64,000 bases of DNA from an uncultured Chloroflexia bacterium. GTDB taxonomy: Bacteria > Chloroflexota > Limnocylindria > Limnocylindrales > CSP1-4. Under the pieces are notes generated by a model. The model worked only from the letters and a program-made list of their open reading frames with translations, searched no databases and had not been told where the DNA came from. The translations under genes and the position numbers were made by a program. Positions within the stretch are counted from its first letter, which is position 1; every line of letters begins with the position of its first letter. Where the stretch lies: positions 192,001 through 256,000 of the forward strand of contig CAVQJC010000006.1 in assembly GCA_963712745.1 (NCBI GenBank), given 5' to 3'. Shown here in pieces: positions 1 through 64,000 of this stretch.

Positions 1-239
1 GCGTCAGCCTGACGGCCACCGAGTTCGAGATCCTGCGCCACCTCGCGTCCAAGCCGGGTCGAGTCTTCAGCCGCCGAGAGTTGCTCGAGCTGGTGCGCGA
101 CTACGAAGCTCTCGACCAGGACGAGAAGACCATCAACGTCCACGTGAGCCACCTGCGCGAGAAGCTTGAGGACGACCCGGTCGATCCCACCTTCATCCTC
201 ACTATCCGTGGTGCCGGCTACGCTTTCGCCGAGCGCTGA
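1..239 (+). CDS. OmpR/PhoB-family response regulator, C-terminal part (5' truncated by window)
   Basis: Frame from nt 3 reads VSLTATEFEILRHLASKPGRVFSRRELLE...TINVHVSHLREKLEDDP..PTFILTIRGAGYAF*, a winged-helix effector domain. It lies directly upstream of a histidine kinase. Confidence 0.93.
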   Translation, partial: VSLTATEFEILRHLASKPGRVFSRRELLELVRDYEALDQDEKTINVHVSHLREKLEDDPVDPTFILTIRGAGYAFAER

Positions 240-249
240 GTAGCCGCCG

Positions 250-1812
250 ATGGCCCGGGGATCGACCTCCGCGCCCGCGTACTCCACGGGCTACCGGGCC
301 CTCGCGTCCAGCTACCGCACGCGCCTCTTCGTGGCCATCATCCTGGTGGTGGCGGTGGTGTTGGGCCTCGTGCTCGTCTCCCTGCCGCGCCTCCTCGAAG
401 GCTTCTTCCTGAACCAAGAGCGCGAGAACCTTCAGACCAGGGCCGAGTCGATGGCCACCATCATCGCCGGTGAGCTGGCCGACGTCTCCGCCGGTGGCGC
501 CCGCCCCATCATCCTGCCCGACGAGGGTTCACCCGGCGGCTCCACCGCCTGGGCACTGGGCGATGAGGGCCGTGGCGCAGTTCACGACCTGACCGACGAG
601 TTCGCGCGCGCCGACGCCCATGTGGAGCTGGCCCCGGCCAGCGATGCCGAACCGGTGTGGGAGCTCGACGTAGCCTATCCCGACGACGCGGGCGAGGAAG
701 GGCAGAACCGCGAACCGAGCCTCACCGAGTCGGCCGGCACGGTCGTACGTGACCTCTGGTACTCCGACACGGCACCGCCGGAGCGCGAGCTGACGGTGAC
801 GTTGAGCAACCCCTTCACCTCGCGCGCACAGACGACCCGGACCATCACCGAGGTGCTGCTCAACGCGGCCCTGGTGGCGCTGGTGGTGGCGCTCATCACG
901 GCTCTGCTGCTGGCCCAGTGGCTGGCCCGCCCCTTGCGCCGCCTGACGGTCACCTCACGCCTGCTGGCCGAGGGTCATCTCGACGCGCGAGTGGCCATCC
1001 CGGCCAACTCCCCGCCCGAGGTGCACGAACTGGCCGATGCCTTCAACGACATGGCCGAGCGTCTGCAGGAGTCGGTGACCATCATCAGCGAGGACCGCGA
1101 CCGCAGCCGCGAGTTCCTGGCCGACGTCAGTCACGAGCTGCGCACGCCCATCGCCGCCATGCGCACCTTCAACGAGCTGCTGCTGGAGGGCGCCGCGGAG
1201 GATCCCGACGCGCGCGAGGAGTTCCTGCGCGGCAGTCGCCAGCAGCTGGAGCGGCTCGACTGGCTGGCCGCCAACCTGCTTGAGCTCTCCAAGCTCGACT
1301 CGGGACTGGTGGCCCTGCAGCTGCGAAACGAGGACCTGCGGACGGTGGCTGAGGATGCTGTCGACCACGCGGAGCCGATGGCCGAGCGCAAGGGTGTCGA
1401 GCTGCGCACGCACCTGCCCGGCGAGCCAGTCATCCAGCCACACGACCCGCCACGCCTGGGACAGGTCCTGGGCAATCTCATCGGCAACGCCATCAAGTTC
1501 ACCTCCGAGGGCGGGCACGTCGACGTCACCGTCGCGGCCACCAAGGAAGGCGCCAGCTTCACCGTGGCCGACGATGGCGTGGGCATCGACCCTGACGAGC
1601 TCGAGCACGTGTTCGACCGCTTCTACCGCGGCACCCGCCGGCCACAGGAACGTGCCGGTGGTTCCGGACTGGGCCTGGCCATCGCCCGCTCGATCGTGGA
1701 CATGCACCACGGCCGCGTCTCGGTCTCCAGCACGCCCGACGTCGGTACCGAGGTCCTGGTCACATTGCCGCGGGATATTACGGCTTCTTCATCCTCCGAC
1801 GCCCAAGGGTGA
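250..1812 (+). CDS. Membrane sensor histidine kinase (2 TM, HAMP, HisKA, HATPase)
   Basis: H-box DVSHELRTP, N-box NLIGNAIKF, G1 DDGVGI, F-box VFDRFYR and G2 GSGLGLAI. Confidence 0.96.
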   Translation: MARGSTSAPAYSTGYRALASSYRTRLFVAIILVVAVVLGLVLVSLPRLLEGFFLNQERENLQTRAESMATIIAGELADVSAGGARPIILPDEGSPGGSTAWALGDEGRGAVHDLTDEFARADAHVELAPASDAEPVWELDVAYPDDAGEEGQNREPSLTESAGTVVRDLWYSDTAPPERELTVTLSNPFTSRAQTTRTITEVLLNAALVALVVALITALLLAQWLARPLRRLTVTSRLLAEGHLDARVAIPANSPPEVHELADAFNDMAERLQESVTIISEDRDRSREFLADVSHELRTPIAAMRTFNELLLEGAAEDPDAREEFLRGSRQQLERLDWLAANLLELSKLDSGLVALQLRNEDLRTVAEDAVDHAEPMAERKGVELRTHLPGEPVIQPHDPPRLGQVLGNLIGNAIKFTSEGGHVDVTVAATKEGASFTVADDGVGIDPDELEHVFDRFYRGTRRPQERAGGSGLGLAIARSIVDMHHGRVSVSSTPDVGTEVLVTLPRDITASSSSDAQG

Positions 1813-1862
1813 ATCCGCGGCCGACTACTCTCTTGTTCCGACTGCTGTGCCCTTGATCGGAG

Positions 1863-3203
1863 ATGCGCGCATCCATGGCCGACCGGCCCGGCGCTGATGA
1901 AGACCGTCAGCCCGCCTCCTACAGTCCCCCGCCCCAGCATCGCCCTGCCTGGATCGAGAACGGCTGGGGCAGCCGGCCTGTGAACGGCGCCGTGTCGCCC
2001 GCTGAGGTTCCCGCGGCGGGCGCGCCGGCCGGTCCCGAGCCTGACCGTGGGCGAGGCGAGGGCAGGACCGGCGGCCCCCTGCTGGCGGCGGTCCTGGCGG
2101 CCTTCCTCGGCTCCCTGGGCATGTACGCCCTGTTGATGGCCGGGGGCCAGCTCGATCGGCAAGTGCTCATCTCGGAGCCGCTCGGGCAGCAGTCCGGGAC
2201 AGCCACGCAGGTGGACCCGGATATCGTGCGGGTCGTGGAGGAGAACGCCGTGACCGGAGCCGTCGACGTGGTCAGTCCGGCGGTCGTGACCATCACGCCC
2301 CGTGCACGCGACGGCTCCTTCGTCTTCGAGAAGGTCGGTTCAGGCGTGATCTTCGATGCAGACGGCTGGGTCGTCACCAACCGCCACGTGGTCTGCAACG
2401 CAGACACGCTGACCGTGCAGCTGGCGGACGGTCAGCGCTACCCCGGCGTCATCCACGGACTGGACACGTTGACGGACCTGGCCATCGTCAAGATCGAAGG
2501 CCAGGGGCTTCCGGCGGTCCAGATGGGCAACTCGGGCACGCTGCGGGTAGGTCAGCGAGCGATCGCCATCGGCAGCCCTCTTGGTACCTTCACCAACTCG
2601 GTCACCACCGGCGTGGTGAGCGCGCTCGGACGGCACATCGATGTCACGGACGCCTGCGGGCGCGAGCGCCGCATGGAGTCGCTGCGCAACCTCATCCAGA
2701 CGGACGCTGCCATCAACCCCGGCAACAGCGGCGGCGCGCTCGTCGATGCCTCCGGTGCGCTCATCGGCATCAACACCGCCATCGCCGGCGACGCCCAGGG
2801 CATCGGCTTCGCCATCCCGGTCAATCTGGCCCGGCCCATCATGCAGCAGGCCATCGAGGGCGAGACGTTGAGTCGTCCATGGATGGGCATCTACTACACG
2901 GCACTGACGCCGGTGCTGCAGGACCAGCGCGGGCTCCTGCTGGGCTACGGCGCCCTCGTGGAGCCCCCGCAGGACTTCGTCGAGCAGGCGGTCTTGCCCG
3001 GCAGCCCGGCGGATACCGCGGGACTGCGCAGCGGAGACATCATCACCCACGTCGACACCATCAAGATCGACGGCGACAACCCTCTCGATGAGATCCTCAC
3101 TCAGTACCGTCCGCTTGAGACCGTCGCCCTGCGCGTGCTGCGCGACGAGGACCTGCTCGACCTCAGTCTGGTGCTGGGGACGCGGCCGACCACCGGACCC
3201 TAG
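1863..3203 (+). CDS. htrA: HtrA/DegP-family serine protease with PDZ domain
   Basis: GSGVI, TNRHVV, DLAIVKI and QTDAAINPGNSGG motifs, an N-terminal TM and a C-terminal PDZ (GSPADTAGLRSGDII). Confidence 0.93.
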   Translation: MRASMADRPGADEDRQPASYSPPPQHRPAWIENGWGSRPVNGAVSPAEVPAAGAPAGPEPDRGRGEGRTGGPLLAAVLAAFLGSLGMYALLMAGGQLDRQVLISEPLGQQSGTATQVDPDIVRVVEENAVTGAVDVVSPAVVTITPRARDGSFVFEKVGSGVIFDADGWVVTNRHVVCNADTLTVQLADGQRYPGVIHGLDTLTDLAIVKIEGQGLPAVQMGNSGTLRVGQRAIAIGSPLGTFTNSVTTGVVSALGRHIDVTDACGRERRMESLRNLIQTDAAINPGNSGGALVDASGALIGINTAIAGDAQGIGFAIPVNLARPIMQQAIEGETLSRPWMGIYYTALTPVLQDQRGLLLGYGALVEPPQDFVEQAVLPGSPADTAGLRSGDIITHVDTIKIDGDNPLDEILTQYRPLETVALRVLRDEDLLDLSLVLGTRPTTGP

Positions 3204-3212
3204 GACCCCTCG

Positions 3213-3584
3213 TCAGGCACCCACCTCGCGCTCGCGGTGGATCTCCACCTCGGCGTGGTCCATGGAGACATCCATGGGCACGGCCAGCTTGCGCACCCGC
3301 ACGGTCACGGCCCTGATCCGTGCTGAAGCCTCCAGGACGCCCGAGGCCAGCGCCCCGGCCAGGCCCTCCAGCAGGGTGAAGCCTCCAGCCTCGACGGTGC
3401 GCTCGGTGAGCGCGACGAGTGGGCCGTAGTCGACCGTGTCCCCGAGCGCGTCCGACGATGCCGCAGCCGCCAGGTCCGTCTCCACCACGAGGTCGATCTC
3501 AAGCATCTGGGGGAACGCGCGCTCCTCCTCGGTCGCGCCGATGATGCCTTCGAAGCGCATCGCGCTGAGCGTGATCCGATCCAT
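3213..3584 (-). CDS. folB: Dihydroneopterin aldolase
   Basis: MDRITL...IGATEEERAFPQ...TVDY...LLEGLA...VRKL, in an operon with folP and folC. Confidence 0.93.
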   Translation of the reverse strand: MDRITLSAMRFEGIIGATEEERAFPQMLEIDLVVETDLAAAASSDALGDTVDYGPLVALTERTVEAGGFTLLEGLAGALASGVLEASARIRAVTVRVRKLAVPMDVSMDHAEVEIHREREVGA

Positions 3585-3623
3585 GCCTGCGGCCTCCTCG
3601 TGCGGGCCTGCCGGCCCCTGGTC

Positions 3624-4490
3624 TTAGCCCGGTGACTCCGTCCAGCCACCACGGATGATGGCATCACTCATGCGTGCGGCGCGGATGTTGGCGGCGACGT
3701 CGTGGACGCGTACCAGGTCCGCGCCGGCGGCGATGCCGAGCGCGGTGGTAGCGAGCGTGCCTTCCAACCGCTCCTCAGGGGGCAGGTCGAGGACCTTGCC
3801 GATGGTCGACTTTCGACTGGCGCCCAGGAGCACGGCTCGGCCGAGCACGCGCAGCGAGGCCAGGTCGCGCAGCAGGGCCAGGCTCTGCTCGGCGGTCTTG
3901 CCGAAGCCGATGCCGGGGTCGACGATGAGCGAGCCCGGCCCGCAACCCGCCGCCTCCGCCCTCGACAGCGCGACTCGCAGGTCCTCGACCACCTCGGCCA
4001 CGACATCCCGGTACTCGGGCCGGGTACGGCTGTGCATCACGATGTAGGGAGCGCCGTGCGCTGCGGCCACGGGGGCGAGGGCGGCGCCGGCGGTCACGCC
4101 GGCCACATCGTTGACGATGTCGGCACCGGCCATCAGAGCGGCAGCAGCCACCTCGGCCTTGCTGGTGTCGACGCTCACCGGTACGCCCGGCAGTCGCGCA
4201 CGGATGCCACGCACGACCGCGACCAGGCGCTCGAGCTCGTCCCCAGCCGAGACGGGGGTATGACCGGGACGAGTGGACTCGCCGCCGATGTCGATGATGT
4301 CAGCACCCTCTGCCACCATGCGCACCGCCTGAGCGGTGGCCGCTGCCAGGGGCTCGCCCGCGGCCAGAAGACCGTCGCCACTGAAGGAGTCGGGCGTCAT
4401 GTTGACGATGCCCATCACGTAGGTACGCTCGCCGAAACGCAACTCGAGGTCTCGGATCCGGATCGGTGGTGGTGCGAGCAGCTCAGTCAT
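3624..4490 (-). CDS. folP: Dihydropteroate synthase
   Basis: MGIVNMTPDSFSGDG, DIGGESTRPG, DPGIGFGK, SRKS and RVHDV motifs. The real start is probably MTELLAP at 4490, overlapping the folC stop. Confidence 0.96.
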   Translation of the reverse strand: MTELLAPPPIRIRDLELRFGERTYVMGIVNMTPDSFSGDGLLAAGEPLAAATAQAVRMVAEGADIIDIGGESTRPGHTPVSAGDELERLVAVVRGIRARLPGVPVSVDTSKAEVAAAALMAGADIVNDVAGVTAGAALAPVAAAHGAPYIVMHSRTRPEYRDVVAEVVEDLRVALSRAEAAGCGPGSLIVDPGIGFGKTAEQSLALLRDLASLRVLGRAVLLGASRKSTIGKVLDLPPEERLEGTLATTALGIAAGADLVRVHDVAANIRAARMSDAIIRGGWTESPG

Positions 4491-5802
4491 GGTCGCTGAT
4501 GGTGCCCGGGACGAGCGAAGCACGCAGTTGGCCGACGAGGTAGAGCGAGCCTGCGATGAGGAGCAGCCCGCCGCTCCGGGCCGCCGCCGCGAGGGCCTCG
4601 TCGAGGGCGGCGGCGGGCTCGTCGATGGCGGAGGCACTCGCACTGCCCGCGAGCTGTGCCCAGGCCCAGGCCAGCTCGTCGGCAGCCATGGCTCGGTCGG
4701 ATCCCGGCACGCGCGTGGCGATGAGGCGGGCGTCGGCCAGGAGCTCCGAGCGAGCCAGCGATGCCAGCATCTCGGCCACATCCTTGTCGCGCATGGCCCC
4801 GACGAGCAGCACAGCCCTGCCCGACGGCAGGCTCGGCGCCAGTTCGTCAACGGTGGCGGCCATCACCGCCATGCCGTCGGGGTTGTGGGCGCCGTCAAGG
4901 AGCACGACCTGGCCGTCCACATCGAGCAACTCCAGGCGCCCCGGCCAGCGAGTCGTGGCCAGGCCATCCACGATGGCCGTATCAGGAACGGTAGCGACCC
5001 CGACCTGGGCCAGGGCCTCGACGGCCCCCAGCGCCACCGCTGCATTGGACGCCTGGTGCCGGCCCAGGAGAGGCAGTCGCAGTCGCCCCAGGCGGCCGTG
5101 CCCGAGCGTGATGCCGTCCCGATCCATGCTCTCCACCGCCAGCGGCTCACAGACCTTCAGCGACACACCCTTCGCGCTTGCCCGCGAGCGGATGATGGCA
5201 AGCGCCTCACCCTGGGCCCCCGTGACCGCACGCGAGCCGTATTTGATGATGGCCGCCTTCTCCGCTGCCACCGAGGCGACCGTGTCGCCGAGATACTCCT
5301 GGTGGTCGAGCCCGACGTTGGTGATGGCCACGACGTCCGCGTGCCAGGCGTTGGAGGCGTCGAGTCGGCCGCCGAGACCGACCTCCATGACCATGACGTC
5401 GACCTTGGCACGCGCCGCCGCGAGGTAGGCCGCGGCAGTCAGGAGCTCGAACTCCGTGGCGGGCCCGAACTCGGCCTCGCCCGGCTCGCTCGCACGCAGC
5501 ACCTGCCCGAGCAGATCGTCGAGCTCATCCGCGCTGACCGGCTGGCCGCCGAGCGTGACGCGCTCACGGTAGCTATGAAGATGCGGGCTCGGTGACTGCG
5601 CCGTGGAGTAGCCTCCCGCAGCCAGCACGGAGGCCACCATGGCGGACACGCTGCCCTTGCCGTTGGTGCCGCCCACGAGCACGCCGTGCAGGGATCGCTG
5701 GGGATCACCCAGCTGGGTGAGCAGTGCCTCCATGCGGCCCAGGCCAAGACGGATGCCGATGGGACCGCGAGCTCGGATGCGGGCGAGGATGTCGGCCGGC
5801 AC
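4483..5802 (-). CDS. folC: Folylpolyglutamate synthase/dihydrofolate synthase
   Basis: GTNGKGS, SPHL, EVGLGGRLDASN, WPGRLE, LDGAHNPDG and GSLYLVG motifs. Confidence 0.96.
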   Translation of the reverse strand: MPADILARIRARGPIGIRLGLGRMEALLTQLGDPQRSLHGVLVGGTNGKGSVSAMVASVLAAGGYSTAQSPSPHLHSYRERVTLGGQPVSADELDDLLGQVLRASEPGEAEFGPATEFELLTAAAYLAAARAKVDVMVMEVGLGGRLDASNAWHADVVAITNVGLDHQEYLGDTVASVAAEKAAIIKYGSRAVTGAQGEALAIIRSRASAKGVSLKVCEPLAVESMDRDGITLGHGRLGRLRLPLLGRHQASNAAVALGAVEALAQVGVATVPDTAIVDGLATTRWPGRLELLDVDGQVVLLDGAHNPDGMAVMAATVDELAPSLPSGRAVLLVGAMRDKDVAEMLASLARSELLADARLIATRVPGSDRAMAADELAWAWAQLAGSASASAIDEPAAALDEALAAAARSGGLLLIAGSLYLVGQLRASLVPGTISDHD

Positions 5803-5803
5803 G

Positions 5804-6100
5804 TCAGAACGCGACTATCTCTTCCTCGTAGAAGACGCACTGGTTGAAACGTGCGGAGAGGCAGACATCGGTGACGTAACCGGCGTCGAGGTGGACGCCG
5901 CCCCGCACCTGGCAACGCGCGATGGTGCCCTCCTGGCGCATGTAGGCCTTGAGCAGGTGCGGTGTCTGCACCGGGATCGGGCCACGCGGGCCGGTCATGT
6001 AGAAGTGCGGGCAGACGTTGCGGCGGAGGTTGGGCAGACCGAAGGGGATACCCGGACGGAGGGCGGCCAGCTGCGTAGCGGCGGTATCGGCGCTGGGCAT
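5804..6100 (-). CDS. Small Cys-containing hypothetical protein (98 aa)
   Basis: MPSADT... ORF with VCPHF, ARCQV, DVCLS and NQCVFY. Its stop abuts the folC start. Confidence 0.6.
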   Translation of the reverse strand: MPSADTAATQLAALRPGIPFGLPNLRRNVCPHFYMTGPRGPIPVQTPHLLKAYMRQEGTIARCQVRGGVHLDAGYVTDVCLSARFNQCVFYEEEIVAF

Positions 6101-6280
6101 GCGGGGTGTTACCCGGGCGACGGGACCGGGCGGCGGTGGTGGCGGCACGTTACCGATCGAGTTGGAACGCGACCCTCGCGCGCGACTCGATGGCACTCCA
6201 CGCTCTTGACCGTTCAAATGTTCCCCTCTGCGGAGCTCCCCCACTGGCTGTTCCTCGTTAGCGTGCCACAATCTGCGGGG

Positions 6281-7432
6281 ATGGACGACGCCACTTCACG
6301 GACACGCTCGACGAGCCGCCGCATGGCCTCGGCCAAGCCGGCCGGGACGACGCGGCGACGCAGCCCGCGAAGCCCGAGCAAGGGTGATGGGGAGCGGATC
6401 TCGCCGGCGCGCTGGGCGGGTGTCGCTCTGGTCATGGCTGCCATCGTCGGTGCCATCGTGCTGGCGATGATCAGCCCCAGTGAGCCGGGCGCCGTGGCGC
6501 AGACCGGGGCTGCGGCCGAGGCCTCGCCGATACCGGTCGCGACGGCCGCTGACGGGCGCCTGCCCACGGTCCAGCCGCGCATCGTCAAACCCAGCGCAGG
6601 TACCGTTGCGGAGTTCGAGCTCCCCGTGACCGTCGAGGTGCCCAAGGAGGCGTTGCCCAAGGGCGTCCTGCACCTGGTGGTCCTGCGAGGGGAAGACATC
6701 ATCGGCCGTACCGAGAATCCCAAGACGGGTCAGGTGGTGACCGTCCACGCACAGCTGGTCCCCGGCGACAACGAACTCACGGTCGCGCTCGAAGGTCCCG
6801 GGGGCCTGGGCCCCCTCTCCGAGCCGCGGGTGATGACGCTGGACCGTGACGCACCCCAGCTGGCCATCACCTCGCCCAAGAACAAGTACAGGACATACGA
6901 CGATACGGCACGTGTCACCGGCACCTCCGAGGTCGGGGCCGAGGTCCACGTGATGAACCAGGCCAACAACTGGGACCAGACCGAGACCGTGGGACGAAGC
7001 GGCGAGTGGATGGTCACCGTGCCACTGAAGATCGGGGGCAACCAAATCGTCGCGACCTCGACCGACAGCGTGGGGCTGGATCGGGAGAAGCGCATCCGGG
7101 TCACTCGTCTCGATGGCAAGCCGACCATCAAGATCGAGGTCAGGCCGAAGCGCGTCAAGAAGTCCGAGCTGCCGCGGTCGGTCAAGGTCACCGTCACCGT
7201 CACCGACGCCAAGGGCAAGCCCATGCCCGAGGCTCGGGTCGAATACACCCTCGGCGGTCCCGGTCGTACGACCGTGAGCGAACCGGACACGACCAACCCG
7301 AAGGGCAAGTCAACCTGGTCGCCCCGGATCGAACCCAGCTCGTCGCCGGCCGACGAGGTCCTGCTGGGAGTGACCGTCACCTCTCCCTATGACGGGGTCA
7401 AGCGCGGGAGCTTCACCATCGATCTCGACTAG
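6281..7432 (+). CDS. Membrane-anchored protein with bacterial Ig-like domains
   Basis: Basic N-tail, one TM, then beta-rich repeats (LVPGDNELTV, LAITSP, VTGTSEVGA, LKIGGNQIVATSTD, VTVTDAKGKPM). The likely start is the ATG at 6281, not 5639. Confidence 0.75.
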   Translation: MDDATSRTRSTSRRMASAKPAGTTRRRSPRSPSKGDGERISPARWAGVALVMAAIVGAIVLAMISPSEPGAVAQTGAAAEASPIPVATAADGRLPTVQPRIVKPSAGTVAEFELPVTVEVPKEALPKGVLHLVVLRGEDIIGRTENPKTGQVVTVHAQLVPGDNELTVALEGPGGLGPLSEPRVMTLDRDAPQLAITSPKNKYRTYDDTARVTGTSEVGAEVHVMNQANNWDQTETVGRSGEWMVTVPLKIGGNQIVATSTDSVGLDREKRIRVTRLDGKPTIKIEVRPKRVKKSELPRSVKVTVTVTDAKGKPMPEARVEYTLGGPGRTTVSEPDTTNPKGKSTWSPRIEPSSSPADEVLLGVTVTSPYDGVKRGSFTIDLD

Positions 7433-7450
7433 CTCTTGGCCGCACGACGG

Positions 7451-7957
7451 TCAGCCGCGGCGACTCCGGCGTGAACGTCGCTCGAGCTCCGACATCAGGC
7501 GGCGTCCGGGCGCCACCGAAGGCGCCTCCACCAGCCGGTCGACGGGGCTTGCCTCGACCCAACCGCCGGAGAGCGGCTGCTCCCGCCGGACCTCTCGATC
7601 CCGGACAATCGCGGGCAGTGACCCTGGCGAGGGCGGAGCGGTCAGTGCGGGCGAGTGCAGTGACGCACGCACGGCGACCGCTTCCAGGTCGCCGAACAGG
7701 CCACCACCGTCGACGGCGGGTGAGGCCTCCCAGCACGAGCGCACGTCATCACCGCTGAGCGGAGTACGGGCACGGTCCCGGGCGCAGTAGCCCAGGTCCG
7801 CGGCCACCGAGGTCCGGTACAGATGGCAGGTGGAGCAGGTTAGCGCCGCGCGTGAGCAGGCCCAGCAGCGCGTCGCCTCTGCCTGCAGCGTGCGGCAGTG
7901 CGGACAGCGCCACGAAGGTGCGGCCGACACGGTATCGGGATGGTCGAAGATGGACAT
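7451..7957 (-). CDS. Cys-rich putative zinc-ribbon protein
   Basis: WRCPHC...RCWAC...TCSTC...GYC...SCWE, immediately downstream of the Ser/Thr kinase. Confidence 0.65.
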   Translation of the reverse strand: MSIFDHPDTVSAAPSWRCPHCRTLQAEATRCWACSRAALTCSTCHLYRTSVAADLGYCARDRARTPLSGDDVRSCWEASPAVDGGGLFGDLEAVAVRASLHSPALTAPPSPGSLPAIVRDREVRREQPLSGGWVEASPVDRLVEAPSVAPGRRLMSELERRSRRSRRG

Positions 7958-7979
7958 CAGCGCCGCGGGTGCGTGCGGG

Positions 7980-9809
7980 TCATCCGGGCGGGCAGGGCTC
8001 GAGCGGATCGCCGAGCATGAGATCGACCTTGGACCCGACCGGGACCGACTCACCCGGCTTGGGCAGCTGGTCGTGCACGACCCAGTCGTCCTCGGGCGGA
8101 GGATCCTCCGGGTACGTAGCGCCGACCAGCAGGCCGAGTTCCTGGAGGTGGGTCCGCGCGGTGGCAAGGTCGGAGCACATGAAGTCACCGACCAGGGCGG
8201 TCTCCGACGAGGGGAACGGCGTAGGCGGAGACGTTACCTCCGACGTGGGGGCCGCCGTCGGCCGCCGTGTCGGTCGTGGCGTCACGCGCGGCCCCGGGGT
8301 GAGCTCGGCTGCAGGTCCGGTCGAGACCGTGTAGTCGATGAGCGCGCCGCGTGTGGCCGACGAGCCCGCGCGAGGGTCGGTCGAGATGACGTAGCCCTCA
8401 GGCAGCTGGTCAGCGGCGCTGGAGCGAGCGCCGACACGCAGCCCGGATGCCTCGAGCTGCTTGAGAGCGTTGTCCTCCTTGATGCCGTGGACGTCGGGGA
8501 CCACGACCGTCTCGATCTGCGTGGCGACCGTTACCTGCACGGTCGTGCCGGCCGGGACCCGCGTGCCGGGTTCGGGCAGCTGCTCGATGATGCGGCCTGC
8601 CTCGACCTCGTCTGTCTCGTGGAAATCCATCTCCAGCACCACGCCCTCGCGCTCGGCCAGGGCAAGCGCGCCGGCTTCACGGCGGCCGACGAAGTCGGGC
8701 GTCTCGACCAGCTCGACGGTCGGCTCCGGGGTGGGGCTGGGCGTCGGCTCCTCTTCGCCGATGCCGCTGAAGAGGAGGAACAGGATGATGCCCGAGGCGA
8801 TGATGACCAGGAGCCCAAGCCCGGCAGCCATCCAGGCCCATGGACCCGATCCGGAGCGCTCGGGGTCGCCCCCGTCGGGGGGCCCAGAGGCCGCGTGGAC
8901 CGTCTGGGTCGGGGGCCGTGGCGGGCCTGCGTGTGGTGGGACGGATGCGGCGGCGGCGCCGGCGGCGGCCAGGGCGGCGGCGCCGGTCGGGTCGGTGCGG
9001 AATCGCGCCAGGGCGGTTGAGAGCTCGGAGGCGGTCGGTCGTGCCGCCGGGTCGACGGCCAGGCACCAGCGCACGATGGCATCGAGCGCCGGGGGCACCT
9101 CCGCTCGCACGGCCATCGGCGAGGGCACGCCGCCTGAAAGCCGGGCCACCGCCACGGCCGCGGGCGAGTCCCCGGAGAAGGCGCGCTGGCCGGTGAGCAT
9201 CTCGTACATCACCAGGCCCAGCGAGTAGATATCGGAGGCCGAGGTAGCGGTGTCGCCACGCGCCTGTTCCGGGCTGAAGTAGAGGACGCTACCAAGCGTG
9301 ATGCCGGTGGCCGTGACCGGTGAACCGGCGGCCGCCTGGGCGATGCCGAAATCGGCCACCTGCACGCGGCCATCGGGCGAGAGCAGGATGTTGCTGGGCT
9401 TGATGTCACGATGGACGAGGCCGCTGGCGTGGGCAGCCGCGAGTGCGTCGGCCACCTGCTGGCCCATGTTCGCCACCGCGGTCGGCGGCAGGCTGCCCTT
9501 CTTGCCCAGGGCCGACGAGAGGTCGCCGCCGGAAACCTGTTCCATGACGATGTAGGGACCGGCGCTGTCGGTGCCGTAGTCGTAGACCTGGACGATGTTG
9601 GGGTGGCTCAGTGACGCGGCGGCCTGGGCCTCGTGCTCGAAGCGTTCCACGAATTGGGCGTCGGCGCCGAACTCCGGCCGCAGGACCTTGACCGCGACCT
9701 CACGTCCAAGCTTGTCGTCGGTGGCTCCGAAGATGGTGGCCATGCCACCCTGGCCGAGGACCTGGTCCAGGCGATAGCGGCCGCCGAGGAGCGTGCCAAG
9801 CTCAGCCAC
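7980..9809 (-). CDS. PknB-like Ser/Thr protein kinase with TM and PASTA domains
   Basis: LGQGGMA, VAVK, HRDIKPSN, DFGIA and SPEQARG motifs, a TM, and 2-3 PASTA repeats. Confidence 0.95.
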   Translation of the reverse strand: MAELGTLLGGRYRLDQVLGQGGMATIFGATDDKLGREVAVKVLRPEFGADAQFVERFEHEAQAAASLSHPNIVQVYDYGTDSAGPYIVMEQVSGGDLSSALGKKGSLPPTAVANMGQQVADALAAAHASGLVHRDIKPSNILLSPDGRVQVADFGIAQAAAGSPVTATGITLGSVLYFSPEQARGDTATSASDIYSLGLVMYEMLTGQRAFSGDSPAAVAVARLSGGVPSPMAVRAEVPPALDAIVRWCLAVDPAARPTASELSTALARFRTDPTGAAALAAAGAAAASVPPHAGPPRPPTQTVHAASGPPDGGDPERSGSGPWAWMAAGLGLLVIIASGIILFLLFSGIGEEEPTPSPTPEPTVELVETPDFVGRREAGALALAEREGVVLEMDFHETDEVEAGRIIEQLPEPGTRVPAGTTVQVTVATQIETVVVPDVHGIKEDNALKQLEASGLRVGARSSAADQLPEGYVISTDPRAGSSATRGALIDYTVSTGPAAELTPGPRVTPRPTRRPTAAPTSEVTSPPTPFPSSETALVGDFMCSDLATARTHLQELGLLVGATYPEDPPPEDDWVVHDQLPKPGESVPVGSKVDLMLGDPLEPCPPG

Positions 9810-9857
9810 CTGGGCTGCCCCTGAGGCTGCCTGCCGGACCGACTGCCTCGGCCGCCG

Positions 9858-10736
9858 TCACTGCAGGTCGATCCCTGCCAAGTAGTCGCGGAACTCGCCC
9901 CCGATGTCGTCGCGGTCGATCGCGAGCTGGACGGACGCCTTGAGCCAGCCCATCGTGGTGCCCGCGTCATGGCGCGTGCCCTCGAAGGCGTAGGAGAAGA
10001 CCTCCTGTTCGTCCATCAGGGCCCTGATCGCATCCGTCAGCTGGATCTCGCCGCCGGCTCCGGCCTGCGTCTGCTCCAGCTTCTCGAAGATCTTGGGCGT
10101 GAGCACGTAGCGGCCGATGATGGCCTTGTTGCTGGGGGCTTCGGCGGCAGGCGGCTTCTCGACCAGGCCGCGGATGCGGTTCAGGCGCACGTCCGGGTCC
10201 GACCACTCGGGATCGATGTCGACTATGCCATAGCGCTCGGTCTCCTCGTGGGGCACGGGCATGACCGCCAGCGTGGAGCCGCCGGTGTGCTGGTAGGACT
10301 CGATGAGCTGGCCGATGCAGGAACGCTCGGCTTGCACCACATCATCGGAGAGGATGACCGCGAACGGCTCGTGACCCACGAGCTCCTTGGCCATCAGCAC
10401 TGCGTGGCCAAGGCCGAGCTGCTCCTTCTGGCGCACGTAGCTGACCTGGGCCATGTCCCCGATCTGGCGAACCCTGCGCAGCATCTCGATGTCACCCTTG
10501 GTCTCGAGCAGGTGCTCGAGTTCGAAGCTGTGGTCGAAATGGTCCTCGATGGCCCGCTTCTGGCTGCTGGTAACGATGATGACCTGCTCGACCCCAGCGG
10601 CCACGGCCTCTTCGACCGCGTACTGGATGACCGGCTTGTCCACCAGCGGCAGCATCTCCTTGGGCTGCGCCTTGGTGGCCGGAAGGAACCGAGTCCCCCA
10701 GCCCGCGGCCGGGAACACTGCCTTGCGAACGCGCAT
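9858..10736 (-). CDS. galU: UTP--glucose-1-phosphate uridylyltransferase
   Basis: MRVRKAVFPAAGWGTRFLPATKAQPKEMLPLVDKP, LGLGHAV, VEKP and GEIQLTDA motifs. Confidence 0.97.
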   Translation of the reverse strand: MRVRKAVFPAAGWGTRFLPATKAQPKEMLPLVDKPVIQYAVEEAVAAGVEQVIIVTSSQKRAIEDHFDHSFELEHLLETKGDIEMLRRVRQIGDMAQVSYVRQKEQLGLGHAVLMAKELVGHEPFAVILSDDVVQAERSCIGQLIESYQHTGGSTLAVMPVPHEETERYGIVDIDPEWSDPDVRLNRIRGLVEKPPAAEAPSNKAIIGRYVLTPKIFEKLEQTQAGAGGEIQLTDAIRALMDEQEVFSYAFEGTRHDAGTTMGWLKASVQLAIDRDDIGGEFRDYLAGIDLQ

Positions 10737-10848
10737 CGATCCTCCATGCGAGTGCCGGGTGTCGGCCCGGTCTTGGTGGCCGGCGCGGGTGTCTCCGACG
10801 CGAGTAGCCCGAGTGTAGCGCGGCGGCGCCGACGACTCAGGCCGCGAC

Positions 10849-11817
10849 CTACTCCGCGACCGGCTGCCCTGGAGGTCCGGGGCGATGGACCGGCGCGAGT
10901 TGAACGAGGCTTGCGCCGACCAGCACGAGCACGCCGCCGGCCAACTGGATGAACGTGGGCTGCTCGGCCAGCAGGAGCATGGCCAGGAGGGCACCAGTGA
11001 CCGGTTCTGCCAGCATGAGCACGGCACCTCGAGTCGGTCCCACCCGACGATATCCGGCGATGATGAGCACGGCCGGGATGGCGGCCCCGACGATGCCGGC
11101 GGTGAGGATGAGCAGCCACGCTTCCGCCGAGCCGACCGGCTCAAGGATGGTGGAGCCCTGCCCCAGCACGAGCAGCAGCGGGACCAACAGGACCCCGTAG
11201 ATGGCCACCGAGAAGAGACGCACCAGCGCAGCCGACTGCAGCGGCGGAACCGAGCTGAAGCCGCCAGCGCCGACCAGAGCGAAGCCCGTCTGGCACAGCG
11301 ACGCGATCAGCGCCAGGCCGACGCCGAGAGGGTCGATGTCACCGGCCCCACTCGACCCGGGACCCGCCAGCAGCAGCACCAGGCCCAGCCCCGAGAGGCC
11401 GATGGCGGCGAGCTTGCGCAGCCCGAGGTGCTCGCCGAACACGGGCACGGCCCCGATGGCGACCCACACCGGGAAGGTGTAGAACACGATCAGGGCCGCG
11501 GCGACAGTGGTGCGTTCGAAAGCGAAGAAGAGCGACAACGTGGTGCCCGCCACGAAGGCACCCATGGCTGCCAGCTGAAGCCACTGGTGGCGGGGTATGG
11601 CCGAGAGACGGGTGCTCGGCACCCGGCGGATTGCGGCGCCGGCGAGCAGGACGACCAGAAGCGCGACCACCGACGATACGGCACGCCAGAGCGCGAAGCT
11701 GACGGCCGTGAACCCGGCATCAGAGGCGAATCGGGCCAGCGGGCCAAGGGTGCCGAAGCCGATCGCGGCGATGACGATGAAGGCGACCCCCAGCGGGTCG
11801 ATGCGGTCGCGGTTCAG
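10849..11817 (-). CDS. EamA/DMT family transporter
   Basis: About 10 TM with the EamA pattern (GFGTLGPLARF, FYTFPVWV, GEHLG, AEPVTGALLA). The start is uncertain (a CTG overlapping the upstream TGA). Confidence 0.8.
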   Translation of the reverse strand: MNRDRIDPLGVAFIVIAAIGFGTLGPLARFASDAGFTAVSFALWRAVSSVVALLVVLLAGAAIRRVPSTRLSAIPRHQWLQLAAMGAFVAGTTLSLFFAFERTTVAAALIVFYTFPVWVAIGAVPVFGEHLGLRKLAAIGLSGLGLVLLLAGPGSSGAGDIDPLGVGLALIASLCQTGFALVGAGGFSSVPPLQSAALVRLFSVAIYGVLLVPLLLVLGQGSTILEPVGSAEAWLLILTAGIVGAAIPAVLIIAGYRRVGPTRGAVLMLAEPVTGALLAMLLLAEQPTFIQLAGGVLVLVGASLVQLAPVHRPGPPGQPVAE

Positions 11818-12876
11818 GTCTCGGTCGCTTCCTGTGCCTCGGTCCGGCGGCCCCGCAACACGATGGACGTGAACGGCACCCGGATCTCGCCGAATGTCTC
11901 GGTCGAGACGAGGAACCCGGCCAGCAGGAAGATGACCGGCGAGGAGCTTGCCCAGCTGGAACCACTCGGTGGATCCGAAGCGGTTGAGGCTATCGGTCAC
12001 CGCGGGGATGAAGGCACCGATGGCGATGAGCAGCGTAGCCGGCACTCGGCTGTTGATGTTGCCTGTGAGCAGGGCCTTGAGCGCGCCCGGTAGCGAGCCC
12101 ACGAAGTTGACCACGATGGCCACGGGCGAGATCAGCAGATTGAAGAGGAACTGCTCGCCGGGCTGGCCTGGGTCAAGGGAGTAGTCGAGGACGCGGCGCT
12201 TGGGCATGAAGACGTACGCTGAGAAGACGGCACCCAGGATGAGCGCGAAGGCACCGGTGATGTTCATGAAAGGCGTCAGCAGCCGCAGCTCCGGGGGCAA
12301 GATCTCCGCCGTGGGAACGCCTGTCTCGGGGTCCAGCGAATAGCCCGGATCAGGCAGGGCCGCCATGAACATGAAGACGATCGAGAGGAAGGTGGCGCCG
12401 CCGACCGCCAGCAGCGCCATCCACGGCCAGCGCCAATTCTGGAAGTACGTCTCCACCGAGACGGCCAGGGCGAGCACCGCAGCCACGAGGAAGTAGAGCA
12501 TCGCGGTGGTGCTGGCGTCGGCATAGATCTCCGGGTTGCGCCGCGCGGTCAGGAAGGTGAAGAGGCCGGCGAAGAAGAGACACAGTGCGAACGCGAAGCC
12601 GAAGCGTGTGCGCCCCAGGAGGAAGGCGTTGCCGAGGCCCAGCCAGCCGGCTGTCCAGACGGCTCCGGTGAGATACCAGACGCGGTAGATGGGCTCGTTC
12701 CAGCCAGCCGCCGCGGCGATGGCCTCGCAGGCCACGGCGATCCCGAAGAACAGGATGCCCAGCGCCCAGATGGCCTGGTAGGCGCGTCGTCGGGTCCGCC
12801 ACTGGTCGAGCAGCAGGACGAAGAAGACGGCCGCCAGGACAGCGGTGATCGCGGGTATGAAGACGTTGGCGTCCAT
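11814..12876 (-). CDS. Multi-pass membrane hypothetical protein (single-base frameshift near 11937)
   Basis: Hydrophobic ORF starting MDANVFIP. Removing one base near 11937 restores ...KLLAVIFLLAGFLVSTETFGEIRVPFTSIVLRGRR...* ending at 11814. Confidence 0.7.
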
Positions 12877-12899
12877 GGAGCCCCCGGCGAGGTCGGCCG

Positions 12900-13244
12900 T
12901 CAGGCCGGTTCGAACTCGTGATCCTCGCGATGGTTGGCGTCACACAGGCCCCAGGCCGGAGGATCGACGGGCAGCGGCGTGGGCCGCATCAGCTCTCGCA
13001 CCTCGGAGAGCCGGCAGATATAGTGGCCACGTCGCTGTGCCCAGGCGCGGAAGCACTCTGGGGCGGCGTGAAACTGGTGTGGGCCAGGGTTGAGAGGCGC
13101 GGTATCCGCCCAGCTGGGGGCAGCTTCGCGCGCCACGTTGTCGAGCAGCGATACGCGGAACGGCGTGCCCTCGATGGGCACGTTGCAGCCGTCGCAGCGC
13201 TTGGCGTCGTTCTCACTGAAGACGGTCGGGATCCGGATGCCCAT
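12900..13244 (-). CDS. Hypothetical protein with CxxC and His/Cys motifs
   Basis: MGIRIPTVF..RCDGC..HQFHAAPEC..YIC..GLCDANHREDH. Confidence 0.7.
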   Translation of the reverse strand: MGIRIPTVFSENDAKRCDGCNVPIEGTPFRVSLLDNVAREAAPSWADTAPLNPGPHQFHAAPECFRAWAQRRGHYICRLSEVRELMRPTPLPVDPPAWGLCDANHREDHEFEPA

Positions 13245-13413
13245 GATCCGGCCGCCGCGGAATCGGGTCGCGCTCACCGGCTGATCGTAGCAGAGCGCCC
13301 CGCACATCGAACCTCGAGCACTGGCGCCTGGATCTCGCACCGTCGCGGTCCCGCTACTCGGGCCCCTCGCCGATCCCCGGCTGAAGGCTTGCGCGGGGCC
13401 GTATCGTTCACCC

Positions 13414-13800
13414 ATGAGTGAACAGACGATGCCCCTCGGTGCCTTCTCCGTCAGCCTCGCCGTCAAGGACCTGGCGGCCTCGCGTGCGTTCTACGAGAAG
13501 CTCGGATTCCATGCCGTCTTCGGTGAGCCTGAGCAAGGCTGGCAGATCATGCGCAACGGGAGCACCACCATCGGGCTCTTCGCGGGCATGTTCGAACGCA
13601 ACATCCTGACCTTCAATCCCGGCTGGGATGCCGACGCCCAGCCGCTCGATTCGTACACGGACGTCAGGGAACTGCAGCGACGACTGGAGGCGGCGGGGGT
13701 CGAGTTCGAATCGAAGGCTGATGACTCGACGACCGGCCCAGCGTCATTCGCAGTGGTCGACCCGGACGGCAACACCATCCTCGTCGACCAGCACGTCTAG
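13414..13800 (+). CDS. VOC/glyoxalase family protein
   Basis: [19 protein letters not shown]...IGLF...NILTFNPGW...[13 protein letters not shown]. Confidence 0.92.
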
Positions 13801-13877
13801 CGCTCATCGGCCGGCCGACATCTGCCCGACCGCTCTCTGGCATCGTAGAAGCCGATCGCTCGCTAGGAGGCACGACG

Positions 13878-18139
<4,262 letters not shown>

Positions 18140-18141
18140 GG

Positions 18142-19836
18142 CTAGTTCGCGAAGGCCTCGGCGCGCTGGCGCCGGTACTGGACGATGGTGAAGATGAAGA
18201 TGAGCCCGAACAGGACCCAGGCGATGGCCGAGGCGTAGCCGAACTCGAAGTTCTGGAAGCCTGCGTTGTAGAGGTACATGACCGGGGTCAGGGTGGCGTT
18301 GTTGGGCCCGCCGCCGGTCAGGATGAAGGGCTCGGTGAAGAGCTGGAAGGCGAGGATGGTGGTGGTCGCGACGACGAAGAACGTCGTGGCCGAGACGGAC
18401 GGCAGCGTGATGTTGCGGAAGCGCTGCCAGCGGTTGGCCCCGTCGATCGTTGCCGCCTCGTATAGGTCGGCTGGGACCCCCTGCAGGCCCGCCAGGAAGA
18501 GGATCGAGTTGAAGCCGACAGTCGTCCAGGCGAAGACGACGGCGATGATCGGGAGGGCTGTGACCGGGTCGTTGAGCCAGGCGATCTTGGGGTCTTCGAT
18601 GCTGAGGCCCAATGTCGAGTTGATGAACCCGATGACACTGGTGATGCCGTAGTTGACCCAGCCCACGCTCTGGTCCAGGAGCTGCTGCCAGATGATGGCG
18701 ATGCCCACGATGCCGGCAACGCTGGGGATGAAGTAGACGGCCCGGAAGAAGCGGATGCCGCGGACGCGCGAGTTCAGCAGGGACGCCAGGAAGAGCGCCG
18801 GGATCACGGCCATGGGGATGGCGATGAGGCAGAAGACGAGGATGTTGCGCAGCGCGATCCAGAAGAGCCTGTCCTGGGCCGCGATGACGACCGAGCCGAT
18901 GCGGAGGACCTCGCTGTAACCCTGCTCCAGGCCCGGTGCCAGAAGCACACTGGGGTCGTCGAGCACGACGAACTGGAGCGCGAGGATGTCGAGGTAGTTC
19001 TGGAGGCCCAGGAAGATCGGATCGCTGAAGGCGTCCCAGTCGGTCAAGCTCACGTAGAGGCTGAACAGAAGGGGGCCGGCGAAGAAGCCGAGGAAGCCGA
19101 GGAGGTTGGGCGAGATGAGCAGCACTCCATCGAGGACGTCGCTGTCCTTGAGCGTGGCGCCGAAGCGCGCCTTGCCCGCCTCGCCCCAGAGTGCCAGCAG
19201 GAAGGCCAAGATGACGCCGCTCGCCACGGCCAGCCCGAAGTGCAACGGATCGGCAAGTCCCGTGGCGAACTCGACGACGCCTCGCACCGCGTCGATGGCG
19301 AAGAGGAAGCCGACGCCCGCCACCACGAGCAGCCCGGTCCGAACAAGACCGAGTCCTCGCTTGAGAGTTGGGCGGGCACCGACCGCATCAGTGGCGTAGC
19401 CGAGCACGAACGCCACGAGCGCGAGCAGGAGCCACGGCAGCGAGGCCCCGAAGACGCCCGCGAGGTCATCCAACCCGACGAACACGCCCGACAGATGGAG
19501 CAGGAACAGGAAGACGGTCAGGAAGGCGAGGTAGTCGACGATGATGGCCAGGACGCGGCCGCGGGCGGTACGCCGGAGCGTGAGCAGCGTCGAGGCTCCA
19601 GCGGCCACGGTGAAGAGCAGCGGGACCGCCAGCGCGGCGATGAAGAGCGGCAGGGGCAGACCCCCGGGGTCCTGGAGCGCCAGCGCGACGAGAGCGATCG
19701 CGCCCAGCACGGTCAGGGTGCCCTGGAAGAGCGGGCTGACACGGACAAGCAGGCGCTCCACCTGCGCGCGCGGGCTAGCGGGTGCAGGCTGCGACTGCTG
19801 GGTCGTGGTCGGTGCTTCGACCGTGGTAGCAGACAT
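18142..19836 (-). CDS. Carbohydrate ABC transporter permease (MalF-type) with extra N-terminal TM region
   Basis: LAGLQGVPADLYEAATIDGANRWQRFRNITLP and FGYASAIAW. Confidence 0.93.
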   Translation of the reverse strand: MSATTVEAPTTTQQSQPAPASPRAQVERLLVRVSPLFQGTLTVLGAIALVALALQDPGGLPLPLFIAALAVPLLFTVAAGASTLLTLRRTARGRVLAIIVDYLAFLTVFLFLLHLSGVFVGLDDLAGVFGASLPWLLLALVAFVLGYATDAVGARPTLKRGLGLVRTGLLVVAGVGFLFAIDAVRGVVEFATGLADPLHFGLAVASGVILAFLLALWGEAGKARFGATLKDSDVLDGVLLISPNLLGFLGFFAGPLLFSLYVSLTDWDAFSDPIFLGLQNYLDILALQFVVLDDPSVLLAPGLEQGYSEVLRIGSVVIAAQDRLFWIALRNILVFCLIAIPMAVIPALFLASLLNSRVRGIRFFRAVYFIPSVAGIVGIAIIWQQLLDQSVGWVNYGITSVIGFINSTLGLSIEDPKIAWLNDPVTALPIIAVVFAWTTVGFNSILFLAGLQGVPADLYEAATIDGANRWQRFRNITLPSVSATTFFVVATTTILAFQLFTEPFILTGGGPNNATLTPVMYLYNAGFQNFEFGYASAIAWVLFGLIFIFTIVQYRRQRAEAFAN

Positions 19837-19888
19837 CTCGATAGCGTGTCGCCCGTGGCCGGGCGAGCGGGGCCTCCGCTCAGTCGAA

Positions 19889-19919
19889 CGCCCGGGCCAG
19901 CACGGGGCCGGCCCGGGCG
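19889..19919 (-). terminator. GC-rich hairpin between SBP and permease (mRNA stabiliser/attenuator)
   Basis: Inverted repeat CGCCCGGGCC...GGCCCGGGCG. Confidence 0.45.
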
Positions 19920-19936
19920 GCTAGCTCAGCTTCGGC

Positions 19937-21258
19937 TCAGTCGGAGAAACCTTCGGCGTCGGCTTCAGCGCAGATCGTGGCAGCGAACTCCTCGATCGTC
20001 GTCTCGCCGCTGGCCAGGCCATCGACGGCCGCGGTCATCACGGCGTCGAACTTCGGCCAGTTGCCCTCCCACAGCGGCCCCTCGGCGACGGCGCGGTTCG
20101 CGAGTCCATCAAGGAACGCCTGGTTGTTCTCCGGCGGGGTCAACGTCAGGAAGGTCTCGGCCACGTCGTCACCGACCCGGCTCGGGATGTTGGCACCCAG
20201 CTCGGCGACCATAGCCTGGATGTCCGGCTGTGTGAGCTCGTTGATGACCCGCCAGGCAGCCTCCGGGTTCTCGGTGTCCGCGTTGGCTGTGTAGGCACCC
20301 CAGAAGAGCCAGTTTCCGCCCGGGACAGGACCATCGGGAAGCGACACCACGTCCCAGTCGAAGTTGGCGTTGGCGCGGGCGCCGGGCGTGGCCCAGCGGC
20401 CGTTCATGAACATGCCGGTGTTGCCGGCCAGGAACGCCGGCTCGCCGTCCGAGTATTCCGCGAAGCCGTCGAGCCCCTGGTAGATGAGCTGGAGCTGCGT
20501 CAGGCCCTCGATGGCCTCGGGGGTGTCAAGGGCACAGGCGGTCCGGTCCTCGTTGAAGAAGCTGCCGCCGGCGGAGTTGATCCAGTACCCGTAGGGACCC
20601 CACCAGGGCGAGCCGGTACCGAAGCCGGTGATCTCGGGGCCGAGGACGCTGACAGCCTCGCCGACCTCGATGAACTTCTCCCAGGTCCACTCGCCGTTGG
20701 CGGCGAGCTCCCGGGGTATCCTCCGCGCCGGCCTCGAGGATGAGGTCGTTGTTGAGATACAGCGCGAAGGTGGAGACGTCACGGGGCAGGCCCCAGAGCG
20801 GCCCACCGGCCTCACCCGTCTCGGGATCGTAGGTGAGGTGGAACATCGGGCCGGGGTAGAAGGCATCGTCGCTGAAGCCCTCGGTCGCGTTCGCGAACTC
20901 GCGATTGTTCGCGATGATCCCACGGGTCGCGAAGTCAGCGATGTCAGTGCCCGGGATCCAGAAAACGTCGGGGGCCGTTCCTGACGCCGCCTCCGTCTTG
21001 AGGGTGTCCTGGTAGCCAGAGGTCTCGGTCCCGCCCGCCTGGTACTCGACGGTGATGCCATCGAGCCGCTCGGAGATGACGTCTGCGATGTCGCGGTAGA
21101 CGCCGGCCTCCGTGTCGTTGTCCGGGCGGGTCCGGAACGTCACGGTCACATCGTCTTGCGCGGCCACGGCGATAGACGAGCCCACGAGGGCTGCGGTCGC
21201 CAGCGCGGTGACCAGGATGGCCGTGCGCCGCGGGGCGCGAAGAATCAGGGAATGCCAT
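19937..21258 (-). CDS. Sugar ABC transporter substrate-binding protein (apparent frameshifts near 20717 and 21255)
   Basis: Two overlapping ORFs join into SGTAPDVFW...LPRDVSTFALYLNNDL..AGAEDPRELAANGEWTWE...MFMNGRW..FDWDV. An RBS GAGGAGG precedes the ATG at 21258. Confidence 0.88.
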
Positions 21259-21302
21259 GTGTTCCTCCTCCATGACTATGAAGGGCAGTCCAGCGGACTC
21301 CC

Positions 21303-21351
21303 AACCGGTTATCGAAGTCGGAGTCTGAGAATCCGGCAGCGGGCCTGTCAA
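21303..21351 (-). promoter_or_regulatory. Putative sigma70 promoter (-35 TTGACA) and LacI-type operator core AACCGGTT
   Basis: TGTCAA at 21346-21351 reads TTGACA on the minus strand, CAGACT lies 18 nt downstream, and the palindrome AACCGGTT is at 21303-21310. Confidence 0.5.
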
Positions 21352-21430
21352 CGACCCCGGTCCTCGGCGCCAGCCCCTCCCATATCGTTCGCTTCGATGG
21401 GTCCGATCTGGTGGGAGGCTCCAGGTCGGA

Positions 21431-21947
21431 TCAGCCCATGGTGACCGGATGAACGACGCCGTCCACGAACCAGGTGTCGTCCATGCCCAGGCCCACGACG
21501 GTGATGTCAAGCGTCGCGCATAGGCCTTCGTAGGCACCGTCCCCGAACAGCAGCGCGCGAACTCCGACCGGCTGGAAATCGTTCGGCCGGAAGCCCGTGA
21601 AGTCGCCGTGCCACGAGCCGTCGGCGCCCTCGATGGTGATGGAGCCCCAGGCTGGGATCGGCTGGTCACCGGATGACACCACATCCCAGTTCCAATCGGA
21701 GACCAGATCGCCTGCCATTCGCGGGTCACTGAAGCGGTGAGCCGACCCCGCCATGGCATAGTCGCGGTACTGGAAGACGCGGTCTTCCTCGTTGAATGTC
21801 CCGCCCGGGATCCAGTGCACGTCGACGGAGCCGGCGACCGGGCCGATGGCGTGGGTCGCTTCCGTCGTCGCGATGGCGACCGCAGAGGTTCCGCCCACAA
21901 GGGAGAGGATCGCGAAGGAGAGAGCGGCGATCCGCAGGGCGCGCATG
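21431..21947 (-). CDS. Secreted hypothetical protein carrying the 'DPR-xxG / GxGxYEG' beta-domain
   Basis: Signal peptide MRALRIAALSFAILSL, then SDPRMAG, GSWHGDFTG and GDGAYEGL. Homologous to domains at 24.7-25.1 kb and 31.9-32.2 kb. Confidence 0.75.
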
Positions 21948-22169
21948 TCAGGCCTCCTTGCCAACACACTGCGCGGGCCGGGTTCGCCAGTGGCTCGGTG
22001 CGACTCAGGCGGCCAACGTACGCGAGTCGCGCTTCCATGCCTCCCGTCAGACTGTCAAGCGTGCACTCGTGAAACCACCGGCAACAAGTGCCAGACGGGC
22101 TGAATCGCGCCAGTGCGCAGCACGTCCGGCCCCCCGGGTGGGCCGCTGGGAACGGTGCCACGACGGTGC

Positions 22170-22766
22170 TCAGTCGGTCAGCCCCACGATCATCGCGGTC
22201 ATCAACTCTGACGCAGCGGCGGGCCCAAGTCCGTTCGAGGCCAGGGACGCCCAGGTTCGGAAGTCCACGGCATGCCGTACCGCGATCTGCACGCGCTGGT
22301 CATCCGGTCGCGACCACGCCTCGACCAGGGCGGCATGCGTGTTCTCGAGTTGAGCACGGAGTAGCTCGCCCACGAATGGGGGCATGATCGCGACGTCACG
22401 GAACGAGTTGGACATCATCTGTTCGTTCTCGTCGTAGTAGCGATACAGATCGCCAAGTCCGCGCGCGAGTCGAGTGGCTGGATCAGGCTCGTCGCGCCAG
22501 TCCTCGGTCCGCGGCCACGGATGGCGCGCGAACCAATGGCTGGTACAGGCGCCGTACAGGGTCTCCTCGTCGGGGAAGTGCCGATAGACGGTCGAGCGCT
22601 GGACGCCGGCCTTGGACGCCACGCCTTTGATCGTCGTGTATCGCGGTCCGACTGAACCATGCAACTCCACTGTCGCTTCGACGATCCGCCGTCGGGTTCC
22701 CTCGAAGTCTTCGAGTCGCTTGCGCATGCGGTAGGGGCGAGCGGCGTGGCTGGCTTCGGAACTCAT
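22170..22766 (-). CDS. TetR/AcrR family transcriptional regulator
   Basis: TRRRIVEATVELH..TTIKGVASKAGVQRSTVYRHFPD helix-turn-helix. Confidence 0.93.
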   Translation of the reverse strand: MSSEASHAARPYRMRKRLEDFEGTRRRIVEATVELHGSVGPRYTTIKGVASKAGVQRSTVYRHFPDEETLYGACTSHWFARHPWPRTEDWRDEPDPATRLARGLGDLYRYYDENEQMMSNSFRDVAIMPPFVGELLRAQLENTHAALVEAWSRPDDQRVQIAVRHAVDFRTWASLASNGLGPAAASELMTAMIVGLTD

Positions 22767-22775
22767 GAATATGAT

Positions 22776-22896
22776 GATACACACATGTACCACCATCGTG
22801 CGTCAATAGGCATTCACAGAGGGAGTTCGGTCTCAGATTGTAGCGTACACCTATGTACGACCAATACTTGACAGCCCGACACGAGTGGCCTAGTCT
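22776..22896. promoter_or_regulatory. Two TACA-N4-TGTAC palindromes (candidate TetR operators) and a TTGACA-17-TAGTCT promoter
   Basis: GATACAcacaTGTACC at 22776-22791, CGTACAcctaTGTACG at 22844-22859, TTGACA at 22868-73 and TAGTCT at 22891-96. Confidence 0.6.
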
Positions 22897-23003
22897 CCTG
22901 TTCTGCAGGACACAGGTGTTCGATGAACTGTGCCGAGGCGCGGAAGACCCGACACACGGGTCTCATGCCCACTCACGAGATCAGCGGACGGAGGAGACCG
23001 GCA

Positions 23004-23447
23004 ATGACGACGACGATGGACACGAACAGGTCGCAGCCAGGCGGCTCGCAAGCGCTCTGGCACGCACAGGCTCCGGCCTATCGCATCGAGGGTGAGCTCC
23101 GCGAGGTCGTACCGGTGGGTGCCTTCGGGGACGCGATCCGCTTGCTGAGCCGGTGCGACGCCAAGGTCCTGACGGCCATGGCGGGGACTACGGGGCCCGC
23201 GGTCGGGCGTGTGTCACTTGATGTCAACGGGGTGGTCATGGCGCCTGATGGCTTCTCGATGCCGCTCCCGGCGGCTATCGCCACTCCCGGGTTCGAGTTC
23301 CCGGATCTCGACTTTCGACTGACGGGTACGGCATACATCCGTGCCGTCGAGCACGGGCTGGCGCAGCTCGAAGGCTCGACCGTGTCGATCGAGGGCTGGG
23401 TCAACTTCGAGTCGGGGGAGTTGGTGGTCGAGGCTCTTCCGTTGTGA
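23004..23447 (+). CDS. Hypothetical protein divergent from TetR
   Basis: ORF with a GGAGGAGA RBS downstream of the consensus promoter. Beta-rich, with no recognised family. Confidence 0.55.
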   Translation: MTTTMDTNRSQPGGSQALWHAQAPAYRIEGELREVVPVGAFGDAIRLLSRCDAKVLTAMAGTTGPAVGRVSLDVNGVVMAPDGFSMPLPAAIATPGFEFPDLDFRLTGTAYIRAVEHGLAQLEGSTVSIEGWVNFESGELVVEALPL

Positions 23448-23775
23448 GCGCCGGGCGCAAGCTGGGCACGAGCGCACCGCCTGGCCTTGCAGGTGACTGG
23501 CGACGCCGACCGATCACGGGGTGATCGACCCAAGCGAGCTCGCCTCCTGCGACTTCACACCTGGTAGCGTCGCGCCCGCCCTGCAGGCAGCGTGGCACCG
23601 TCGTGCGGCGCGCCTGACTTGGCTCGCCGCGCAGCCTCGCACGTGACCCTTTGAGCGCGTCTGTCCGAAATCGGAACCCTGGGTGCTTGGTGCCGATTCG
23701 TACCCTATAGAGGAACGACACAAGACCGCTCCTCCATGGTGGCCCAGGGCAGCTGTCCGAAGGGAAACAGGGGGT

Positions 23776-24339
23776 ATGGACGAAGAGCTCGTGCGAAGGG
23801 CACAGGGTGGAGATCCCGGCGCTTTTCGCACGCTGGCGATCGAGCACCACCCGCGCCTGTTCGCCGCCGCCTACGGCATCCTGCGCGATCGTGACCTGGC
23901 CCAGGATGCGACACAACGGGCGCTCGTCAACGTGTGGCGCCACATCCACGGCCTGAAGGAACCAGCCCGGTTCCAGGGCTGGTCGTATCGCATCCTGGTC
24001 CACGCCTGCTATGCCGAGGCCAAGGCAGTGCCGAAGCTGCTCGCCGATACCGACCAGCAGGCGGTCCGCGAGCCCGTGGCCAGCGATGAGATCAAGCGCA
24101 TCGACGATCGCGACCAGCTCGAGAGGGCGTTCCGGCGCCTGTCGCTCGAGCACCGGGCCGTCGTCGTGCTGCACCACCTCGCCGACATGCCCCTTGACGC
24201 GGTCGCTGAGGCGCTCGACCTGAAGGTCGGGACCGTCAAGTCACGGCTCAACCGCGCGATGGGAGAGCTGCGTGCGGCCATCGAGGCCGATGCACGGCCG
24301 ACGTCCACGTTGCCCCTCGGACGGGAGGTCGCGCCATGA
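23776..24339 (+). CDS. ECF sigma-70 factor (cassette 1)
   Basis: DEELVRRAQGGD..AF, LAQDATQRAL, RFQGWSYRILVH and region 4 VAEALDLKVGTVKSRLNRA. Confidence 0.93.
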   Translation: MDEELVRRAQGGDPGAFRTLAIEHHPRLFAAAYGILRDRDLAQDATQRALVNVWRHIHGLKEPARFQGWSYRILVHACYAEAKAVPKLLADTDQQAVREPVASDEIKRIDDRDQLERAFRRLSLEHRAVVVLHHLADMPLDAVAEALDLKVGTVKSRLNRAMGELRAAIEADARPTSTLPLGREVAP

Positions 24340-25142
24340 ACGTGCCCGATCGCACCACGCAGCGAGTGCGCGAGTGGCTCCGACAGTCGACGCCGGACGC
24401 GCCGGAGGCCGAGCGCAGCGTCGACGAGGTCATGACCACGTTGTTCCAGGCATCACAGCTGCGGCCCCGGTCGTCGTTCCGCTTCCTGCGCAGAGCGGAT
24501 TGGGGCGAAGGAGGGTATTCGATGTTCTCGGCACTCAAGATCGGTGTGGCGACAGCGCTCGTGGCGCTGCTCGGCGGAGTCCTGGCCATCAGCACGCTGC
24601 CTCAGGAGCAGCTACCCCAGGCACCGGCCGCAGCCACGGAGGTAGCGACCCCGGAGATCTCGCTAGAGGACCTCCCGCCATACGCTGCCATCAACGGCAA
24701 GATGTTGGCGGGTCCCAATACCCACTTGCCGGACATGGAGATCGACCCGACGACGGGCCGGGGAACAGGCAATGACTATGCCTGGACCATGAGCCTCGAA
24801 ACGAACGACCCCAGGCTCGATGGGCCTTTCCTTTCCAACCACGACTACCTCGTCTTCGAGGGCGAAGACCCGTTTAGCGGTTCCCTCCGCAACGGCATCG
24901 GTACGCTGTCGAACGAGGGCGGATCCTGGAGCGTCGAGTTCCACGGATTCTCGAAGCCCGGCCAGAGCAACATCACCAGCGACTACTACGTGACCTACCT
25001 CACCGGCGAAGGCGGATACGAAGGGCTGTCCGCGATGCTGTTGTCAGTCCCTGCCGGGAGCTACTGGGCCGTCGATGGCGTCATCGCACCTGGCCCCATG
25101 CCCGAGCCCCCGACCACGGTGGAGCCGGCCATGGCGGAGTAG
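24336..25142 (+). CDS. Putative membrane anti-sigma/sensor with conserved MFS..TM anchor and extracellular 'DPR' domain
   Basis: ATGA overlap with the ECF gene, a ~60 aa cytoplasmic part, TM MFSALKIGVATALVALLGGVLA, then NDPRLDG...GEGGYEGL. Confidence 0.75.
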   Translation: MNVPDRTTQRVREWLRQSTPDAPEAERSVDEVMTTLFQASQLRPRSSFRFLRRADWGEGGYSMFSALKIGVATALVALLGGVLAISTLPQEQLPQAPAAATEVATPEISLEDLPPYAAINGKMLAGPNTHLPDMEIDPTTGRGTGNDYAWTMSLETNDPRLDGPFLSNHDYLVFEGEDPFSGSLRNGIGTLSNEGGSWSVEFHGFSKPGQSNITSDYYVTYLTGEGGYEGLSAMLLSVPAGSYWAVDGVIAPGPMPEPPTTVEPAMAE

Positions 25143-25195
25143 CAGCGACGGTTCGGCACGATGGGCGCAGGACTGGATGCGCCCTCCGTGCCGAT

Positions 25196-25660
25196 GCCGA
25201 AGACCGCATCGCGGCGACCGCCTCATCTAGGGGCCTCATCGACGTCGGCGACGCGTGCGCGCTCGACCCGCCGGTGCCCCATCTCGCCATGCACGGCACG
25301 GCGGACCTCCACGTGCCCTTCGACGGAAGTGCGAGCCCGATGGGCGACGACACCATGGTGGACGGCCAGCCCTGGACCGCCTGGCCGATCGCATCCTGGC
25401 CGGGCATCTTCGTTCCGGTCCCCGATATCGTGGCCGCCGTGGCCGAGCGCAACGGATGCGCGCCGAAGACCACATCCGCGCCGACCGCTGACGGCATCGA
25501 GCGCCCGAGCTGGTCTTGCCCCAGCGGCGGCGAGATCGAGTTCGTGGTCGCCGAGGGGGGTGGTCACGGTTGGCCGGGCAGTGTGGTTCAGCAGGTCTAC
25601 GAGGATGCGTACGGGCTGGGACCGGTGAGGATGGACCTCGACGTGTCCGGCACCGCCGAC
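25196..25660 (+). pseudogene. 5'-truncated fragment of an LpqC/PHB-depolymerase-like esterase
   Basis: EDRIAATA...PVPHLAMHGTADLHVPFDG...RNGC...EGGGHGWPG. There is no N-terminal half, and the frame runs into the convergent gene. Confidence 0.6.
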
Positions 25661-25669
25661 GGCGGTCCG

Positions 25670-26746
25670 CTACGGGGAGCAGTCGTCCGGACTGTTGTCG
25701 CGGATGTTGCCGGTGGGATCGCAGGCGACCCCGACGACGTAGGGGAAAGCGTCGTAGTAGCCGCCACCCCACGCGCCCGCGGTGTTGTGATGGATCGAGC
25801 TGGAGTCGTGGAGGATGAGCGGACCGCCGTTCCATACGCCGCCACCGTTGTTGCCGGTGGCGTTGTGGTGGATCGAGCTGGAGTCGTTGAGCGTGAGGTA
25901 GGCGTAGTTGTGGACGCCGCCGCCCTTGGTCGACGCCTCGTTGCCATGGATCGAGCTGGCGTCGTTGAGAGTGACGCTGCCGTAGTTCGAGACGCCGCCG
26001 CCGATCTCGGTGCTGGCCGCGTTGTGGTGGATGGAGCTGGAGTCGTTGAGGATGAGGGTGCCGATGTTGAAGACGCCGCCGGCCTGGTTGGCCGCGTTGT
26101 GGTGGATGGAGCTGGAGTCGTTGAGGATGAGTGTGCCGTCGTTGTCGACGCCACCGCCGATCAGGCTGACGGCGGTGTTGTGGTGGATGGAGCTGGATCC
26201 AGAGAGTGTGAGGGTGCCCATGTGGGTGTTGCCGACGCCACCGCCGTTGCTGGCGACGTTACCGCGGATGGCGGCGGCGCCCTGGAGCCTGAGGGTGCCG
26301 CGATCATTGAAGACGCCGCCGCCGTTCCCAGTGGCGGTGTTGTCGCGGATCACGGTCGAGCCCATGAGGACGAGGGTGCCGCGGTTGAGGATGCCACCGC
26401 CCTTGGCCGCCTTGCCGTCACGGATGCGGACGTCCGCTATGGCCACCATCGCGCCTGGCTCGATGGTGATGACGCTACCCTGACCATCGCCATCGAGCGT
26501 CGGCCGGCCCGAGGCCTCCGTTCGGATGCCCCTGATGCTCAGGTGCTTGCCGATCGTCGTTACGCGGTGGCAGGTGCCTCGCACGGTTAGCCGGTGGCCC
26601 TTGCGGGCGAGCGTGACCGCCTTCTGGAGGCTGTTGCTCGTGGCGCCGGTGTCGAGGTTCTTGACCCGACAGGCAGTAGCCGACCCAGCAGCGACCGGCG
26701 CCGACGCGGCCGCGATCGTCAGCGTTGCCAGCAGGGCCGTCGACAT
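25670..26746 (-). CDS. Secreted right-handed beta-helix protein with Pmp-like GGGVxN repeats
   Basis: About 8 repeats of GGGV-x-N-x-G-x-L-x-L-N-D-S-S-S-I-H-H-N-x-A (24-26 aa) and a signal-like N-terminus. Confidence 0.8.
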   Translation of the reverse strand: MSTALLATLTIAAASAPVAAGSATACRVKNLDTGATSNSLQKAVTLARKGHRLTVRGTCHRVTTIGKHLSIRGIRTEASGRPTLDGDGQGSVITIEPGAMVAIADVRIRDGKAAKGGGILNRGTLVLMGSTVIRDNTATGNGGGVFNDRGTLRLQGAAAIRGNVASNGGGVGNTHMGTLTLSGSSSIHHNTAVSLIGGGVDNDGTLILNDSSSIHHNAANQAGGVFNIGTLILNDSSSIHHNAASTEIGGGVSNYGSVTLNDASSIHGNEASTKGGGVHNYAYLTLNDSSSIHHNATGNNGGGVWNGGPLILHDSSSIHHNTAGAWGGGYYDAFPYVVGVACDPTGNIRDNSPDDCSP

Positions 26747-27249
26747 CAGGAACGCCGCGACGCGTCGGAACGGGATCGCTGCCAGCAGGACAAGCCCCTT
26801 CCTCGCGTCCTCTCCTCACTCATGGGCACGGAAACGGGACACGAGCGCGCCGAGCCCAGACCGATAGATGCTATCCGATGCCATCTTCGGCTGGGGCGAT
26901 CGGTCGCGAAGCACGTCGTACAAGATCCAGGCCACCAGCTGGGACGTACAGAGGCCTCCTACGTGCCCGATCAGACGCCAGAGGTGATCGCGGCGGCCTC
27001 CCGGGAATGATGCGCGAAGGTCTGCCCGGCATCGAGGCTGAGCGGGCAGTGGCGACCGAGAAGGTGGTGGTGACCGACCGGCTGAAGGAGTCCACCATGT
27101 AGCGAGCTGAAGATCCGAGACCGTCTTGGTCACGACCGGGCGCTGGTGGTTCGAGCCGCTTGCTGACGAACTCGGTCTCGATGTCCAGTGGCAGGACGGC
27201 GGGCAGTGCATACGCTCCCGCGAGGCTCAAGCGCAGCGACGCGAGGCTC

Positions 27250-27328
27250 TGGCGCCCCGAAGGGGTCTTGAGGGACCCGGTTGCGACGCAGTGACGACCA
27301 GCCGGCGTGGCACGCGGAAGCGGAGTAG
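27250..27328 (+). repeat. tRNA-Glu 3'-end copy 1 (att-like) plus degenerate integrase C-terminal tail
   Basis: TGGCGCCCCGAAGGGG then TCTTGAGGG. With one indel it encodes WRPEGVLRD...DDQPAWHAEAE*. Confidence 0.75.
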
Positions 27329-27397
27329 GCCAAGGGCGGAGTCTGCCAAGCCAACAGTTCGCCTGATCCCTGGGGCCGTGTGCGTCGTCGTGTATGT

Positions 27398-27592
27398 GTG
27401 GAGACCGGACAGCACGGGCCGGCCGGTTCGAGGACTGGGTCGACCGCATCGTCGTTGACACCTGCTGCGACCGCCTGCGGAGGGCCGCCCGACGGCCGAC
27501 CACGGACGTCTCGACGCAGACCGCATTGAGCACCCCGGAGGCCACGGCTAACGTGCACCGGCGGCTGATGGTGGAGCAGGCCTTCGCCGATT
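27398..27592 (+). pseudogene. Internally deleted ECF sigma factor, paralog of 28502..29080
   Basis: Same GTGGAGACCGGACAGC start, then FEDWVDRIVVDTCCDRLRRAARRPTTDVSTQTALSTPEATANVHRRLMVEQAF versus FEHWFDRIVVNTCRDRLRRSARRPTTDISTQAALSTPDASADVHRRLLVEEAF. Confidence 0.85.
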
Positions 27593-27647
27593 CCGGCGAG
27601 GACGATGGCGATAGACTGCAGGGGGCGTTCGCCACCAGGAGGATGAG

Positions 27648-28253
27648 ATGATCAGGTTCCGACTGCTCAGCGCCGCGTTGGGTGCGCTGCTGCTGCTGGT
27701 GCAGGCCGGCGGTGTCCTCGCACAGACGCCGCCACCCATCGAGCGCACACCGGAGATGGAGGAGCGTGCCGTCGAAGTCGCCGCGCTGTTCCCCGACGAG
27801 ATCGCAGGCGCGTCCCTCCTAGAGAATCTCGACATCAGCGTCGGGCAGGAGGTCCTCGCCACGTTGGATCCGAACGACCCCGATGATGCGGCAGAGATCG
27901 CCCAGTTTGACGAGATCGTGGCGGCCGTCGGAGCGACACTGGACGATGTAGCGACCGCGTCCAGCTACGCCCAGCTCGACGAGGATGCCTATGCCTTCGT
28001 CATCGCCTTCCAGATCCGAGGCGCCGACATCCAGCCGGCACTGCCGCTCCTCGCGGCTGCCCTCGAGGAGGACATGAGCGAAGCGGTCGTCGAGCAGGGG
28101 CAGGTCGGCGACGTGGATGTGACACTGTTCCGCAGCGCCGAGGACCCGGAAGGGGACGCGAACGTCATGCTGGCTCGAGGTGACGTCATCTGGCTGCTCA
28201 CCGTGCCAGCAGAGCTCCTCGAGGAAGCCATCGAATCGCTGCCCGAGTCCTGA
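27648..28253 (+). CDS. Secreted acidic hypothetical protein
   Basis: AGGAGG RBS and signal peptide MIRFRLLSAALGALLLLVQAGGVLA. Confidence 0.75.
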   Translation: MIRFRLLSAALGALLLLVQAGGVLAQTPPPIERTPEMEERAVEVAALFPDEIAGASLLENLDISVGQEVLATLDPNDPDDAAEIAQFDEIVAAVGATLDDVATASSYAQLDEDAYAFVIAFQIRGADIQPALPLLAAALEEDMSEAVVEQGQVGDVDVTLFRSAEDPEGDANVMLARGDVIWLLTVPAELLEEAIESLPES

Positions 28254-28355
28254 CGCATCGCGGCACGCGCCCATCAGGGCTGTGTCCGATGCGTCGTCGC
28301 CGCGCCCTCGGGTCGACTGTGAGCGCCCTGCCTCGGCGGCCTGATGGCGAAGGTC

Positions 28356-28433
28356 TGGCGCCCCCAAGGGGTCTTGAGGGCTCAGAGGCAACGCACTGAC
28401 GACCCGCTCGCGTGGTACGCGCAAGCGGAGTGA
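28356..28433 (+). repeat. tRNA-Glu 3'-end copy 2 (att-like) plus integrase C-terminal tail
   Basis: TGGCGCCCCCAAGGGG then TCTTGAGGG, encoding WRPQGVLRAQRQRTDDPLAWYAQAE*. Confidence 0.85.
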
Positions 28434-28501
28434 GCCCGCGGCCCTCCTCGACCAGGTCGAACTGACCCAATCCTTCGGGCCGCCTACGTCGTCATGTCTA
28501 T

Positions 28502-29080
28502 GTGGAGACCGGACAGCGCCACTTGACGGGAACGCGCACGATGCCTGCAGGGGGGCGCATGGCAGAGACAGAGGCCCAGCGGGCCGCGGCGTTCCAGGCG
28601 CTGGCGGACGAGCACCTGCTCCGGAGCTACCGGCTCGCCAACGCCATCCTCGGTGACCAGACCGAATCCCAAGACGCTGTACACGACGCTTTCATCAATG
28701 CCTGGCAGCGGTGGGATTCACTGCGCGACCGGGCCAAGTTCGAGCACTGGTTCGACCGCATCGTCGTCAACACCTGTCGCGATCGCCTGCGCAGATCGGC
28801 GCGGCGGCCAACCACCGACATATCGACGCAAGCGGCGTTGAGCACTCCGGACGCCTCGGCCGACGTACACCGGCGACTGCTCGTCGAGGAGGCTTTCGCA
28901 CGGTTGAAGGCCGACGATGTCGTCGTGCTGGCGCTCCGCTTCTTCGTGGATCTCGAGACGGAGGACATCGCCCGACTGCTGGACGTGCCCACACCGACCG
29001 CCAAGACGCGACTGAGATCAGCGAGGATGCGACTTCGCGACCTCATCGAGCGACAGACACCCACCGAGGCAGTCCCATGA
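28502..29080 (+). CDS. ECF sigma-70 factor (cassette 2)
   Basis: ESQDAVHDAF, KFEHWFDRIVVN and EDIARLLDVPTPTAKTRLRSA. Confidence 0.92.
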   Translation: METGQRHLTGTRTMPAGGRMAETEAQRAAAFQALADEHLLRSYRLANAILGDQTESQDAVHDAFINAWQRWDSLRDRAKFEHWFDRIVVNTCRDRLRRSARRPTTDISTQAALSTPDASADVHRRLLVEEAFARLKADDVVVLALRFFVDLETEDIARLLDVPTPTAKTRLRSARMRLRDLIERQTPTEAVP

Positions 29081-31692
29081 ACGACCACCAGCTCGACCTC
29101 GCGCTTCAGGCGATGGGCAGAGATCGGACCGCGGTCGCCGAACCGCCCGAGCTCCGGGAGCGAGTGGCCGCGATCCCGCTCACCACGCTCCGACGCCGCC
29201 GCTGGCTGCCGGCGACCGACACCAAGGCGTTCACCATGTTCTCCACACTCAGGTTCGTCGCCGCTGCGTCCATCGTGGCGCTGTTCGGCGGCTTCCTGCT
29301 TGCGGGCATCCTGACCACGCCGCAAGGGGACGAGATGGCCCCGGCGGCGGTGACCGACTCACCCTCGCCGATGACGACCGAGGAATCGCTCTCGGGCATG
29401 GTCACCGAGGAGGTGGAGCCGGGCGTCTTCCGGGTCGTCAACGATGGCGTGCGGGACCTGACCCTGGAGGGACTCTGGGGTTGGTGGATCGACATCGTTG
29501 CGGGTCTGGACGGTAGCGTCTGGATCGTCACCGACCACGATCTCTTCCGGCTGGGCGACGAACGGACGCACCCCTGGCTCGAGGAGATTCGGAATCTCGA
29601 CTCTCTCGCACCCCTCGGGGTCGACCGCGAGGGGAGGGCGTGGCTCGGCGGGTCGGTAGACGGTGGACCTTGGCGGGGTCTCTTCGCACTCGAAGGCGAG
29701 ACCTGGACCAAGTACGCCCCAGCGGACATCCCGGCGGGAGTGGCACTCAGCCAGGCGGAGTTGGGGCCGGACGGTGCCATGTGGGTGGCGCTGGACTGCT
29801 GCGACGCCGGCCTCGAGGCCAGCCCCCCAGACGCTGCCCTGCCCATCCTGGCCCGTCTCGAGGACGGTGTCTGGGAGACCGCCCACACCGAGGTCCCAGA
29901 CCGGGGGAGCCTGCACGTCGGCACCGACGGCCCCTTCGGATTCATCGACGAGGTCTTCTCCCGCTACGACGGCGCTGACTGGCAGCCGCAGGAGATGCCC
30001 TACGACGGGACCGACTCCTTCAGCGATCTGGACCAGCTGGCCGGCCCGGAGAACACCCTCTGGCTGGGCCTCTGGGGGGAGTGTCCCGACGGTGAGGAGG
30101 ATGCCTGTGGCGATACGGACTCGCCCCGCTACGGTCTCGCCCGCAATGACGGGAGCGGCTGGGAGGAGTGGCTCATGGGCGGCTTCCCGGACAAGGACGG
30201 GGAGAACCTTCTGTCAGCACTCTTCCTGAGAGCCGTCGGAACTGACGGCAGCCTGTGGGGCAGTCTCGAGTGGGGAGGCGACGGAGCGTCCTGGCCGGGA
30301 TGGAGTGGTGATGCCGCCCGTTGTGATGGCGTGGCCCACTTCGACGGTGTCGAACTGGACCGCCACCTGCGGGGCCTCTGCGTAGGGCCCTTGGAAGTCG
30401 CTCCGGATGGCGCGGTCTGGCTACTTGCCAGCGCCACCCCTTCGACGAGTTCCGATGTCTACGTCATCACCCCCGATGCCGTGGCGCTCAAGGAGTCCGA
30501 TGTTGCCGAGCTACCTTCGGTGGAGGAGGCGACCGACACCGAGGACTCCACGACGACCGCCTCCGACATCCTGCCCGGCGTCACCCTGACCGTCGAGGAG
30601 GTCAAGCCAGGCGTCTTCCGGGTCGTCAACGACGGTCACAGGGAGCTACCCACCTCGGACGACGACTTCGGTGGCTCCGTAGATGTCACCCCCGATGGCA
30701 GCGTCTGGCTGCGCAGCGACAGGCAAGGCTTGTACCGCCTGGGAGATGAAGCTACGTTCGACGACTCGACGGAGATGCGGCCATCCATCCAGGTCGCTCC
30801 CGACGGCTCGCTCTGGGCCATCGGTCAGTTCCTGGACGACCGTATGGCCGTCTTCTCGTTCGATGGCCAGGGATGGACGGAGCGGACCGACCCGACCGGC
30901 AACGACCCCCATCTCGACCCCCTCCTCGAGAGGCTGGCCATCGGACCCGACGGGACGGTCTGGGTGACGACGACGGACGAGCGCAAGTACTGCCCCGACA
31001 TCGAGGCTGGCGAATGCCCCGGCACCTTCCTCGTGCGGCTCGAGGACGACGGTTCCCTGACGACCATCAACGACTGGCCCGATGCTTACGATGGCGACGC
31101 GTCTCCACACCGACTGGTGGTGTCACCCGACGGCGACGTGTGGCTCATCGGCGCGAGGCGCTGGGGTGGTCGCTCGGGTGGTCCGGAAACCGAGGCGCTC
31201 CTGCGCTTCGATGGCAGCGGGTGGGAAGTCCTCCCGCTTCCCGACGGGTTCCTAGACGCCAGGGTGTGGCGGTCGTTCGGCTTCGGTCCTGACGGCACAC
31301 TGTGGGTGCAGGTCCGCGGCCTCGCCGCTGGCCACCCCGATGCGCGCGGCCTCGCCCGCTTCGATGACCCCGGCTGGACCATGTTCACCGAGCCCGATGG
31401 CGGTTTGGGCTGGCAAGGCTGGACCGGGTCCGACGGCGAGCCCGTCTGGCCCGGTGCAGACCTGCTCACCGTCGCCGCCGACGGCAGCTTCTGGCTGCGC
31501 GGAAGACCGACCGCAGACGGCTGCGGCGGCGTGGCCCACTTCGACGGCACGACGTGGACCACATATCTGGTCGAAGCCTGCATCAGCGATCTCGCCATCG
31601 CCCCCGATGGCAGCGTCTGGCTGCGCGGCGAGGTGGGTGTCCAGGGCCACCTCTACGTCATCACCCCCGAGGCCGTGACGGCCACCGGGTAG
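29077..31692 (+). CDS. Putative membrane anti-sigma/sensor with MFS..TM anchor and two tandem beta-propeller-like modules
   Basis: ATGA overlap with the ECF gene, TM MFSTLRFVAAASIVALFGGFLLAG and many (A/G)PDGxxW blades. The module is duplicated (EEVEPGVFRVVNDG/EEVKPGVFRVVNDG; GVAHFDG x2; YVITP x2). Confidence 0.8.
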   Translation: MNDHQLDLALQAMGRDRTAVAEPPELRERVAAIPLTTLRRRRWLPATDTKAFTMFSTLRFVAAASIVALFGGFLLAGILTTPQGDEMAPAAVTDSPSPMTTEESLSGMVTEEVEPGVFRVVNDGVRDLTLEGLWGWWIDIVAGLDGSVWIVTDHDLFRLGDERTHPWLEEIRNLDSLAPLGVDREGRAWLGGSVDGGPWRGLFALEGETWTKYAPADIPAGVALSQAELGPDGAMWVALDCCDAGLEASPPDAALPILARLEDGVWETAHTEVPDRGSLHVGTDGPFGFIDEVFSRYDGADWQPQEMPYDGTDSFSDLDQLAGPENTLWLGLWGECPDGEEDACGDTDSPRYGLARNDGSGWEEWLMGGFPDKDGENLLSALFLRAVGTDGSLWGSLEWGGDGASWPGWSGDAARCDGVAHFDGVELDRHLRGLCVGPLEVAPDGAVWLLASATPSTSSDVYVITPDAVALKESDVAELPSVEEATDTEDSTTTASDILPGVTLTVEEVKPGVFRVVNDGHRELPTSDDDFGGSVDVTPDGSVWLRSDRQGLYRLGDEATFDDSTEMRPSIQVAPDGSLWAIGQFLDDRMAVFSFDGQGWTERTDPTGNDPHLDPLLERLAIGPDGTVWVTTTDERKYCPDIEAGECPGTFLVRLEDDGSLTTINDWPDAYDGDASPHRLVVSPDGDVWLIGARRWGGRSGGPETEALLRFDGSGWEVLPLPDGFLDARVWRSFGFGPDGTLWVQVRGLAAGHPDARGLARFDDPGWTMFTEPDGGLGWQGWTGSDGEPVWPGADLLTVAADGSFWLRGRPTADGCGGVAHFDGTTWTTYLVEACISDLAIAPDGSVWLRGEVGVQGHLYVITPEAVTATG

Positions 31693-31761
31693 GGATGGGG
31701 GGCCTGCGCTAGAAGGATCGAGCACCACAGCATGCGAGTTCTGTGCAGACGGGAGGAAGAG

Positions 31762-33183
31762 ATGCGCACACTGCGGGTATCTATCATCGGTGCGATCCTG
31801 GTGGCCGTATCCGCTCTGGGGGTCGCAGCCCAAGCACAGGAACGGCCGGCTGGATCCGACCTGCTCGTCGTGGAGGGCACCGGCTCGTTCGCCGCCATCC
31901 CGGGCCACGCTTCCGGCACCAACACCATGAGCGATCCCCGCGTCAGCGGCGACGTGGTCGTGGACTACGACTACGTGTGTGATCCCACGATGTCGAACTG
32001 CAGCGTCTGGGGCGAGGAGACCATCACTAACGACGGCGGGTCCTGGGTCGGTGAGTTCATCGGTCTCATCAGATCGGGACCCACCTGGGAGAACAACATC
32101 ACGGCGTGGCTGAACGGCAGCGGGGACTACGAGGGCTGGAGCTACGTGGTGAACTACTCGGGCCCCATGTCGGCAAGCTCAGCCGAAGGTCTGATCTCTC
32201 GTGTGCCGCTCCCGCCGACGGTGGCCCTGGGCATGACCGAGGCTTCGGCCGTGATCCCTCCGGCCCAGGCGGCCGAGGAGCCTGAGGTCGGCGAGCCCGT
32301 GACCGACGTGTCACAGGTACCACCGGACGAGACCATCGGGGAGCCCGCCGATGACGGTGCCGCCATCGTTGCCGTGGAGCAGCAGGACGAGCGGACGGTC
32401 GACCTGACCATCGACTCCCCGGCCGTGGGCACCCGGAAAGCGCGACTGCTCCTGCCGGCCGGGTTCGACTCCGAGGCGGGTGCGACCTGGCCTGTCCTCT
32501 ATCTCCTCCACGGGGCGATGGGGAACCATTCAGACTGGACGACCCTGACGGACGCGGCCGACCTCGTCGCCGACCTCGGCCTGCTCGTGGTCCTGCCCGA
32601 TGGCGGCGCCGACAGCTGGTACTCCGACTGGTGGAACGGTGGTGAGGGTGGACCGCCGATGTGGGAGACGTTCCACCTGACCGAGCTGCGTCAGCTGCTG
32701 GAGCGGAACTGGCAGGCCGGCGAGGATCGCGCGGTGGCCGGTGTCTCGATGGGTGGCCTCGGTGCCATGTCGTACGCGGCACGGAACCCCGAACTGTTCA
32801 AGGCTGCGGCCTCGTTCAGCGGCCACCTGAAGCCGCTCGGTTCCGAGTTCCACCCGGACGGGCGGATCTGGGGCGACAAGGTTGCCCAGGCCGACATCTG
32901 GGAGGCCCATGACCCGATCAGCCTGGCGCCGGCGCTCGAGGGCATGGCGCTGTACGTGTCGTATGGAAACGGCGAGGTCGGCCCCTTCGACGACGCCGAT
33001 GCGCTGCCCGACCAGCTCGAGGCATGGCTCGCCGAGATGAACGAGGCTTTCGTCACCCGGCTGGATGAGCTCGGCATCCCCGTCACCGTCGACGCCTACG
33101 GCCCTGGCAGACACGACTGGCCATACTTCGAGCAAGGGCTGCACGGGGCCATGCCGCTACTGCTCAAGGCTCTCGACGGCTGA
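31762..33183 (+). CDS. Secreted fusion of a 'DPR' domain and an antigen-85/esterase-type alpha/beta hydrolase
   Basis: Signal peptide, SDPRVSG..GSGDYEGW, then WPVLYLLHG, SWYSDW, WETFHLTEL, GVSMGG (nucleophile) and GRHDWPYF. Confidence 0.85.
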   Translation: MRTLRVSIIGAILVAVSALGVAAQAQERPAGSDLLVVEGTGSFAAIPGHASGTNTMSDPRVSGDVVVDYDYVCDPTMSNCSVWGEETITNDGGSWVGEFIGLIRSGPTWENNITAWLNGSGDYEGWSYVVNYSGPMSASSAEGLISRVPLPPTVALGMTEASAVIPPAQAAEEPEVGEPVTDVSQVPPDETIGEPADDGAAIVAVEQQDERTVDLTIDSPAVGTRKARLLLPAGFDSEAGATWPVLYLLHGAMGNHSDWTTLTDAADLVADLGLLVVLPDGGADSWYSDWWNGGEGGPPMWETFHLTELRQLLERNWQAGEDRAVAGVSMGGLGAMSYAARNPELFKAAASFSGHLKPLGSEFHPDGRIWGDKVAQADIWEAHDPISLAPALEGMALYVSYGNGEVGPFDDADALPDQLEAWLAEMNEAFVTRLDELGIPVTVDAYGPGRHDWPYFEQGLHGAMPLLLKALDG

Positions 33184-33257
33184 CGACGCTATCTCGGACC
33201 CGACCGGCCGAGCCGGGGCATCGCGCCCTCCAAGGAGTAGCGCACGAGGGGAGGGAG

Positions 33258-33338
33258 TGGCGCCCCCAAGGGGCCTTGAGGGCGCGGGAACAACGCGGCC
33301 GGTGCGACCCGCTGGCGTGGTATGCCGAACGTGCGTGA
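33258..33338 (+). repeat. tRNA-Glu 3'-end copy 3 (att-like) plus integrase C-terminal tail
   Basis: TGGCGCCCCCAAGGGG then CCTTGAGGG, encoding WRPQGALRAREQRGRCDPLAWYAERA*. Confidence 0.85.
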
Positions 33339-33630
33339 TCTGCCTCTGCGTCGGGCCAGCCGGGCCGACGTCGAGCAGGGTCGCTAGCGCCCCGGACGAA
33401 GCCCCGGCGATGACGCCTGCGACCTTCAGGCCCTCGAACACGATGGTCACGCCGAACGCCGCGAGAAGCACGCCCTCCACGAGGACACTGGACTGGTCTG
33501 CGAGCGGCCTGAGGACACTCGGCTCCATGGCGAGGGGTGAAGGTCCTCAGGGACCCGCGCAGGATGCCCGACCCGGCCGCATTCAGACCAGCACGACCAG
33601 CGGTCGCAGGTCGCGCACGCTCAGAGGGTG

Positions 33631-34631
33631 CTATCCCTCCTCGGCTCCTGCTACGGGCAGCAGGTTGATGAGGATGGTCGACGGGATTGCCATTCGTGAT
33701 GACCGGGATCGAGCATCCGTAGAGCCGAGGAGGGCGCCCGTCGCCACATCCTCCAGACGGGCCTCGATGACATAGCTGCCGGCCTCGTCGACTTCAGCGA
33801 TTTCATACTCGATCGAGAAGACTCGGGCTGGCCGCAACCGAAACCGACCGTCGACGATGAACTCGCCCACCAGCGCAGCGGCAGGTTCGGTCGCGAACTG
33901 TCTGACAGGGTCACCACCAAGCGCGCGTCGGTTCCGAGGTCCGCGAGATCGGAATCAGCGATCGGAGTCCTGATCCACCCACGTAACCGGTGGTGCCATC
34001 GTCGGTGGCCTTCACCAGCTCGATCTCGATGTCTTCCACGGGGTTGCCGTTCGTGATGACGGGAATGTCAGTCTCGCCGGATCCGGGTCAGTGCCCAACG
34101 CAACGAGGCGCTTGACCTCCGACTCCTCCATCCGTGTCCTCAGCACATACGCTACCGACCGTCGTCGATCGTCTGGATGCTGAAGTCGTACTCGATGCTG
34201 CACTCGTAGGTCCACGACCGCGCTGCGGCATTCTCGAAAACGGCCTCACCCAGCGGAGGGGTTCCAGCCTCCGAAGCCTGGGCGTCCTCGAGCGCTACGC
34301 ACGATCCGCACTGACCTCTGTGGCTGGGCGATGGCTCCAGTATTCACCACGCCACTCACGCTCGGCGGCAGCCGAGGCGATTTCTGCTCCTGCGGCCGCG
34401 CTCGCCCTGCCGCGTCGTCAAGACACCGGCTAGGAGGAAGCTGCCGAACAGCGCCACGATGGCACCGGCGAGAACGAACTTGGTTGCACTGAACATGGTC
34501 TGAAATCTCCGTTTGGGTGCCTGGGCGGCGACCGAGTGGGCCACGGCGAGCGCGTCGACAGGCGGCTCTGGGCCGGCCATACGGCTGAGCTCCTCGGCAA
34601 TGTCGTGTTCGAATGACGTCCTGTCACCCAT
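33631..34631 (-). pseudogene. Frameshifted putative anti-sigma/sensor (cassette 3): MFS..TM anchor plus two YbaY/YscW-like domains
   Basis: TM MFSATKFVLAGAIVALFGSFLLAG. Fragments VALEDAQ..PPLGEAVFEN..IEYD..YVLRTRME and VVTLSDSS..IEYEIAEVDEAGSYVIEARLED. Confidence 0.6.
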
Positions 34632-35181
34632 CGCTGAGCTCCTGTCGAAGTCGCGAGAGCAGCCGTTCCAGACGGTTGCGGGTGCCCGATGGGGTCAACC
34701 CGATAACCGTCGAGAGTTCGGTCGCGTTGAAGCCGGCGACATAGCGCATCGCGAGTAGCGCCCGTTCGTCCGGATCGAGGCCTTCGAGCGCATTCCGCAG
34801 GTCAGTGAGCCAACGCGCCTGCTCGACTGCACAGCCCGGACGCCGGATTCGCCGAGGCATCCGCTGTCGATCTCTACCTGTGAACGACGGCGCTGCTTGC
34901 GCAGCAGCTGCTGACCTCGTTCACGGCGATCGACACGAGCCAGGGTCTTACCCGTTCGGGTTCGCGGACCTTGCCGAGCTTGTTCAGGCGATGCAGCCGA
35001 GGCCGCTTGCACGGCCTCTTCGGCGATGGCCCGGTCGCGACGCGACGCAGACGCGCGATGCATCGTCACCGTTGTAGGCAGCGACGATGCGAGCGAACGC
35101 GACTTCCGATGTGCACCCTTCGCCGCTGATGCGACGACTCCGGAGAGTTCCCGGTCTGCAGTCCTGCGTCATGGCCTCCAT
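34624..35181 (-). pseudogene. Frameshifted ECF sigma factor (cassette 3)
   Basis: Fragments EVAFARIVAAY, IAEEAVQA and DLRNALEGLDPDERALLAMRYVAGFNATEL..TPSGTRNRLERLL. The stop overlaps the anti-sigma start. Confidence 0.8.
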
Positions 35182-35419
35182 GCCTGTAGATGCACCGAGA
35201 GTGTCCCGTGCCTGGGTAGGAGAGACAGAGTAGTGCGTTGTCCGTGCTTGCTCGGGCTGGCGCCCTGAGTCGATCGGGAGTCGGGCGTCAGGTGCAGTCC
35301 GACTCGAGACCGTCGGCGCGGGGCGTCCTAAGCATCCGGGTCACGGAGTGCGTGTCCGCCACGCAGGAAGGCGCGCCCTTGAGGGCATGACGAACGTCCA
35401 GCGCAGGCTGTTCGAGGAT

Positions 35420-35555
35420 GGCCGCCACAGGGGCCATGACCCGTAAGTCAATCGTCATCGAGAAAGTCGCCGTGGACGACCGGAGTGTCGACTCAATCAC
35501 GTGGACGCCGCAAGCGGCGCCCCTCTTCGAAAGACAGTGGTGGCGCCCCCAAGGG
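35420..35555 (+). pseudogene. Remnant of a recombinase C-terminus reading into tRNA 3'-end copy 4
   Basis: In frame MTRKSIVIEKVAVDDRSVDSITWTPQAAPLFERQWWRPQG, ending in TGGCGCCCCCAAGGG (35541-35555). It resembles large serine recombinase C-termini, but no catalytic domain is present. Confidence 0.6.
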
Positions 35556-36766
35556 TGTCTGAGTTCAGGACATAGGTGACACCTGATAGGTCACAGGTGA
35601 GTCGGGACATAGGTGACAGTCCGGTGCATGTCGAAGCATCGGGTGGCCGTCCTGAAGGTCCTCACGCATCAGTCGTCCGTCACCGCTGCCGCAGCCGAGG
35701 TGGGATCGGGGCCCTGCGCGAGCGCCGCTGCCGCGAGGGCGGACTCGAGGCGCTCGAGCCGCGGTCGCGGCGGCCACGACCAGCGGCCGCATACGCCGAG
35801 GCGGTCCGCGAGCGCATCGTCGCGTTGCGCACCGAGCTCACCGCGCAGGGCCTCGTGCCCGCCCCGACGATCGTCGGCACCTCGAGCGCGAAGGGCTCTG
35901 TTCGGACTCGACGATCCGGCGAGGTCCTCCATGCCGCGGGCCTCGTCGTGCCCGAGCCGCGCAAGCGCCGCGCAGCTCGCGGACCGCTCGAGGCGACTGA
36001 TCCCAACGCTGTGGCAGTCGGACGTGCCCACTGGCGAGCTGCGAGGACAGCGACGCTCGTCGACCCACTGCCGGCTCGCTCGACTGCGGCCGCACTCGAC
36101 GGTGACGACGTGGTGGCCTCGTTCTGCGGGCGAGCCCACTGGCTCCGCGGCACGCTCACGACGCGCGGTCTACACCTCGCGCTTCACGGGTGGGCGCAAC
36201 GCTTGAGTACCTGCTCGCCTACCTCGGTAGTCAAGCAGAAGAACGGGGCGCCTGGCCATCCCCAGACGCAGGGCAAGATCGAGCGCTTCCACCAGACCTT
36301 GAAGCGCTGGCTCGCACAGCGACCCGCGGCACGGACCATCCCTGGCTGCAGGCCCAGCTCGAGACCGCTCGGCGCCGAGCCTACGGCGCGACCGCACCGG
36401 GCTCTCGGGCGCCGGCACCCCGGCCGAGGCCTACCGGGCGAGCCCGAAGGCCCACCCCGCCGGGCGCGGCGCCCCAGGGCATCTGCGCCTGCGCTACGAC
36501 CTGGTCGACAAGGGCGGCCGCATCACGTTGCGCCGGGCCGGTCGCCTGCACCACCTGGGGATCGGGGCCGCCCATGCCCGCAAGCGCGTGCCTGGCCATC
36601 GTCGATGAGCGCGCGGTCACGGACGTGCGACCGTCGGACCGGCGAGGTCCTCTCAACCATCGGATCGCGCCCGTCGGTGACTGGCGCAACCAACGACGAC
36701 CGGCAGCTGGTTCATCGGTTGTCACCGATGTCCCGACTCATCTGTCACCTATGTCGCGACTATGCA
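35556..36766 (+). mobile_element. IS481-family element, heavily frameshifted, inserted at the tRNA-Glu 3' end
   Basis: Starts TGT and ends CA. GGACATAGGTGACA occurs twice at the left and inverted (GTCACCGATGTCCC, TGTCACCTATGTC) at the right. Transposase fragments PNxLWQSD and HPQTQGKIERFHQTLKRWL. Flanked by tRNA-end direct repeats. Confidence 0.85.
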
Positions 36767-36767
36767 G

Positions 36768-36834
36768 CGGCGCCCCAGGGATTCGAATCTCCACCTTGAA
36801 AGGGTGGCGTCCTAGGCCTCTAGACGATGGGGGC
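36768..36834 (-). tRNA. tRNA-Glu (anticodon TTC), T-arm/3' part degraded in this sequence
   Basis: Minus strand GCCCCCATCGTCTAGAGGCCTAGGACGCCACCCTTTCAAGGTGGAGA-TTCGAATCCCTGGGGCGCC. The D-arm and anticodon arm are intact, but the 5' strand of the T-stem is missing. Confidence 0.85.
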
Positions 36835-36887
36835 CAGCGACCGAGGGAGTGTACCCGAGGCGGCGACTCCACCCCGGGCGGCGTCAA

Positions 36888-37184
36888 TCAGACGCGGATG
36901 AAGGTGAACACCGAGGCCGCCGCGAGACAACCTGCCGCGGCCATCGCGAAGATCCCGCCCATGGCCGCGCCCAGCAACGAGCCGCCGGTCCGGCCCCAGC
37001 GTGCGTCCTTCAACGCCCGCGTCAGGAACCAGGCGGAGATGAAAGCCAGCGTCAGGCCGAGAACGGCAAGACCGGCGACGGTGAAGGCGATGTTCTGGCC
37101 GGAGCGGTCGAGGATGAGGCCGTAGAGGACGACGAGTCCCGAGGCGACGAGGACGACCACGACCGCGATGCGTACGAGCGCCAC
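36888..37184 (-). CDS. Small 3-TM membrane protein
   Basis: Hydrophobic ORF VALVRIAVVVVLVASG...FTFIRV. Confidence 0.6.
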   Translation of the reverse strand: MALVRIAVVVVLVASGLVVLYGLILDRSGQNIAFTVAGLAVLGLTLAFISAWFLTRALKDARWGRTGGSLLGAAMGGIFAMAAAGCLAAASVFTFIRV

Positions 37185-37237
37185 GGACCGAGTATAGGTA
37201 CGCCCGCCGATGTGGGCCGACGAGCAGCCGTCCGCCC

Positions 37238-38782
37238 TCAACCGAGCCGGACGACCACGCCGTCACGCCCGGGCAGGCTCACCCGCAGGTTCCCTGCGAC
37301 CACGCGGGCCGACCGTTCGCCTGGAGCACCTCCGCTCAGCTCCACGAGCCGGGCAGTACCAGCGTCGAAGGGCAGCGTCACATCCCAGTCGAGGGCGTGG
37401 GTCTCGGCGTTGGCCACGACCACGAAGGCGTCCTGGCCATGACGCCGCAGATAGGCGACAGCGGCGCCCGCGGTCCCGAGCAGCGACAGCTCCCCGTCGC
37501 GCAGAGCCGGGCTCGAATGGCGCAAGGCGATGAGGTCGGCCAACCACCCGTTCGGCGCTCGCTGCCACTGGCCCGGATCCTCGGGGAAGGCGCGCCGGCA
37601 CTGCGGGTCCATGGAGCCTTGCATGCCGATCTCGTCGCCGTAGTAGACGCAGGGGGCGCCTGGCAGGGTCATCTGCAGGAGCATGGCCAGCCGCATCGAA
37701 TCGAGGTCACCGCCGCAGAGCGTCAAGGCCCGCGGCGTGTCATGGGAGCCCAGCAGGTTGAGCTGGACGGCGGTCACGGCCGGGTCATTGAGCCGCCGCA
37801 GCTCGTCGATCCGCCCCCACAGACCCTCACCGTCGAGAGGCACCACCGCATGCAGTCCCTGGTAGCCCACCGGGATGGGCTGGGACGTGTCCCATCGCTC
37901 CTGCGCGGCGAACCCGAGCATGGCCCGCGTCAGCGGGTAGTTCATGAAGGCGTCGAACATGCCGCCGGCAAGCCAGTCGGGCTTGTGCACCCAGACCTCC
38001 GCCACGAGGTAGGCCTCGGGGTTCACCGCGCGCACCCGCTGGTGGAACGCACGCCAGAAGTCGGCCCCCACCTCCTCGGCCACGTCCAGGCGCCAACCGT
38101 CGATACCGAAGCGGATCCAGTGCTCGGCGACGTCGAGGATGAACGCGCGGGCGTGCGGCTCGTCCAGGTCGATCTTGGGCAGCTTGGGCAGATCCCACCA
38201 GGCTTCGTAACCGAGGATCTCCCTCGACACCGATCCCATCGGTGCCCCCGCCGCGTGCCGTGCTTCGATCTGGGCGGTCTGTGCGGCCGAGGGGAACGGA
38301 CTCAGCTCCTGGGTCCCCGCGAGCACGCCCTCCGAGAGATGGAACCAGTCGCGATACGGAGAATGGCGCCCGTTCTCGAGCACATGATGGAAGGGCCACC
38401 AGCCACGGCCGGAGTGGTTGAAGACGCCATCCAACACGACCCGCATGTCGCGCCCGTGGGCTTCGTCGAGCAGCACACGCAGCGCCTCGTTGCCGCCGAG
38501 CAGCGGGTCGACCGTGTAGTAGTCGTCGGTGTGATAGCGGTGGTTGGAGGCGGAGGCGAAGACCGGGTTCAGGTACAGCGCCGTGATGCCCAGACCCCGG
38601 AGTCGGTCAAGGTGGGATACGAGGCCGTAAAGGTCGCCGCCCTTGAACCCGTCGGTGGTGGGCTCGGCAGCCCAGGCTTCCAGCTCCCCCGGGGCCTCGA
38701 CACGGCCGCTCCGGGCCAGCCGGTCCGGAAGGACCTGGTAGAAGACGGCGTCTCTGACCCAGGCCGGCGTCTCGATCCTCAT
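37238..38782 (-). CDS. GH13 neopullulanase/cyclomaltodextrinase-like alpha-glycosidase
   Basis: PAWVRDAVFYQ, SNHRYHT, LDGVFNH, DGWRLDVA, AEVW, LGSHDT and YYGDEIG motifs. Confidence 0.94.
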   Translation of the reverse strand: MRIETPAWVRDAVFYQVLPDRLARSGRVEAPGELEAWAAEPTTDGFKGGDLYGLVSHLDRLRGLGITALYLNPVFASASNHRYHTDDYYTVDPLLGGNEALRVLLDEAHGRDMRVVLDGVFNHSGRGWWPFHHVLENGRHSPYRDWFHLSEGVLAGTQELSPFPSAAQTAQIEARHAAGAPMGSVSREILGYEAWWDLPKLPKIDLDEPHARAFILDVAEHWIRFGIDGWRLDVAEEVGADFWRAFHQRVRAVNPEAYLVAEVWVHKPDWLAGGMFDAFMNYPLTRAMLGFAAQERWDTSQPIPVGYQGLHAVVPLDGEGLWGRIDELRRLNDPAVTAVQLNLLGSHDTPRALTLCGGDLDSMRLAMLLQMTLPGAPCVYYGDEIGMQGSMDPQCRRAFPEDPGQWQRAPNGWLADLIALRHSSPALRDGELSLLGTAGAAVAYLRRHGQDAFVVVANAETHALDWDVTLPFDAGTARLVELSGGAPGERSARVVAGNLRVSLPGRDGVVVRLG

Positions 38783-38841
38783 GGCCGCAGGGTATCGCCT
38801 CCGACTCCGAGCCGGCGCGCCGGCGTGGGACAATCGAGCCC

Positions 38842-39216
38842 ATGTGGGAGACGGTCAAAGCGATGCCGCCGGGCGTGCTCTTCTTCATGGGCTATGCCTT
38901 CGTCGTGCTCTCGGTCCTGGGGTTGTTCATGTCCCGTGTCATCGACGAGGCCGTGCAGGCGCCGATCTCGTTCATCGGGATCGTGTGGATGGCGTTGCTG
39001 GCATACCTCATCTTCACCATGACGCTGGTGCTGCAGAAGAAGCAGGCTGCCTACGGGCTCTCGCTGGGCCTGACCTCGCTCTTGCTGCCGCTGGCCGCCG
39101 TGCTGCTCTTCGCGCCGGCCGGCTGGATCATCTCGATCGCGGCCATCGTGCTCTTCGCGGTCGTGGTCCTGTCGCTGCGGCGGCCGCGCAGTCGCGCCTG
39201 GTTCTCGGAGCCGTAG
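38842..39216 (+). CDS. 4-TM membrane hypothetical protein
   Basis: Hydrophobic 124 aa ORF. Confidence 0.65.
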   Translation: MWETVKAMPPGVLFFMGYAFVVLSVLGLFMSRVIDEAVQAPISFIGIVWMALLAYLIFTMTLVLQKKQAAYGLSLGLTSLLLPLAAVLLFAPAGWIISIAAIVLFAVVVLSLRRPRSRAWFSEP

Positions 39217-39218
39217 GC

Positions 39219-39878
39219 GTGAGCGCGATGGGTGGTCGCCGACGCTGGGTCATCCTCGACGTGGGCGAGACCATCATCGACGAGTCGCGCTTCTGGCGAG
39301 CCTGGGCTGACGAGCTGGGCATCGCGGAGATGACGTTCATGTCCGTGTTCGGGGCCATCGTCGCCCGTGGTCAGGGCTATCAGGACATCGCGAGCTACTT
39401 CGACATCGCCGACTGGCGGCTCCACCGCGAGGCGGTCGACGCACGCATCGGTGGCTTCACGGCGGAAGATCTCTATCCCGACGTCGTGCCGGCCATGCGC
39501 GCTCTTGGTGAGCGAGGCTATCGAGTCGCGGTCATGGGCAACCAGCCGGCCGAACGACACGCTCAGCTGCAGGCGATCGGCGTGCGGCCTGAGGTGATGG
39601 CCATGAGCGAGTCGATGGGTCCCATGAAACCCGATCGGGCATTCTTCGCAGCCGCCCTCGCTCTGCTCGGCAACCCCGATCCCGGCTCCGTCGCGTACGT
39701 GGGCGACCGCATCGACAACGACGTGGTCCCCTCCTCGGTCGCGGGTATGCGCGCCATCTGGCTGCGTCGCGGTCCCTGGGGCATCGTTCCGATCGGCGAA
39801 CCACCCGAGGCCGACCTGGTGGTCGACTCGCTCACCGAGCTGGCAGCCCGCATCGATGAGGCCTGGAGCGATAGCTAG
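39219..39878 (+). CDS. HAD-family hydrolase
   Basis: LDVGETIIDE (motif I variant), KPD and YVGDRIDNDV. Confidence 0.88.
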   Translation: MSAMGGRRRWVILDVGETIIDESRFWRAWADELGIAEMTFMSVFGAIVARGQGYQDIASYFDIADWRLHREAVDARIGGFTAEDLYPDVVPAMRALGERGYRVAVMGNQPAERHAQLQAIGVRPEVMAMSESMGPMKPDRAFFAAALALLGNPDPGSVAYVGDRIDNDVVPSSVAGMRAIWLRRGPWGIVPIGEPPEADLVVDSLTELAARIDEAWSDS

Positions 39879-40846
39879 GCGTCGGCCGGCACCGGCAGCT
39901 CGGCCAGTCGAGCCACCGTGTCCCACAGCCAGCGACGCTCGGCCGCATCGAGGCGGGTCATCGGCGCTCGGTCGAAGGGTCTGGGCCGTCGGTCGAGGTA
40001 GAGCCGGCCGTCGGGGCCGGGCACGGACGCGGCGGCCAGCCAGGTGATGGTGTCTACGGCCTGTGCGGGCGTGCGCAGCAGCGGCCGCATCAGCCGATAG
40101 AAGCCGGGCAGCTGCTCGGCCAGGCCGGGCGTGTCAGCCCAGCCGGGATGCATGGCATCGAAGCGCACGTTGCCGCGGTAGCGCCGCGCCCACTCACGGA
40201 TGAGCGCCGTCGCGGCCCGCTTGGCTCGGGCATAGGCGATGGTGCCGTTGAACCCGCCACGTTCGAACTGCAGGTCGTCGAGCGGCAGCGCCTGAAAGTA
40301 CATGCCACCGGAGACCACCGTGATGACGCGGCCGTCGCCGGAGGCCTCGAGCATCGGCAAGAGCCCATCGATGAGGGCGAACGGACCCACGACCATGGTG
40401 GCGAAGGTAGCCTCCAGGCCCTCGTCGGTCTCGATCCGCTGCTCATGGATGGCACCGGCGCTGTCGACGAGCACGTCCAGCCTTGGCTCTGCCTCCGATA
40501 TGCGCTCCACGACCTGGTGAACACTCTGGAGCGAGGACATGTCTGCCACGAAGAGGGGAAAGCGATCCTCGCCATGACGCTCGACGAGTTCAGCGCGGAC
40601 ACGTGCGAGACGCTCGTCGTTGCGTCCCACGAGGATGACGCGGGCGCCGCGCCCGGCCATGGCCTCCGCAGTCGCCCGACCGAGCCCGGACGTCGGCCCG
40701 GTGATGAGCACGGCCTTCCCGGCCAGCGCATCGGACGCAGGCTCTGCCCAGTCGAACAGCCGTCGGCGCAACTGGTAGCCGGGGCGGCTGAAGCTGCCGA
40801 CGATGCTCAGCTCGAGGAAGCCGTCGACCAGGCTGCTAGCGTCCAC
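39875..40846 (-). CDS. Short-chain dehydrogenase/reductase (DHRS12-like)
   Basis: ITGPTSGLG, VSGGMY, YARAK and MHPGWADTPG motifs. Confidence 0.92.
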   Translation of the reverse strand: MDASSLVDGFLELSIVGSFSRPGYQLRRRLFDWAEPASDALAGKAVLITGPTSGLGRATAEAMAGRGARVILVGRNDERLARVRAELVERHGEDRFPLFVADMSSLQSVHQVVERISEAEPRLDVLVDSAGAIHEQRIETDEGLEATFATMVVGPFALIDGLLPMLEASGDGRVITVVSGGMYFQALPLDDLQFERGGFNGTIAYARAKRAATALIREWARRYRGNVRFDAMHPGWADTPGLAEQLPGFYRLMRPLLRTPAQAVDTITWLAAASVPGPDGRLYLDRRPRPFDRAPMTRLDAAERRWLWDTVARLAELPVPADA

Positions 40847-40848
40847 CG

Positions 40849-41292
40849 TCAGCTCCGCACCTGCGCGTCGAGCTCGCGCTTCATACCCTCGACCGCGCCC
40901 TTGGCGATGCCGTCGAAGCCCCGGCCGAGGAGGGGCTGGATGACGCCCAGCAGGCCGCTAAGCTTGATCTCAGCCTGGTAGTCGACGCGGGTACCCGTGG
41001 CCGTCTCGGCGAAGGTGAGGACGTCCTCCGTCCACACGCCTGAACCCTCGCCGATGAGCACGATCCGCGTCGGCGCCTCGAGCTCGGTAATGCGATACTC
41101 CATGGGCACGGCCTTGCGGACCGTCTTCACCTCGAGCTTGTAGCGACTGCCGACGGCCGGGCCACCCTCGCCGATCTGTTTCGCGGACATGGTGTTGGGA
41201 TCCCATTCCGCGTTCCGGCTCCAGTCCGCCACATAGGCGAACGCCTCTGCGCGCGGGAGCGCCGTTTCCAGGGACTCACTCAGCTTGGTCAT
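40849..41292 (-). CDS. SRPBCC (polyketide cyclase/START) family protein
   Basis: EAFAYVADWSRNAEWDP...GTRVDY. Confidence 0.85.
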   Translation of the reverse strand: MTKLSESLETALPRAEAFAYVADWSRNAEWDPNTMSAKQIGEGGPAVGSRYKLEVKTVRKAVPMEYRITELEAPTRIVLIGEGSGVWTEDVLTFAETATGTRVDYQAEIKLSGLLGVIQPLLGRGFDGIAKGAVEGMKRELDAQVRS

Positions 41293-41322
41293 GGGTCTTC
41301 TCCGTCTGGGGGTTGCGTAGGC

Positions 41323-41350
41323 TGTACAAACATTGTACCATCTTTGTACA
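41323..41350. promoter_or_regulatory. CarH/LitR-type operator: three TGTAC(A/C) at exact 11-bp spacing
   Basis: TGTACA at 41323, TGTACC at 41334 and TGTACA at 41345, in a divergent intergenic region. Confidence 0.75.
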
Positions 41351-41417
41351 CCACGTAATCAGAGCGTGATTCGTCGTTGCAGAGGCGGCAATCACGAACC
41401 AAGGGGGAAGAGGAACC

Positions 41418-42698
41418 ATGGACATCGCCATCATCGGAGGGGGCGTCAGTGGACTGTCTGCCGCGTGGGCCCTGCACCGGGACCACCACATCCGACTGTT
41501 CGAGCGCGAGCTGCAGCCGGGCGGCCACGTCAAGACCGTGACTGTGCCGACCGCGAGCGGCCCCGTCAACGTCGATACCGGCTTCATCGTCTACAACGAG
41601 CCGACCTACCCCTACCTGACAGCCCTCTTCGAGGAGCTCGGCATCGAGACGCAGGCCACGGAGATGACCCTCGGCCATGCATGCAAGGCGTGCGGACTGG
41701 AGTTCGGCTCGCGGCGTCCGTCAAGCATGTTCGCCCAGCCCGATGCCCTGGCGCGGCCGTCGCACTGGCGCATGATCGCGGACATCCGCCGCTTCTACTC
41801 CGTCGCCCGTGAGAGGCTTGACGCCGACGTGTGGACGCGCGAGACGCTCGCCGAATTCCTCGAGGCCGGTGGCTACGGCAACGCTTTCCGCAACCACTTC
41901 CTGGTACCGGTCGTCTCGGCCGTGTGGTCGACCTCTGCCGCCGAGATCATGGACTTCCCGGTCGACTACCTGCTGCGCTTCCTCGACAACCACGGGCTCA
42001 TCGGGTTCGGCAACGGCAAGCCCTGGCGCACCGTCGTCGGTGGCTCGATGACCTACGTCGAGCGCATCATCGAGCGTCTGCCGAACGATGCCCTCGTGGC
42101 GGGCGATCCGGTCGTGGACATCCGTCGAGACGCCGAGGGCGTGACCGTGACCACCCTGTCCGAGCGCACCGAGCGTTTCGACGCGGTCATCATGGCCACG
42201 CACGCCGATGTCGCCCTCACCTTGCTCAACGATGCCGACAAGGCCGAGCGAGAAGCCCTGGGGCTCTTCGAGTACACCACCAACCAGGTCGTGCTCCATA
42301 CCGACGAGTCGGTCCTGCCCCGGCGCGCACGCGCACGCGGCTCGTGGAATGTCGATACCGTGGACTGCCGCATCCCCGGGGAGCAGCTCATGATGAGCTA
42401 CTGGATGAACAGCCTCCAGCGTCTGGACACGAAGGAGCAGTACATCACCTCGGTCAACCCCGGCGACCAGATCCCCGATGAGAAGGTCATCGTCTCTCGT
42501 CCGATGTCGCACCCCAAGTACACCTTCGACACGCTCGACGGCCAGGCGACCCTGGGCAAGCTCCAGGGCCACCGCCGCACGTTCTACGCCGGCGCCCACC
42601 TTGGGTACGGGTTCCACGAGGACGGCTGTCGATCGGGGTTCCAGGCCGCGGAGTTGGCCGCTGCCATCGAGCCGGCTGCGCTCGAGGTGGCGGCGTGA
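41418..42698 (+). CDS. FAD-dependent oxidoreductase (COG2907; UfaD-like fatty acyl desaturase)
   Basis: IAIIGGGVSG, GGH..VDTGFIVYN, YWMN, GYGFHEDG, followed by DUF1365 and cfa genes. Confidence 0.88.
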   Translation: MDIAIIGGGVSGLSAAWALHRDHHIRLFERELQPGGHVKTVTVPTASGPVNVDTGFIVYNEPTYPYLTALFEELGIETQATEMTLGHACKACGLEFGSRRPSSMFAQPDALARPSHWRMIADIRRFYSVARERLDADVWTRETLAEFLEAGGYGNAFRNHFLVPVVSAVWSTSAAEIMDFPVDYLLRFLDNHGLIGFGNGKPWRTVVGGSMTYVERIIERLPNDALVAGDPVVDIRRDAEGVTVTTLSERTERFDAVIMATHADVALTLLNDADKAEREALGLFEYTTNQVVLHTDESVLPRRARARGSWNVDTVDCRIPGEQLMMSYWMNSLQRLDTKEQYITSVNPGDQIPDEKVIVSRPMSHPKYTFDTLDGQATLGKLQGHRRTFYAGAHLGYGFHEDGCRSGFQAAELAAAIEPAALEVAA

Positions 42699-43444
42699 AC
42701 GACCTGAGGTCACACCTGCTCACGGGCAAGGTGCGCCATCGCCGCACACAGCCCAGACCCTATGAGCTCGAGCACGACGTCTTCTACCTGGCGCTCGACC
42801 TCGACGAGATCGATGAAGCGGCCCGGCGCCTGCGCCTGTTCAGCCGCAACCGTTTCAACGCCCTGACCCTGCGTGACCGCGACCACTGGCTGCCCGAGGC
42901 GAGCGACCTCCGGTCTTCAGCCCTCGAGCACCTCCGCGAGGAGGGCTTCGACCCGGACGGTTGGCGCATCACGTTCATCGCCACCCCCCGGGTGCTGGGC
43001 TACCAGTTCAACCCGGCCAGCTTCTATCTCTGTCGGGACGAGCAAGGCTTGATGCAGGTCGTCATCATCGAGGTCCACAACACGCATCACGAGCGGCGCC
43101 TGTATACGCTGCGGCCGCAGCGGCAGGGCAAGGCCTGGGTGGATAGCATGGACAAGGACTTCTACGTCTCCCCCTTCATCGACATGGACGCGCGCTATAC
43201 GGTTCGGGTGCAGGACGACCCGGACCGAGTGCGCATCGCCATCACCGAGACCGAGCATGGTGAGCCAGTGCTGACGGCCACGCTGGTGGCCGAGCGCAAG
43301 CGCCTGACCGACCGGAACCTCCTGCGCACGCTGATGCACGTCCCGCTGGCCACGCAGAAGACGATCGTGGCCATCCACCTGCACGCCTGGCGCATGTGGC
43401 GCCGCGGGTTCAGCTTCCGACGACACTCCCAGACGGCCCCATGA
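42695..43444 (+). CDS. DUF1365 family protein (UfaO-like)
   Basis: VRHRR, PRVLGYQFNPASFY, EVHNT and KDFYVSPF motifs. Confidence 0.9.
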   Translation: MNDLRSHLLTGKVRHRRTQPRPYELEHDVFYLALDLDEIDEAARRLRLFSRNRFNALTLRDRDHWLPEASDLRSSALEHLREEGFDPDGWRITFIATPRVLGYQFNPASFYLCRDEQGLMQVVIIEVHNTHHERRLYTLRPQRQGKAWVDSMDKDFYVSPFIDMDARYTVRVQDDPDRVRIAITETEHGEPVLTATLVAERKRLTDRNLLRTLMHVPLATQKTIVAIHLHAWRMWRRGFSFRRHSQTAP

Positions 43445-44682
43445 GCGCGCCGACCGTCTCGAGCAGGGCGGCCACTCCGGTCGACTCCCTCCTCACCCGG
43501 CTCGCGGGACGGATCGCCCTCTCGGCCGCTTCGCGGCTGCAGGTCGGCCGCCTCACGGTCCAGCTGCCCGATGGCTCTCGGCGCGTATTCGGCGACGTCG
43601 ACTCTGACCTGAGCGGCGAGATGCATATCCACGACGCCGAAGCGTTGCAGCGCCTGCTGATCGGTGGCGAGGTCGGCGGTGGTGAGGCCTACATGGACGG
43701 CCTGTGGTCCAGCCCCGACCTCGTCGGACTCATCTCGCTGGCCGTCGCCAACCGCCATGCGCTGGCCCTGTCCAAGGGCTGGTGGCGGCTTCCGGCCAAG
43801 GCCGCCCGGACCGTCTCCCACCGCCGTAACCGCAACACCAGGTCGGGCTCGAAGCGCAACATCACCGCCCACTACGACCTGGGTAACGACTTCTACCGCC
43901 TCTGGCTCGATGAGACGATGACCTACTCGTCCGCGGTCTTCGAATCGCCCCACCAGTCCCTGGCCGAGGCGCAGCGCAACAAGTACCGGGCGATGGCTGT
44001 ACGGGCCGGCCTCGAACGCGGCCAGCACGTGCTTGAGATCGGTACCGGCTGGGGCGGGTTCGCCCTGTACGCGGCAGGTGAGCTCGGCGCCCGAGTCACC
44101 AGCGTGACCATCTCGCAGGCGCAGCACGACCTTGCGCGCGAGCGGATACGCGAAGCGGGACTCGATGACAGGGTCACCGTAGAGCTGCGGGACTACCGCG
44201 ACATCCGCGGCGAGTACGACGCGGTCGTATCCATCGAGATGCTCGAGGCCGTCGGGGCCGAGTACTACCGGGACTACTTCGAGGCTCTCGCGACAGCGCT
44301 CAAGCCGGGTGGCCGGGCCAGCATCCAGGTCATCACCTTCCCGCACGACGCCTACCAGGCCCAGCTCCGCAGCGCCAACTGGATCCAGCGCTACATCTTC
44401 CCGGGCGGCGTGCTGCCCTCGCTGGCGGCCATCGAATCGTCGCTGGAGGGCACAGGCCTCCTGCTCACTGACGTCCGCGACATCCGCGACAGCTATGCCC
44501 TCACGCTCAAGACGTGGCGGGAGCGATTCTTCGAGCACATCGCCGAGGTCCGGGCAATGGGCTTCGACGACCGTTTCATCAGGATGTGGGACTACTACCT
44601 CTCGATCAGCGAAGCCGGCTTCCGCACGGGCATGACCCAGGACCTGCAGATCGCCTTCGAGAAGAGCCGCGGCCGGCCGTAG
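43441..44682 (+). CDS. cfa: Cyclopropane-fatty-acyl-phospholipid synthase family methyltransferase (UfaM-like)
   Basis: HYDLGNDFY, MTYSSA, LEIGTGWG, SIEMLEAVG and YIFPGG motifs. Confidence 0.93.
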   Translation: MSAPTVSSRAATPVDSLLTRLAGRIALSAASRLQVGRLTVQLPDGSRRVFGDVDSDLSGEMHIHDAEALQRLLIGGEVGGGEAYMDGLWSSPDLVGLISLAVANRHALALSKGWWRLPAKAARTVSHRRNRNTRSGSKRNITAHYDLGNDFYRLWLDETMTYSSAVFESPHQSLAEAQRNKYRAMAVRAGLERGQHVLEIGTGWGGFALYAAGELGARVTSVTISQAQHDLARERIREAGLDDRVTVELRDYRDIRGEYDAVVSIEMLEAVGAEYYRDYFEALATALKPGGRASIQVITFPHDAYQAQLRSANWIQRYIFPGGVLPSLAAIESSLEGTGLLLTDVRDIRDSYALTLKTWRERFFEHIAEVRAMGFDDRFIRMWDYYLSISEAGFRTGMTQDLQIAFEKSRGRP

Positions 44683-44703
44683 GCCAAGAAGGAATCGGAT
44701 CGT

Positions 44704-46173
44704 ATGCGCATCCTCATCGTCGGTGCCAGCGGCTATGTCGGTGGGCGCCTGGTGGCCTTGCTCGCCGCCCAAGGCCATCACCTGCGACTCGCCAGCCGCG
44801 ACCCTCGGGGGCTGAAGGAACGCTTCCCCGGTAGCGACGTCGTACGCGTCGACCTGCTCGACCCAGACACGCTGGCGCCGGCGCTCGAGGACGTGGACAC
44901 CGCCTACTACCTGGCCCACTCGATGGCCGGCGGCGAGGCCGATTTCGCCATGCGCGACCTGCGTGCGGCCCGCTGGTTCGGCCAGGCAGCCCGGGAGGCC
45001 GGCGTCGGACACGTCGTCTATCTGGGGGGCCTCGGCGACCCCGACAGCGGGCTTTCGCCGCACCTGGCCAGCCGCCAGGAGGTCGGAGCCGAGCTGGCCG
45101 CGCACGGCGTGCCGGTCACCGAGTTCAGGGCGGCGGTCATCATCGGCTCGGGCAGCGCGTCCTTCGAACTGCTGCGCAGCCTCGTCGAGCATCTACCGGT
45201 CATGGTCACGCCGCGCTGGGTGCGGACCCTCTGTCAGCCCATCGCCATCCGCGACGTGCTCGACTACCTGGTCGCGGCCGCGAATCATCCGGAGCGCGTC
45301 GGCGTGGTCGAGATCGGCGGGCCGGACGTGATCTCCTACGCGGAGATGATGAACACCTACGCCCGGCTTCGCGACATGCGCAGGCTGATGATCCCGGTGC
45401 CGGTGCTGACCCCGCGTCTCAGCTCCTACTGGTGCAGCCTGGTCACGCCGATCCCGAGCTCCATCGCACGACCGCTCATCGAGGGCTTGCGCAACGAGGT
45501 CGTCGTGCGTCATCCCGAGCCGGCAAGCGCGTTCGGCCTGGAGACCACGCCCTTCGAGACGGCGGTGCGCCGGGCCATCGACCGCAGGGACCGCCACGAC
45601 GTCGAGACCACCTGGTTCGACTCCCTCGGGCTGCCGGGTCGGCCCGACCTCGACCAGGATGCGAACCGCGAGGGCATGATGCTCGACCGTCAACGCCGCC
45701 GGGTGCGCGCGACCGCGCATGACACATTCGTCCAGATCGAGCGGCTCGGCGGGAGGGCGGGCTGGCCCTACGGCAACGCTCTCTGGCGCGTGCGCGGGTG
45801 GCTGGACCGGATGGTGGGAGGCCCGGGCATGCGACTCGGTCGGCGCGACCCGCGACACGTCCGCGTCGGCGATGCCGTGGACTTCTGGCGCGTCGAAGAG
45901 GTGCGGCCCGATGAGCTGCTGCGGCTGCGTGCCGAGATGCGCGTCCCCGGCCGGGCCTGGCTTCAGTACGAGGTCAGCGAGGATGGCGACGACGGCTGCA
46001 GGCTCGTGCAGACGGCCTTCTTCGAACCGCGCGGCCTCAGTGGTCGGCTCTACTGGTACCTCCTTCTCCCGGCCCACCTGTTCATCTTCCGCGGTTCCAT
46101 CCGCGAGCTCGCCCGCCGGGCCGAGCGTGCTGCCGCGGGCGTGGACCGGGGATCAGCCGCGGGCCGTGGCTGA
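44704..46173 (+). CDS. YbjT-like atypical SDR with C-terminal DUF2867
   Basis: GASGYVGGRL, YYLAHSM, VYLGGL and DFWRVE..LRLRAEMRVPGRAWL. Confidence 0.88.
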   Translation: MRILIVGASGYVGGRLVALLAAQGHHLRLASRDPRGLKERFPGSDVVRVDLLDPDTLAPALEDVDTAYYLAHSMAGGEADFAMRDLRAARWFGQAAREAGVGHVVYLGGLGDPDSGLSPHLASRQEVGAELAAHGVPVTEFRAAVIIGSGSASFELLRSLVEHLPVMVTPRWVRTLCQPIAIRDVLDYLVAAANHPERVGVVEIGGPDVISYAEMMNTYARLRDMRRLMIPVPVLTPRLSSYWCSLVTPIPSSIARPLIEGLRNEVVVRHPEPASAFGLETTPFETAVRRAIDRRDRHDVETTWFDSLGLPGRPDLDQDANREGMMLDRQRRRVRATAHDTFVQIERLGGRAGWPYGNALWRVRGWLDRMVGGPGMRLGRRDPRHVRVGDAVDFWRVEEVRPDELLRLRAEMRVPGRAWLQYEVSEDGDDGCRLVQTAFFEPRGLSGRLYWYLLLPAHLFIFRGSIRELARRAERAAAGVDRGSAAGRG

Positions 46174-47538
46174 CTTGAAGGCGGCCAGGGCACGCTCTCG
46201 GCCTACAGCCAGGTCGACGATGGGCGAGGGGTAGTCGGCGACCGGTTCAGGTGACTCCCACGGCGCGTGTACGTAGGCCGAGGGCACGTCCGCGAGCTCC
46301 GCTACCCAGCGCCTCACCCATGCGCCTTCCGAATCGAACCGCTGACCCTGGCGCACGGGGTTGAAGATGCGGAACCAGGGCTGCGCGTCCGCACCCACGC
46401 CGGCAGTCCACTGCCAGCCGCCGCGGTTGTTGGCCACGTCCCCGTCGATGAGGTGGCGCATGAAGTGACGCTCGCCGATGCGATAGTCCATGAGCAGGTG
46501 CCGGGTGAGGAACGAGGCCACCACCAGCCGCGCGCGATTGCTGAGCCAACCGGTCCCGGCCAGCTGACGCATACCCGCATCCACGACCGGCACACCGGTC
46601 CGTCCCTCGCGCCAGGCAGCGACCGCGTCCGGGTCCTCGGCCTCGGAGCGGAAGGCAGACATCAGCGGCGAGGCGGGGGGCGCCCCAGCCTCGCGACGGT
46701 GGAAGAGATGGTGGTGGTAGAACTCGCGCCACGCCACCTGGCGCACGAACGGTGTCGCGTCGGCCGCGGCCTCCAGGGCCGCGTTCTCGACCTGCAGCGG
46801 GGAGAGCGTCCCGAAGTGCAGATCGGCACCCAGATGGGACGACCCCTCCCCGTGCAGCACGTCCCGCCGCGATCCATAGTCGTTGAGGCCGTCCGCCACC
46901 CACGACGCGAGCCGGTCGTGGGCAGCAGCTTCGCCGGGGCCGGGCAACCCGGCCAGCGGTGCCGGGTCAGTGGGCGGAGCCGACGGCGCTGCTAGGACCT
47001 CCAGCGGCGTCGGGATGTGCATCGGCTCACTCGCCATCGCCCGACGGGGCACCCGCTGCAGGGTCTTCCAGAACGGGGTGAAGACGCCGTAGGGCCGGCC
47101 GGACGCGGTCAGCACCGTCTCCGGCTCCGCCAGCAGCAGGCCCGACCGAAGGCCGAGGCGCCGACCGTCGTGCTCGAGAGCGGCCGCCACCGCCCCGTCG
47201 CGCAGGTGGCTGAAGGGCGTCACGTCACGGGCGGCGAGGACTACATCAGCACCGATCTCGCGAGCGACCTGGGGTACGACCATCGCCGGGTCCCCACGCC
47301 GCAGGAGCAGGCCGCTACCCCTCGCCCGCAGCGAAGCATCAAGCTCGGCCAGCGAGCGATGGAGGAACCAGGTACGCGCGGGCGACCTGGCCACGAGGCG
47401 GTCGTCGAGCACGAACAGCGGCACCACCACGCGGGCTTGCGCGACGGCTTCGACCAGGGCCGGATTGTCCGCTGTGCGCAGGTCGCGCCGGAACCACACG
47501 ATGGCGGTCGACCATCGCCGTGCCGGGTCGATGCCCAT
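46153..47538 (-). CDS. phrB: Deoxyribodipyrimidine photolyase (class I)
   Basis: WFRRDLRTADNPAL, VFTPF, WREFY, GRTGVPVVDAGMRQL, NRARL, NNRGGWQW and RIFNP motifs. Confidence 0.95.
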   Translation of the reverse strand: MGIDPARRWSTAIVWFRRDLRTADNPALVEAVAQARVVVPLFVLDDRLVARSPARTWFLHRSLAELDASLRARGSGLLLRRGDPAMVVPQVAREIGADVVLAARDVTPFSHLRDGAVAAALEHDGRRLGLRSGLLLAEPETVLTASGRPYGVFTPFWKTLQRVPRRAMASEPMHIPTPLEVLAAPSAPPTDPAPLAGLPGPGEAAAHDRLASWVADGLNDYGSRRDVLHGEGSSHLGADLHFGTLSPLQVENAALEAAADATPFVRQVAWREFYHHHLFHRREAGAPPASPLMSAFRSEAEDPDAVAAWREGRTGVPVVDAGMRQLAGTGWLSNRARLVVASFLTRHLLMDYRIGERHFMRHLIDGDVANNRGGWQWTAGVGADAQPWFRIFNPVRQGQRFDSEGAWVRRWVAELADVPSAYVHAPWESPEPVADYPSPIVDLAVGRERALAAFKSATARG

Positions 47539-47563
47539 CGTTGGCTCCTTTCGTGTCGAACGT

Positions 47564-47657
47564 TGTACAAGCGCAGAAAACATTGTACAACCCCTTGACA
47601 CTCGGCGCCGGTACTCCTAGTATCGTCCTTGTACAAACCATGTACATATCAAGGACA
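47564..47657. promoter_or_regulatory. Sigma70 promoter TTGACA-17-TAGTAT overlapped and flanked by 11-bp-phased TnnACA operators
   Basis: TGTACA at 47564 and 47584, TTGACA at 47595 (-35), TAGTAT at 47618 (-10), TGTACA at 47630 and 47641, AGGACA at 47652. Confidence 0.8.
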
Positions 47658-47662
47658 GCCTG

Positions 47663-49102
47663 ATGACGAAGCACATCCTGAACAGCACCCACACCATCTC
47701 GGCCGATATCGATCGCGTCTGGGACTTCTTCTCCCGCGCCGAGAACCTGGGGCGCATCACGCCACGTTCGATGAGCTTCGACATCCATACGCCCGAGCCC
47801 TCGACGAAGACCGGAGCGACCATCGACTACACGGTGCGACCGCTCTTCGGTATCCCGACCTCGTGGCGCACCCTCATCGACGACGTCGACGCCCCGCACC
47901 GCTTTCGCGACATCCAGGAGAAGGGCCCCTACAAGACGTGGGTCCACGAACACCGGTTCGCAGAGGTCGAGGGCGGTGTCCGCATGGACGACCGCGTCGA
48001 GTACGAGATGCCCTTCGGGCCTCTGGGCTCGCTGGCGCATCGGCTGGCCGTTCGGGCCCAGCTCCAGCACGTCTTCGACTTCCGGACCTCAGCCATCGAC
48101 AACATCTTCGAACCCCCTGGTGACCCCGACAGTGCGACTCCCGGCACCATCGCGGTCGCGGGCGGGACTGGGTTCGTGGGCGGCGAGATCGCCCGAGAGC
48201 TGCGCCGCCGCGGGCGCCTCGTCAAGGTCCTCTCCTCCCGAGGCGAGGGCGCCCGGGGCCAGCTCCCTGATGACGTCGAGATCGTCAAGGCCGATGTGCG
48301 CGACCCCGAAGGCCTGAAGAAGGCACTCGCGGGTGTCGACGAGCTGGTCATCTCGCTGGCCTTCCCCGGCTTGCCCGTAGAGCAACCCTCCAAGGGCTTC
48401 ACCTTCGAGGAAGTGGACGCAGCCGGCACCGAGCGGCTCATCGAGGCCGCCAAGTCCGCGGGCGTCTCGCGCGCCCTCTACATCTCCGGGGCCGGTGCGG
48501 GTCACGATGCGGACAAGCACTGGTTCCGCTCCAAGGCGCGGGCGGAAGACGCGATCCGTGGGTCGGGTCTGGGCTGGACCATCATCCGTCCGACCTGGGT
48601 CTTCGGCCCAGGCGACGTCTCCTTGAACCGTTTCCTCGGCTTCGCCCGGGCCCTGCCCTTCGTGCCCATGACCAACTTCGGGCGGCAGCAGCTGGCGCCG
48701 GTGTTCGTCCGCGACGTGGCTACGTTGGCTGCCGACTCACTGGAACAGGAAGCGGCGAACGAGCAAGTCTTCGAACTGGGTGGGCCCGAGACACTGTCGA
48801 TGCGCGAGATCCTGCACCGGGCGATGGCGGTCGCCGGGATGCACAAGCCCCTGCTGCCGGCACCGGCGGCCATGGTCAAGCTCGCCGCCTGGCCGATGCG
48901 CTTCCTTCCGAATCCGCCCTTGAGTCCCGATGCGGTCGACTTCGTGAACCAGCCCGCGACCGTGGACATCGAACCCCTGCTTGCGAGGATGCCCAGGACA
49001 CTGACCACGCTCGAGGACGGCCTGGCCACCTACCTCGGTCCCGATCACTCGGACGTGTCCATCTCCGATTCGGTCAACGGGGAGGTGCCTGTCACCGCCT
49101 GA
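47663..49102 (+). CDS. SRPBCC domain fused to an NDUFA9-like NAD(P)-binding epimerase/SDR
   Basis: N-terminal FRDIQEKGPYKTWVHEHRF..DRVEY; C-terminal AGGTGFVG, IIRPTWVFG and ELGGPE. Confidence 0.85.
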   Translation: MTKHILNSTHTISADIDRVWDFFSRAENLGRITPRSMSFDIHTPEPSTKTGATIDYTVRPLFGIPTSWRTLIDDVDAPHRFRDIQEKGPYKTWVHEHRFAEVEGGVRMDDRVEYEMPFGPLGSLAHRLAVRAQLQHVFDFRTSAIDNIFEPPGDPDSATPGTIAVAGGTGFVGGEIARELRRRGRLVKVLSSRGEGARGQLPDDVEIVKADVRDPEGLKKALAGVDELVISLAFPGLPVEQPSKGFTFEEVDAAGTERLIEAAKSAGVSRALYISGAGAGHDADKHWFRSKARAEDAIRGSGLGWTIIRPTWVFGPGDVSLNRFLGFARALPFVPMTNFGRQQLAPVFVRDVATLAADSLEQEAANEQVFELGGPETLSMREILHRAMAVAGMHKPLLPAPAAMVKLAAWPMRFLPNPPLSPDAVDFVNQPATVDIEPLLARMPRTLTTLEDGLATYLGPDHSDVSISDSVNGEVPVTA

Positions 49103-49122
49103 GCCGCGACAGGACCACCGCC

Positions 49123-51321
49123 ATGATCGAAGTCCCCCTTAGCTACGACGGTGCGCGCCGCCCGAACCCCTCCCTCGAGTGGTATCGGAGCCCTGCGAGA
49201 CCGGCCCTCCAGGTCGCTTCTGCACTCGACCGGGTGCGGCGCGCATCGGCCATCCTGCCAGCGACGCGACTCCTGCCTGACGTCCTCCACGCGGTCGATG
49301 AGGCTGTGCGGCAAGGTATCGCGGCGCAGTCAGTCCTAGCCCCTCTCCTCGAGGCCGTCGCTGACGTGCGAGACACGGTCACCGGGCTAGCCGCGGTCCA
49401 CGCGCTGGCTCGTGTGCCCGGCCCTGAAGCCCAGACAGAGCTGGCGAGACTGCTGCTCGCGTCCTCGCCTGGCTTCGCCGAGCATGCAGCGTGGTCGCTG
49501 TCGCACCGACCCGCGAGCAGTTGGCTGGCCGCTCCGCTAGCGGCCTCTGTCGCGCGCGGTGGCGTCCTCGGCATGCACGCCCAGCAGGCCCTGGCCCGCT
49601 GGGCCGAGCGAGACCCCGACGTCGTCGTCGCAGCCCTCGCCGACGTCCTGGGCGAGACGGTCGCCAGTGACGAGCGCCGCTACCTGACCGAGACCGTGGG
49701 CCTCGTGCCCGGGGCTCGGGCAAGTCGCTTACTCACCCGTGTCGGGAGCGATCCCGATGAAGCCGCAGAGGTACGCAACACGGCCGTCGGGGCCTTCACA
49801 GAGCGCCTTGATGAGCGGCTGCCTGCCCTCTTCACGCGCCCAGGCCGGCTCGACGGCGAGCTCGTCGAAGCCCTCCGAGCCGTGCGTGCCCAGCGCCGGT
49901 TGATCCGCCGCGGGCCGCGACTCGCCGACCAGCGCCACCAAGGACTCCGCGTCGCGCACATCCACCTCGGGGAGGCCGGGGGTCTGGCTACCCTTCTGCC
50001 CCAGCTGGGACGTCACTTGAGCGACCGACCGCGAGTAGCGGAGACGATCACCGTGCTGCGGGCGAATGAGACGGCGGAACCGTTGACGAGCATCGACTCG
50101 GGCCACCGGCTCGAGCGTGTACGACTGGAACCGGGCGAGGGCGCGACCTTCGCCAGTCGCTGGCCATCACTGGTGGCGGCCCGGCGGGGCATCCGAGCTG
50201 CCTTCCTCGCTGGCTATCGCCCAGACGTAGTCCACCTGCGGATGGCCGATCCGGGCAGCCTCGCCGGTGCGATGGTCGCACGCGAGCTGGGGGTGCCGAT
50301 GGTCTTCACCCTCGCGGCCGACCCCCACAGTCATGTCGTTGCCGCCGAATCGGCGGGGAGACTCGACCGTCGCTCGTTCGCCGCTGAAGACGCGCGCGGT
50401 GCCTTGTGGCTTCGAACCAGCCTGGTCGGCCGTCTCGCGGCCGAGGCGCGAGAGCTGGCGGTGTTCCCCAGGCCTGACGTGAGGGGCCAGCTGAAGGATC
50501 TCACCGGTATCGCCATCGACGCCGGGCGGCCCCGCAGCGTGGTGGTCGCCGAGGGCGTGGACACTGCACGGGCAGACGAGGCCAGCGCCACCCTCGAGAA
50601 AGCACGGGAGATGCCGCCGGTCATCGGCGATCTGCAGCAGGCGGTAAGCCGGCTGCCCGCGGAGCGTCGCGGCCTGCCCCTCGTAACCAGCGTAGGGCGG
50701 CTGCATGAGGCCAAGGGCATGGCCCGTCTCGTCGAGGCCTTCGCCGTCGACGCTGAGCTCGCAGCCCGAGCCAATCTGGTGATCGTCGGAGGCAACCTCC
50801 GACATCCGTCCGCCGCCGAGGCCGGAGAGTTGACGCGCATCAGGCATCTCTTCGACCGCTACCCCGGTCTGCAGGATCGTGTCGTTCTCCTGGGCCACCG
50901 CTCGCACGAGGAGGTCGCTCTCGTCCTCGCCGCCACCAGGGCCGGCTGGGGCTCGCTCATCGCTCCGGCCGGCGCGTATGCCTGCGCCAGTGCCAAGGAG
51001 GAGTTCGGGCTCGCCATCGTCGAGGCCATGGCTGCCGGCCTGCCGGTCACCGCTCCCCTGCGAGGTGGACCCAGCACGTACGTCACGGTGGGGCTCGACG
51101 GGTATCTCGCGGATACCCTCCAGTCCCCGGAGATCGCGACATCCGTCCGCGCCACGCTGGACCTGGCGGCCGATCCAGAGACCGCGCGCCGGACGCGGGC
51201 GGCCGTGGAGAAGCGCTACACGGTCGAGCGGATGGCACGCACCCTCAGCGCCGTCTATCGCGTCACGGCCGGCGCCTCCACCCTGGCCCTGCCCGTCTCG
51301 GTGGAGGCCGTGGCGCCATGA
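49123..51321 (+). CDS. GT4 glycosyltransferase with N-terminal HEAT-like repeats
   Basis: Helical AVHALARV/AAWSLS repeats, then VGRLHEAKG and KEEFGLAIVEAMAAGLPV..GGP. Confidence 0.82.
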   Translation: MIEVPLSYDGARRPNPSLEWYRSPARPALQVASALDRVRRASAILPATRLLPDVLHAVDEAVRQGIAAQSVLAPLLEAVADVRDTVTGLAAVHALARVPGPEAQTELARLLLASSPGFAEHAAWSLSHRPASSWLAAPLAASVARGGVLGMHAQQALARWAERDPDVVVAALADVLGETVASDERRYLTETVGLVPGARASRLLTRVGSDPDEAAEVRNTAVGAFTERLDERLPALFTRPGRLDGELVEALRAVRAQRRLIRRGPRLADQRHQGLRVAHIHLGEAGGLATLLPQLGRHLSDRPRVAETITVLRANETAEPLTSIDSGHRLERVRLEPGEGATFASRWPSLVAARRGIRAAFLAGYRPDVVHLRMADPGSLAGAMVARELGVPMVFTLAADPHSHVVAAESAGRLDRRSFAAEDARGALWLRTSLVGRLAAEARELAVFPRPDVRGQLKDLTGIAIDAGRPRSVVVAEGVDTARADEASATLEKAREMPPVIGDLQQAVSRLPAERRGLPLVTSVGRLHEAKGMARLVEAFAVDAELAARANLVIVGGNLRHPSAAEAGELTRIRHLFDRYPGLQDRVVLLGHRSHEEVALVLAATRAGWGSLIAPAGAYACASAKEEFGLAIVEAMAAGLPVTAPLRGGPSTYVTVGLDGYLADTLQSPEIATSVRATLDLAADPETARRTRAAVEKRYTVERMARTLSAVYRVTAGASTLALPVSVEAVAP

Positions 51322-52697
51322 CGCTTCTGGTGGTGGCCCCCGACTACGCGTCCCATGCCACTCCCCTGCTCACTCTCGCCGACTCCTGGAAGCAACGGGG
51401 CCGGCGAGTAGTAGTCGCCACCGGTCCGGCCATGGCGCCGCTGGTACGGGCGGCCGGCATGGAATACACCGAGCTCATCATGTCGCGCGGCTCCAACGCG
51501 GGGGTCATCCGCACCCAGCAGGCCCGCGATGAGGAGGCACGGTCACTCGGGGCATTCTTCGCAGCGACCCGCAAGGGCATGCTCCCGACGCTCACCTACC
51601 AGGCCGAGCAGCGCTCAGTCGACCTGCTCTGGCGACCACGGCAGGTAGCGCTCCGCACCATGCGCATCATCGAGGGCCATCGGCCCGATGCCGTCCTCGT
51701 CGACCACCTCGCGTTCGCCCCCACCATCGGCCTGCGCGCCCTGGACGTGCCGTATGGCGACGTGGTGCTGGGCCACCCCAGGGCTCTGCCGCTGGACGGG
51801 GAGCTGTATGGCGTGCCCTCCGCCTGGCCGCCCGTCCTCAACCCCGACGCGGTCGACCTGGAGCGACTGCGGGCCGCGGCACGCCGAGCTACCGAGGTCT
51901 TCACCGATGCCTACAACGAGACCCTCCACGAGCTCGCGCCTGGGGTCGGAGCCGTGCCTGACGCCTTCGCGGCGCACGGTGATCTCGTGCTCTACAACTA
52001 CCCCGCCGAGCTGCACGGACCGATCCGCTCAGCGCGCCTCCCACGACACGCCTTCCTCGGCAGCGCGGTGCGCACCGAGACGGCCGATCCCGGCGTCACG
52101 GCCTGGCTGGCGCGTCCCGACCGCCGGCCGCTGGTAGTCGTCACGTTCGGCACCTTCCTCTCCGCCCGCTCCGACGTCCTCGCGCGCGTGGCCGCCTCGT
52201 TGCGCCGGGTCGATGTCCGCGTGGCGATCGCTGTCGGGGCCAACGAACCGGCCGTCCTCGGCGATGTCCCGGACGATTGGCTGGTTCGCTCGAGCCTGCC
52301 CCAGGTGACGCTCCTTGGGCATGCCGACCTGCTCATCACCCACGGCGGCAACAACTCCGTGACCGAGGCCTTGACCTTCGGCGTGCCCATGCTCGTGCTG
52401 CCGTTCTCGACCGATCAGTTCGACGGTGCCGCAGCCGTGGAGCGCAGCCTTTCCGGCCTGGCGCTCGATCCCAACAGCGCGTCGCGCCCGCTCATCGCTG
52501 GAGCCGTGCGCGGCCTGCTCAAGAACCCACCCCCGCTGCCCGGCCAGCTGAGCAGACGCCTGCGAGCGAATCCAGGCCCGGAGGTCGCCCACGCCGCGAT
52601 GTCCTCACTCCCCGCCGTGCTATCCCCGCAACTCGCTCGCCAGCCAGAGCCTGAGTCTGTCCGGAATCTCCTGGCCACCGGCCACCCAGCAGCCTGA
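51318..52697 (+). CDS. GT1 (MGT/UDP-glycosyltransferase) family protein
   Basis: ASHATP, VTFGT, LPQVTLL..LITHGGNNSVTEAL..PFSTDQ. ATGA-coupled to the GT4 gene. Confidence 0.87.
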   Translation: MTLLVVAPDYASHATPLLTLADSWKQRGRRVVVATGPAMAPLVRAAGMEYTELIMSRGSNAGVIRTQQARDEEARSLGAFFAATRKGMLPTLTYQAEQRSVDLLWRPRQVALRTMRIIEGHRPDAVLVDHLAFAPTIGLRALDVPYGDVVLGHPRALPLDGELYGVPSAWPPVLNPDAVDLERLRAAARRATEVFTDAYNETLHELAPGVGAVPDAFAAHGDLVLYNYPAELHGPIRSARLPRHAFLGSAVRTETADPGVTAWLARPDRRPLVVVTFGTFLSARSDVLARVAASLRRVDVRVAIAVGANEPAVLGDVPDDWLVRSSLPQVTLLGHADLLITHGGNNSVTEALTFGVPMLVLPFSTDQFDGAAAVERSLSGLALDPNSASRPLIAGAVRGLLKNPPPLPGQLSRRLRANPGPEVAHAAMSSLPAVLSPQLARQPEPESVRNLLATGHPAA

Positions 52698-52829
52698 CGA
52701 CACGCAGCTCCGTGCGGCGGGCCGACACGGCTCCTGCACCCGCCGTTGGGCCATGGAACGGCTGCAGCTGGTGCGGACAGCCACGAGGGCCCGGCCAAGG
52801 CCGATTGGCCGGGTGGTCCGCCCAGGGCA

Positions 52830-53736
52830 GTGGGAAAGTCCCCACTGGTGGCCATCAAGCAGTCCCCACCCTCGATCGATCCTGACCACCGGGTGAGGCC
52901 CCGGGGTCGCACAGTGGCGATGTCAAGCCACCACCAGCGACCCCGAGGCACACCCATCGTGAAGACTGCGAGGAAACGGTTAGACATCCTCACACATACC
53001 AGGAGCTGGGCTCGTACCGGGCCACGGCGGCGCTCTGCGGCACGACCCGCAAGACGGTCCGGCGGATCGTCGAGCGCCGCTCGAGACCGACGGTCGGGCG
53101 ACCATCGCACCCACGGAACACCGACCCGGTCGCAGAGCTCATCGCCAAGCGGGTCGAGGCCACCAGGGGCCGCATCAGCGCCAAGCGCCTGCTGCCCACC
53201 CAGCTGACACACATCGCCGAGCTCGAGCCTTCCCAGGGGTCCGGGCCGTGCGAGGCACTCTCGCGTGAGCACCTCACCCGGCTACGCCAGAGCGGGGACC
53301 GCGAGGCCATCCGCGTCCTGCTCTGGACTCGTGAGGGCGCAGTCCTGGGCCGGACCCGGGCCATCGCCCACGTCCACGGCCTCGTCGTCAACGCACCCGA
53401 GGGCTTTCGCAATCAGTTGCGAGAGCTCGGCACCGACGAGCTGCTCGAGCGCTGTGCTCGCCTACGCCCCGACCGGCCCAGTCGGCCGAGCGACGCTCGA
53501 TGATCGTGAGCCCGCACAAGACGTGCAGTGCCTGGGCCGAGATGATCTTCGGTGATCCGGTCGCGGTCGCGGCCATGATCGACCCGCTCGTCCACCACGC
53601 TGAGGTGATCGCCTTGAAGGGGAATCACCTCAGGCTGCGGGGCAAAGGAGAGGAGGTGCTGACCGGCTCCAAACAGCGCTGAGACTGTCCAGGTTCCAGC
53701 CGGCGACATCTGTTCAGGTCTGGGCCGGCGCTGACA
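52830..53736 (+). mobile_element. Composite IS scar: IS21 left end and istA N-terminus, IS110 transposase fragment, istB C-terminus and right end
   Basis: AGTCCCCAC repeats; VKTARKRLDIL..YQELGSYRATAALCGTTRKTVRR; GDREAIRVLL..RTRAIAHVHGLVVNAPE..CARLRP; FGDPVAVAAMIDPLVHHAEVIALKG; terminal CTGACA. Confidence 0.75.
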
Positions 53737-53979
53737 GGCAAGCGGACTGCGGAGACGAGACGGACAACACGCCCCGAGTGAAGGCCATCGCGACCACGTC
53801 CACGTCGGGGCGGCGCAGCGGCGGCATCAAGCCACGTCTCCGCTACCCATCCCTCCCGAGCCCGTGGCTCGCCGGCCTGACGGCCACCGGTCGCGCGCCG
53901 CCATGTCGACGAGCAGGACAGCCCGCGTTGAGCTGGATGGCAAGGGGTCTTGGGTCACGTCGACGAAAGCAGTACCAAA

Positions 53980-54013
53980 CAGTCGGACCGGCCCCGAAGG
54001 ACCGGCCCGACTG
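53980..54013 (-). terminator. Putative intrinsic terminator after the fasciclin gene
   Basis: Minus-strand hairpin CAGTCGGGCCGG...CCGGTCCGACTG followed by TTT. Confidence 0.55.
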
Positions 54014-54033
54014 GCAGAGGGAGGGAGAATGGA

Positions 54034-54621
54034 CTAGGAGAAGGTGGGAACGAGGACGTCGTCCACTGCGTGGATGATGCCGTTGTTGGCCCAGATGTTC
54101 GCGCGCACGACACGCGACGTGCCCAGCGGATTGGCCGTCGCCAGGCGGAGCGTGAACCAGCTCCCCTTGAGCTTCGCGGTCTCACCAAGCGCCATCGGCA
54201 CATGGGTGGGGCTCAGCTTGACCGCTTCGCGATAGGTCACACGGCCCAGGTTGGCGGCAGGGTCGATGACGTGGTAGAGAAGGATCTTCTCGAGAGCATC
54301 GTCCACCTCGAGGACCGCGTCGAAGTCAAGCTCGCAGATGTTCCTGGCGGTGATCGGGGTGTCGATCAGAGCGCGGCCAAGCTTGCGGAATGCGCGATCG
54401 GTGGGGCCGAACAGGGTCAGCCTGAGGTCTTCGTTGGTGAGCGTGTCAGCCACGCTGGGCGTACACGCAGCGGCGGCATACAGCGTGTCGAAGTAGCTGA
54501 TGTGCTTGACACGTTGGGCGATGTTCTTGCCGCCTGACGTGTGGTGCGCGCTCGCCACCGGGGCGAAGGCGCTGAGAGCGAGGGTAGCCAGCAGGGCGCC
54601 GGCGATGAGCTTCTTGAACAT
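54034..54621 (-). CDS. Secreted fasciclin (FAS1) domain protein
   Basis: Signal peptide, TLFGPTDRAFRKL (H1), ILLYHV and NGIIHAVDDVLVP (H2). Confidence 0.92.
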   Translation of the reverse strand: MFKKLIAGALLATLALSAFAPVASAHHTSGGKNIAQRVKHISYFDTLYAAAACTPSVADTLTNEDLRLTLFGPTDRAFRKLGRALIDTPITARNICELDFDAVLEVDDALEKILLYHVIDPAANLGRVTYREAVKLSPTHVPMALGETAKLKGSWFTLRLATANPLGTSRVVRANIWANNGIIHAVDDVLVPTFS

Positions 54622-54680
54622 GCGCGATGCCTCCTCGTTTGACTTCGGTATCGATGTTGTCTAGTGAACTGAGGTGGACA

Positions 54681-54725
54681 TCCCCTGCGAGGCCCGGCAG
54701 GGGGAGACCGGGCCTCGACAGGGGA
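54681..54725. terminator. Long intergenic hairpin
   Basis: TCCCCTG-CGAGGCCCGG...CCGGGCCTCG-A-CAGGGGA. Confidence 0.5.
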
Positions 54726-54737
54726 GTGCGGGGAGTG

Positions 54738-56039
54738 CTAGTTGACGGATGCCTCTTCGACGAGGATCACGTCGAACGAGTCGGGGAACTGGCCGATAGC
54801 GATGGCGCTGTAGGCCTTGCCGTCTTCGAGGGTGAGGGCCGGGATGTCGAAGGCGGTGGCCTTCTTGCCGGTGGGGCGGATCTCGAGGTCGACCTCGCCT
54901 GCGGGCACGTCGAGGTAGCCCTTGGCCTTGCCGAACTTGAGCTTCGTGACGATGGCCTTCTTCTTGGCCGCACCGTCGGGCGCGATGTCCACCGTGGGCG
55001 CGTTGGCGCTCAGGTGCACGACGCGGACCTTGGCGCCCTCGGCCTCGGGGGTCACCTTCTTGTCGTTGAGCACGACAGGAGTGATGTTGGCGAGGTCGTT
55101 GGTAGCCGCGACGGTGGTCAGCGTGCCGCCGTCAAACGTTAGCTCGGCGTCGATGACGACGGGTCCCTCGTCGAGCGAGAAGCCGGTCGGGACGACCTGG
55201 ATCCGGTAGCTGCCGGCGGGCACGTACAGGTACTCAGAGAGCGCGCCGAAAGGCACGTCAGTGAGGATTGCGCCACCATTAGCATAGACATCAACGTTGG
55301 GCGCGTCGGCGCTGAAGTGACCCACACGCACGCCGGCGAGCGAGTCGTCGACCGCGGGCAGAACGGTGAAGCTGGCATCACCGAGGCTGCCGATGGCGAA
55401 GACGGTGTAGCTCACGCCGCTGTCGACGGTCACCTCGGGGATGTCGAACGCGACTTCGGTGGTGCCGGCAGCGCGGATCTCGAGGTCATAAGGGCCAGCC
55501 GGGAGATCGAGGTACTCGGTCTTGTCGGGGTACTCGAGGTCCTGGATGAGCGCGTCGCCGCCATCAGGAGCGATGTCGACCGCGGGAGCGTCGAAGCTCA
55601 GGTGCGCGACGCGGACCTGCGCGTTCTCGGGGCTGGGCGCTGGGTCGTCGACGATGACCTGCGGGATGATGCCTGCCTCGCCGGCGAGGGTGCCGGTGGC
55701 AGCTACCGTGGTCTTGGTGCCGGCCTCGAAGGTCAGGGGAGCGTCGATGACGATAGGACCCTGCTCCAGAGTGGCACCGCTGGGCACGACCTGGATCTGG
55801 TAGGTGTTGGCCGGGACTTCGAGATAGGGGGTGATGTTCGCGAAGGCCAGGCCCTCGCTGATGAGTCCGCCGTCGGCGTAGATGTCGACAGCGGGCGCAT
55901 CGCCGGCGCCGTGCAGGACGCGGACCATGGCATTCTCATCCTGAGCGCCGACCGCGGTGGGGATGGCGAGCGCGGCGGTCAGCGCGGCAGCGGTGCCGAG
56001 CAGACCGAATTTGCGGCCACGGGAGAGCTGGGAGTTCAT
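54738..56039 (-). CDS. Secreted DUF4397 repeat protein
   Basis: Four (V)RVxH..DAPxVD repeats (VRVLHGAGDAP, VRVAHLSFDAP, VRVGHFSADAP, VRVVHLSANAP) and a signal peptide. Confidence 0.88.
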   Translation of the reverse strand: MNSQLSRGRKFGLLGTAAALTAALAIPTAVGAQDENAMVRVLHGAGDAPAVDIYADGGLISEGLAFANITPYLEVPANTYQIQVVPSGATLEQGPIVIDAPLTFEAGTKTTVAATGTLAGEAGIIPQVIVDDPAPSPENAQVRVAHLSFDAPAVDIAPDGGDALIQDLEYPDKTEYLDLPAGPYDLEIRAAGTTEVAFDIPEVTVDSGVSYTVFAIGSLGDASFTVLPAVDDSLAGVRVGHFSADAPNVDVYANGGAILTDVPFGALSEYLYVPAGSYRIQVVPTGFSLDEGPVVIDAELTFDGGTLTTVAATNDLANITPVVLNDKKVTPEAEGAKVRVVHLSANAPTVDIAPDGAAKKKAIVTKLKFGKAKGYLDVPAGEVDLEIRPTGKKATAFDIPALTLEDGKAYSAIAIGQFPDSFDVILVEEASVN

Positions 56040-56134
56040 TGTCGAAGAGGATCCTTTCAGGGAGGTGTGGGCTGACGGCGCGGGTAGTAGGTGGGTCAGG
56101 GAGGCGCCGCCAGCCCGTAGAGAGTCGGAGGGGA

Positions 56135-56893
56135 CTACTCCTCGTCGTCCATGTCCTCGTCGGCCATGTCCTCGTCGGCCATGTCCTCGGCGGCCATGTC
56201 TTCGGCGCTGGCGTCGAGGGCCGGGATCACCGTGAAGGTGCCCTCCTCGAAGGAGCCGATGGCGTAGGCGGAGTAGCTGTTGCCGGCCGCCAGGTCGAGC
56301 GTCGGGATGGTGAAGACAGCGTCAGGGCTGCCGGCGCCGCGGATCTCGAGATCGATCGCGCCAGCCGGGAGGCTGAGGTAAGCGGAGGTCGCGCCGAAGG
56401 GCACGTCGGTCAGGACGGGGTCACCACCAACTGGGGCGATGTCCACGGCCGGAGCGTCGAAGCTGAAGTGCGAAGCGCGGAGCTGCGTGCCGTCAGCGGT
56501 GGGCTCGGGCGTGTCGACCACGACCTGCGGGATGATGCCTGCCTCGCCGGCGAGGGTGCCGGTGGCAGCGACGGTGGTCATGGTGCCCTCACCGAACTCA
56601 AGCTCGGCCTCGATCACGACGGGGCCTTCCTCGATGGTGGCGCCGTCGGGCACGACCTGGATGAGGTAGGTGCCGGCCGGGACCGTAGCGTAGTCGGTGA
56701 TGTTGGCGAACTCGAGGGCGTCGATGAGCTCCTCGCCGTTGGCGTAGACATCGACGGCTGGGGCATCGCCCACGCCGTGGAGGACGCGGACCTTGGCACC
56801 TTCGTGGTTGTCAGCAGCGGCGAAAGCGGGGATGGCCATGACCGCGGCGAGGGCGGCGGCGGCGCTGACGAGCTGGATCTTGTTCTTGCGCAT
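56135..56893 (-). CDS. Secreted DUF4397 protein with acidic EDMAD repeat tail
   Basis: VRVLHGVGDAPAVD and LRASHFSFDAPAVD. The C-terminal (EDMAx)4 is encoded by 15-bp tandem repeats. Confidence 0.87.
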   Translation of the reverse strand: MRKNKIQLVSAAAALAAVMAIPAFAAADNHEGAKVRVLHGVGDAPAVDVYANGEELIDALEFANITDYATVPAGTYLIQVVPDGATIEEGPVVIEAELEFGEGTMTTVAATGTLAGEAGIIPQVVVDTPEPTADGTQLRASHFSFDAPAVDIAPVGGDPVLTDVPFGATSAYLSLPAGAIDLEIRGAGSPDAVFTIPTLDLAAGNSYSAYAIGSFEEGTFTVIPALDASAEDMAAEDMADEDMADEDMDDEE

Positions 56894-57061
56894 TTCGGTC
56901 GGTTCCTTTCGGGGGATCGGTACTAAGGGATCGGGGTGGCGAGTCTTTTCCTCACCGTTCGGTGTCGGGAGAGGCGCTCTACGCCTCGTTGTGTGGGCCC
57001 CTCAGGGGGACCACCGCTTGGTCATGTATCGGACCTCCTCGCTGTCTGCTGTCGTTGCGCT

Positions 57062-57168
57062 TGTTGAGTGTTTGTTCAACCGTTGCTGCGCAGAATACAG
57101 GTGTGTTCAAGGCTTGTCAAGAGTTTGTTTTTTCGGGCAGAGGTGATATCGTCGACAAAGCATGTACA
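57062..57168. promoter_or_regulatory. Divergent promoter region with 11-bp-phased TnnACA operators; minus-strand TTGACA-17-TATTCT promoter
   Basis: TGTTGA 57062 / TGTTCA 57073; TGTTCA 57104 / TGTCAA 57115 / TGTTTT 57126; TCGACA 57152 / TGTACA 57163 over the regulator ATG. Confidence 0.72.
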
Positions 57169-58121
57169 GCATCAAGCAGGCTTCGATCCGCTCCGGCGTC
57201 AGCGTTCCCCTCATCCGCGCATGGGAGCGCCGCTACGGCGTGGTCAGTCCCCAGCGCACGCCCTCGGGCTATCGCCTCTATGACGATGAAGCCATCGCCA
57301 CGCTCACGCGCGTCCGCGAGCTGACCGAGGAGGGCTGGACGGCCAGCGAAGCCAGCCGCGCGGTCCTGGCCGGAGAGGTCCCGGTCACTACGATCCCGTC
57401 ACAGCCGCCCGTTCCGCTGAGCGACGAAGCCGCGCACGCACGGCAAGCCGACCTCGTCGATCGCTTCGTGAACGGCGCCGCGGCCGTGGATATCGCTGCG
57501 ACCGGAGCTGCGCTCGATGAGATGTTCGCGCAGGGCTCGTTCGAGTCGATCGTCGACGACCTGCTGATGCCCGCTCTCACCGCGCTCGGCGTGGCCTGGA
57601 GCGAAGGACGGGTGGATGTGGCCGGCGAGCATGCCGCGAGCGCAGCGGTCCATCGCCGACTGGCAGCCTTGTACGAGGCAGCCGCCTCGGTGGGTGATCC
57701 CCGGGTCGTGGTCGGCCTTCCTCCCGGTTCCCGCCACGAGCTGGGGGCGCTGGCCTTCGCCGTCGCCCTGCGTCGCAAGGGGGTCGGCGTGCTCTACCTC
57801 GGGCCGGACGTACCCGTCGCCAGCTGGGTCCACGTGATCGAGCGGAACCGTGCGCGGGTGGCCATCATGTCCGTGGTCCAGGATGCCGACCGGGCGCCGG
57901 CACTCGACGTAGCCGAAGCCCTCCAGGCCATCGGCCACAAGCCCGTCCTCGCGCTGGGCGGGAAGAGCGCCCGCTGGGCGGGTTCGGAGGAAGTCGGTAT
58001 CGTGGTGCTCCCCGACCGCATCAACGAGGCCGCCGTCGTCGCAGCCAGACTGGCCGCGGGGACCCTCCCAGCCAGTAGTCAAGGGAGACAGGGACATGAC
58101 CCGAAGCTCGAACCTCAGTAG
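57162..58121 (+). CDS. carH: CarH/LitR-like MerR regulator with cobalamin-binding domain (putative B12 photoreceptor)
   Basis: MerR HTH LIRAWERRYG..RTPSGYRLY, W-x9-EH (WSEGRVDVAGEH), SRHELG (variant of E/DxHxxG) and YLGPDVP. Confidence 0.85.
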   Translation: MYSIKQASIRSGVSVPLIRAWERRYGVVSPQRTPSGYRLYDDEAIATLTRVRELTEEGWTASEASRAVLAGEVPVTTIPSQPPVPLSDEAAHARQADLVDRFVNGAAAVDIAATGAALDEMFAQGSFESIVDDLLMPALTALGVAWSEGRVDVAGEHAASAAVHRRLAALYEAAASVGDPRVVVGLPPGSRHELGALAFAVALRRKGVGVLYLGPDVPVASWVHVIERNRARVAIMSVVQDADRAPALDVAEALQAIGHKPVLALGGKSARWAGSEEVGIVVLPDRINEAAVVAARLAAGTLPASSQGRQGHDPKLEPQ

Positions 58122-58124
58122 CCC

Positions 58125-58892
58125 GTGGGCCTGAAGCTCACCGTCCTGGGCGCATCGGCGGCGTGGTCTGAACGACCGGGCCGGCCGTCCTCCTGCTACA
58201 TGGTCGAGATCGGCGATGAGGCCATCCTGCTGGACCTGGGGCAGGGCTCGCTGGGCTCGCTCTTCCCGCACCGAGACCCCTCGACCATCCGGGCTGTCAT
58301 CGTCAGCCACATGCACGGCGACCATCACGTCGACCTCATCCCGCTGCGCAACCTGCTCTACTACCACTACGGGGAGCCGCGCCCCATCGACCTCCATCTA
58401 CCTGCAGGCTTGCGCCGGCGCTATGACGCGTTCATGGGCGAGGACGGCTTCCTCGACTTCATGGAGGGTGCCGATGTCAGCGAGGGCACCCTTGAGGTCG
58501 GCCCCTTCCTGGTGGAGGCCCAGCCCGTCACTCATTCGGAGAACAGCCATGCCTTCCGCGTGACCGACGGAGCCAGGCCCGATGAAGCCGGCCTGGTCTA
58601 CAGCGGCGACTGCGGCCGGGCGGATGACCTGCTGCCGCTCATCCGCGCCGGGGACACGCTGTTGTGCGAGGCCTTCTGGTCGACCCGGGAGCCGGTTCCC
58701 AGCGCCAATCACCTCAGCGCAGTGCAGGCAGCTGACGTCGCCCGACGAGGAGGAGCCAGTCACTTGATCCTGACCCACGTCCTCGAGTCCTACGATCCGC
58801 AGGCCGCCCTCCGAGTTGCCCGCGAGGTCTTCCCGGGGACGGTCCAGCTGGCTGAGCCGGAGATGGTCGTGACCATCGGGACGCTCTCGTGA
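58125..58892 (+). CDS. MBL-fold metallo-hydrolase (RNase Z/BN-like)
   Basis: LDLGQG, SHMHGDHHVD, YSGD, CEA and LTH motifs. Confidence 0.88.
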   Translation: MGLKLTVLGASAAWSERPGRPSSCYMVEIGDEAILLDLGQGSLGSLFPHRDPSTIRAVIVSHMHGDHHVDLIPLRNLLYYHYGEPRPIDLHLPAGLRRRYDAFMGEDGFLDFMEGADVSEGTLEVGPFLVEAQPVTHSENSHAFRVTDGARPDEAGLVYSGDCGRADDLLPLIRAGDTLLCEAFWSTREPVPSANHLSAVQAADVARRGGASHLILTHVLESYDPQAALRVAREVFPGTVQLAEPEMVVTIGTLS

Positions 58893-60577
58893 GCACGGAG
58901 CCGGCAGCCGTCCTATCGGTCCGGTCCCGCGTCCGCGAGCTGGTCATAGATGCCTGGGCGCAGGCCACGGAGTCCGGTGCATTGCCGGCGGTCACAGACG
59001 ACGAACGTCCCGAGGTGGAGGTCGAGCGGCCGGGCAACCCCGACCACGGCGATCTCGCCACCAACCTGGCCATGAAGCTGGCACGGCCCATGCGGCGCTC
59101 GCCGCTACAGATCGCGGAATCGCTGGCAGCGGCCATGCCGTCGGGCTCGGCCGGGGTCGCCGTCAGCGAGGTGCAGGTCGCACCCCCGGGCTTCCTCAAC
59201 ATGCGCCTGTCGGCCAGCTGGCTCGAGGGCGTGCTGGATGAGGCCCGAGCGGCGGGCGACCGGTTCGGCCGCGTACGCCAGGAGCTCCCCCTCAGTTTCA
59301 ACGTCGAGTTCGTCTCGGCCAACCCCACCGGACCGCTGCACGTGGGCAATGCCCGCGGCGCCTTCGTCGGCGACCTCCTGTGCCGCGTCCTGGAAGGTGC
59401 CGGCCACCGCGTCACGCGCGAGTACTACTTCAATGACTCGGGCGCCCAGATCCGGAACCTCGGCTCATCGGTCATCGCGCGCAAGACCGGCGCAGATCTA
59501 CCCGAGGACGGCTACTACGGTGCCTACGTCGACGACCTTGCGGCAGAACTGCCAGAGCCCGTGTGGACCGCCGCGAACGAGCCCGGAGCCGACCGCGACG
59601 GCATCGTCAGCGATTGGGCCCAGGAACGCGTGCGGGCGGGCATCGAGGCCAGCCTCGAGCGACTCGGGGTCCACTTCGATGTGTGGAAGAGTGAGACGAG
59701 CCTGCACACGGATGGCTGGGTCGCACGCTCGGTCGAGCAACTGCGGGAAAGGGGCCACATCTACGAGGAGGATGGCGCCACCTGGTTCCGCTCCACAGCC
59801 TTCGGTGACGACAAGGACCGCGTGGTGTACCGCTCGGGGGGGCAGCCGACCTACTTCGCCTCCGACATCGGCTATGTGACCGAGAAGTTCAGCCGTGGCT
59901 TCGACAAGCTCATCTACATCTGGGGCGCCGATCACCACGGCACCGTTGCCCGCGTGCGCAACGCGGCGGAGGCGATGGGCTTGGACAAGGAGGCCGTGGA
60001 GATGCGGCTCGTGGCCTGGGTCCGGTTCGTCCGCGATGGCCAGGAGATCCCCATGAGCAAGCGCACGGGCGAGTTCCTCACGCTCGACGAACTGCTCGAG
60101 GAGCTGGGCGTGGACGCGGCGCGCTGGTCCTTCGCCTCGCGCGCTGCCAGCTCGCCCATCGACGTCGACCTGGAGTTGGCCAAGAAACAATCGGCGGAGA
60201 ACCCGGTCTACTACGTGCAGTACGCGCATGCCCGCATCAGCTCCATCCTGGCCAAGGCGGCGAGCGCGGGCATCACACCTGCGACCGGCTTCGGTGGCGT
60301 GCTCGAGGGCGACCCGGTCGCCACCGGCCTGGCGCGAGAGGCGCTTCGTCTGCCGGAGGTAGTCGAGGACGCGGCCACCTCTGAGGAGACCCACGGGGTG
60401 ACTGCCTACGCCATGGAGCTCGCGACCACCTTCCACGCCTTCTACCGTGACCGTCGTGTCGTCGACCCCGACGATCTCACGACCTCGGCCGGACGGCTCG
60501 CGCTCGTGAGCGTGACACGCGCTGCCATCCGCAATGCGCTCGCCCTCCTGGGCATCTCCGCGCCCGACTCGATGTAG
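58889..60577 (+). CDS. argS: Arginine--tRNA ligase
   Basis: HGDLATN, PPGFLN, EFVSANPTGPLHVGNAR, GADHHG, MSKRTG and YYVQYAHAR motifs. Confidence 0.98.
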   Translation: MSTEPAAVLSVRSRVRELVIDAWAQATESGALPAVTDDERPEVEVERPGNPDHGDLATNLAMKLARPMRRSPLQIAESLAAAMPSGSAGVAVSEVQVAPPGFLNMRLSASWLEGVLDEARAAGDRFGRVRQELPLSFNVEFVSANPTGPLHVGNARGAFVGDLLCRVLEGAGHRVTREYYFNDSGAQIRNLGSSVIARKTGADLPEDGYYGAYVDDLAAELPEPVWTAANEPGADRDGIVSDWAQERVRAGIEASLERLGVHFDVWKSETSLHTDGWVARSVEQLRERGHIYEEDGATWFRSTAFGDDKDRVVYRSGGQPTYFASDIGYVTEKFSRGFDKLIYIWGADHHGTVARVRNAAEAMGLDKEAVEMRLVAWVRFVRDGQEIPMSKRTGEFLTLDELLEELGVDAARWSFASRAASSPIDVDLELAKKQSAENPVYYVQYAHARISSILAKAASAGITPATGFGGVLEGDPVATGLAREALRLPEVVEDAATSEETHGVTAYAMELATTFHAFYRDRRVVDPDDLTTSAGRLALVSVTRAAIRNALALLGISAPDSM

Positions 60578-60627
60578 GCGCAGCGGAGCGGAACACCCCT
60601 TCGACTCGCAGCGCCGGCCGGTCATGA

Positions 60628-60656
60628 CGAAGGCCGGGCTCCGGGCCCGGCCTTCG
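60628..60656. terminator. Hairpin between convergent genes
   Basis: CGAAGGCCGGG...CCCGGCCTTCG. Confidence 0.55.
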
Positions 60657-60683
60657 AGTCTGTGACGGTGGAGACGCGAGCCG

Positions 60684-63600
60684 CTACGCCGGAGTGGCGA
60701 GAGTGACGCCCAGGGCCTCTGCCACGGCCAGCAGCGTGTCATCGCTGCTGGTGAGCAGGACGAGCGCCGGGTTGGAGACGCCGCCCGATACGTCCTCGGT
60801 GAGCACCGCGTGCGCGCCGGCAAGATCGGCCACGATGCCGTTCGCGTTCTTGACGAACTGCCCGACATCCTCGGGTGTGTCCCACTTGGTCTGCCATACG
60901 ATGGCCCACTGACCGTCGCGGCCACCAAGGCTGACGAGGCGGTCACCGCCCCAGCCCGCAGCGGCCTTGGCACCCGGGAGCTTCACGGCAGCCTTGGCAT
61001 TGTCCTGGGTCCCCGGCTGACCATCAGCCAGCCAGACGTTGATACGCAGCTCGCCCATGGTCTGCTGCCACTGCTCCTTCCAGCCGTCCCCGAGCCGCCC
61101 GGCCACATCATCAAGGTCGATGGTAGTGGGGCGATCATCGGGGTAGAGCTTGGGATGGAGGATCTGCTCGGTGGACTCGGGCAGGCGTCCCCAGGCCTCG
61201 TTGACGCTGTCCCAGCCTCCCTGGTCACGCAGCTTGTCGACGAAGATGCGGCCTTCGAGGAACGGCAGTGAGTACTCACGCTGGAGCAGCAAGGGCATCG
61301 ACTGATAGACAGCATCGTCGCCGGGGACGATGACCTGGTTGGTCTTGTTCTTGTTGCCGAACTGCGCTGCCCAATCGAGCATCGTGGCGGTGCCGTCGCC
61401 CTGTTCCAGAGCGTAGGCCGCCAAGGCCTCGTCTCCGCGGCTCTTGTCATCCACACGAGCGGCATCGCTGCCGCTCCGCTGCAGGACCAGGGCCCGGCCG
61501 AACTCTCGCGCAGCCTCAGGGCGCTGGGTGGGATCGAGCTTGTCGATGGAGTCGACGATGGACTGGCGGCCTCGCTGCTCGATGTAGGCGACCGGCAGTG
61601 CCTGTCCGTAGAGCTGATCGAGCAGAGCGGCGAGGTCATCGCCGCTTTCGAGCAGGCCGAGCCGCTTCAGTGCCTTCTCCTCGGCCGCGATGGCATCTGG
61701 ATCGTGGACGATGCCCACCCGCCCAGCGAGTGCCCTTGCCTGGTCCTGGGCGCTGACACCGTCGTAGGGAGTCGTGCTCAGGTCAAGCTCGCGGACGCCT
61801 TCCGCCTGGCTGGCGATGGCGTCGAGCTGGGCGCTGACCTCGGGGTTATCGAGCGAACCACCCAGGCCCATCTGCTCGATCACGGGTCCGAGCGATACCG
61901 AGTAGGCCACGCTGCTGTTCTTGTCGACGGTAGAGCCCTCGACGGGCTCCTGACCGACGACGGTCCCGGCGGGCGCTTCGTCGTTGGCTTCCGAGCGCTC
62001 ACCCGGCTGGAGCTCGGCAGCGGTCAGAGCCGCCTTTGCCTCGTCCTCGGTGAGCCCTACGATGTCGGGGACGGTGACCGGCTTGGGGCCCTTGCTGACG
62101 GTCAGCACGACCGCGGAGCCGGCGGCGACCGTCTCGCCGGCGGCAGGTTCGGTCTTGACGGCGTTGCCGGTTTCGACCCCGGAGTTGAACTTCTGCTCGG
62201 TCGTGACCGCGAGGCCAAGCCCCTCGAGGGAAGCCTGGGCCTCGGCCGCCAGCTGGTTCCTGACGTCGGGGATGGTGATGGGGGGCGGACCGGCACTCAA
62301 CGTGTAGTCCACGGTGGAGCCCTTGTCGACCATGCTGTCGGCGGCCGGCTCCTGGTCGAGGACGGTGTTCTTGGGCGCCTGGTCATCGACGACCGTGACC
62401 TCACCCACGGTCAGCTCGGCGTCCTTGATGACGGTGTTGGCCTCGGCCCTCACGAGGTTGACGATGTCCGGCACCGTGACCTGCTTGGGGCCGTTGCTCA
62501 CGACGAGGGTGACGTCGGAGCCGATCTCGAGATCGGTGCCCGCGGCAGGCTCGGTCTTGACGGCGACGCCCTTCTCGACCTTGCCGTTGTTGCGTTCATC
62601 GACGGTGACCGCGAGGTCCGCGGCCTCGAGGGTCGCCTGCGCCTCGGCTGCGGGCTGACCCGCGACGTCGGGCACGGTGACGACCGGAGGACCGGCGCTG
62701 ACGGCGAGGTTCACGGCGGCGCCCTGGGGCACCTCCGAGTCGGCTGGTGGATCCTGGATGACGACGGTGCCCTGCGGCGCTGGATCGTCGACCACTTCGA
62801 CGGTCCCGACCGTGAGCCCGGCGTCGCTGATGGCCTCTTCGGCCGTGTCCTGCTGGCTGGCTATCACATCAGGCACGACGGCCATCTTGGGACCCATGCT
62901 CACCAGGAGCAGGACGTCCGAGCCGGCCGCGACCGTCTCGCCGGCGGCAGGTTCGGTCCTGATGGCGTTGCCCTCGGCGACCTTGGAGTTGTTGCGTTGC
63001 GCGACCGCGACCACGAGGTCGACCGCTTCGAGGGCGGCCTGGGCCTCGGCCGACGCCTGGTCCCTGACGTCCGGGATGGTGACCATCGGTGGACCAGAGC
63101 TGACCAGGAGGTTGACAGCCGAACCCTGCGGCACCTCGGCGGAGGCCGCGGGATCCTGGCCGACGACCGTGTTCTGGGCGGCGACGTCATCCACGCTTTC
63201 CACGATCCCGACCGCTAGGCCGGCCTCGTCGATGGCAGTGGTTGCAGCACCCTGCTTGAGCCCTACGATGTCGGGGACGGTGACCGGCTTGGGGCCCTTG
63301 CTGACGGTCAGCACGACCGCGGAGCCGGCGGCGACCGTCTCGCCGGCGGCAGGTTCGGTCTTGACGGCGTTGCCGGTTTCGACCCCGGAGTTGAACTTCT
63401 GCTCGGTCGTGACCGCGAGGCCAAGCCCCTCGAGGGAAGCCTGGGCCTCGGCCGCCAGCTGGTTCCTGACGTCGGGGATGGTGATGGGGGGCGGACCGGC
63501 ACTCAACGTGTAGTCCACGGTGGAGCCCTTGTCGACCATGCTGTCGGCGGCCGGCTCCTGGTCGAGGACGGTGTTCTTGGGCGCCTGGTCATCGACGACC

Positions 63601-64000
63601 GTGACCTCACCCACGGTCAGCTCGGCGTCCTTGATGACGGTGTTGGCCTCGGCCCTCACGAGGTTGACGATGTCCGGCACCGTGACCTGCTTGGGGCCGT
63701 TGCTCACGACGAGGGTGACGTCGGAGCCGATCTCGAGATCGGTGCCCGCGGCAGGCTCGGTCTTGACGGCGACGCCCTTCTCGACCTTGCCGTTGTTGCG
63801 TTCATCGACGGTGACCGCGAGGTCCGCGGCCTCGAGGGTCGCCTGCGCCTCGGCTGCGGGCTGACCCGCGACGTCGGGCACGGAACGGACCTTGGAACCT
63901 GTTGACACAGAAAGCGTGACAGGCGTGCCGATGGGAACCTCGGCGTCGGCCGCGGGGTCGGTCTTGACAGCGTTCCCGGCGGGGACCTTCTCATGTGTCT
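60684..64000 (-). CDS. Multi-PASTA (at least 10 x 67 aa) protein with C-terminal zincin-like domain; 5' end outside window
   Basis: Repeats (V/I)PD(V/I)..QxP/TEP..G..V.L.VSxGP. C-terminal EQGDGT, PFLEGRIFV, PESTEQILHP and GWGGD. The frame is open to the window end. Confidence 0.88.
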   Translation of the reverse strand, partial: THEKVPAGNAVKTDPAADAEVPIGTPVTLSVSTGSKVRSVPDVAGQPAAEAQATLEAADLAVTVDERNNGKVEKGVAVKTEPAAGTDLEIGSDVTLVVSNGPKQVTVPDIVNLVRAEANTVIKDAELTVGEVTVVDDQAPKNTVLDQEPAADSMVDKGSTVDYTLSAGPPPITIPDVRNQLAAEAQASLEGLGLAVTTEQKFNSGVETGNAVKTEPAAGETVAAGSAVVLTVSKGPKPVTVPDIVGLKQGAATTAIDEAGLAVGIVESVDDVAAQNTVVGQDPAASAEVPQGSAVNLLVSSGPPMVTIPDVRDQASAEAQAALEAVDLVVAVAQRNNSKVAEGNAIRTEPAAGETVAAGSDVLLLVSMGPKMAVVPDVIASQQDTAEEAISDAGLTVGTVEVVDDPAPQGTVVIQDPPADSEVPQGAAVNLAVSAGPPVVTVPDVAGQPAAEAQATLEAADLAVTVDERNNGKVEKGVAVKTEPAAGTDLEIGSDVTLVVSNGPKQVTVPDIVNLVRAEANTVIKDAELTVGEVTVVDDQAPKNTVLDQEPAADSMVDKGSTVDYTLSAGPPPITIPDVRNQLAAEAQASLEGLGLAVTTEQKFNSGVETGNAVKTEPAAGETVAAGSAVVLTVSKGPKPVTVPDIVGLTEDEAKAALTAAELQPGERSEANDEAPAGTVVGQEPVEGSTVDKNSSVAYSVSLGPVIEQMGLGGSLDNPEVSAQLDAIASQAEGVRELDLSTTPYDGVSAQDQARALAGRVGIVHDPDAIAAEEKALKRLGLLESGDDLAALLDQLYGQALPVAYIEQRGRQSIVDSIDKLDPTQRPEAAREFGRALVLQRSGSDAARVDDKSRGDEALAAYALEQGDGTATMLDWAAQFGNKNKTNQVIVPGDDAVYQSMPLLLQREYSLPFLEGRIFVDKLRDQGGWDSVNEAWGRLPESTEQILHPKLYPDDRPTTIDLDDVAGRLGDGWKEQWQQTMGELRINVWLADGQPGTQDNAKAAVKLPGAKAAAGWGGDRLVSLGGRDGQWAIVWQTKWDTPEDVGQFVKNANGIVADLAGAHAVLTEDVSGGVSNPALVLLTSSDDTLLAVAEALGVTLATPA
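62051..63883. repeat. Apparently identical 627-bp direct repeat (62051-62677 and 63257-63883; period 1206 = 6 x 201 bp)
   Basis: Sequences match on reading, and the off-frame ORFs translate identically (62102..62296 = 63308..63502; 62314..62658 = 63520..63864). Confidence 0.9.

Follow-up and report, generated by a model that had tools for sequence, protein, structure and literature searches.

Probable remains of tRNA-Glu islands whose large serine recombinase gene spans its own attachment site

Integrases with an attachment site inside their own gene

Large serine recombinases (LSRs) recombine attP with attB at a central dinucleotide, and excision requires a directionality factor. Serine integrases are valued genome-engineering tools, prized because a separate factor controls direction. 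The integrases phiC31, Bxb1, A118 and SPbeta SprA have attP next to the gene and mostly target protein-coding genes. The clade described here has the same Resolvase, Recombinase and zinc-ribbon domains and a short att core, but departs from these textbook LSRs in two respects: the C-terminus of the enzyme itself is not the same in the free and the integrated state, and the target is a tRNA gene. Composite SCCmec elements at rlmH, driven by Ccr serine recombinases, and ICE/CIME accretion in Streptococcus thermophilus provide examples of stacked, partly decayed elements bounded by direct repeats of the att core at a conserved gene 3' end. To our knowledge neither leaves a recombinase coding tail at each repeat, unlike the locus described below.

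The known precedents for this layout are tyrosine integrases (Mx8, SSV-type) and the repressor of phage BPs. Mx8 Int is a tyrosine recombinase, with a much longer C-terminal stretch exchanged. In the passages of the source that deal with Mx8 IntP/IntX, insertion occurs at a tRNA locus, attP lies within int, and the gene acquires a new 3' end without inactivation of the enzyme (PMC6070905). The present case likewise involves a bacterial element, a tRNA target, an attP in the recombinase gene and a 3' end swapped on integration; it differs in that the enzyme is an LSR and only about 20 residues past the last Pfam-matched domain are exchanged. Archaeal SSV-type integrases, as portrayed in sections of a 2021 review, are tyrosine recombinases with the recombination site in their own gene, which is partitioned on tRNA integration; the gene is fragmented, excision needs an intact copy, and such self-splitting recombinases are called exclusive to archaea (PMC8371274), wording that would need qualifying, at least as it stands in those sections. 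The first-pass annotation had likened the locus to SSV-type partition, and the likeness holds in that the site lies within the enzyme's own gene. It is otherwise loose, and Mx8 IntP/IntX is closer: here a serine recombinase keeps all three Pfam-matched domains upstream of the core, on one side of the split. Since only the tail beyond these domains is exchanged, the LSR is probably not disabled. Integration-dependent immunity in mycobacteriophage BPs differs again: there it is the repressor gene that is split, by a tyrosine-type integrase. We found no published LSR of this layout, and the main text of an LSR survey preprint did not yield the word tRNA in a term search (10.1101/2021.11.05.467528).

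A recombinase gene read across the att core

Same-genus genomes encode a 495-aa LSR whose reading frame crosses the core, enters an intact tRNA-Glu(UUC) and closes with ...PQGDSNP and a stop codon. The ORFs of genomes G022, G007, G024 and G025 all terminate in ...W[CRY]PQGDSNP, each overlapping an intact tRNA-Glu that is encoded on the other strand. Upstream of the core, the G007 ORF carries the full set of LSR domains: Resolvase (PF00239, 3.7e-18), Recombinase (PF07508, 3.7e-9) and Zn_ribbon_recom (PF13408, 1.6e-8). These domains are listed for most of 120 homologues, with PF07508 absent from the listing for a minority of those rows. A homologue search of the kind proposed earlier for the joined peptide gave a positive outcome, with full-length recombinases that have two kinds of ending. 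There are 321 LSR homologues at E<=1e-10; among the best 120 of these, 102 end in tRNA antisense, 15 end in the joined tail (...PQG..LAWY[AV]A, then stop), 2 run into an insertion sequence and 1 is truncated. At 8 of 9 close genome loci the gene continues into tRNA-Glu; of 45 close metagenome loci, 14 show the same and 3 carry the tail, the other 28 being ended by a contig edge or missed by the pattern. Homologues of the clade number in the hundreds and come from soil, sediment and freshwater metagenomes. The close ones belong to MAGs labelled Candidatus Limnocylindrales; viral contigs yielded no close relative, a point against the island reading. The protein endings and domain content support the earlier proposals that the 3' end of a recombinase gene contains attP and that the enzyme is an LSR.

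Integration had also been predicted to leave the last 25 or so codons at the far end of the element, which is supported for roughly 20-25 codons. An island in G022 has this arrangement: one end is the tRNA, and the core with its tail is found some 12.2 kb from it. In contig L075, a tail-bearing LSR is followed by a gene that shares 70% identity (E 8e-35) with the one after the G022 tail. As a separate observation, the start of the next gene in G022 overlaps the stop codon of the tail (TGATG). No circular junction was seen. Tail-bearing LSR genes could stem from tandem arrays rather than from free circles, contigs L075 and L067 being without a terminal repeat. Tail copies total 21 in the window's own genome (G000) plus 10 of 36 sampled same-genus genomes, often two or three within a few kb, and in 11 of the 26 genus genomes with an assembled tRNA, an LSR C-terminus or LSR remnant runs into that tRNA. 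The 3' flank of tRNA-Glu(UUC) is a hotspot for LSR-driven integrative elements in this genus.

The sequence shared past the core is conserved as a peptide, as its variation falls mainly on third codon positions. In 15 in-frame copies of the DDPLAWYA block, non-consensus letters are distributed 9/11/33 over codon positions 1/2/3, a count whose independence is overstated by the relatedness of the copies. At a distance of some 45-70 nt from the core, the block uses all four Ala codons and CTC, CTG or TTG for Leu; internal gaps in the tail alignment are multiples of three, the single exception being a 1-nt insertion in copy 1. The sequence might instead have been kept as DNA or RNA (a recombinase binding arm, a tRNA-like hairpin or a promoter) with the reading frame incidental. 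In LSR att sites the first 25 or so nt after the core must fall in the attP half-site, as they would here, and copies 1 and 2 are alike past the stop codon too. Such a role is nonetheless very improbable, given that 33 of 53 non-consensus letters sit at third positions in a block so far from the core, that the gaps respect the frame, that 15 full-length proteins end in the same peptide, and that RNAalifold places all 5 of its pairs for core plus tail within the core, with no compensatory changes.

A peptide that is exchanged on integration could serve as a built-in state sensor, although we regard this as doubtful. The free integrase would end in the conserved, disordered tail ...DDPLAWYA(x)A and the integrated one in ...DSNP, and the tail might set stability, in the manner of the ssrA-like C-terminal degron of BPs, or direction, without or besides a directionality factor; on circularisation the integrase would in addition be linked up again with the gene that follows, giving excision-dependent expression. 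The degron role is offered purely as a hypothesis, and an AF2 model, in which the tail has a pLDDT below 50, offers no structural clue to a function. If the tail does alter stability or direction, it would represent a new compact control principle.

Core repeats, orphan tails and the origin of the array

In the window, by which we mean the whole 64,000-nucleotide stretch analysed, the 16-mer TGGCGCCCCCAAGGGG recurs in direct orientation as reported in the first-pass annotation. With up to two mismatches allowed it occurs four times, always on the + strand, at 27250 (1 mismatch), 28356 (0), 33258 (0) and 35541 (1), against 0.06 copies expected, and none of 100 shuffles reached four. The outermost core (27250..27265) is followed by an orphan LSR tail (27266..27327, +; WRPEGVLRD / DDQPAWHAEAE, then stop) in which a 1-nt insertion breaks the frame. 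The exact cores at 28356..28371 and 33258..33273 are followed by tails with intact frames at 28372..28433 (+; ...DDPLAWYAQAE) and 33274..33338 (+; ...CDPLAWYAERA). The peptides, which match the earlier readings, are WRPQGVLRAQRQRTDDPLAWYAQAE at 28356 and WRPQGALRAREQRGRCDPLAWYAERA at 33258, each closed by a stop codon; ahead of 35541 stands IEKVAVDDRSVDSITWTPQAAPLFERQW-WRPQG. The core and tail are not a generic genome-wide repeat; had they been, the earlier account would have been refuted. In the 4.2-Mb genome (20 contigs, 84.55% complete), the 16-mer has 9 matches at up to two mismatches, and only the four window copies have a tail or recombinase context; a core-plus-tail nhmmer profile finds only the tailed copies, with E values of 6e-19 to 3e-14 for the three and 0.46 for the next best hit.

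We propose, with a probability of about 0.85, that the locus represents the decayed remains of tRNA-Glu LSR islands in which the LSR gene spans its own attP and tails are left as scars. In the free element the LSR gene would run across attP, where a core of 13-16 bp common to the tRNA end would encode ...W-R-P-Q-G, followed by about 20 further codons (VLRAxxQRxDDPLAWYAxA and stop). Crossover presumably takes place within CCCCAAGGGG, the part of the core that is invariant on comparison. Integration would set the body of the gene beside the tRNA, where the T-arm antisense would supply the new end ...PQGDSNP, and would leave the tail at the island's far end as part of attR; the copies at 27250, 28356 and 33258 would be such attR scars. 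An orphan ...LAWYA peptide beside a tRNA-Glu 3' fragment is an annotation marker for the far end of a past insertion, by which hotspot turnover could be counted across species.

Each scar may record a separate integration, and the earlier picture of three stacked elements is plausible. It falls short of proof in that the units at 27250 and 28356 are mutual nearest relatives (79% identity in the tail, 80-83% downstream), and LSRs are not known to use attL or attR as integration targets, which counts against stacking. The array could instead have arisen mainly by local tandem duplication of one scar-plus-cargo unit, through unequal crossing-over between cores. Units 1 and 2 both contain a leader of 48 nt (83% identity) and part of an ECF sigma gene (80% over 162 nt), arranged in the same order, and unit 1 resembles a deletion derivative of unit 2, yet their divergence of about 20% would be equally expected of sibling elements. 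The copy at 33258 shares only 63-66% identity with the other two and is closer to one in G014 (72%), its unit differs in gene order and holds an LSR remnant, and arrays in relatives contain LSR remnants of a second subtype, so that we consider duplication a possible but less favoured origin.

It is less likely still that each unit is a cassette without a recombinase but with an attP of its own, captured and mobilised in trans by an LSR from another locus. Units of 0.3-1.7 kb bounded by core and tail do recur in relatives (G014, G022, G006), and in several copies the 10 nt before the core are similar and rich in purines. Against this, G000 has no LSR of the family, no free cassette circle was seen, and both the smallest unit (about 0.3 kb, on G022 contig 11) and the 2.3-kb unit of the window retain C-terminal pieces of an LSR, an indication that complete elements have decayed. 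Integrons have a resident IntI tyrosine integrase, attI and a promoter, and cassettes that end in attC hairpins. The description of the locus as an integron-like array was not upheld, as there is no resident recombinase, no cassette-type recombination site and no conserved hairpin in the repeats, and the 2.3-kb unit retains its recombinase remnant. Pfam scans of selected locus ORFs gave, as recombinase-type matches, only rve_3/HTH_32 fragments of an insertion sequence.

Cargo and the interrupted tRNA end

The three scars bound units of 1.1, 4.9 and 2.3 kb, and the cargo is mostly ECF sigma factor modules. In unit 1, the conserved leader (27366-27413) and a fragment of an ECF sigma gene, truncated, at 27394-27651 together span 27366..27651 (+) and are homologous to unit 2. 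A 201-aa protein without a Pfam family follows (27648..28253, +). This protein has a hydrophobic N-terminus, by eye a putative signal peptide, and an orthologous stretch stands before a scar in G006 (L038 147-767, 79.7%). Unit 2 encodes a complete ECF sigma factor (28502..29080, +; Sigma70_r2 5.2e-13, Sigma70_r4_2 3e-7), a large putative membrane-anchored protein with no confident Pfam family (29236..31692, +) and a putative esterase (31732..33183, +; PF00756, 2.1e-32). The hydrophobic N-terminal segment of the large protein, transmembrane by eye, recurs at 24522-24584 and, inverted, at 34402-34499. In the tRNA-proximal unit, an ECF sigma gene, fragmented as assembled, and a downstream membrane protein occupy 34356..35168 on the - strand (Sigma70_r4_2 4.1e-7).

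The same unit ends in an internally deleted LSR remnant (35381..35555, +), whose two fragments match residues 153-173 (35381-35446; 18/21, E 1e-10) and 458-492 (35451-35555; 19/35, E 3e-11) of full-length homologues. Apart from the tails, these fragments of 21 and 35 residues are the only LSR content of the window. The absence of an intact recombinase from the window had been noted before; none of the family is present in the assembled genome (84.55% complete) either, and mobility therefore cannot be shown here.

The core at 35541 had been counted as a further att scar. IS481-family elements, as far as the source's family description goes, are about 1-1.3 kb long with TGT...ACA ends, a DDE (rve) transposase and target duplications of about 4, 15-16 or 25 bp (PMC10045372). 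An IS481-like insertion sequence with TGT...ACA ends and many indels as assembled lies at 35556..36767 (+); it measures 1212 bp as assembled (1324 bp in the C1 copy, which has a 16-bp target duplication) and matches rve (4.1e-14) and HTH_32 (1.2e-13). This element made a 15-16-bp target duplication, one half of which is the 35541 copy and the other the degenerate copy at the tRNA. A later insertion exactly at the tRNA end would thus have duplicated the tRNA-proximal attL core, giving the left copy (35541..35555, +) as a fourth core. This leaves three scars and one tRNA-proximal junction with the LSR remnant.

The right target duplication (GCGGCGCCCCAGGG) adjoins tRNA-Glu(UUC) (together 36768..36834, -). 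The gene, given as tRNA-Glu in the first-pass annotation, cannot be called as assembled: ARAGORN called no tRNA in the window, and the Rfam tRNA model scores 23.9 bits at 36771-36834 (-) against a gathering score of 29, with the 5' half of the T stem missing. The stretch from 33.3 to 36.85 kb is rich in indel errors, and the tRNA is probably defective only as assembled. An identical 40-nt tRNA piece, from which the window differs only by deletions, is present in 26 of 49 genus genomes (48 relatives and G000).

Core-plus-tail repeats in the window and in related genomes

The 16-mer TGGCGCCCCCAAGGGG, here called the core, matches the antisense of the tRNA-Glu 3′ end. Four + strand copies start at 27250 (1 mismatch), 28356, 33258 and 35541 (1 mismatch), against a shuffle expectation of 0.06. 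Translation from the core gives WRPQGVLRAQRQRTDDPLAWYAQAE at 28356 and WRPQGALRAREQRGRCDPLAWYAERA at 33258; copy 27250 carries the same tail sequence in frameshifted form, and the in-frame peptide 5′ of copy 35541 is IEKVAVDDRSVDSITWTPQAAPLFERQW. This confirms the first-pass annotation, which had reported a recurring 16-mer followed by an orphan C-terminal tail. The source genome, a Chloroflexota MAG of 20 contigs (4.2 Mb, 84.55% complete), holds nine loose matches to the 16-mer, only four of which lie in tail or recombinase context, all at this locus. An nhmmer profile of core plus tail recovered the three tailed copies (E 6e-19 to 3e-14), with the next match at 0.46, and found no more degenerate scars elsewhere in the genome. 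Because core plus tail is restricted to one locus, a generic genome-wide repeat, the possibility that the first-pass annotation had set against its own reading, is ruled out for this genome.

We collected 21 core-plus-tail copies, three from the window and 18 from relatives; of 36 genomes sampled in the genus, 10 contributed. The frame is kept through the WY motif in 15 of these. Across the eight codons of the DDPLAWYA block in the 15 in-frame copies, non-consensus letters number 9, 11 and 33 at codon positions 1, 2 and 3, respectively, counts that overstate independence as the copies are related. Within the same block Leu is encoded by CTC, CTG or TTG and Ala by all four of its codons. Gaps inside the tail alignment are of 3 or 6 nt, the sole exception being a 1-nt insertion in copy 27250. 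The variation in the tail is thus that of coding sequence. A conserved RNA structure was rejected, as RNAalifold on 19 copies returned five pairs, all within the core and with no compensatory change.

The recombinase that carries the tail

The 62-residue frame 5′ of 35541, used as a six-frame query, identified long open frames in same-genus genomes. In four of these (G022, G007, G024 and G025) the frame ends ...CRIVV.KVVVDDREI.SIDWTPP..PFFERQRW[CRY]PQGDSNP*, and its final codons come from the opposite strand of an intact tRNA-Glu(UUC). The gene from G007 encodes 495 aa with Resolvase, Recombinase and Zn_ribbon_recom domains and is therefore a large serine recombinase (LSR). At E<=1e-10 the protein database search returned 321 homologues, and C-termini were sorted for the best 120 of these (62-100% identical). 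The C-terminus is of the DSNP-type tRNA antisense in 102 of the 120, while in 15 it continues through the core into ...PQG[AG]L[GR]TRPLS.DD.LAWY[AV]A*; of the remainder, two run into the IS481-like insertion sequence described below and one is cut short. The first-pass annotation had looked to full-length recombinases ending in tRNA-Glu antisense or in the joined tail as its test, and both kinds are present. Its central inference, that attP lies inside the 3′ end of a serine recombinase gene, was right, given the G007 domains and the two classes of C-terminus. The first ~25 nt 3′ of the core must also be part of the attP half-site, as is the case for LSR att sites.

Where source names are given, the homologues are mostly from Candidatus Limnocylindrales. 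Among nine close genome loci, eight carry Limnocylindrales, Chloroflexi or Chloroflexia labels and eight show read-through into tRNA-Glu; of 45 close metagenome loci, 14 run into the tRNA, three have the tail and 28 are cut by a contig end or were missed by the search pattern. Viral contigs held no close LSR relative and only two distant matches (22-25% identity), and there is therefore no evidence that the elements are phages. A possible partner gene was sought in the form of a conserved ORF 5′ of the LSR, but only weak partial matches at six loci emerged. On the metagenome contig L075, an ORF at 8832-9320 lies just 5′ of the LSR and overlaps its start; its C-terminal ~50 residues are weakly conserved at L076, L077, L078, L094, L100 and L102. 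A second LSR subtype, with the C-terminus ...VTRVVWTPAARPFFTSGEVVADDSGALFWRPQGDSNP, runs into the same tRNA-Glu and was seen as remnants only, in G029, G009, G068 and G031 (L031 10752-11420; L037 ~8548-8900; L153 and L155).

Both ends of an island can be followed in G022. Here an LSR, broken by a putative IS3-type transposase (by eye), runs into tRNA-Glu, and ~12.2 kb away lies a second core followed by ...DDSLAWYVGAS*. The ParB_N protein encoded after this tail shares 70% identity (E 8e-35) with the N-terminal part of the ParB-methylase gene of L075, where the ParB-DNA methylase fusion (10853-12897) lies 3′ of a tail-bearing LSR. On the strength of this ParB match, the joined order (LSR, core, tail, ParB) and the split order are two states of one element family. 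Excision would re-form an operon of the LSR tail and the downstream ParB_N gene. As regards circularity, the tail-bearing contigs L075 and L067 have no terminal repeats, and contigs from public sequencing runs contained no junction bearing on excision.

The array, its insertion sequence and the state of tRNA-Glu

In the window, the left flank is followed on the + strand by core 1 (27250) with its broken tail. Behind this tail lie a leader of 48 nt, part of a truncated ECF sigma gene and the gene of a 201-aa protein, the N-terminus of which is signal-peptide-like by eye. Core 2 (28356) has an intact tail, then the same leader as unit 1, a complete ECF sigma gene, a large membrane protein and an esterase. 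Core 3 (33258), also with an intact tail, precedes ~2 kb that include an ECF sigma pair on the opposite strand. Next comes an LSR remnant in which residues 153-173 (18/21 identical) are fused directly to 458-492 (19/35), so that an internal deletion has removed ~285 residues; the N-terminus is also missing. Core 4 (35541), an IS481-like element and the tRNA complete the right end. No further LSR of the remnant's family was found in the source genome, and the system in this window is a relic. Synteny on the right begins at 36769 in every relative compared, and on the left it resumes at ~25166 (G027) or ~13300-13800 (G009, G010 and G005).

The recurrent cargo is a module of ECF sigma factor and membrane protein, which is also present in the flank. 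Proteins encoded after ECF sigma genes begin with paralogous hydrophobic segments (MFS.LK....A..VAL.GG; by eye, transmembrane), of which there are three, at 24522-24584, 29236-29298 and, inverted, 34402-34499. A tandem repeat of six copies of 78-81 nt (147-nt register) occupies 25779-26399, where long ORFs that match no Pfam family overlap one another.

The element at 35556-36767 is 1212 bp long, with TGT...ACA ends, inverted repeats and rve/HTH_32 fragments. A fuller copy at C1:217016-218339, on another contig of the same genome, encodes rve (4.1e-14) and HTH_32 (1.2e-13); it adjoins the 3′ end of an intact tRNA-Asn, with GTGGCTCCGGCGGTAG, the antisense of the tRNA-Asn end, on both sides. IS481-family elements are described (PMC10045372) as having TGT...ACA ends and making duplications of ~4, 15-16 or 25 bp. 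The window element has TGGCGCCCCCAAGGG on its left side and, on its right, GCGGCGCCCCAGGG and then the body of the tRNA. The 35541 copy and its degenerate counterpart at the tRNA therefore represent a single att core that the insertion duplicated. The first-pass annotation had counted the two separately, and its number of scars needs correcting accordingly. The same junction of element and core occurs in G014, G031 and G011 and in two diverged metagenome LSRs. Two more copies in the source genome (C1:105018 and the end of C2) adjoin tRNA-end-like sequence. All copies in this genome thus adjoin tRNA 3′ ends, and a 15-16-bp duplication leaves the tRNA end intact. The element seems to aim at tRNA 3′ ends, and a brief literature search found no description of tRNA targeting by IS481.

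ARAGORN called no tRNA anywhere in the window. The Rfam tRNA model scored 23.9 bits (gathering score 29) at 36771-36834 on the - strand, with anticodon UUC and a T stem lacking its 5′ half, and no second tRNA-Glu(UUC) was found in the genome. Among 49 genomes of the genus (the source genome and 48 relatives), 26 contain a 40-nt stretch of this tRNA, each as a single copy and all identical. The source genome itself has no match at <=2 mismatches, with letters missing and one letter changed in the CCA end. Between the window insertion sequence and the related copy on C1 there are 28 substitutions, but as many as 49 + 17 small gaps. When compared with unique parts of 33.3-35.5 kb, contigs assembled from four public runs show 0-1 substitutions and 1-6 gaps, whereas there are no gaps against the flanks (32800-33131 and 36884-37124); none of the public runs contains more than 0.20 of the stretch's words. 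Because the tRNA piece is identical in relatives and gaps are concentrated here, the defective tRNA-Glu is probably an assembly fault and not a pseudogene, which amends the earlier view of its state. Likewise, the frameshifts at 33.3-36.85 kb (ECF sigma gene, insertion sequence and tRNA) are probably assembly errors, and so should not be taken as decay.

Possible roles of the tail and turnover at the site

A tail-bearing LSR homologue was modelled with AF2 on an alignment of 96 sequences; the mean pLDDT is 77.3, with residues 487-509 below 50. The tail is thus predicted to be disordered, with a conserved hydrophobic end. Docking of the tail from this model allowed no reading, as the same residues fall below pLDDT 50.

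The Mx8 integrase is a tyrosine recombinase. The new 3′ end made by Mx8 integration alters integrase behaviour (PMC6070905), and the C-terminal stretch that phage BPs loses upon integration is an ssrA-like degron (PMC4557955). Mx8 is a bacterial exception to the claim that self-splitting integrases are exclusive to archaea (PMC8371274). By analogy, the tail could be a switch comparable to those of Mx8 and phage BPs, although we regard this as rather unlikely. Alternatively, the tail may be kept not as a switch but for reasons linked to the overlapping downstream gene; in G022 the tail stop overlaps the start of the ParB_N gene (TGATG; L028 12160-12190). The open-access literature, supplements aside, yielded no description of a serine recombinase gene spanning its own attP, and the word 'tRNA' is absent from the main text of an LSR survey preprint (10.1101/2021.11.05.467528). 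The integron analogy offered in the first-pass annotation needs correction. The locus is valuable because it clearly records an LSR design that is widespread and apparently unpublished.

We surveyed the tRNA-Glu site in the 26 genus genomes in which the tRNA was assembled. A type-1 LSR C-terminus runs into the tRNA in seven, with the gene clearly intact only in G007; four have remnants of the second subtype, one has the IS481-like insertion sequence and 14 have neither LSR nor insertion sequence. Two or three tails are clustered within a few kb in G014, G022, G006, G021 and G031. The varied occupancy and these arrays indicate that the site turns over often and that islands erode until only their ends are left. 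Of the window copies, 1 and 2 are each other's closest relatives (79%) and have downstream sequence in common, so that their two units may have arisen by duplication. Copy 3 shares 63-66% identity with copies 1 and 2 and is nearer to a G014 copy (72%), and so at least two lineages are present. LSRs are not known to recombine into attL or attR, which weighs against a second element integrating beside a resident one.

The first six letters of the core differ between elements (TGGCGC, TGGTGC, TGGTAC, GAGTGC and GTGCGC), whereas CCCCAAGGGG is invariant, which points to a crossover inside CCCCAAGGGG. Inspection by eye revealed no clear centre of dyad symmetry around the core. At L018, L139, L137, L158 and L041-L049 the letters after the acceptor stem differ at the LSR junction (for example GAGTGC for TGGCGC). 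From this variation, some elements equip the tRNA with a new discriminator base and leave it without an encoded CCA. At L140, in G030, a partial duplicate of the core and the start of the tRNA antisense (WYPQGDPNP...WYPQGDSNP) lies 5′ of tRNA-Glu; holding tRNA-body sequence, it is a scar of another kind.
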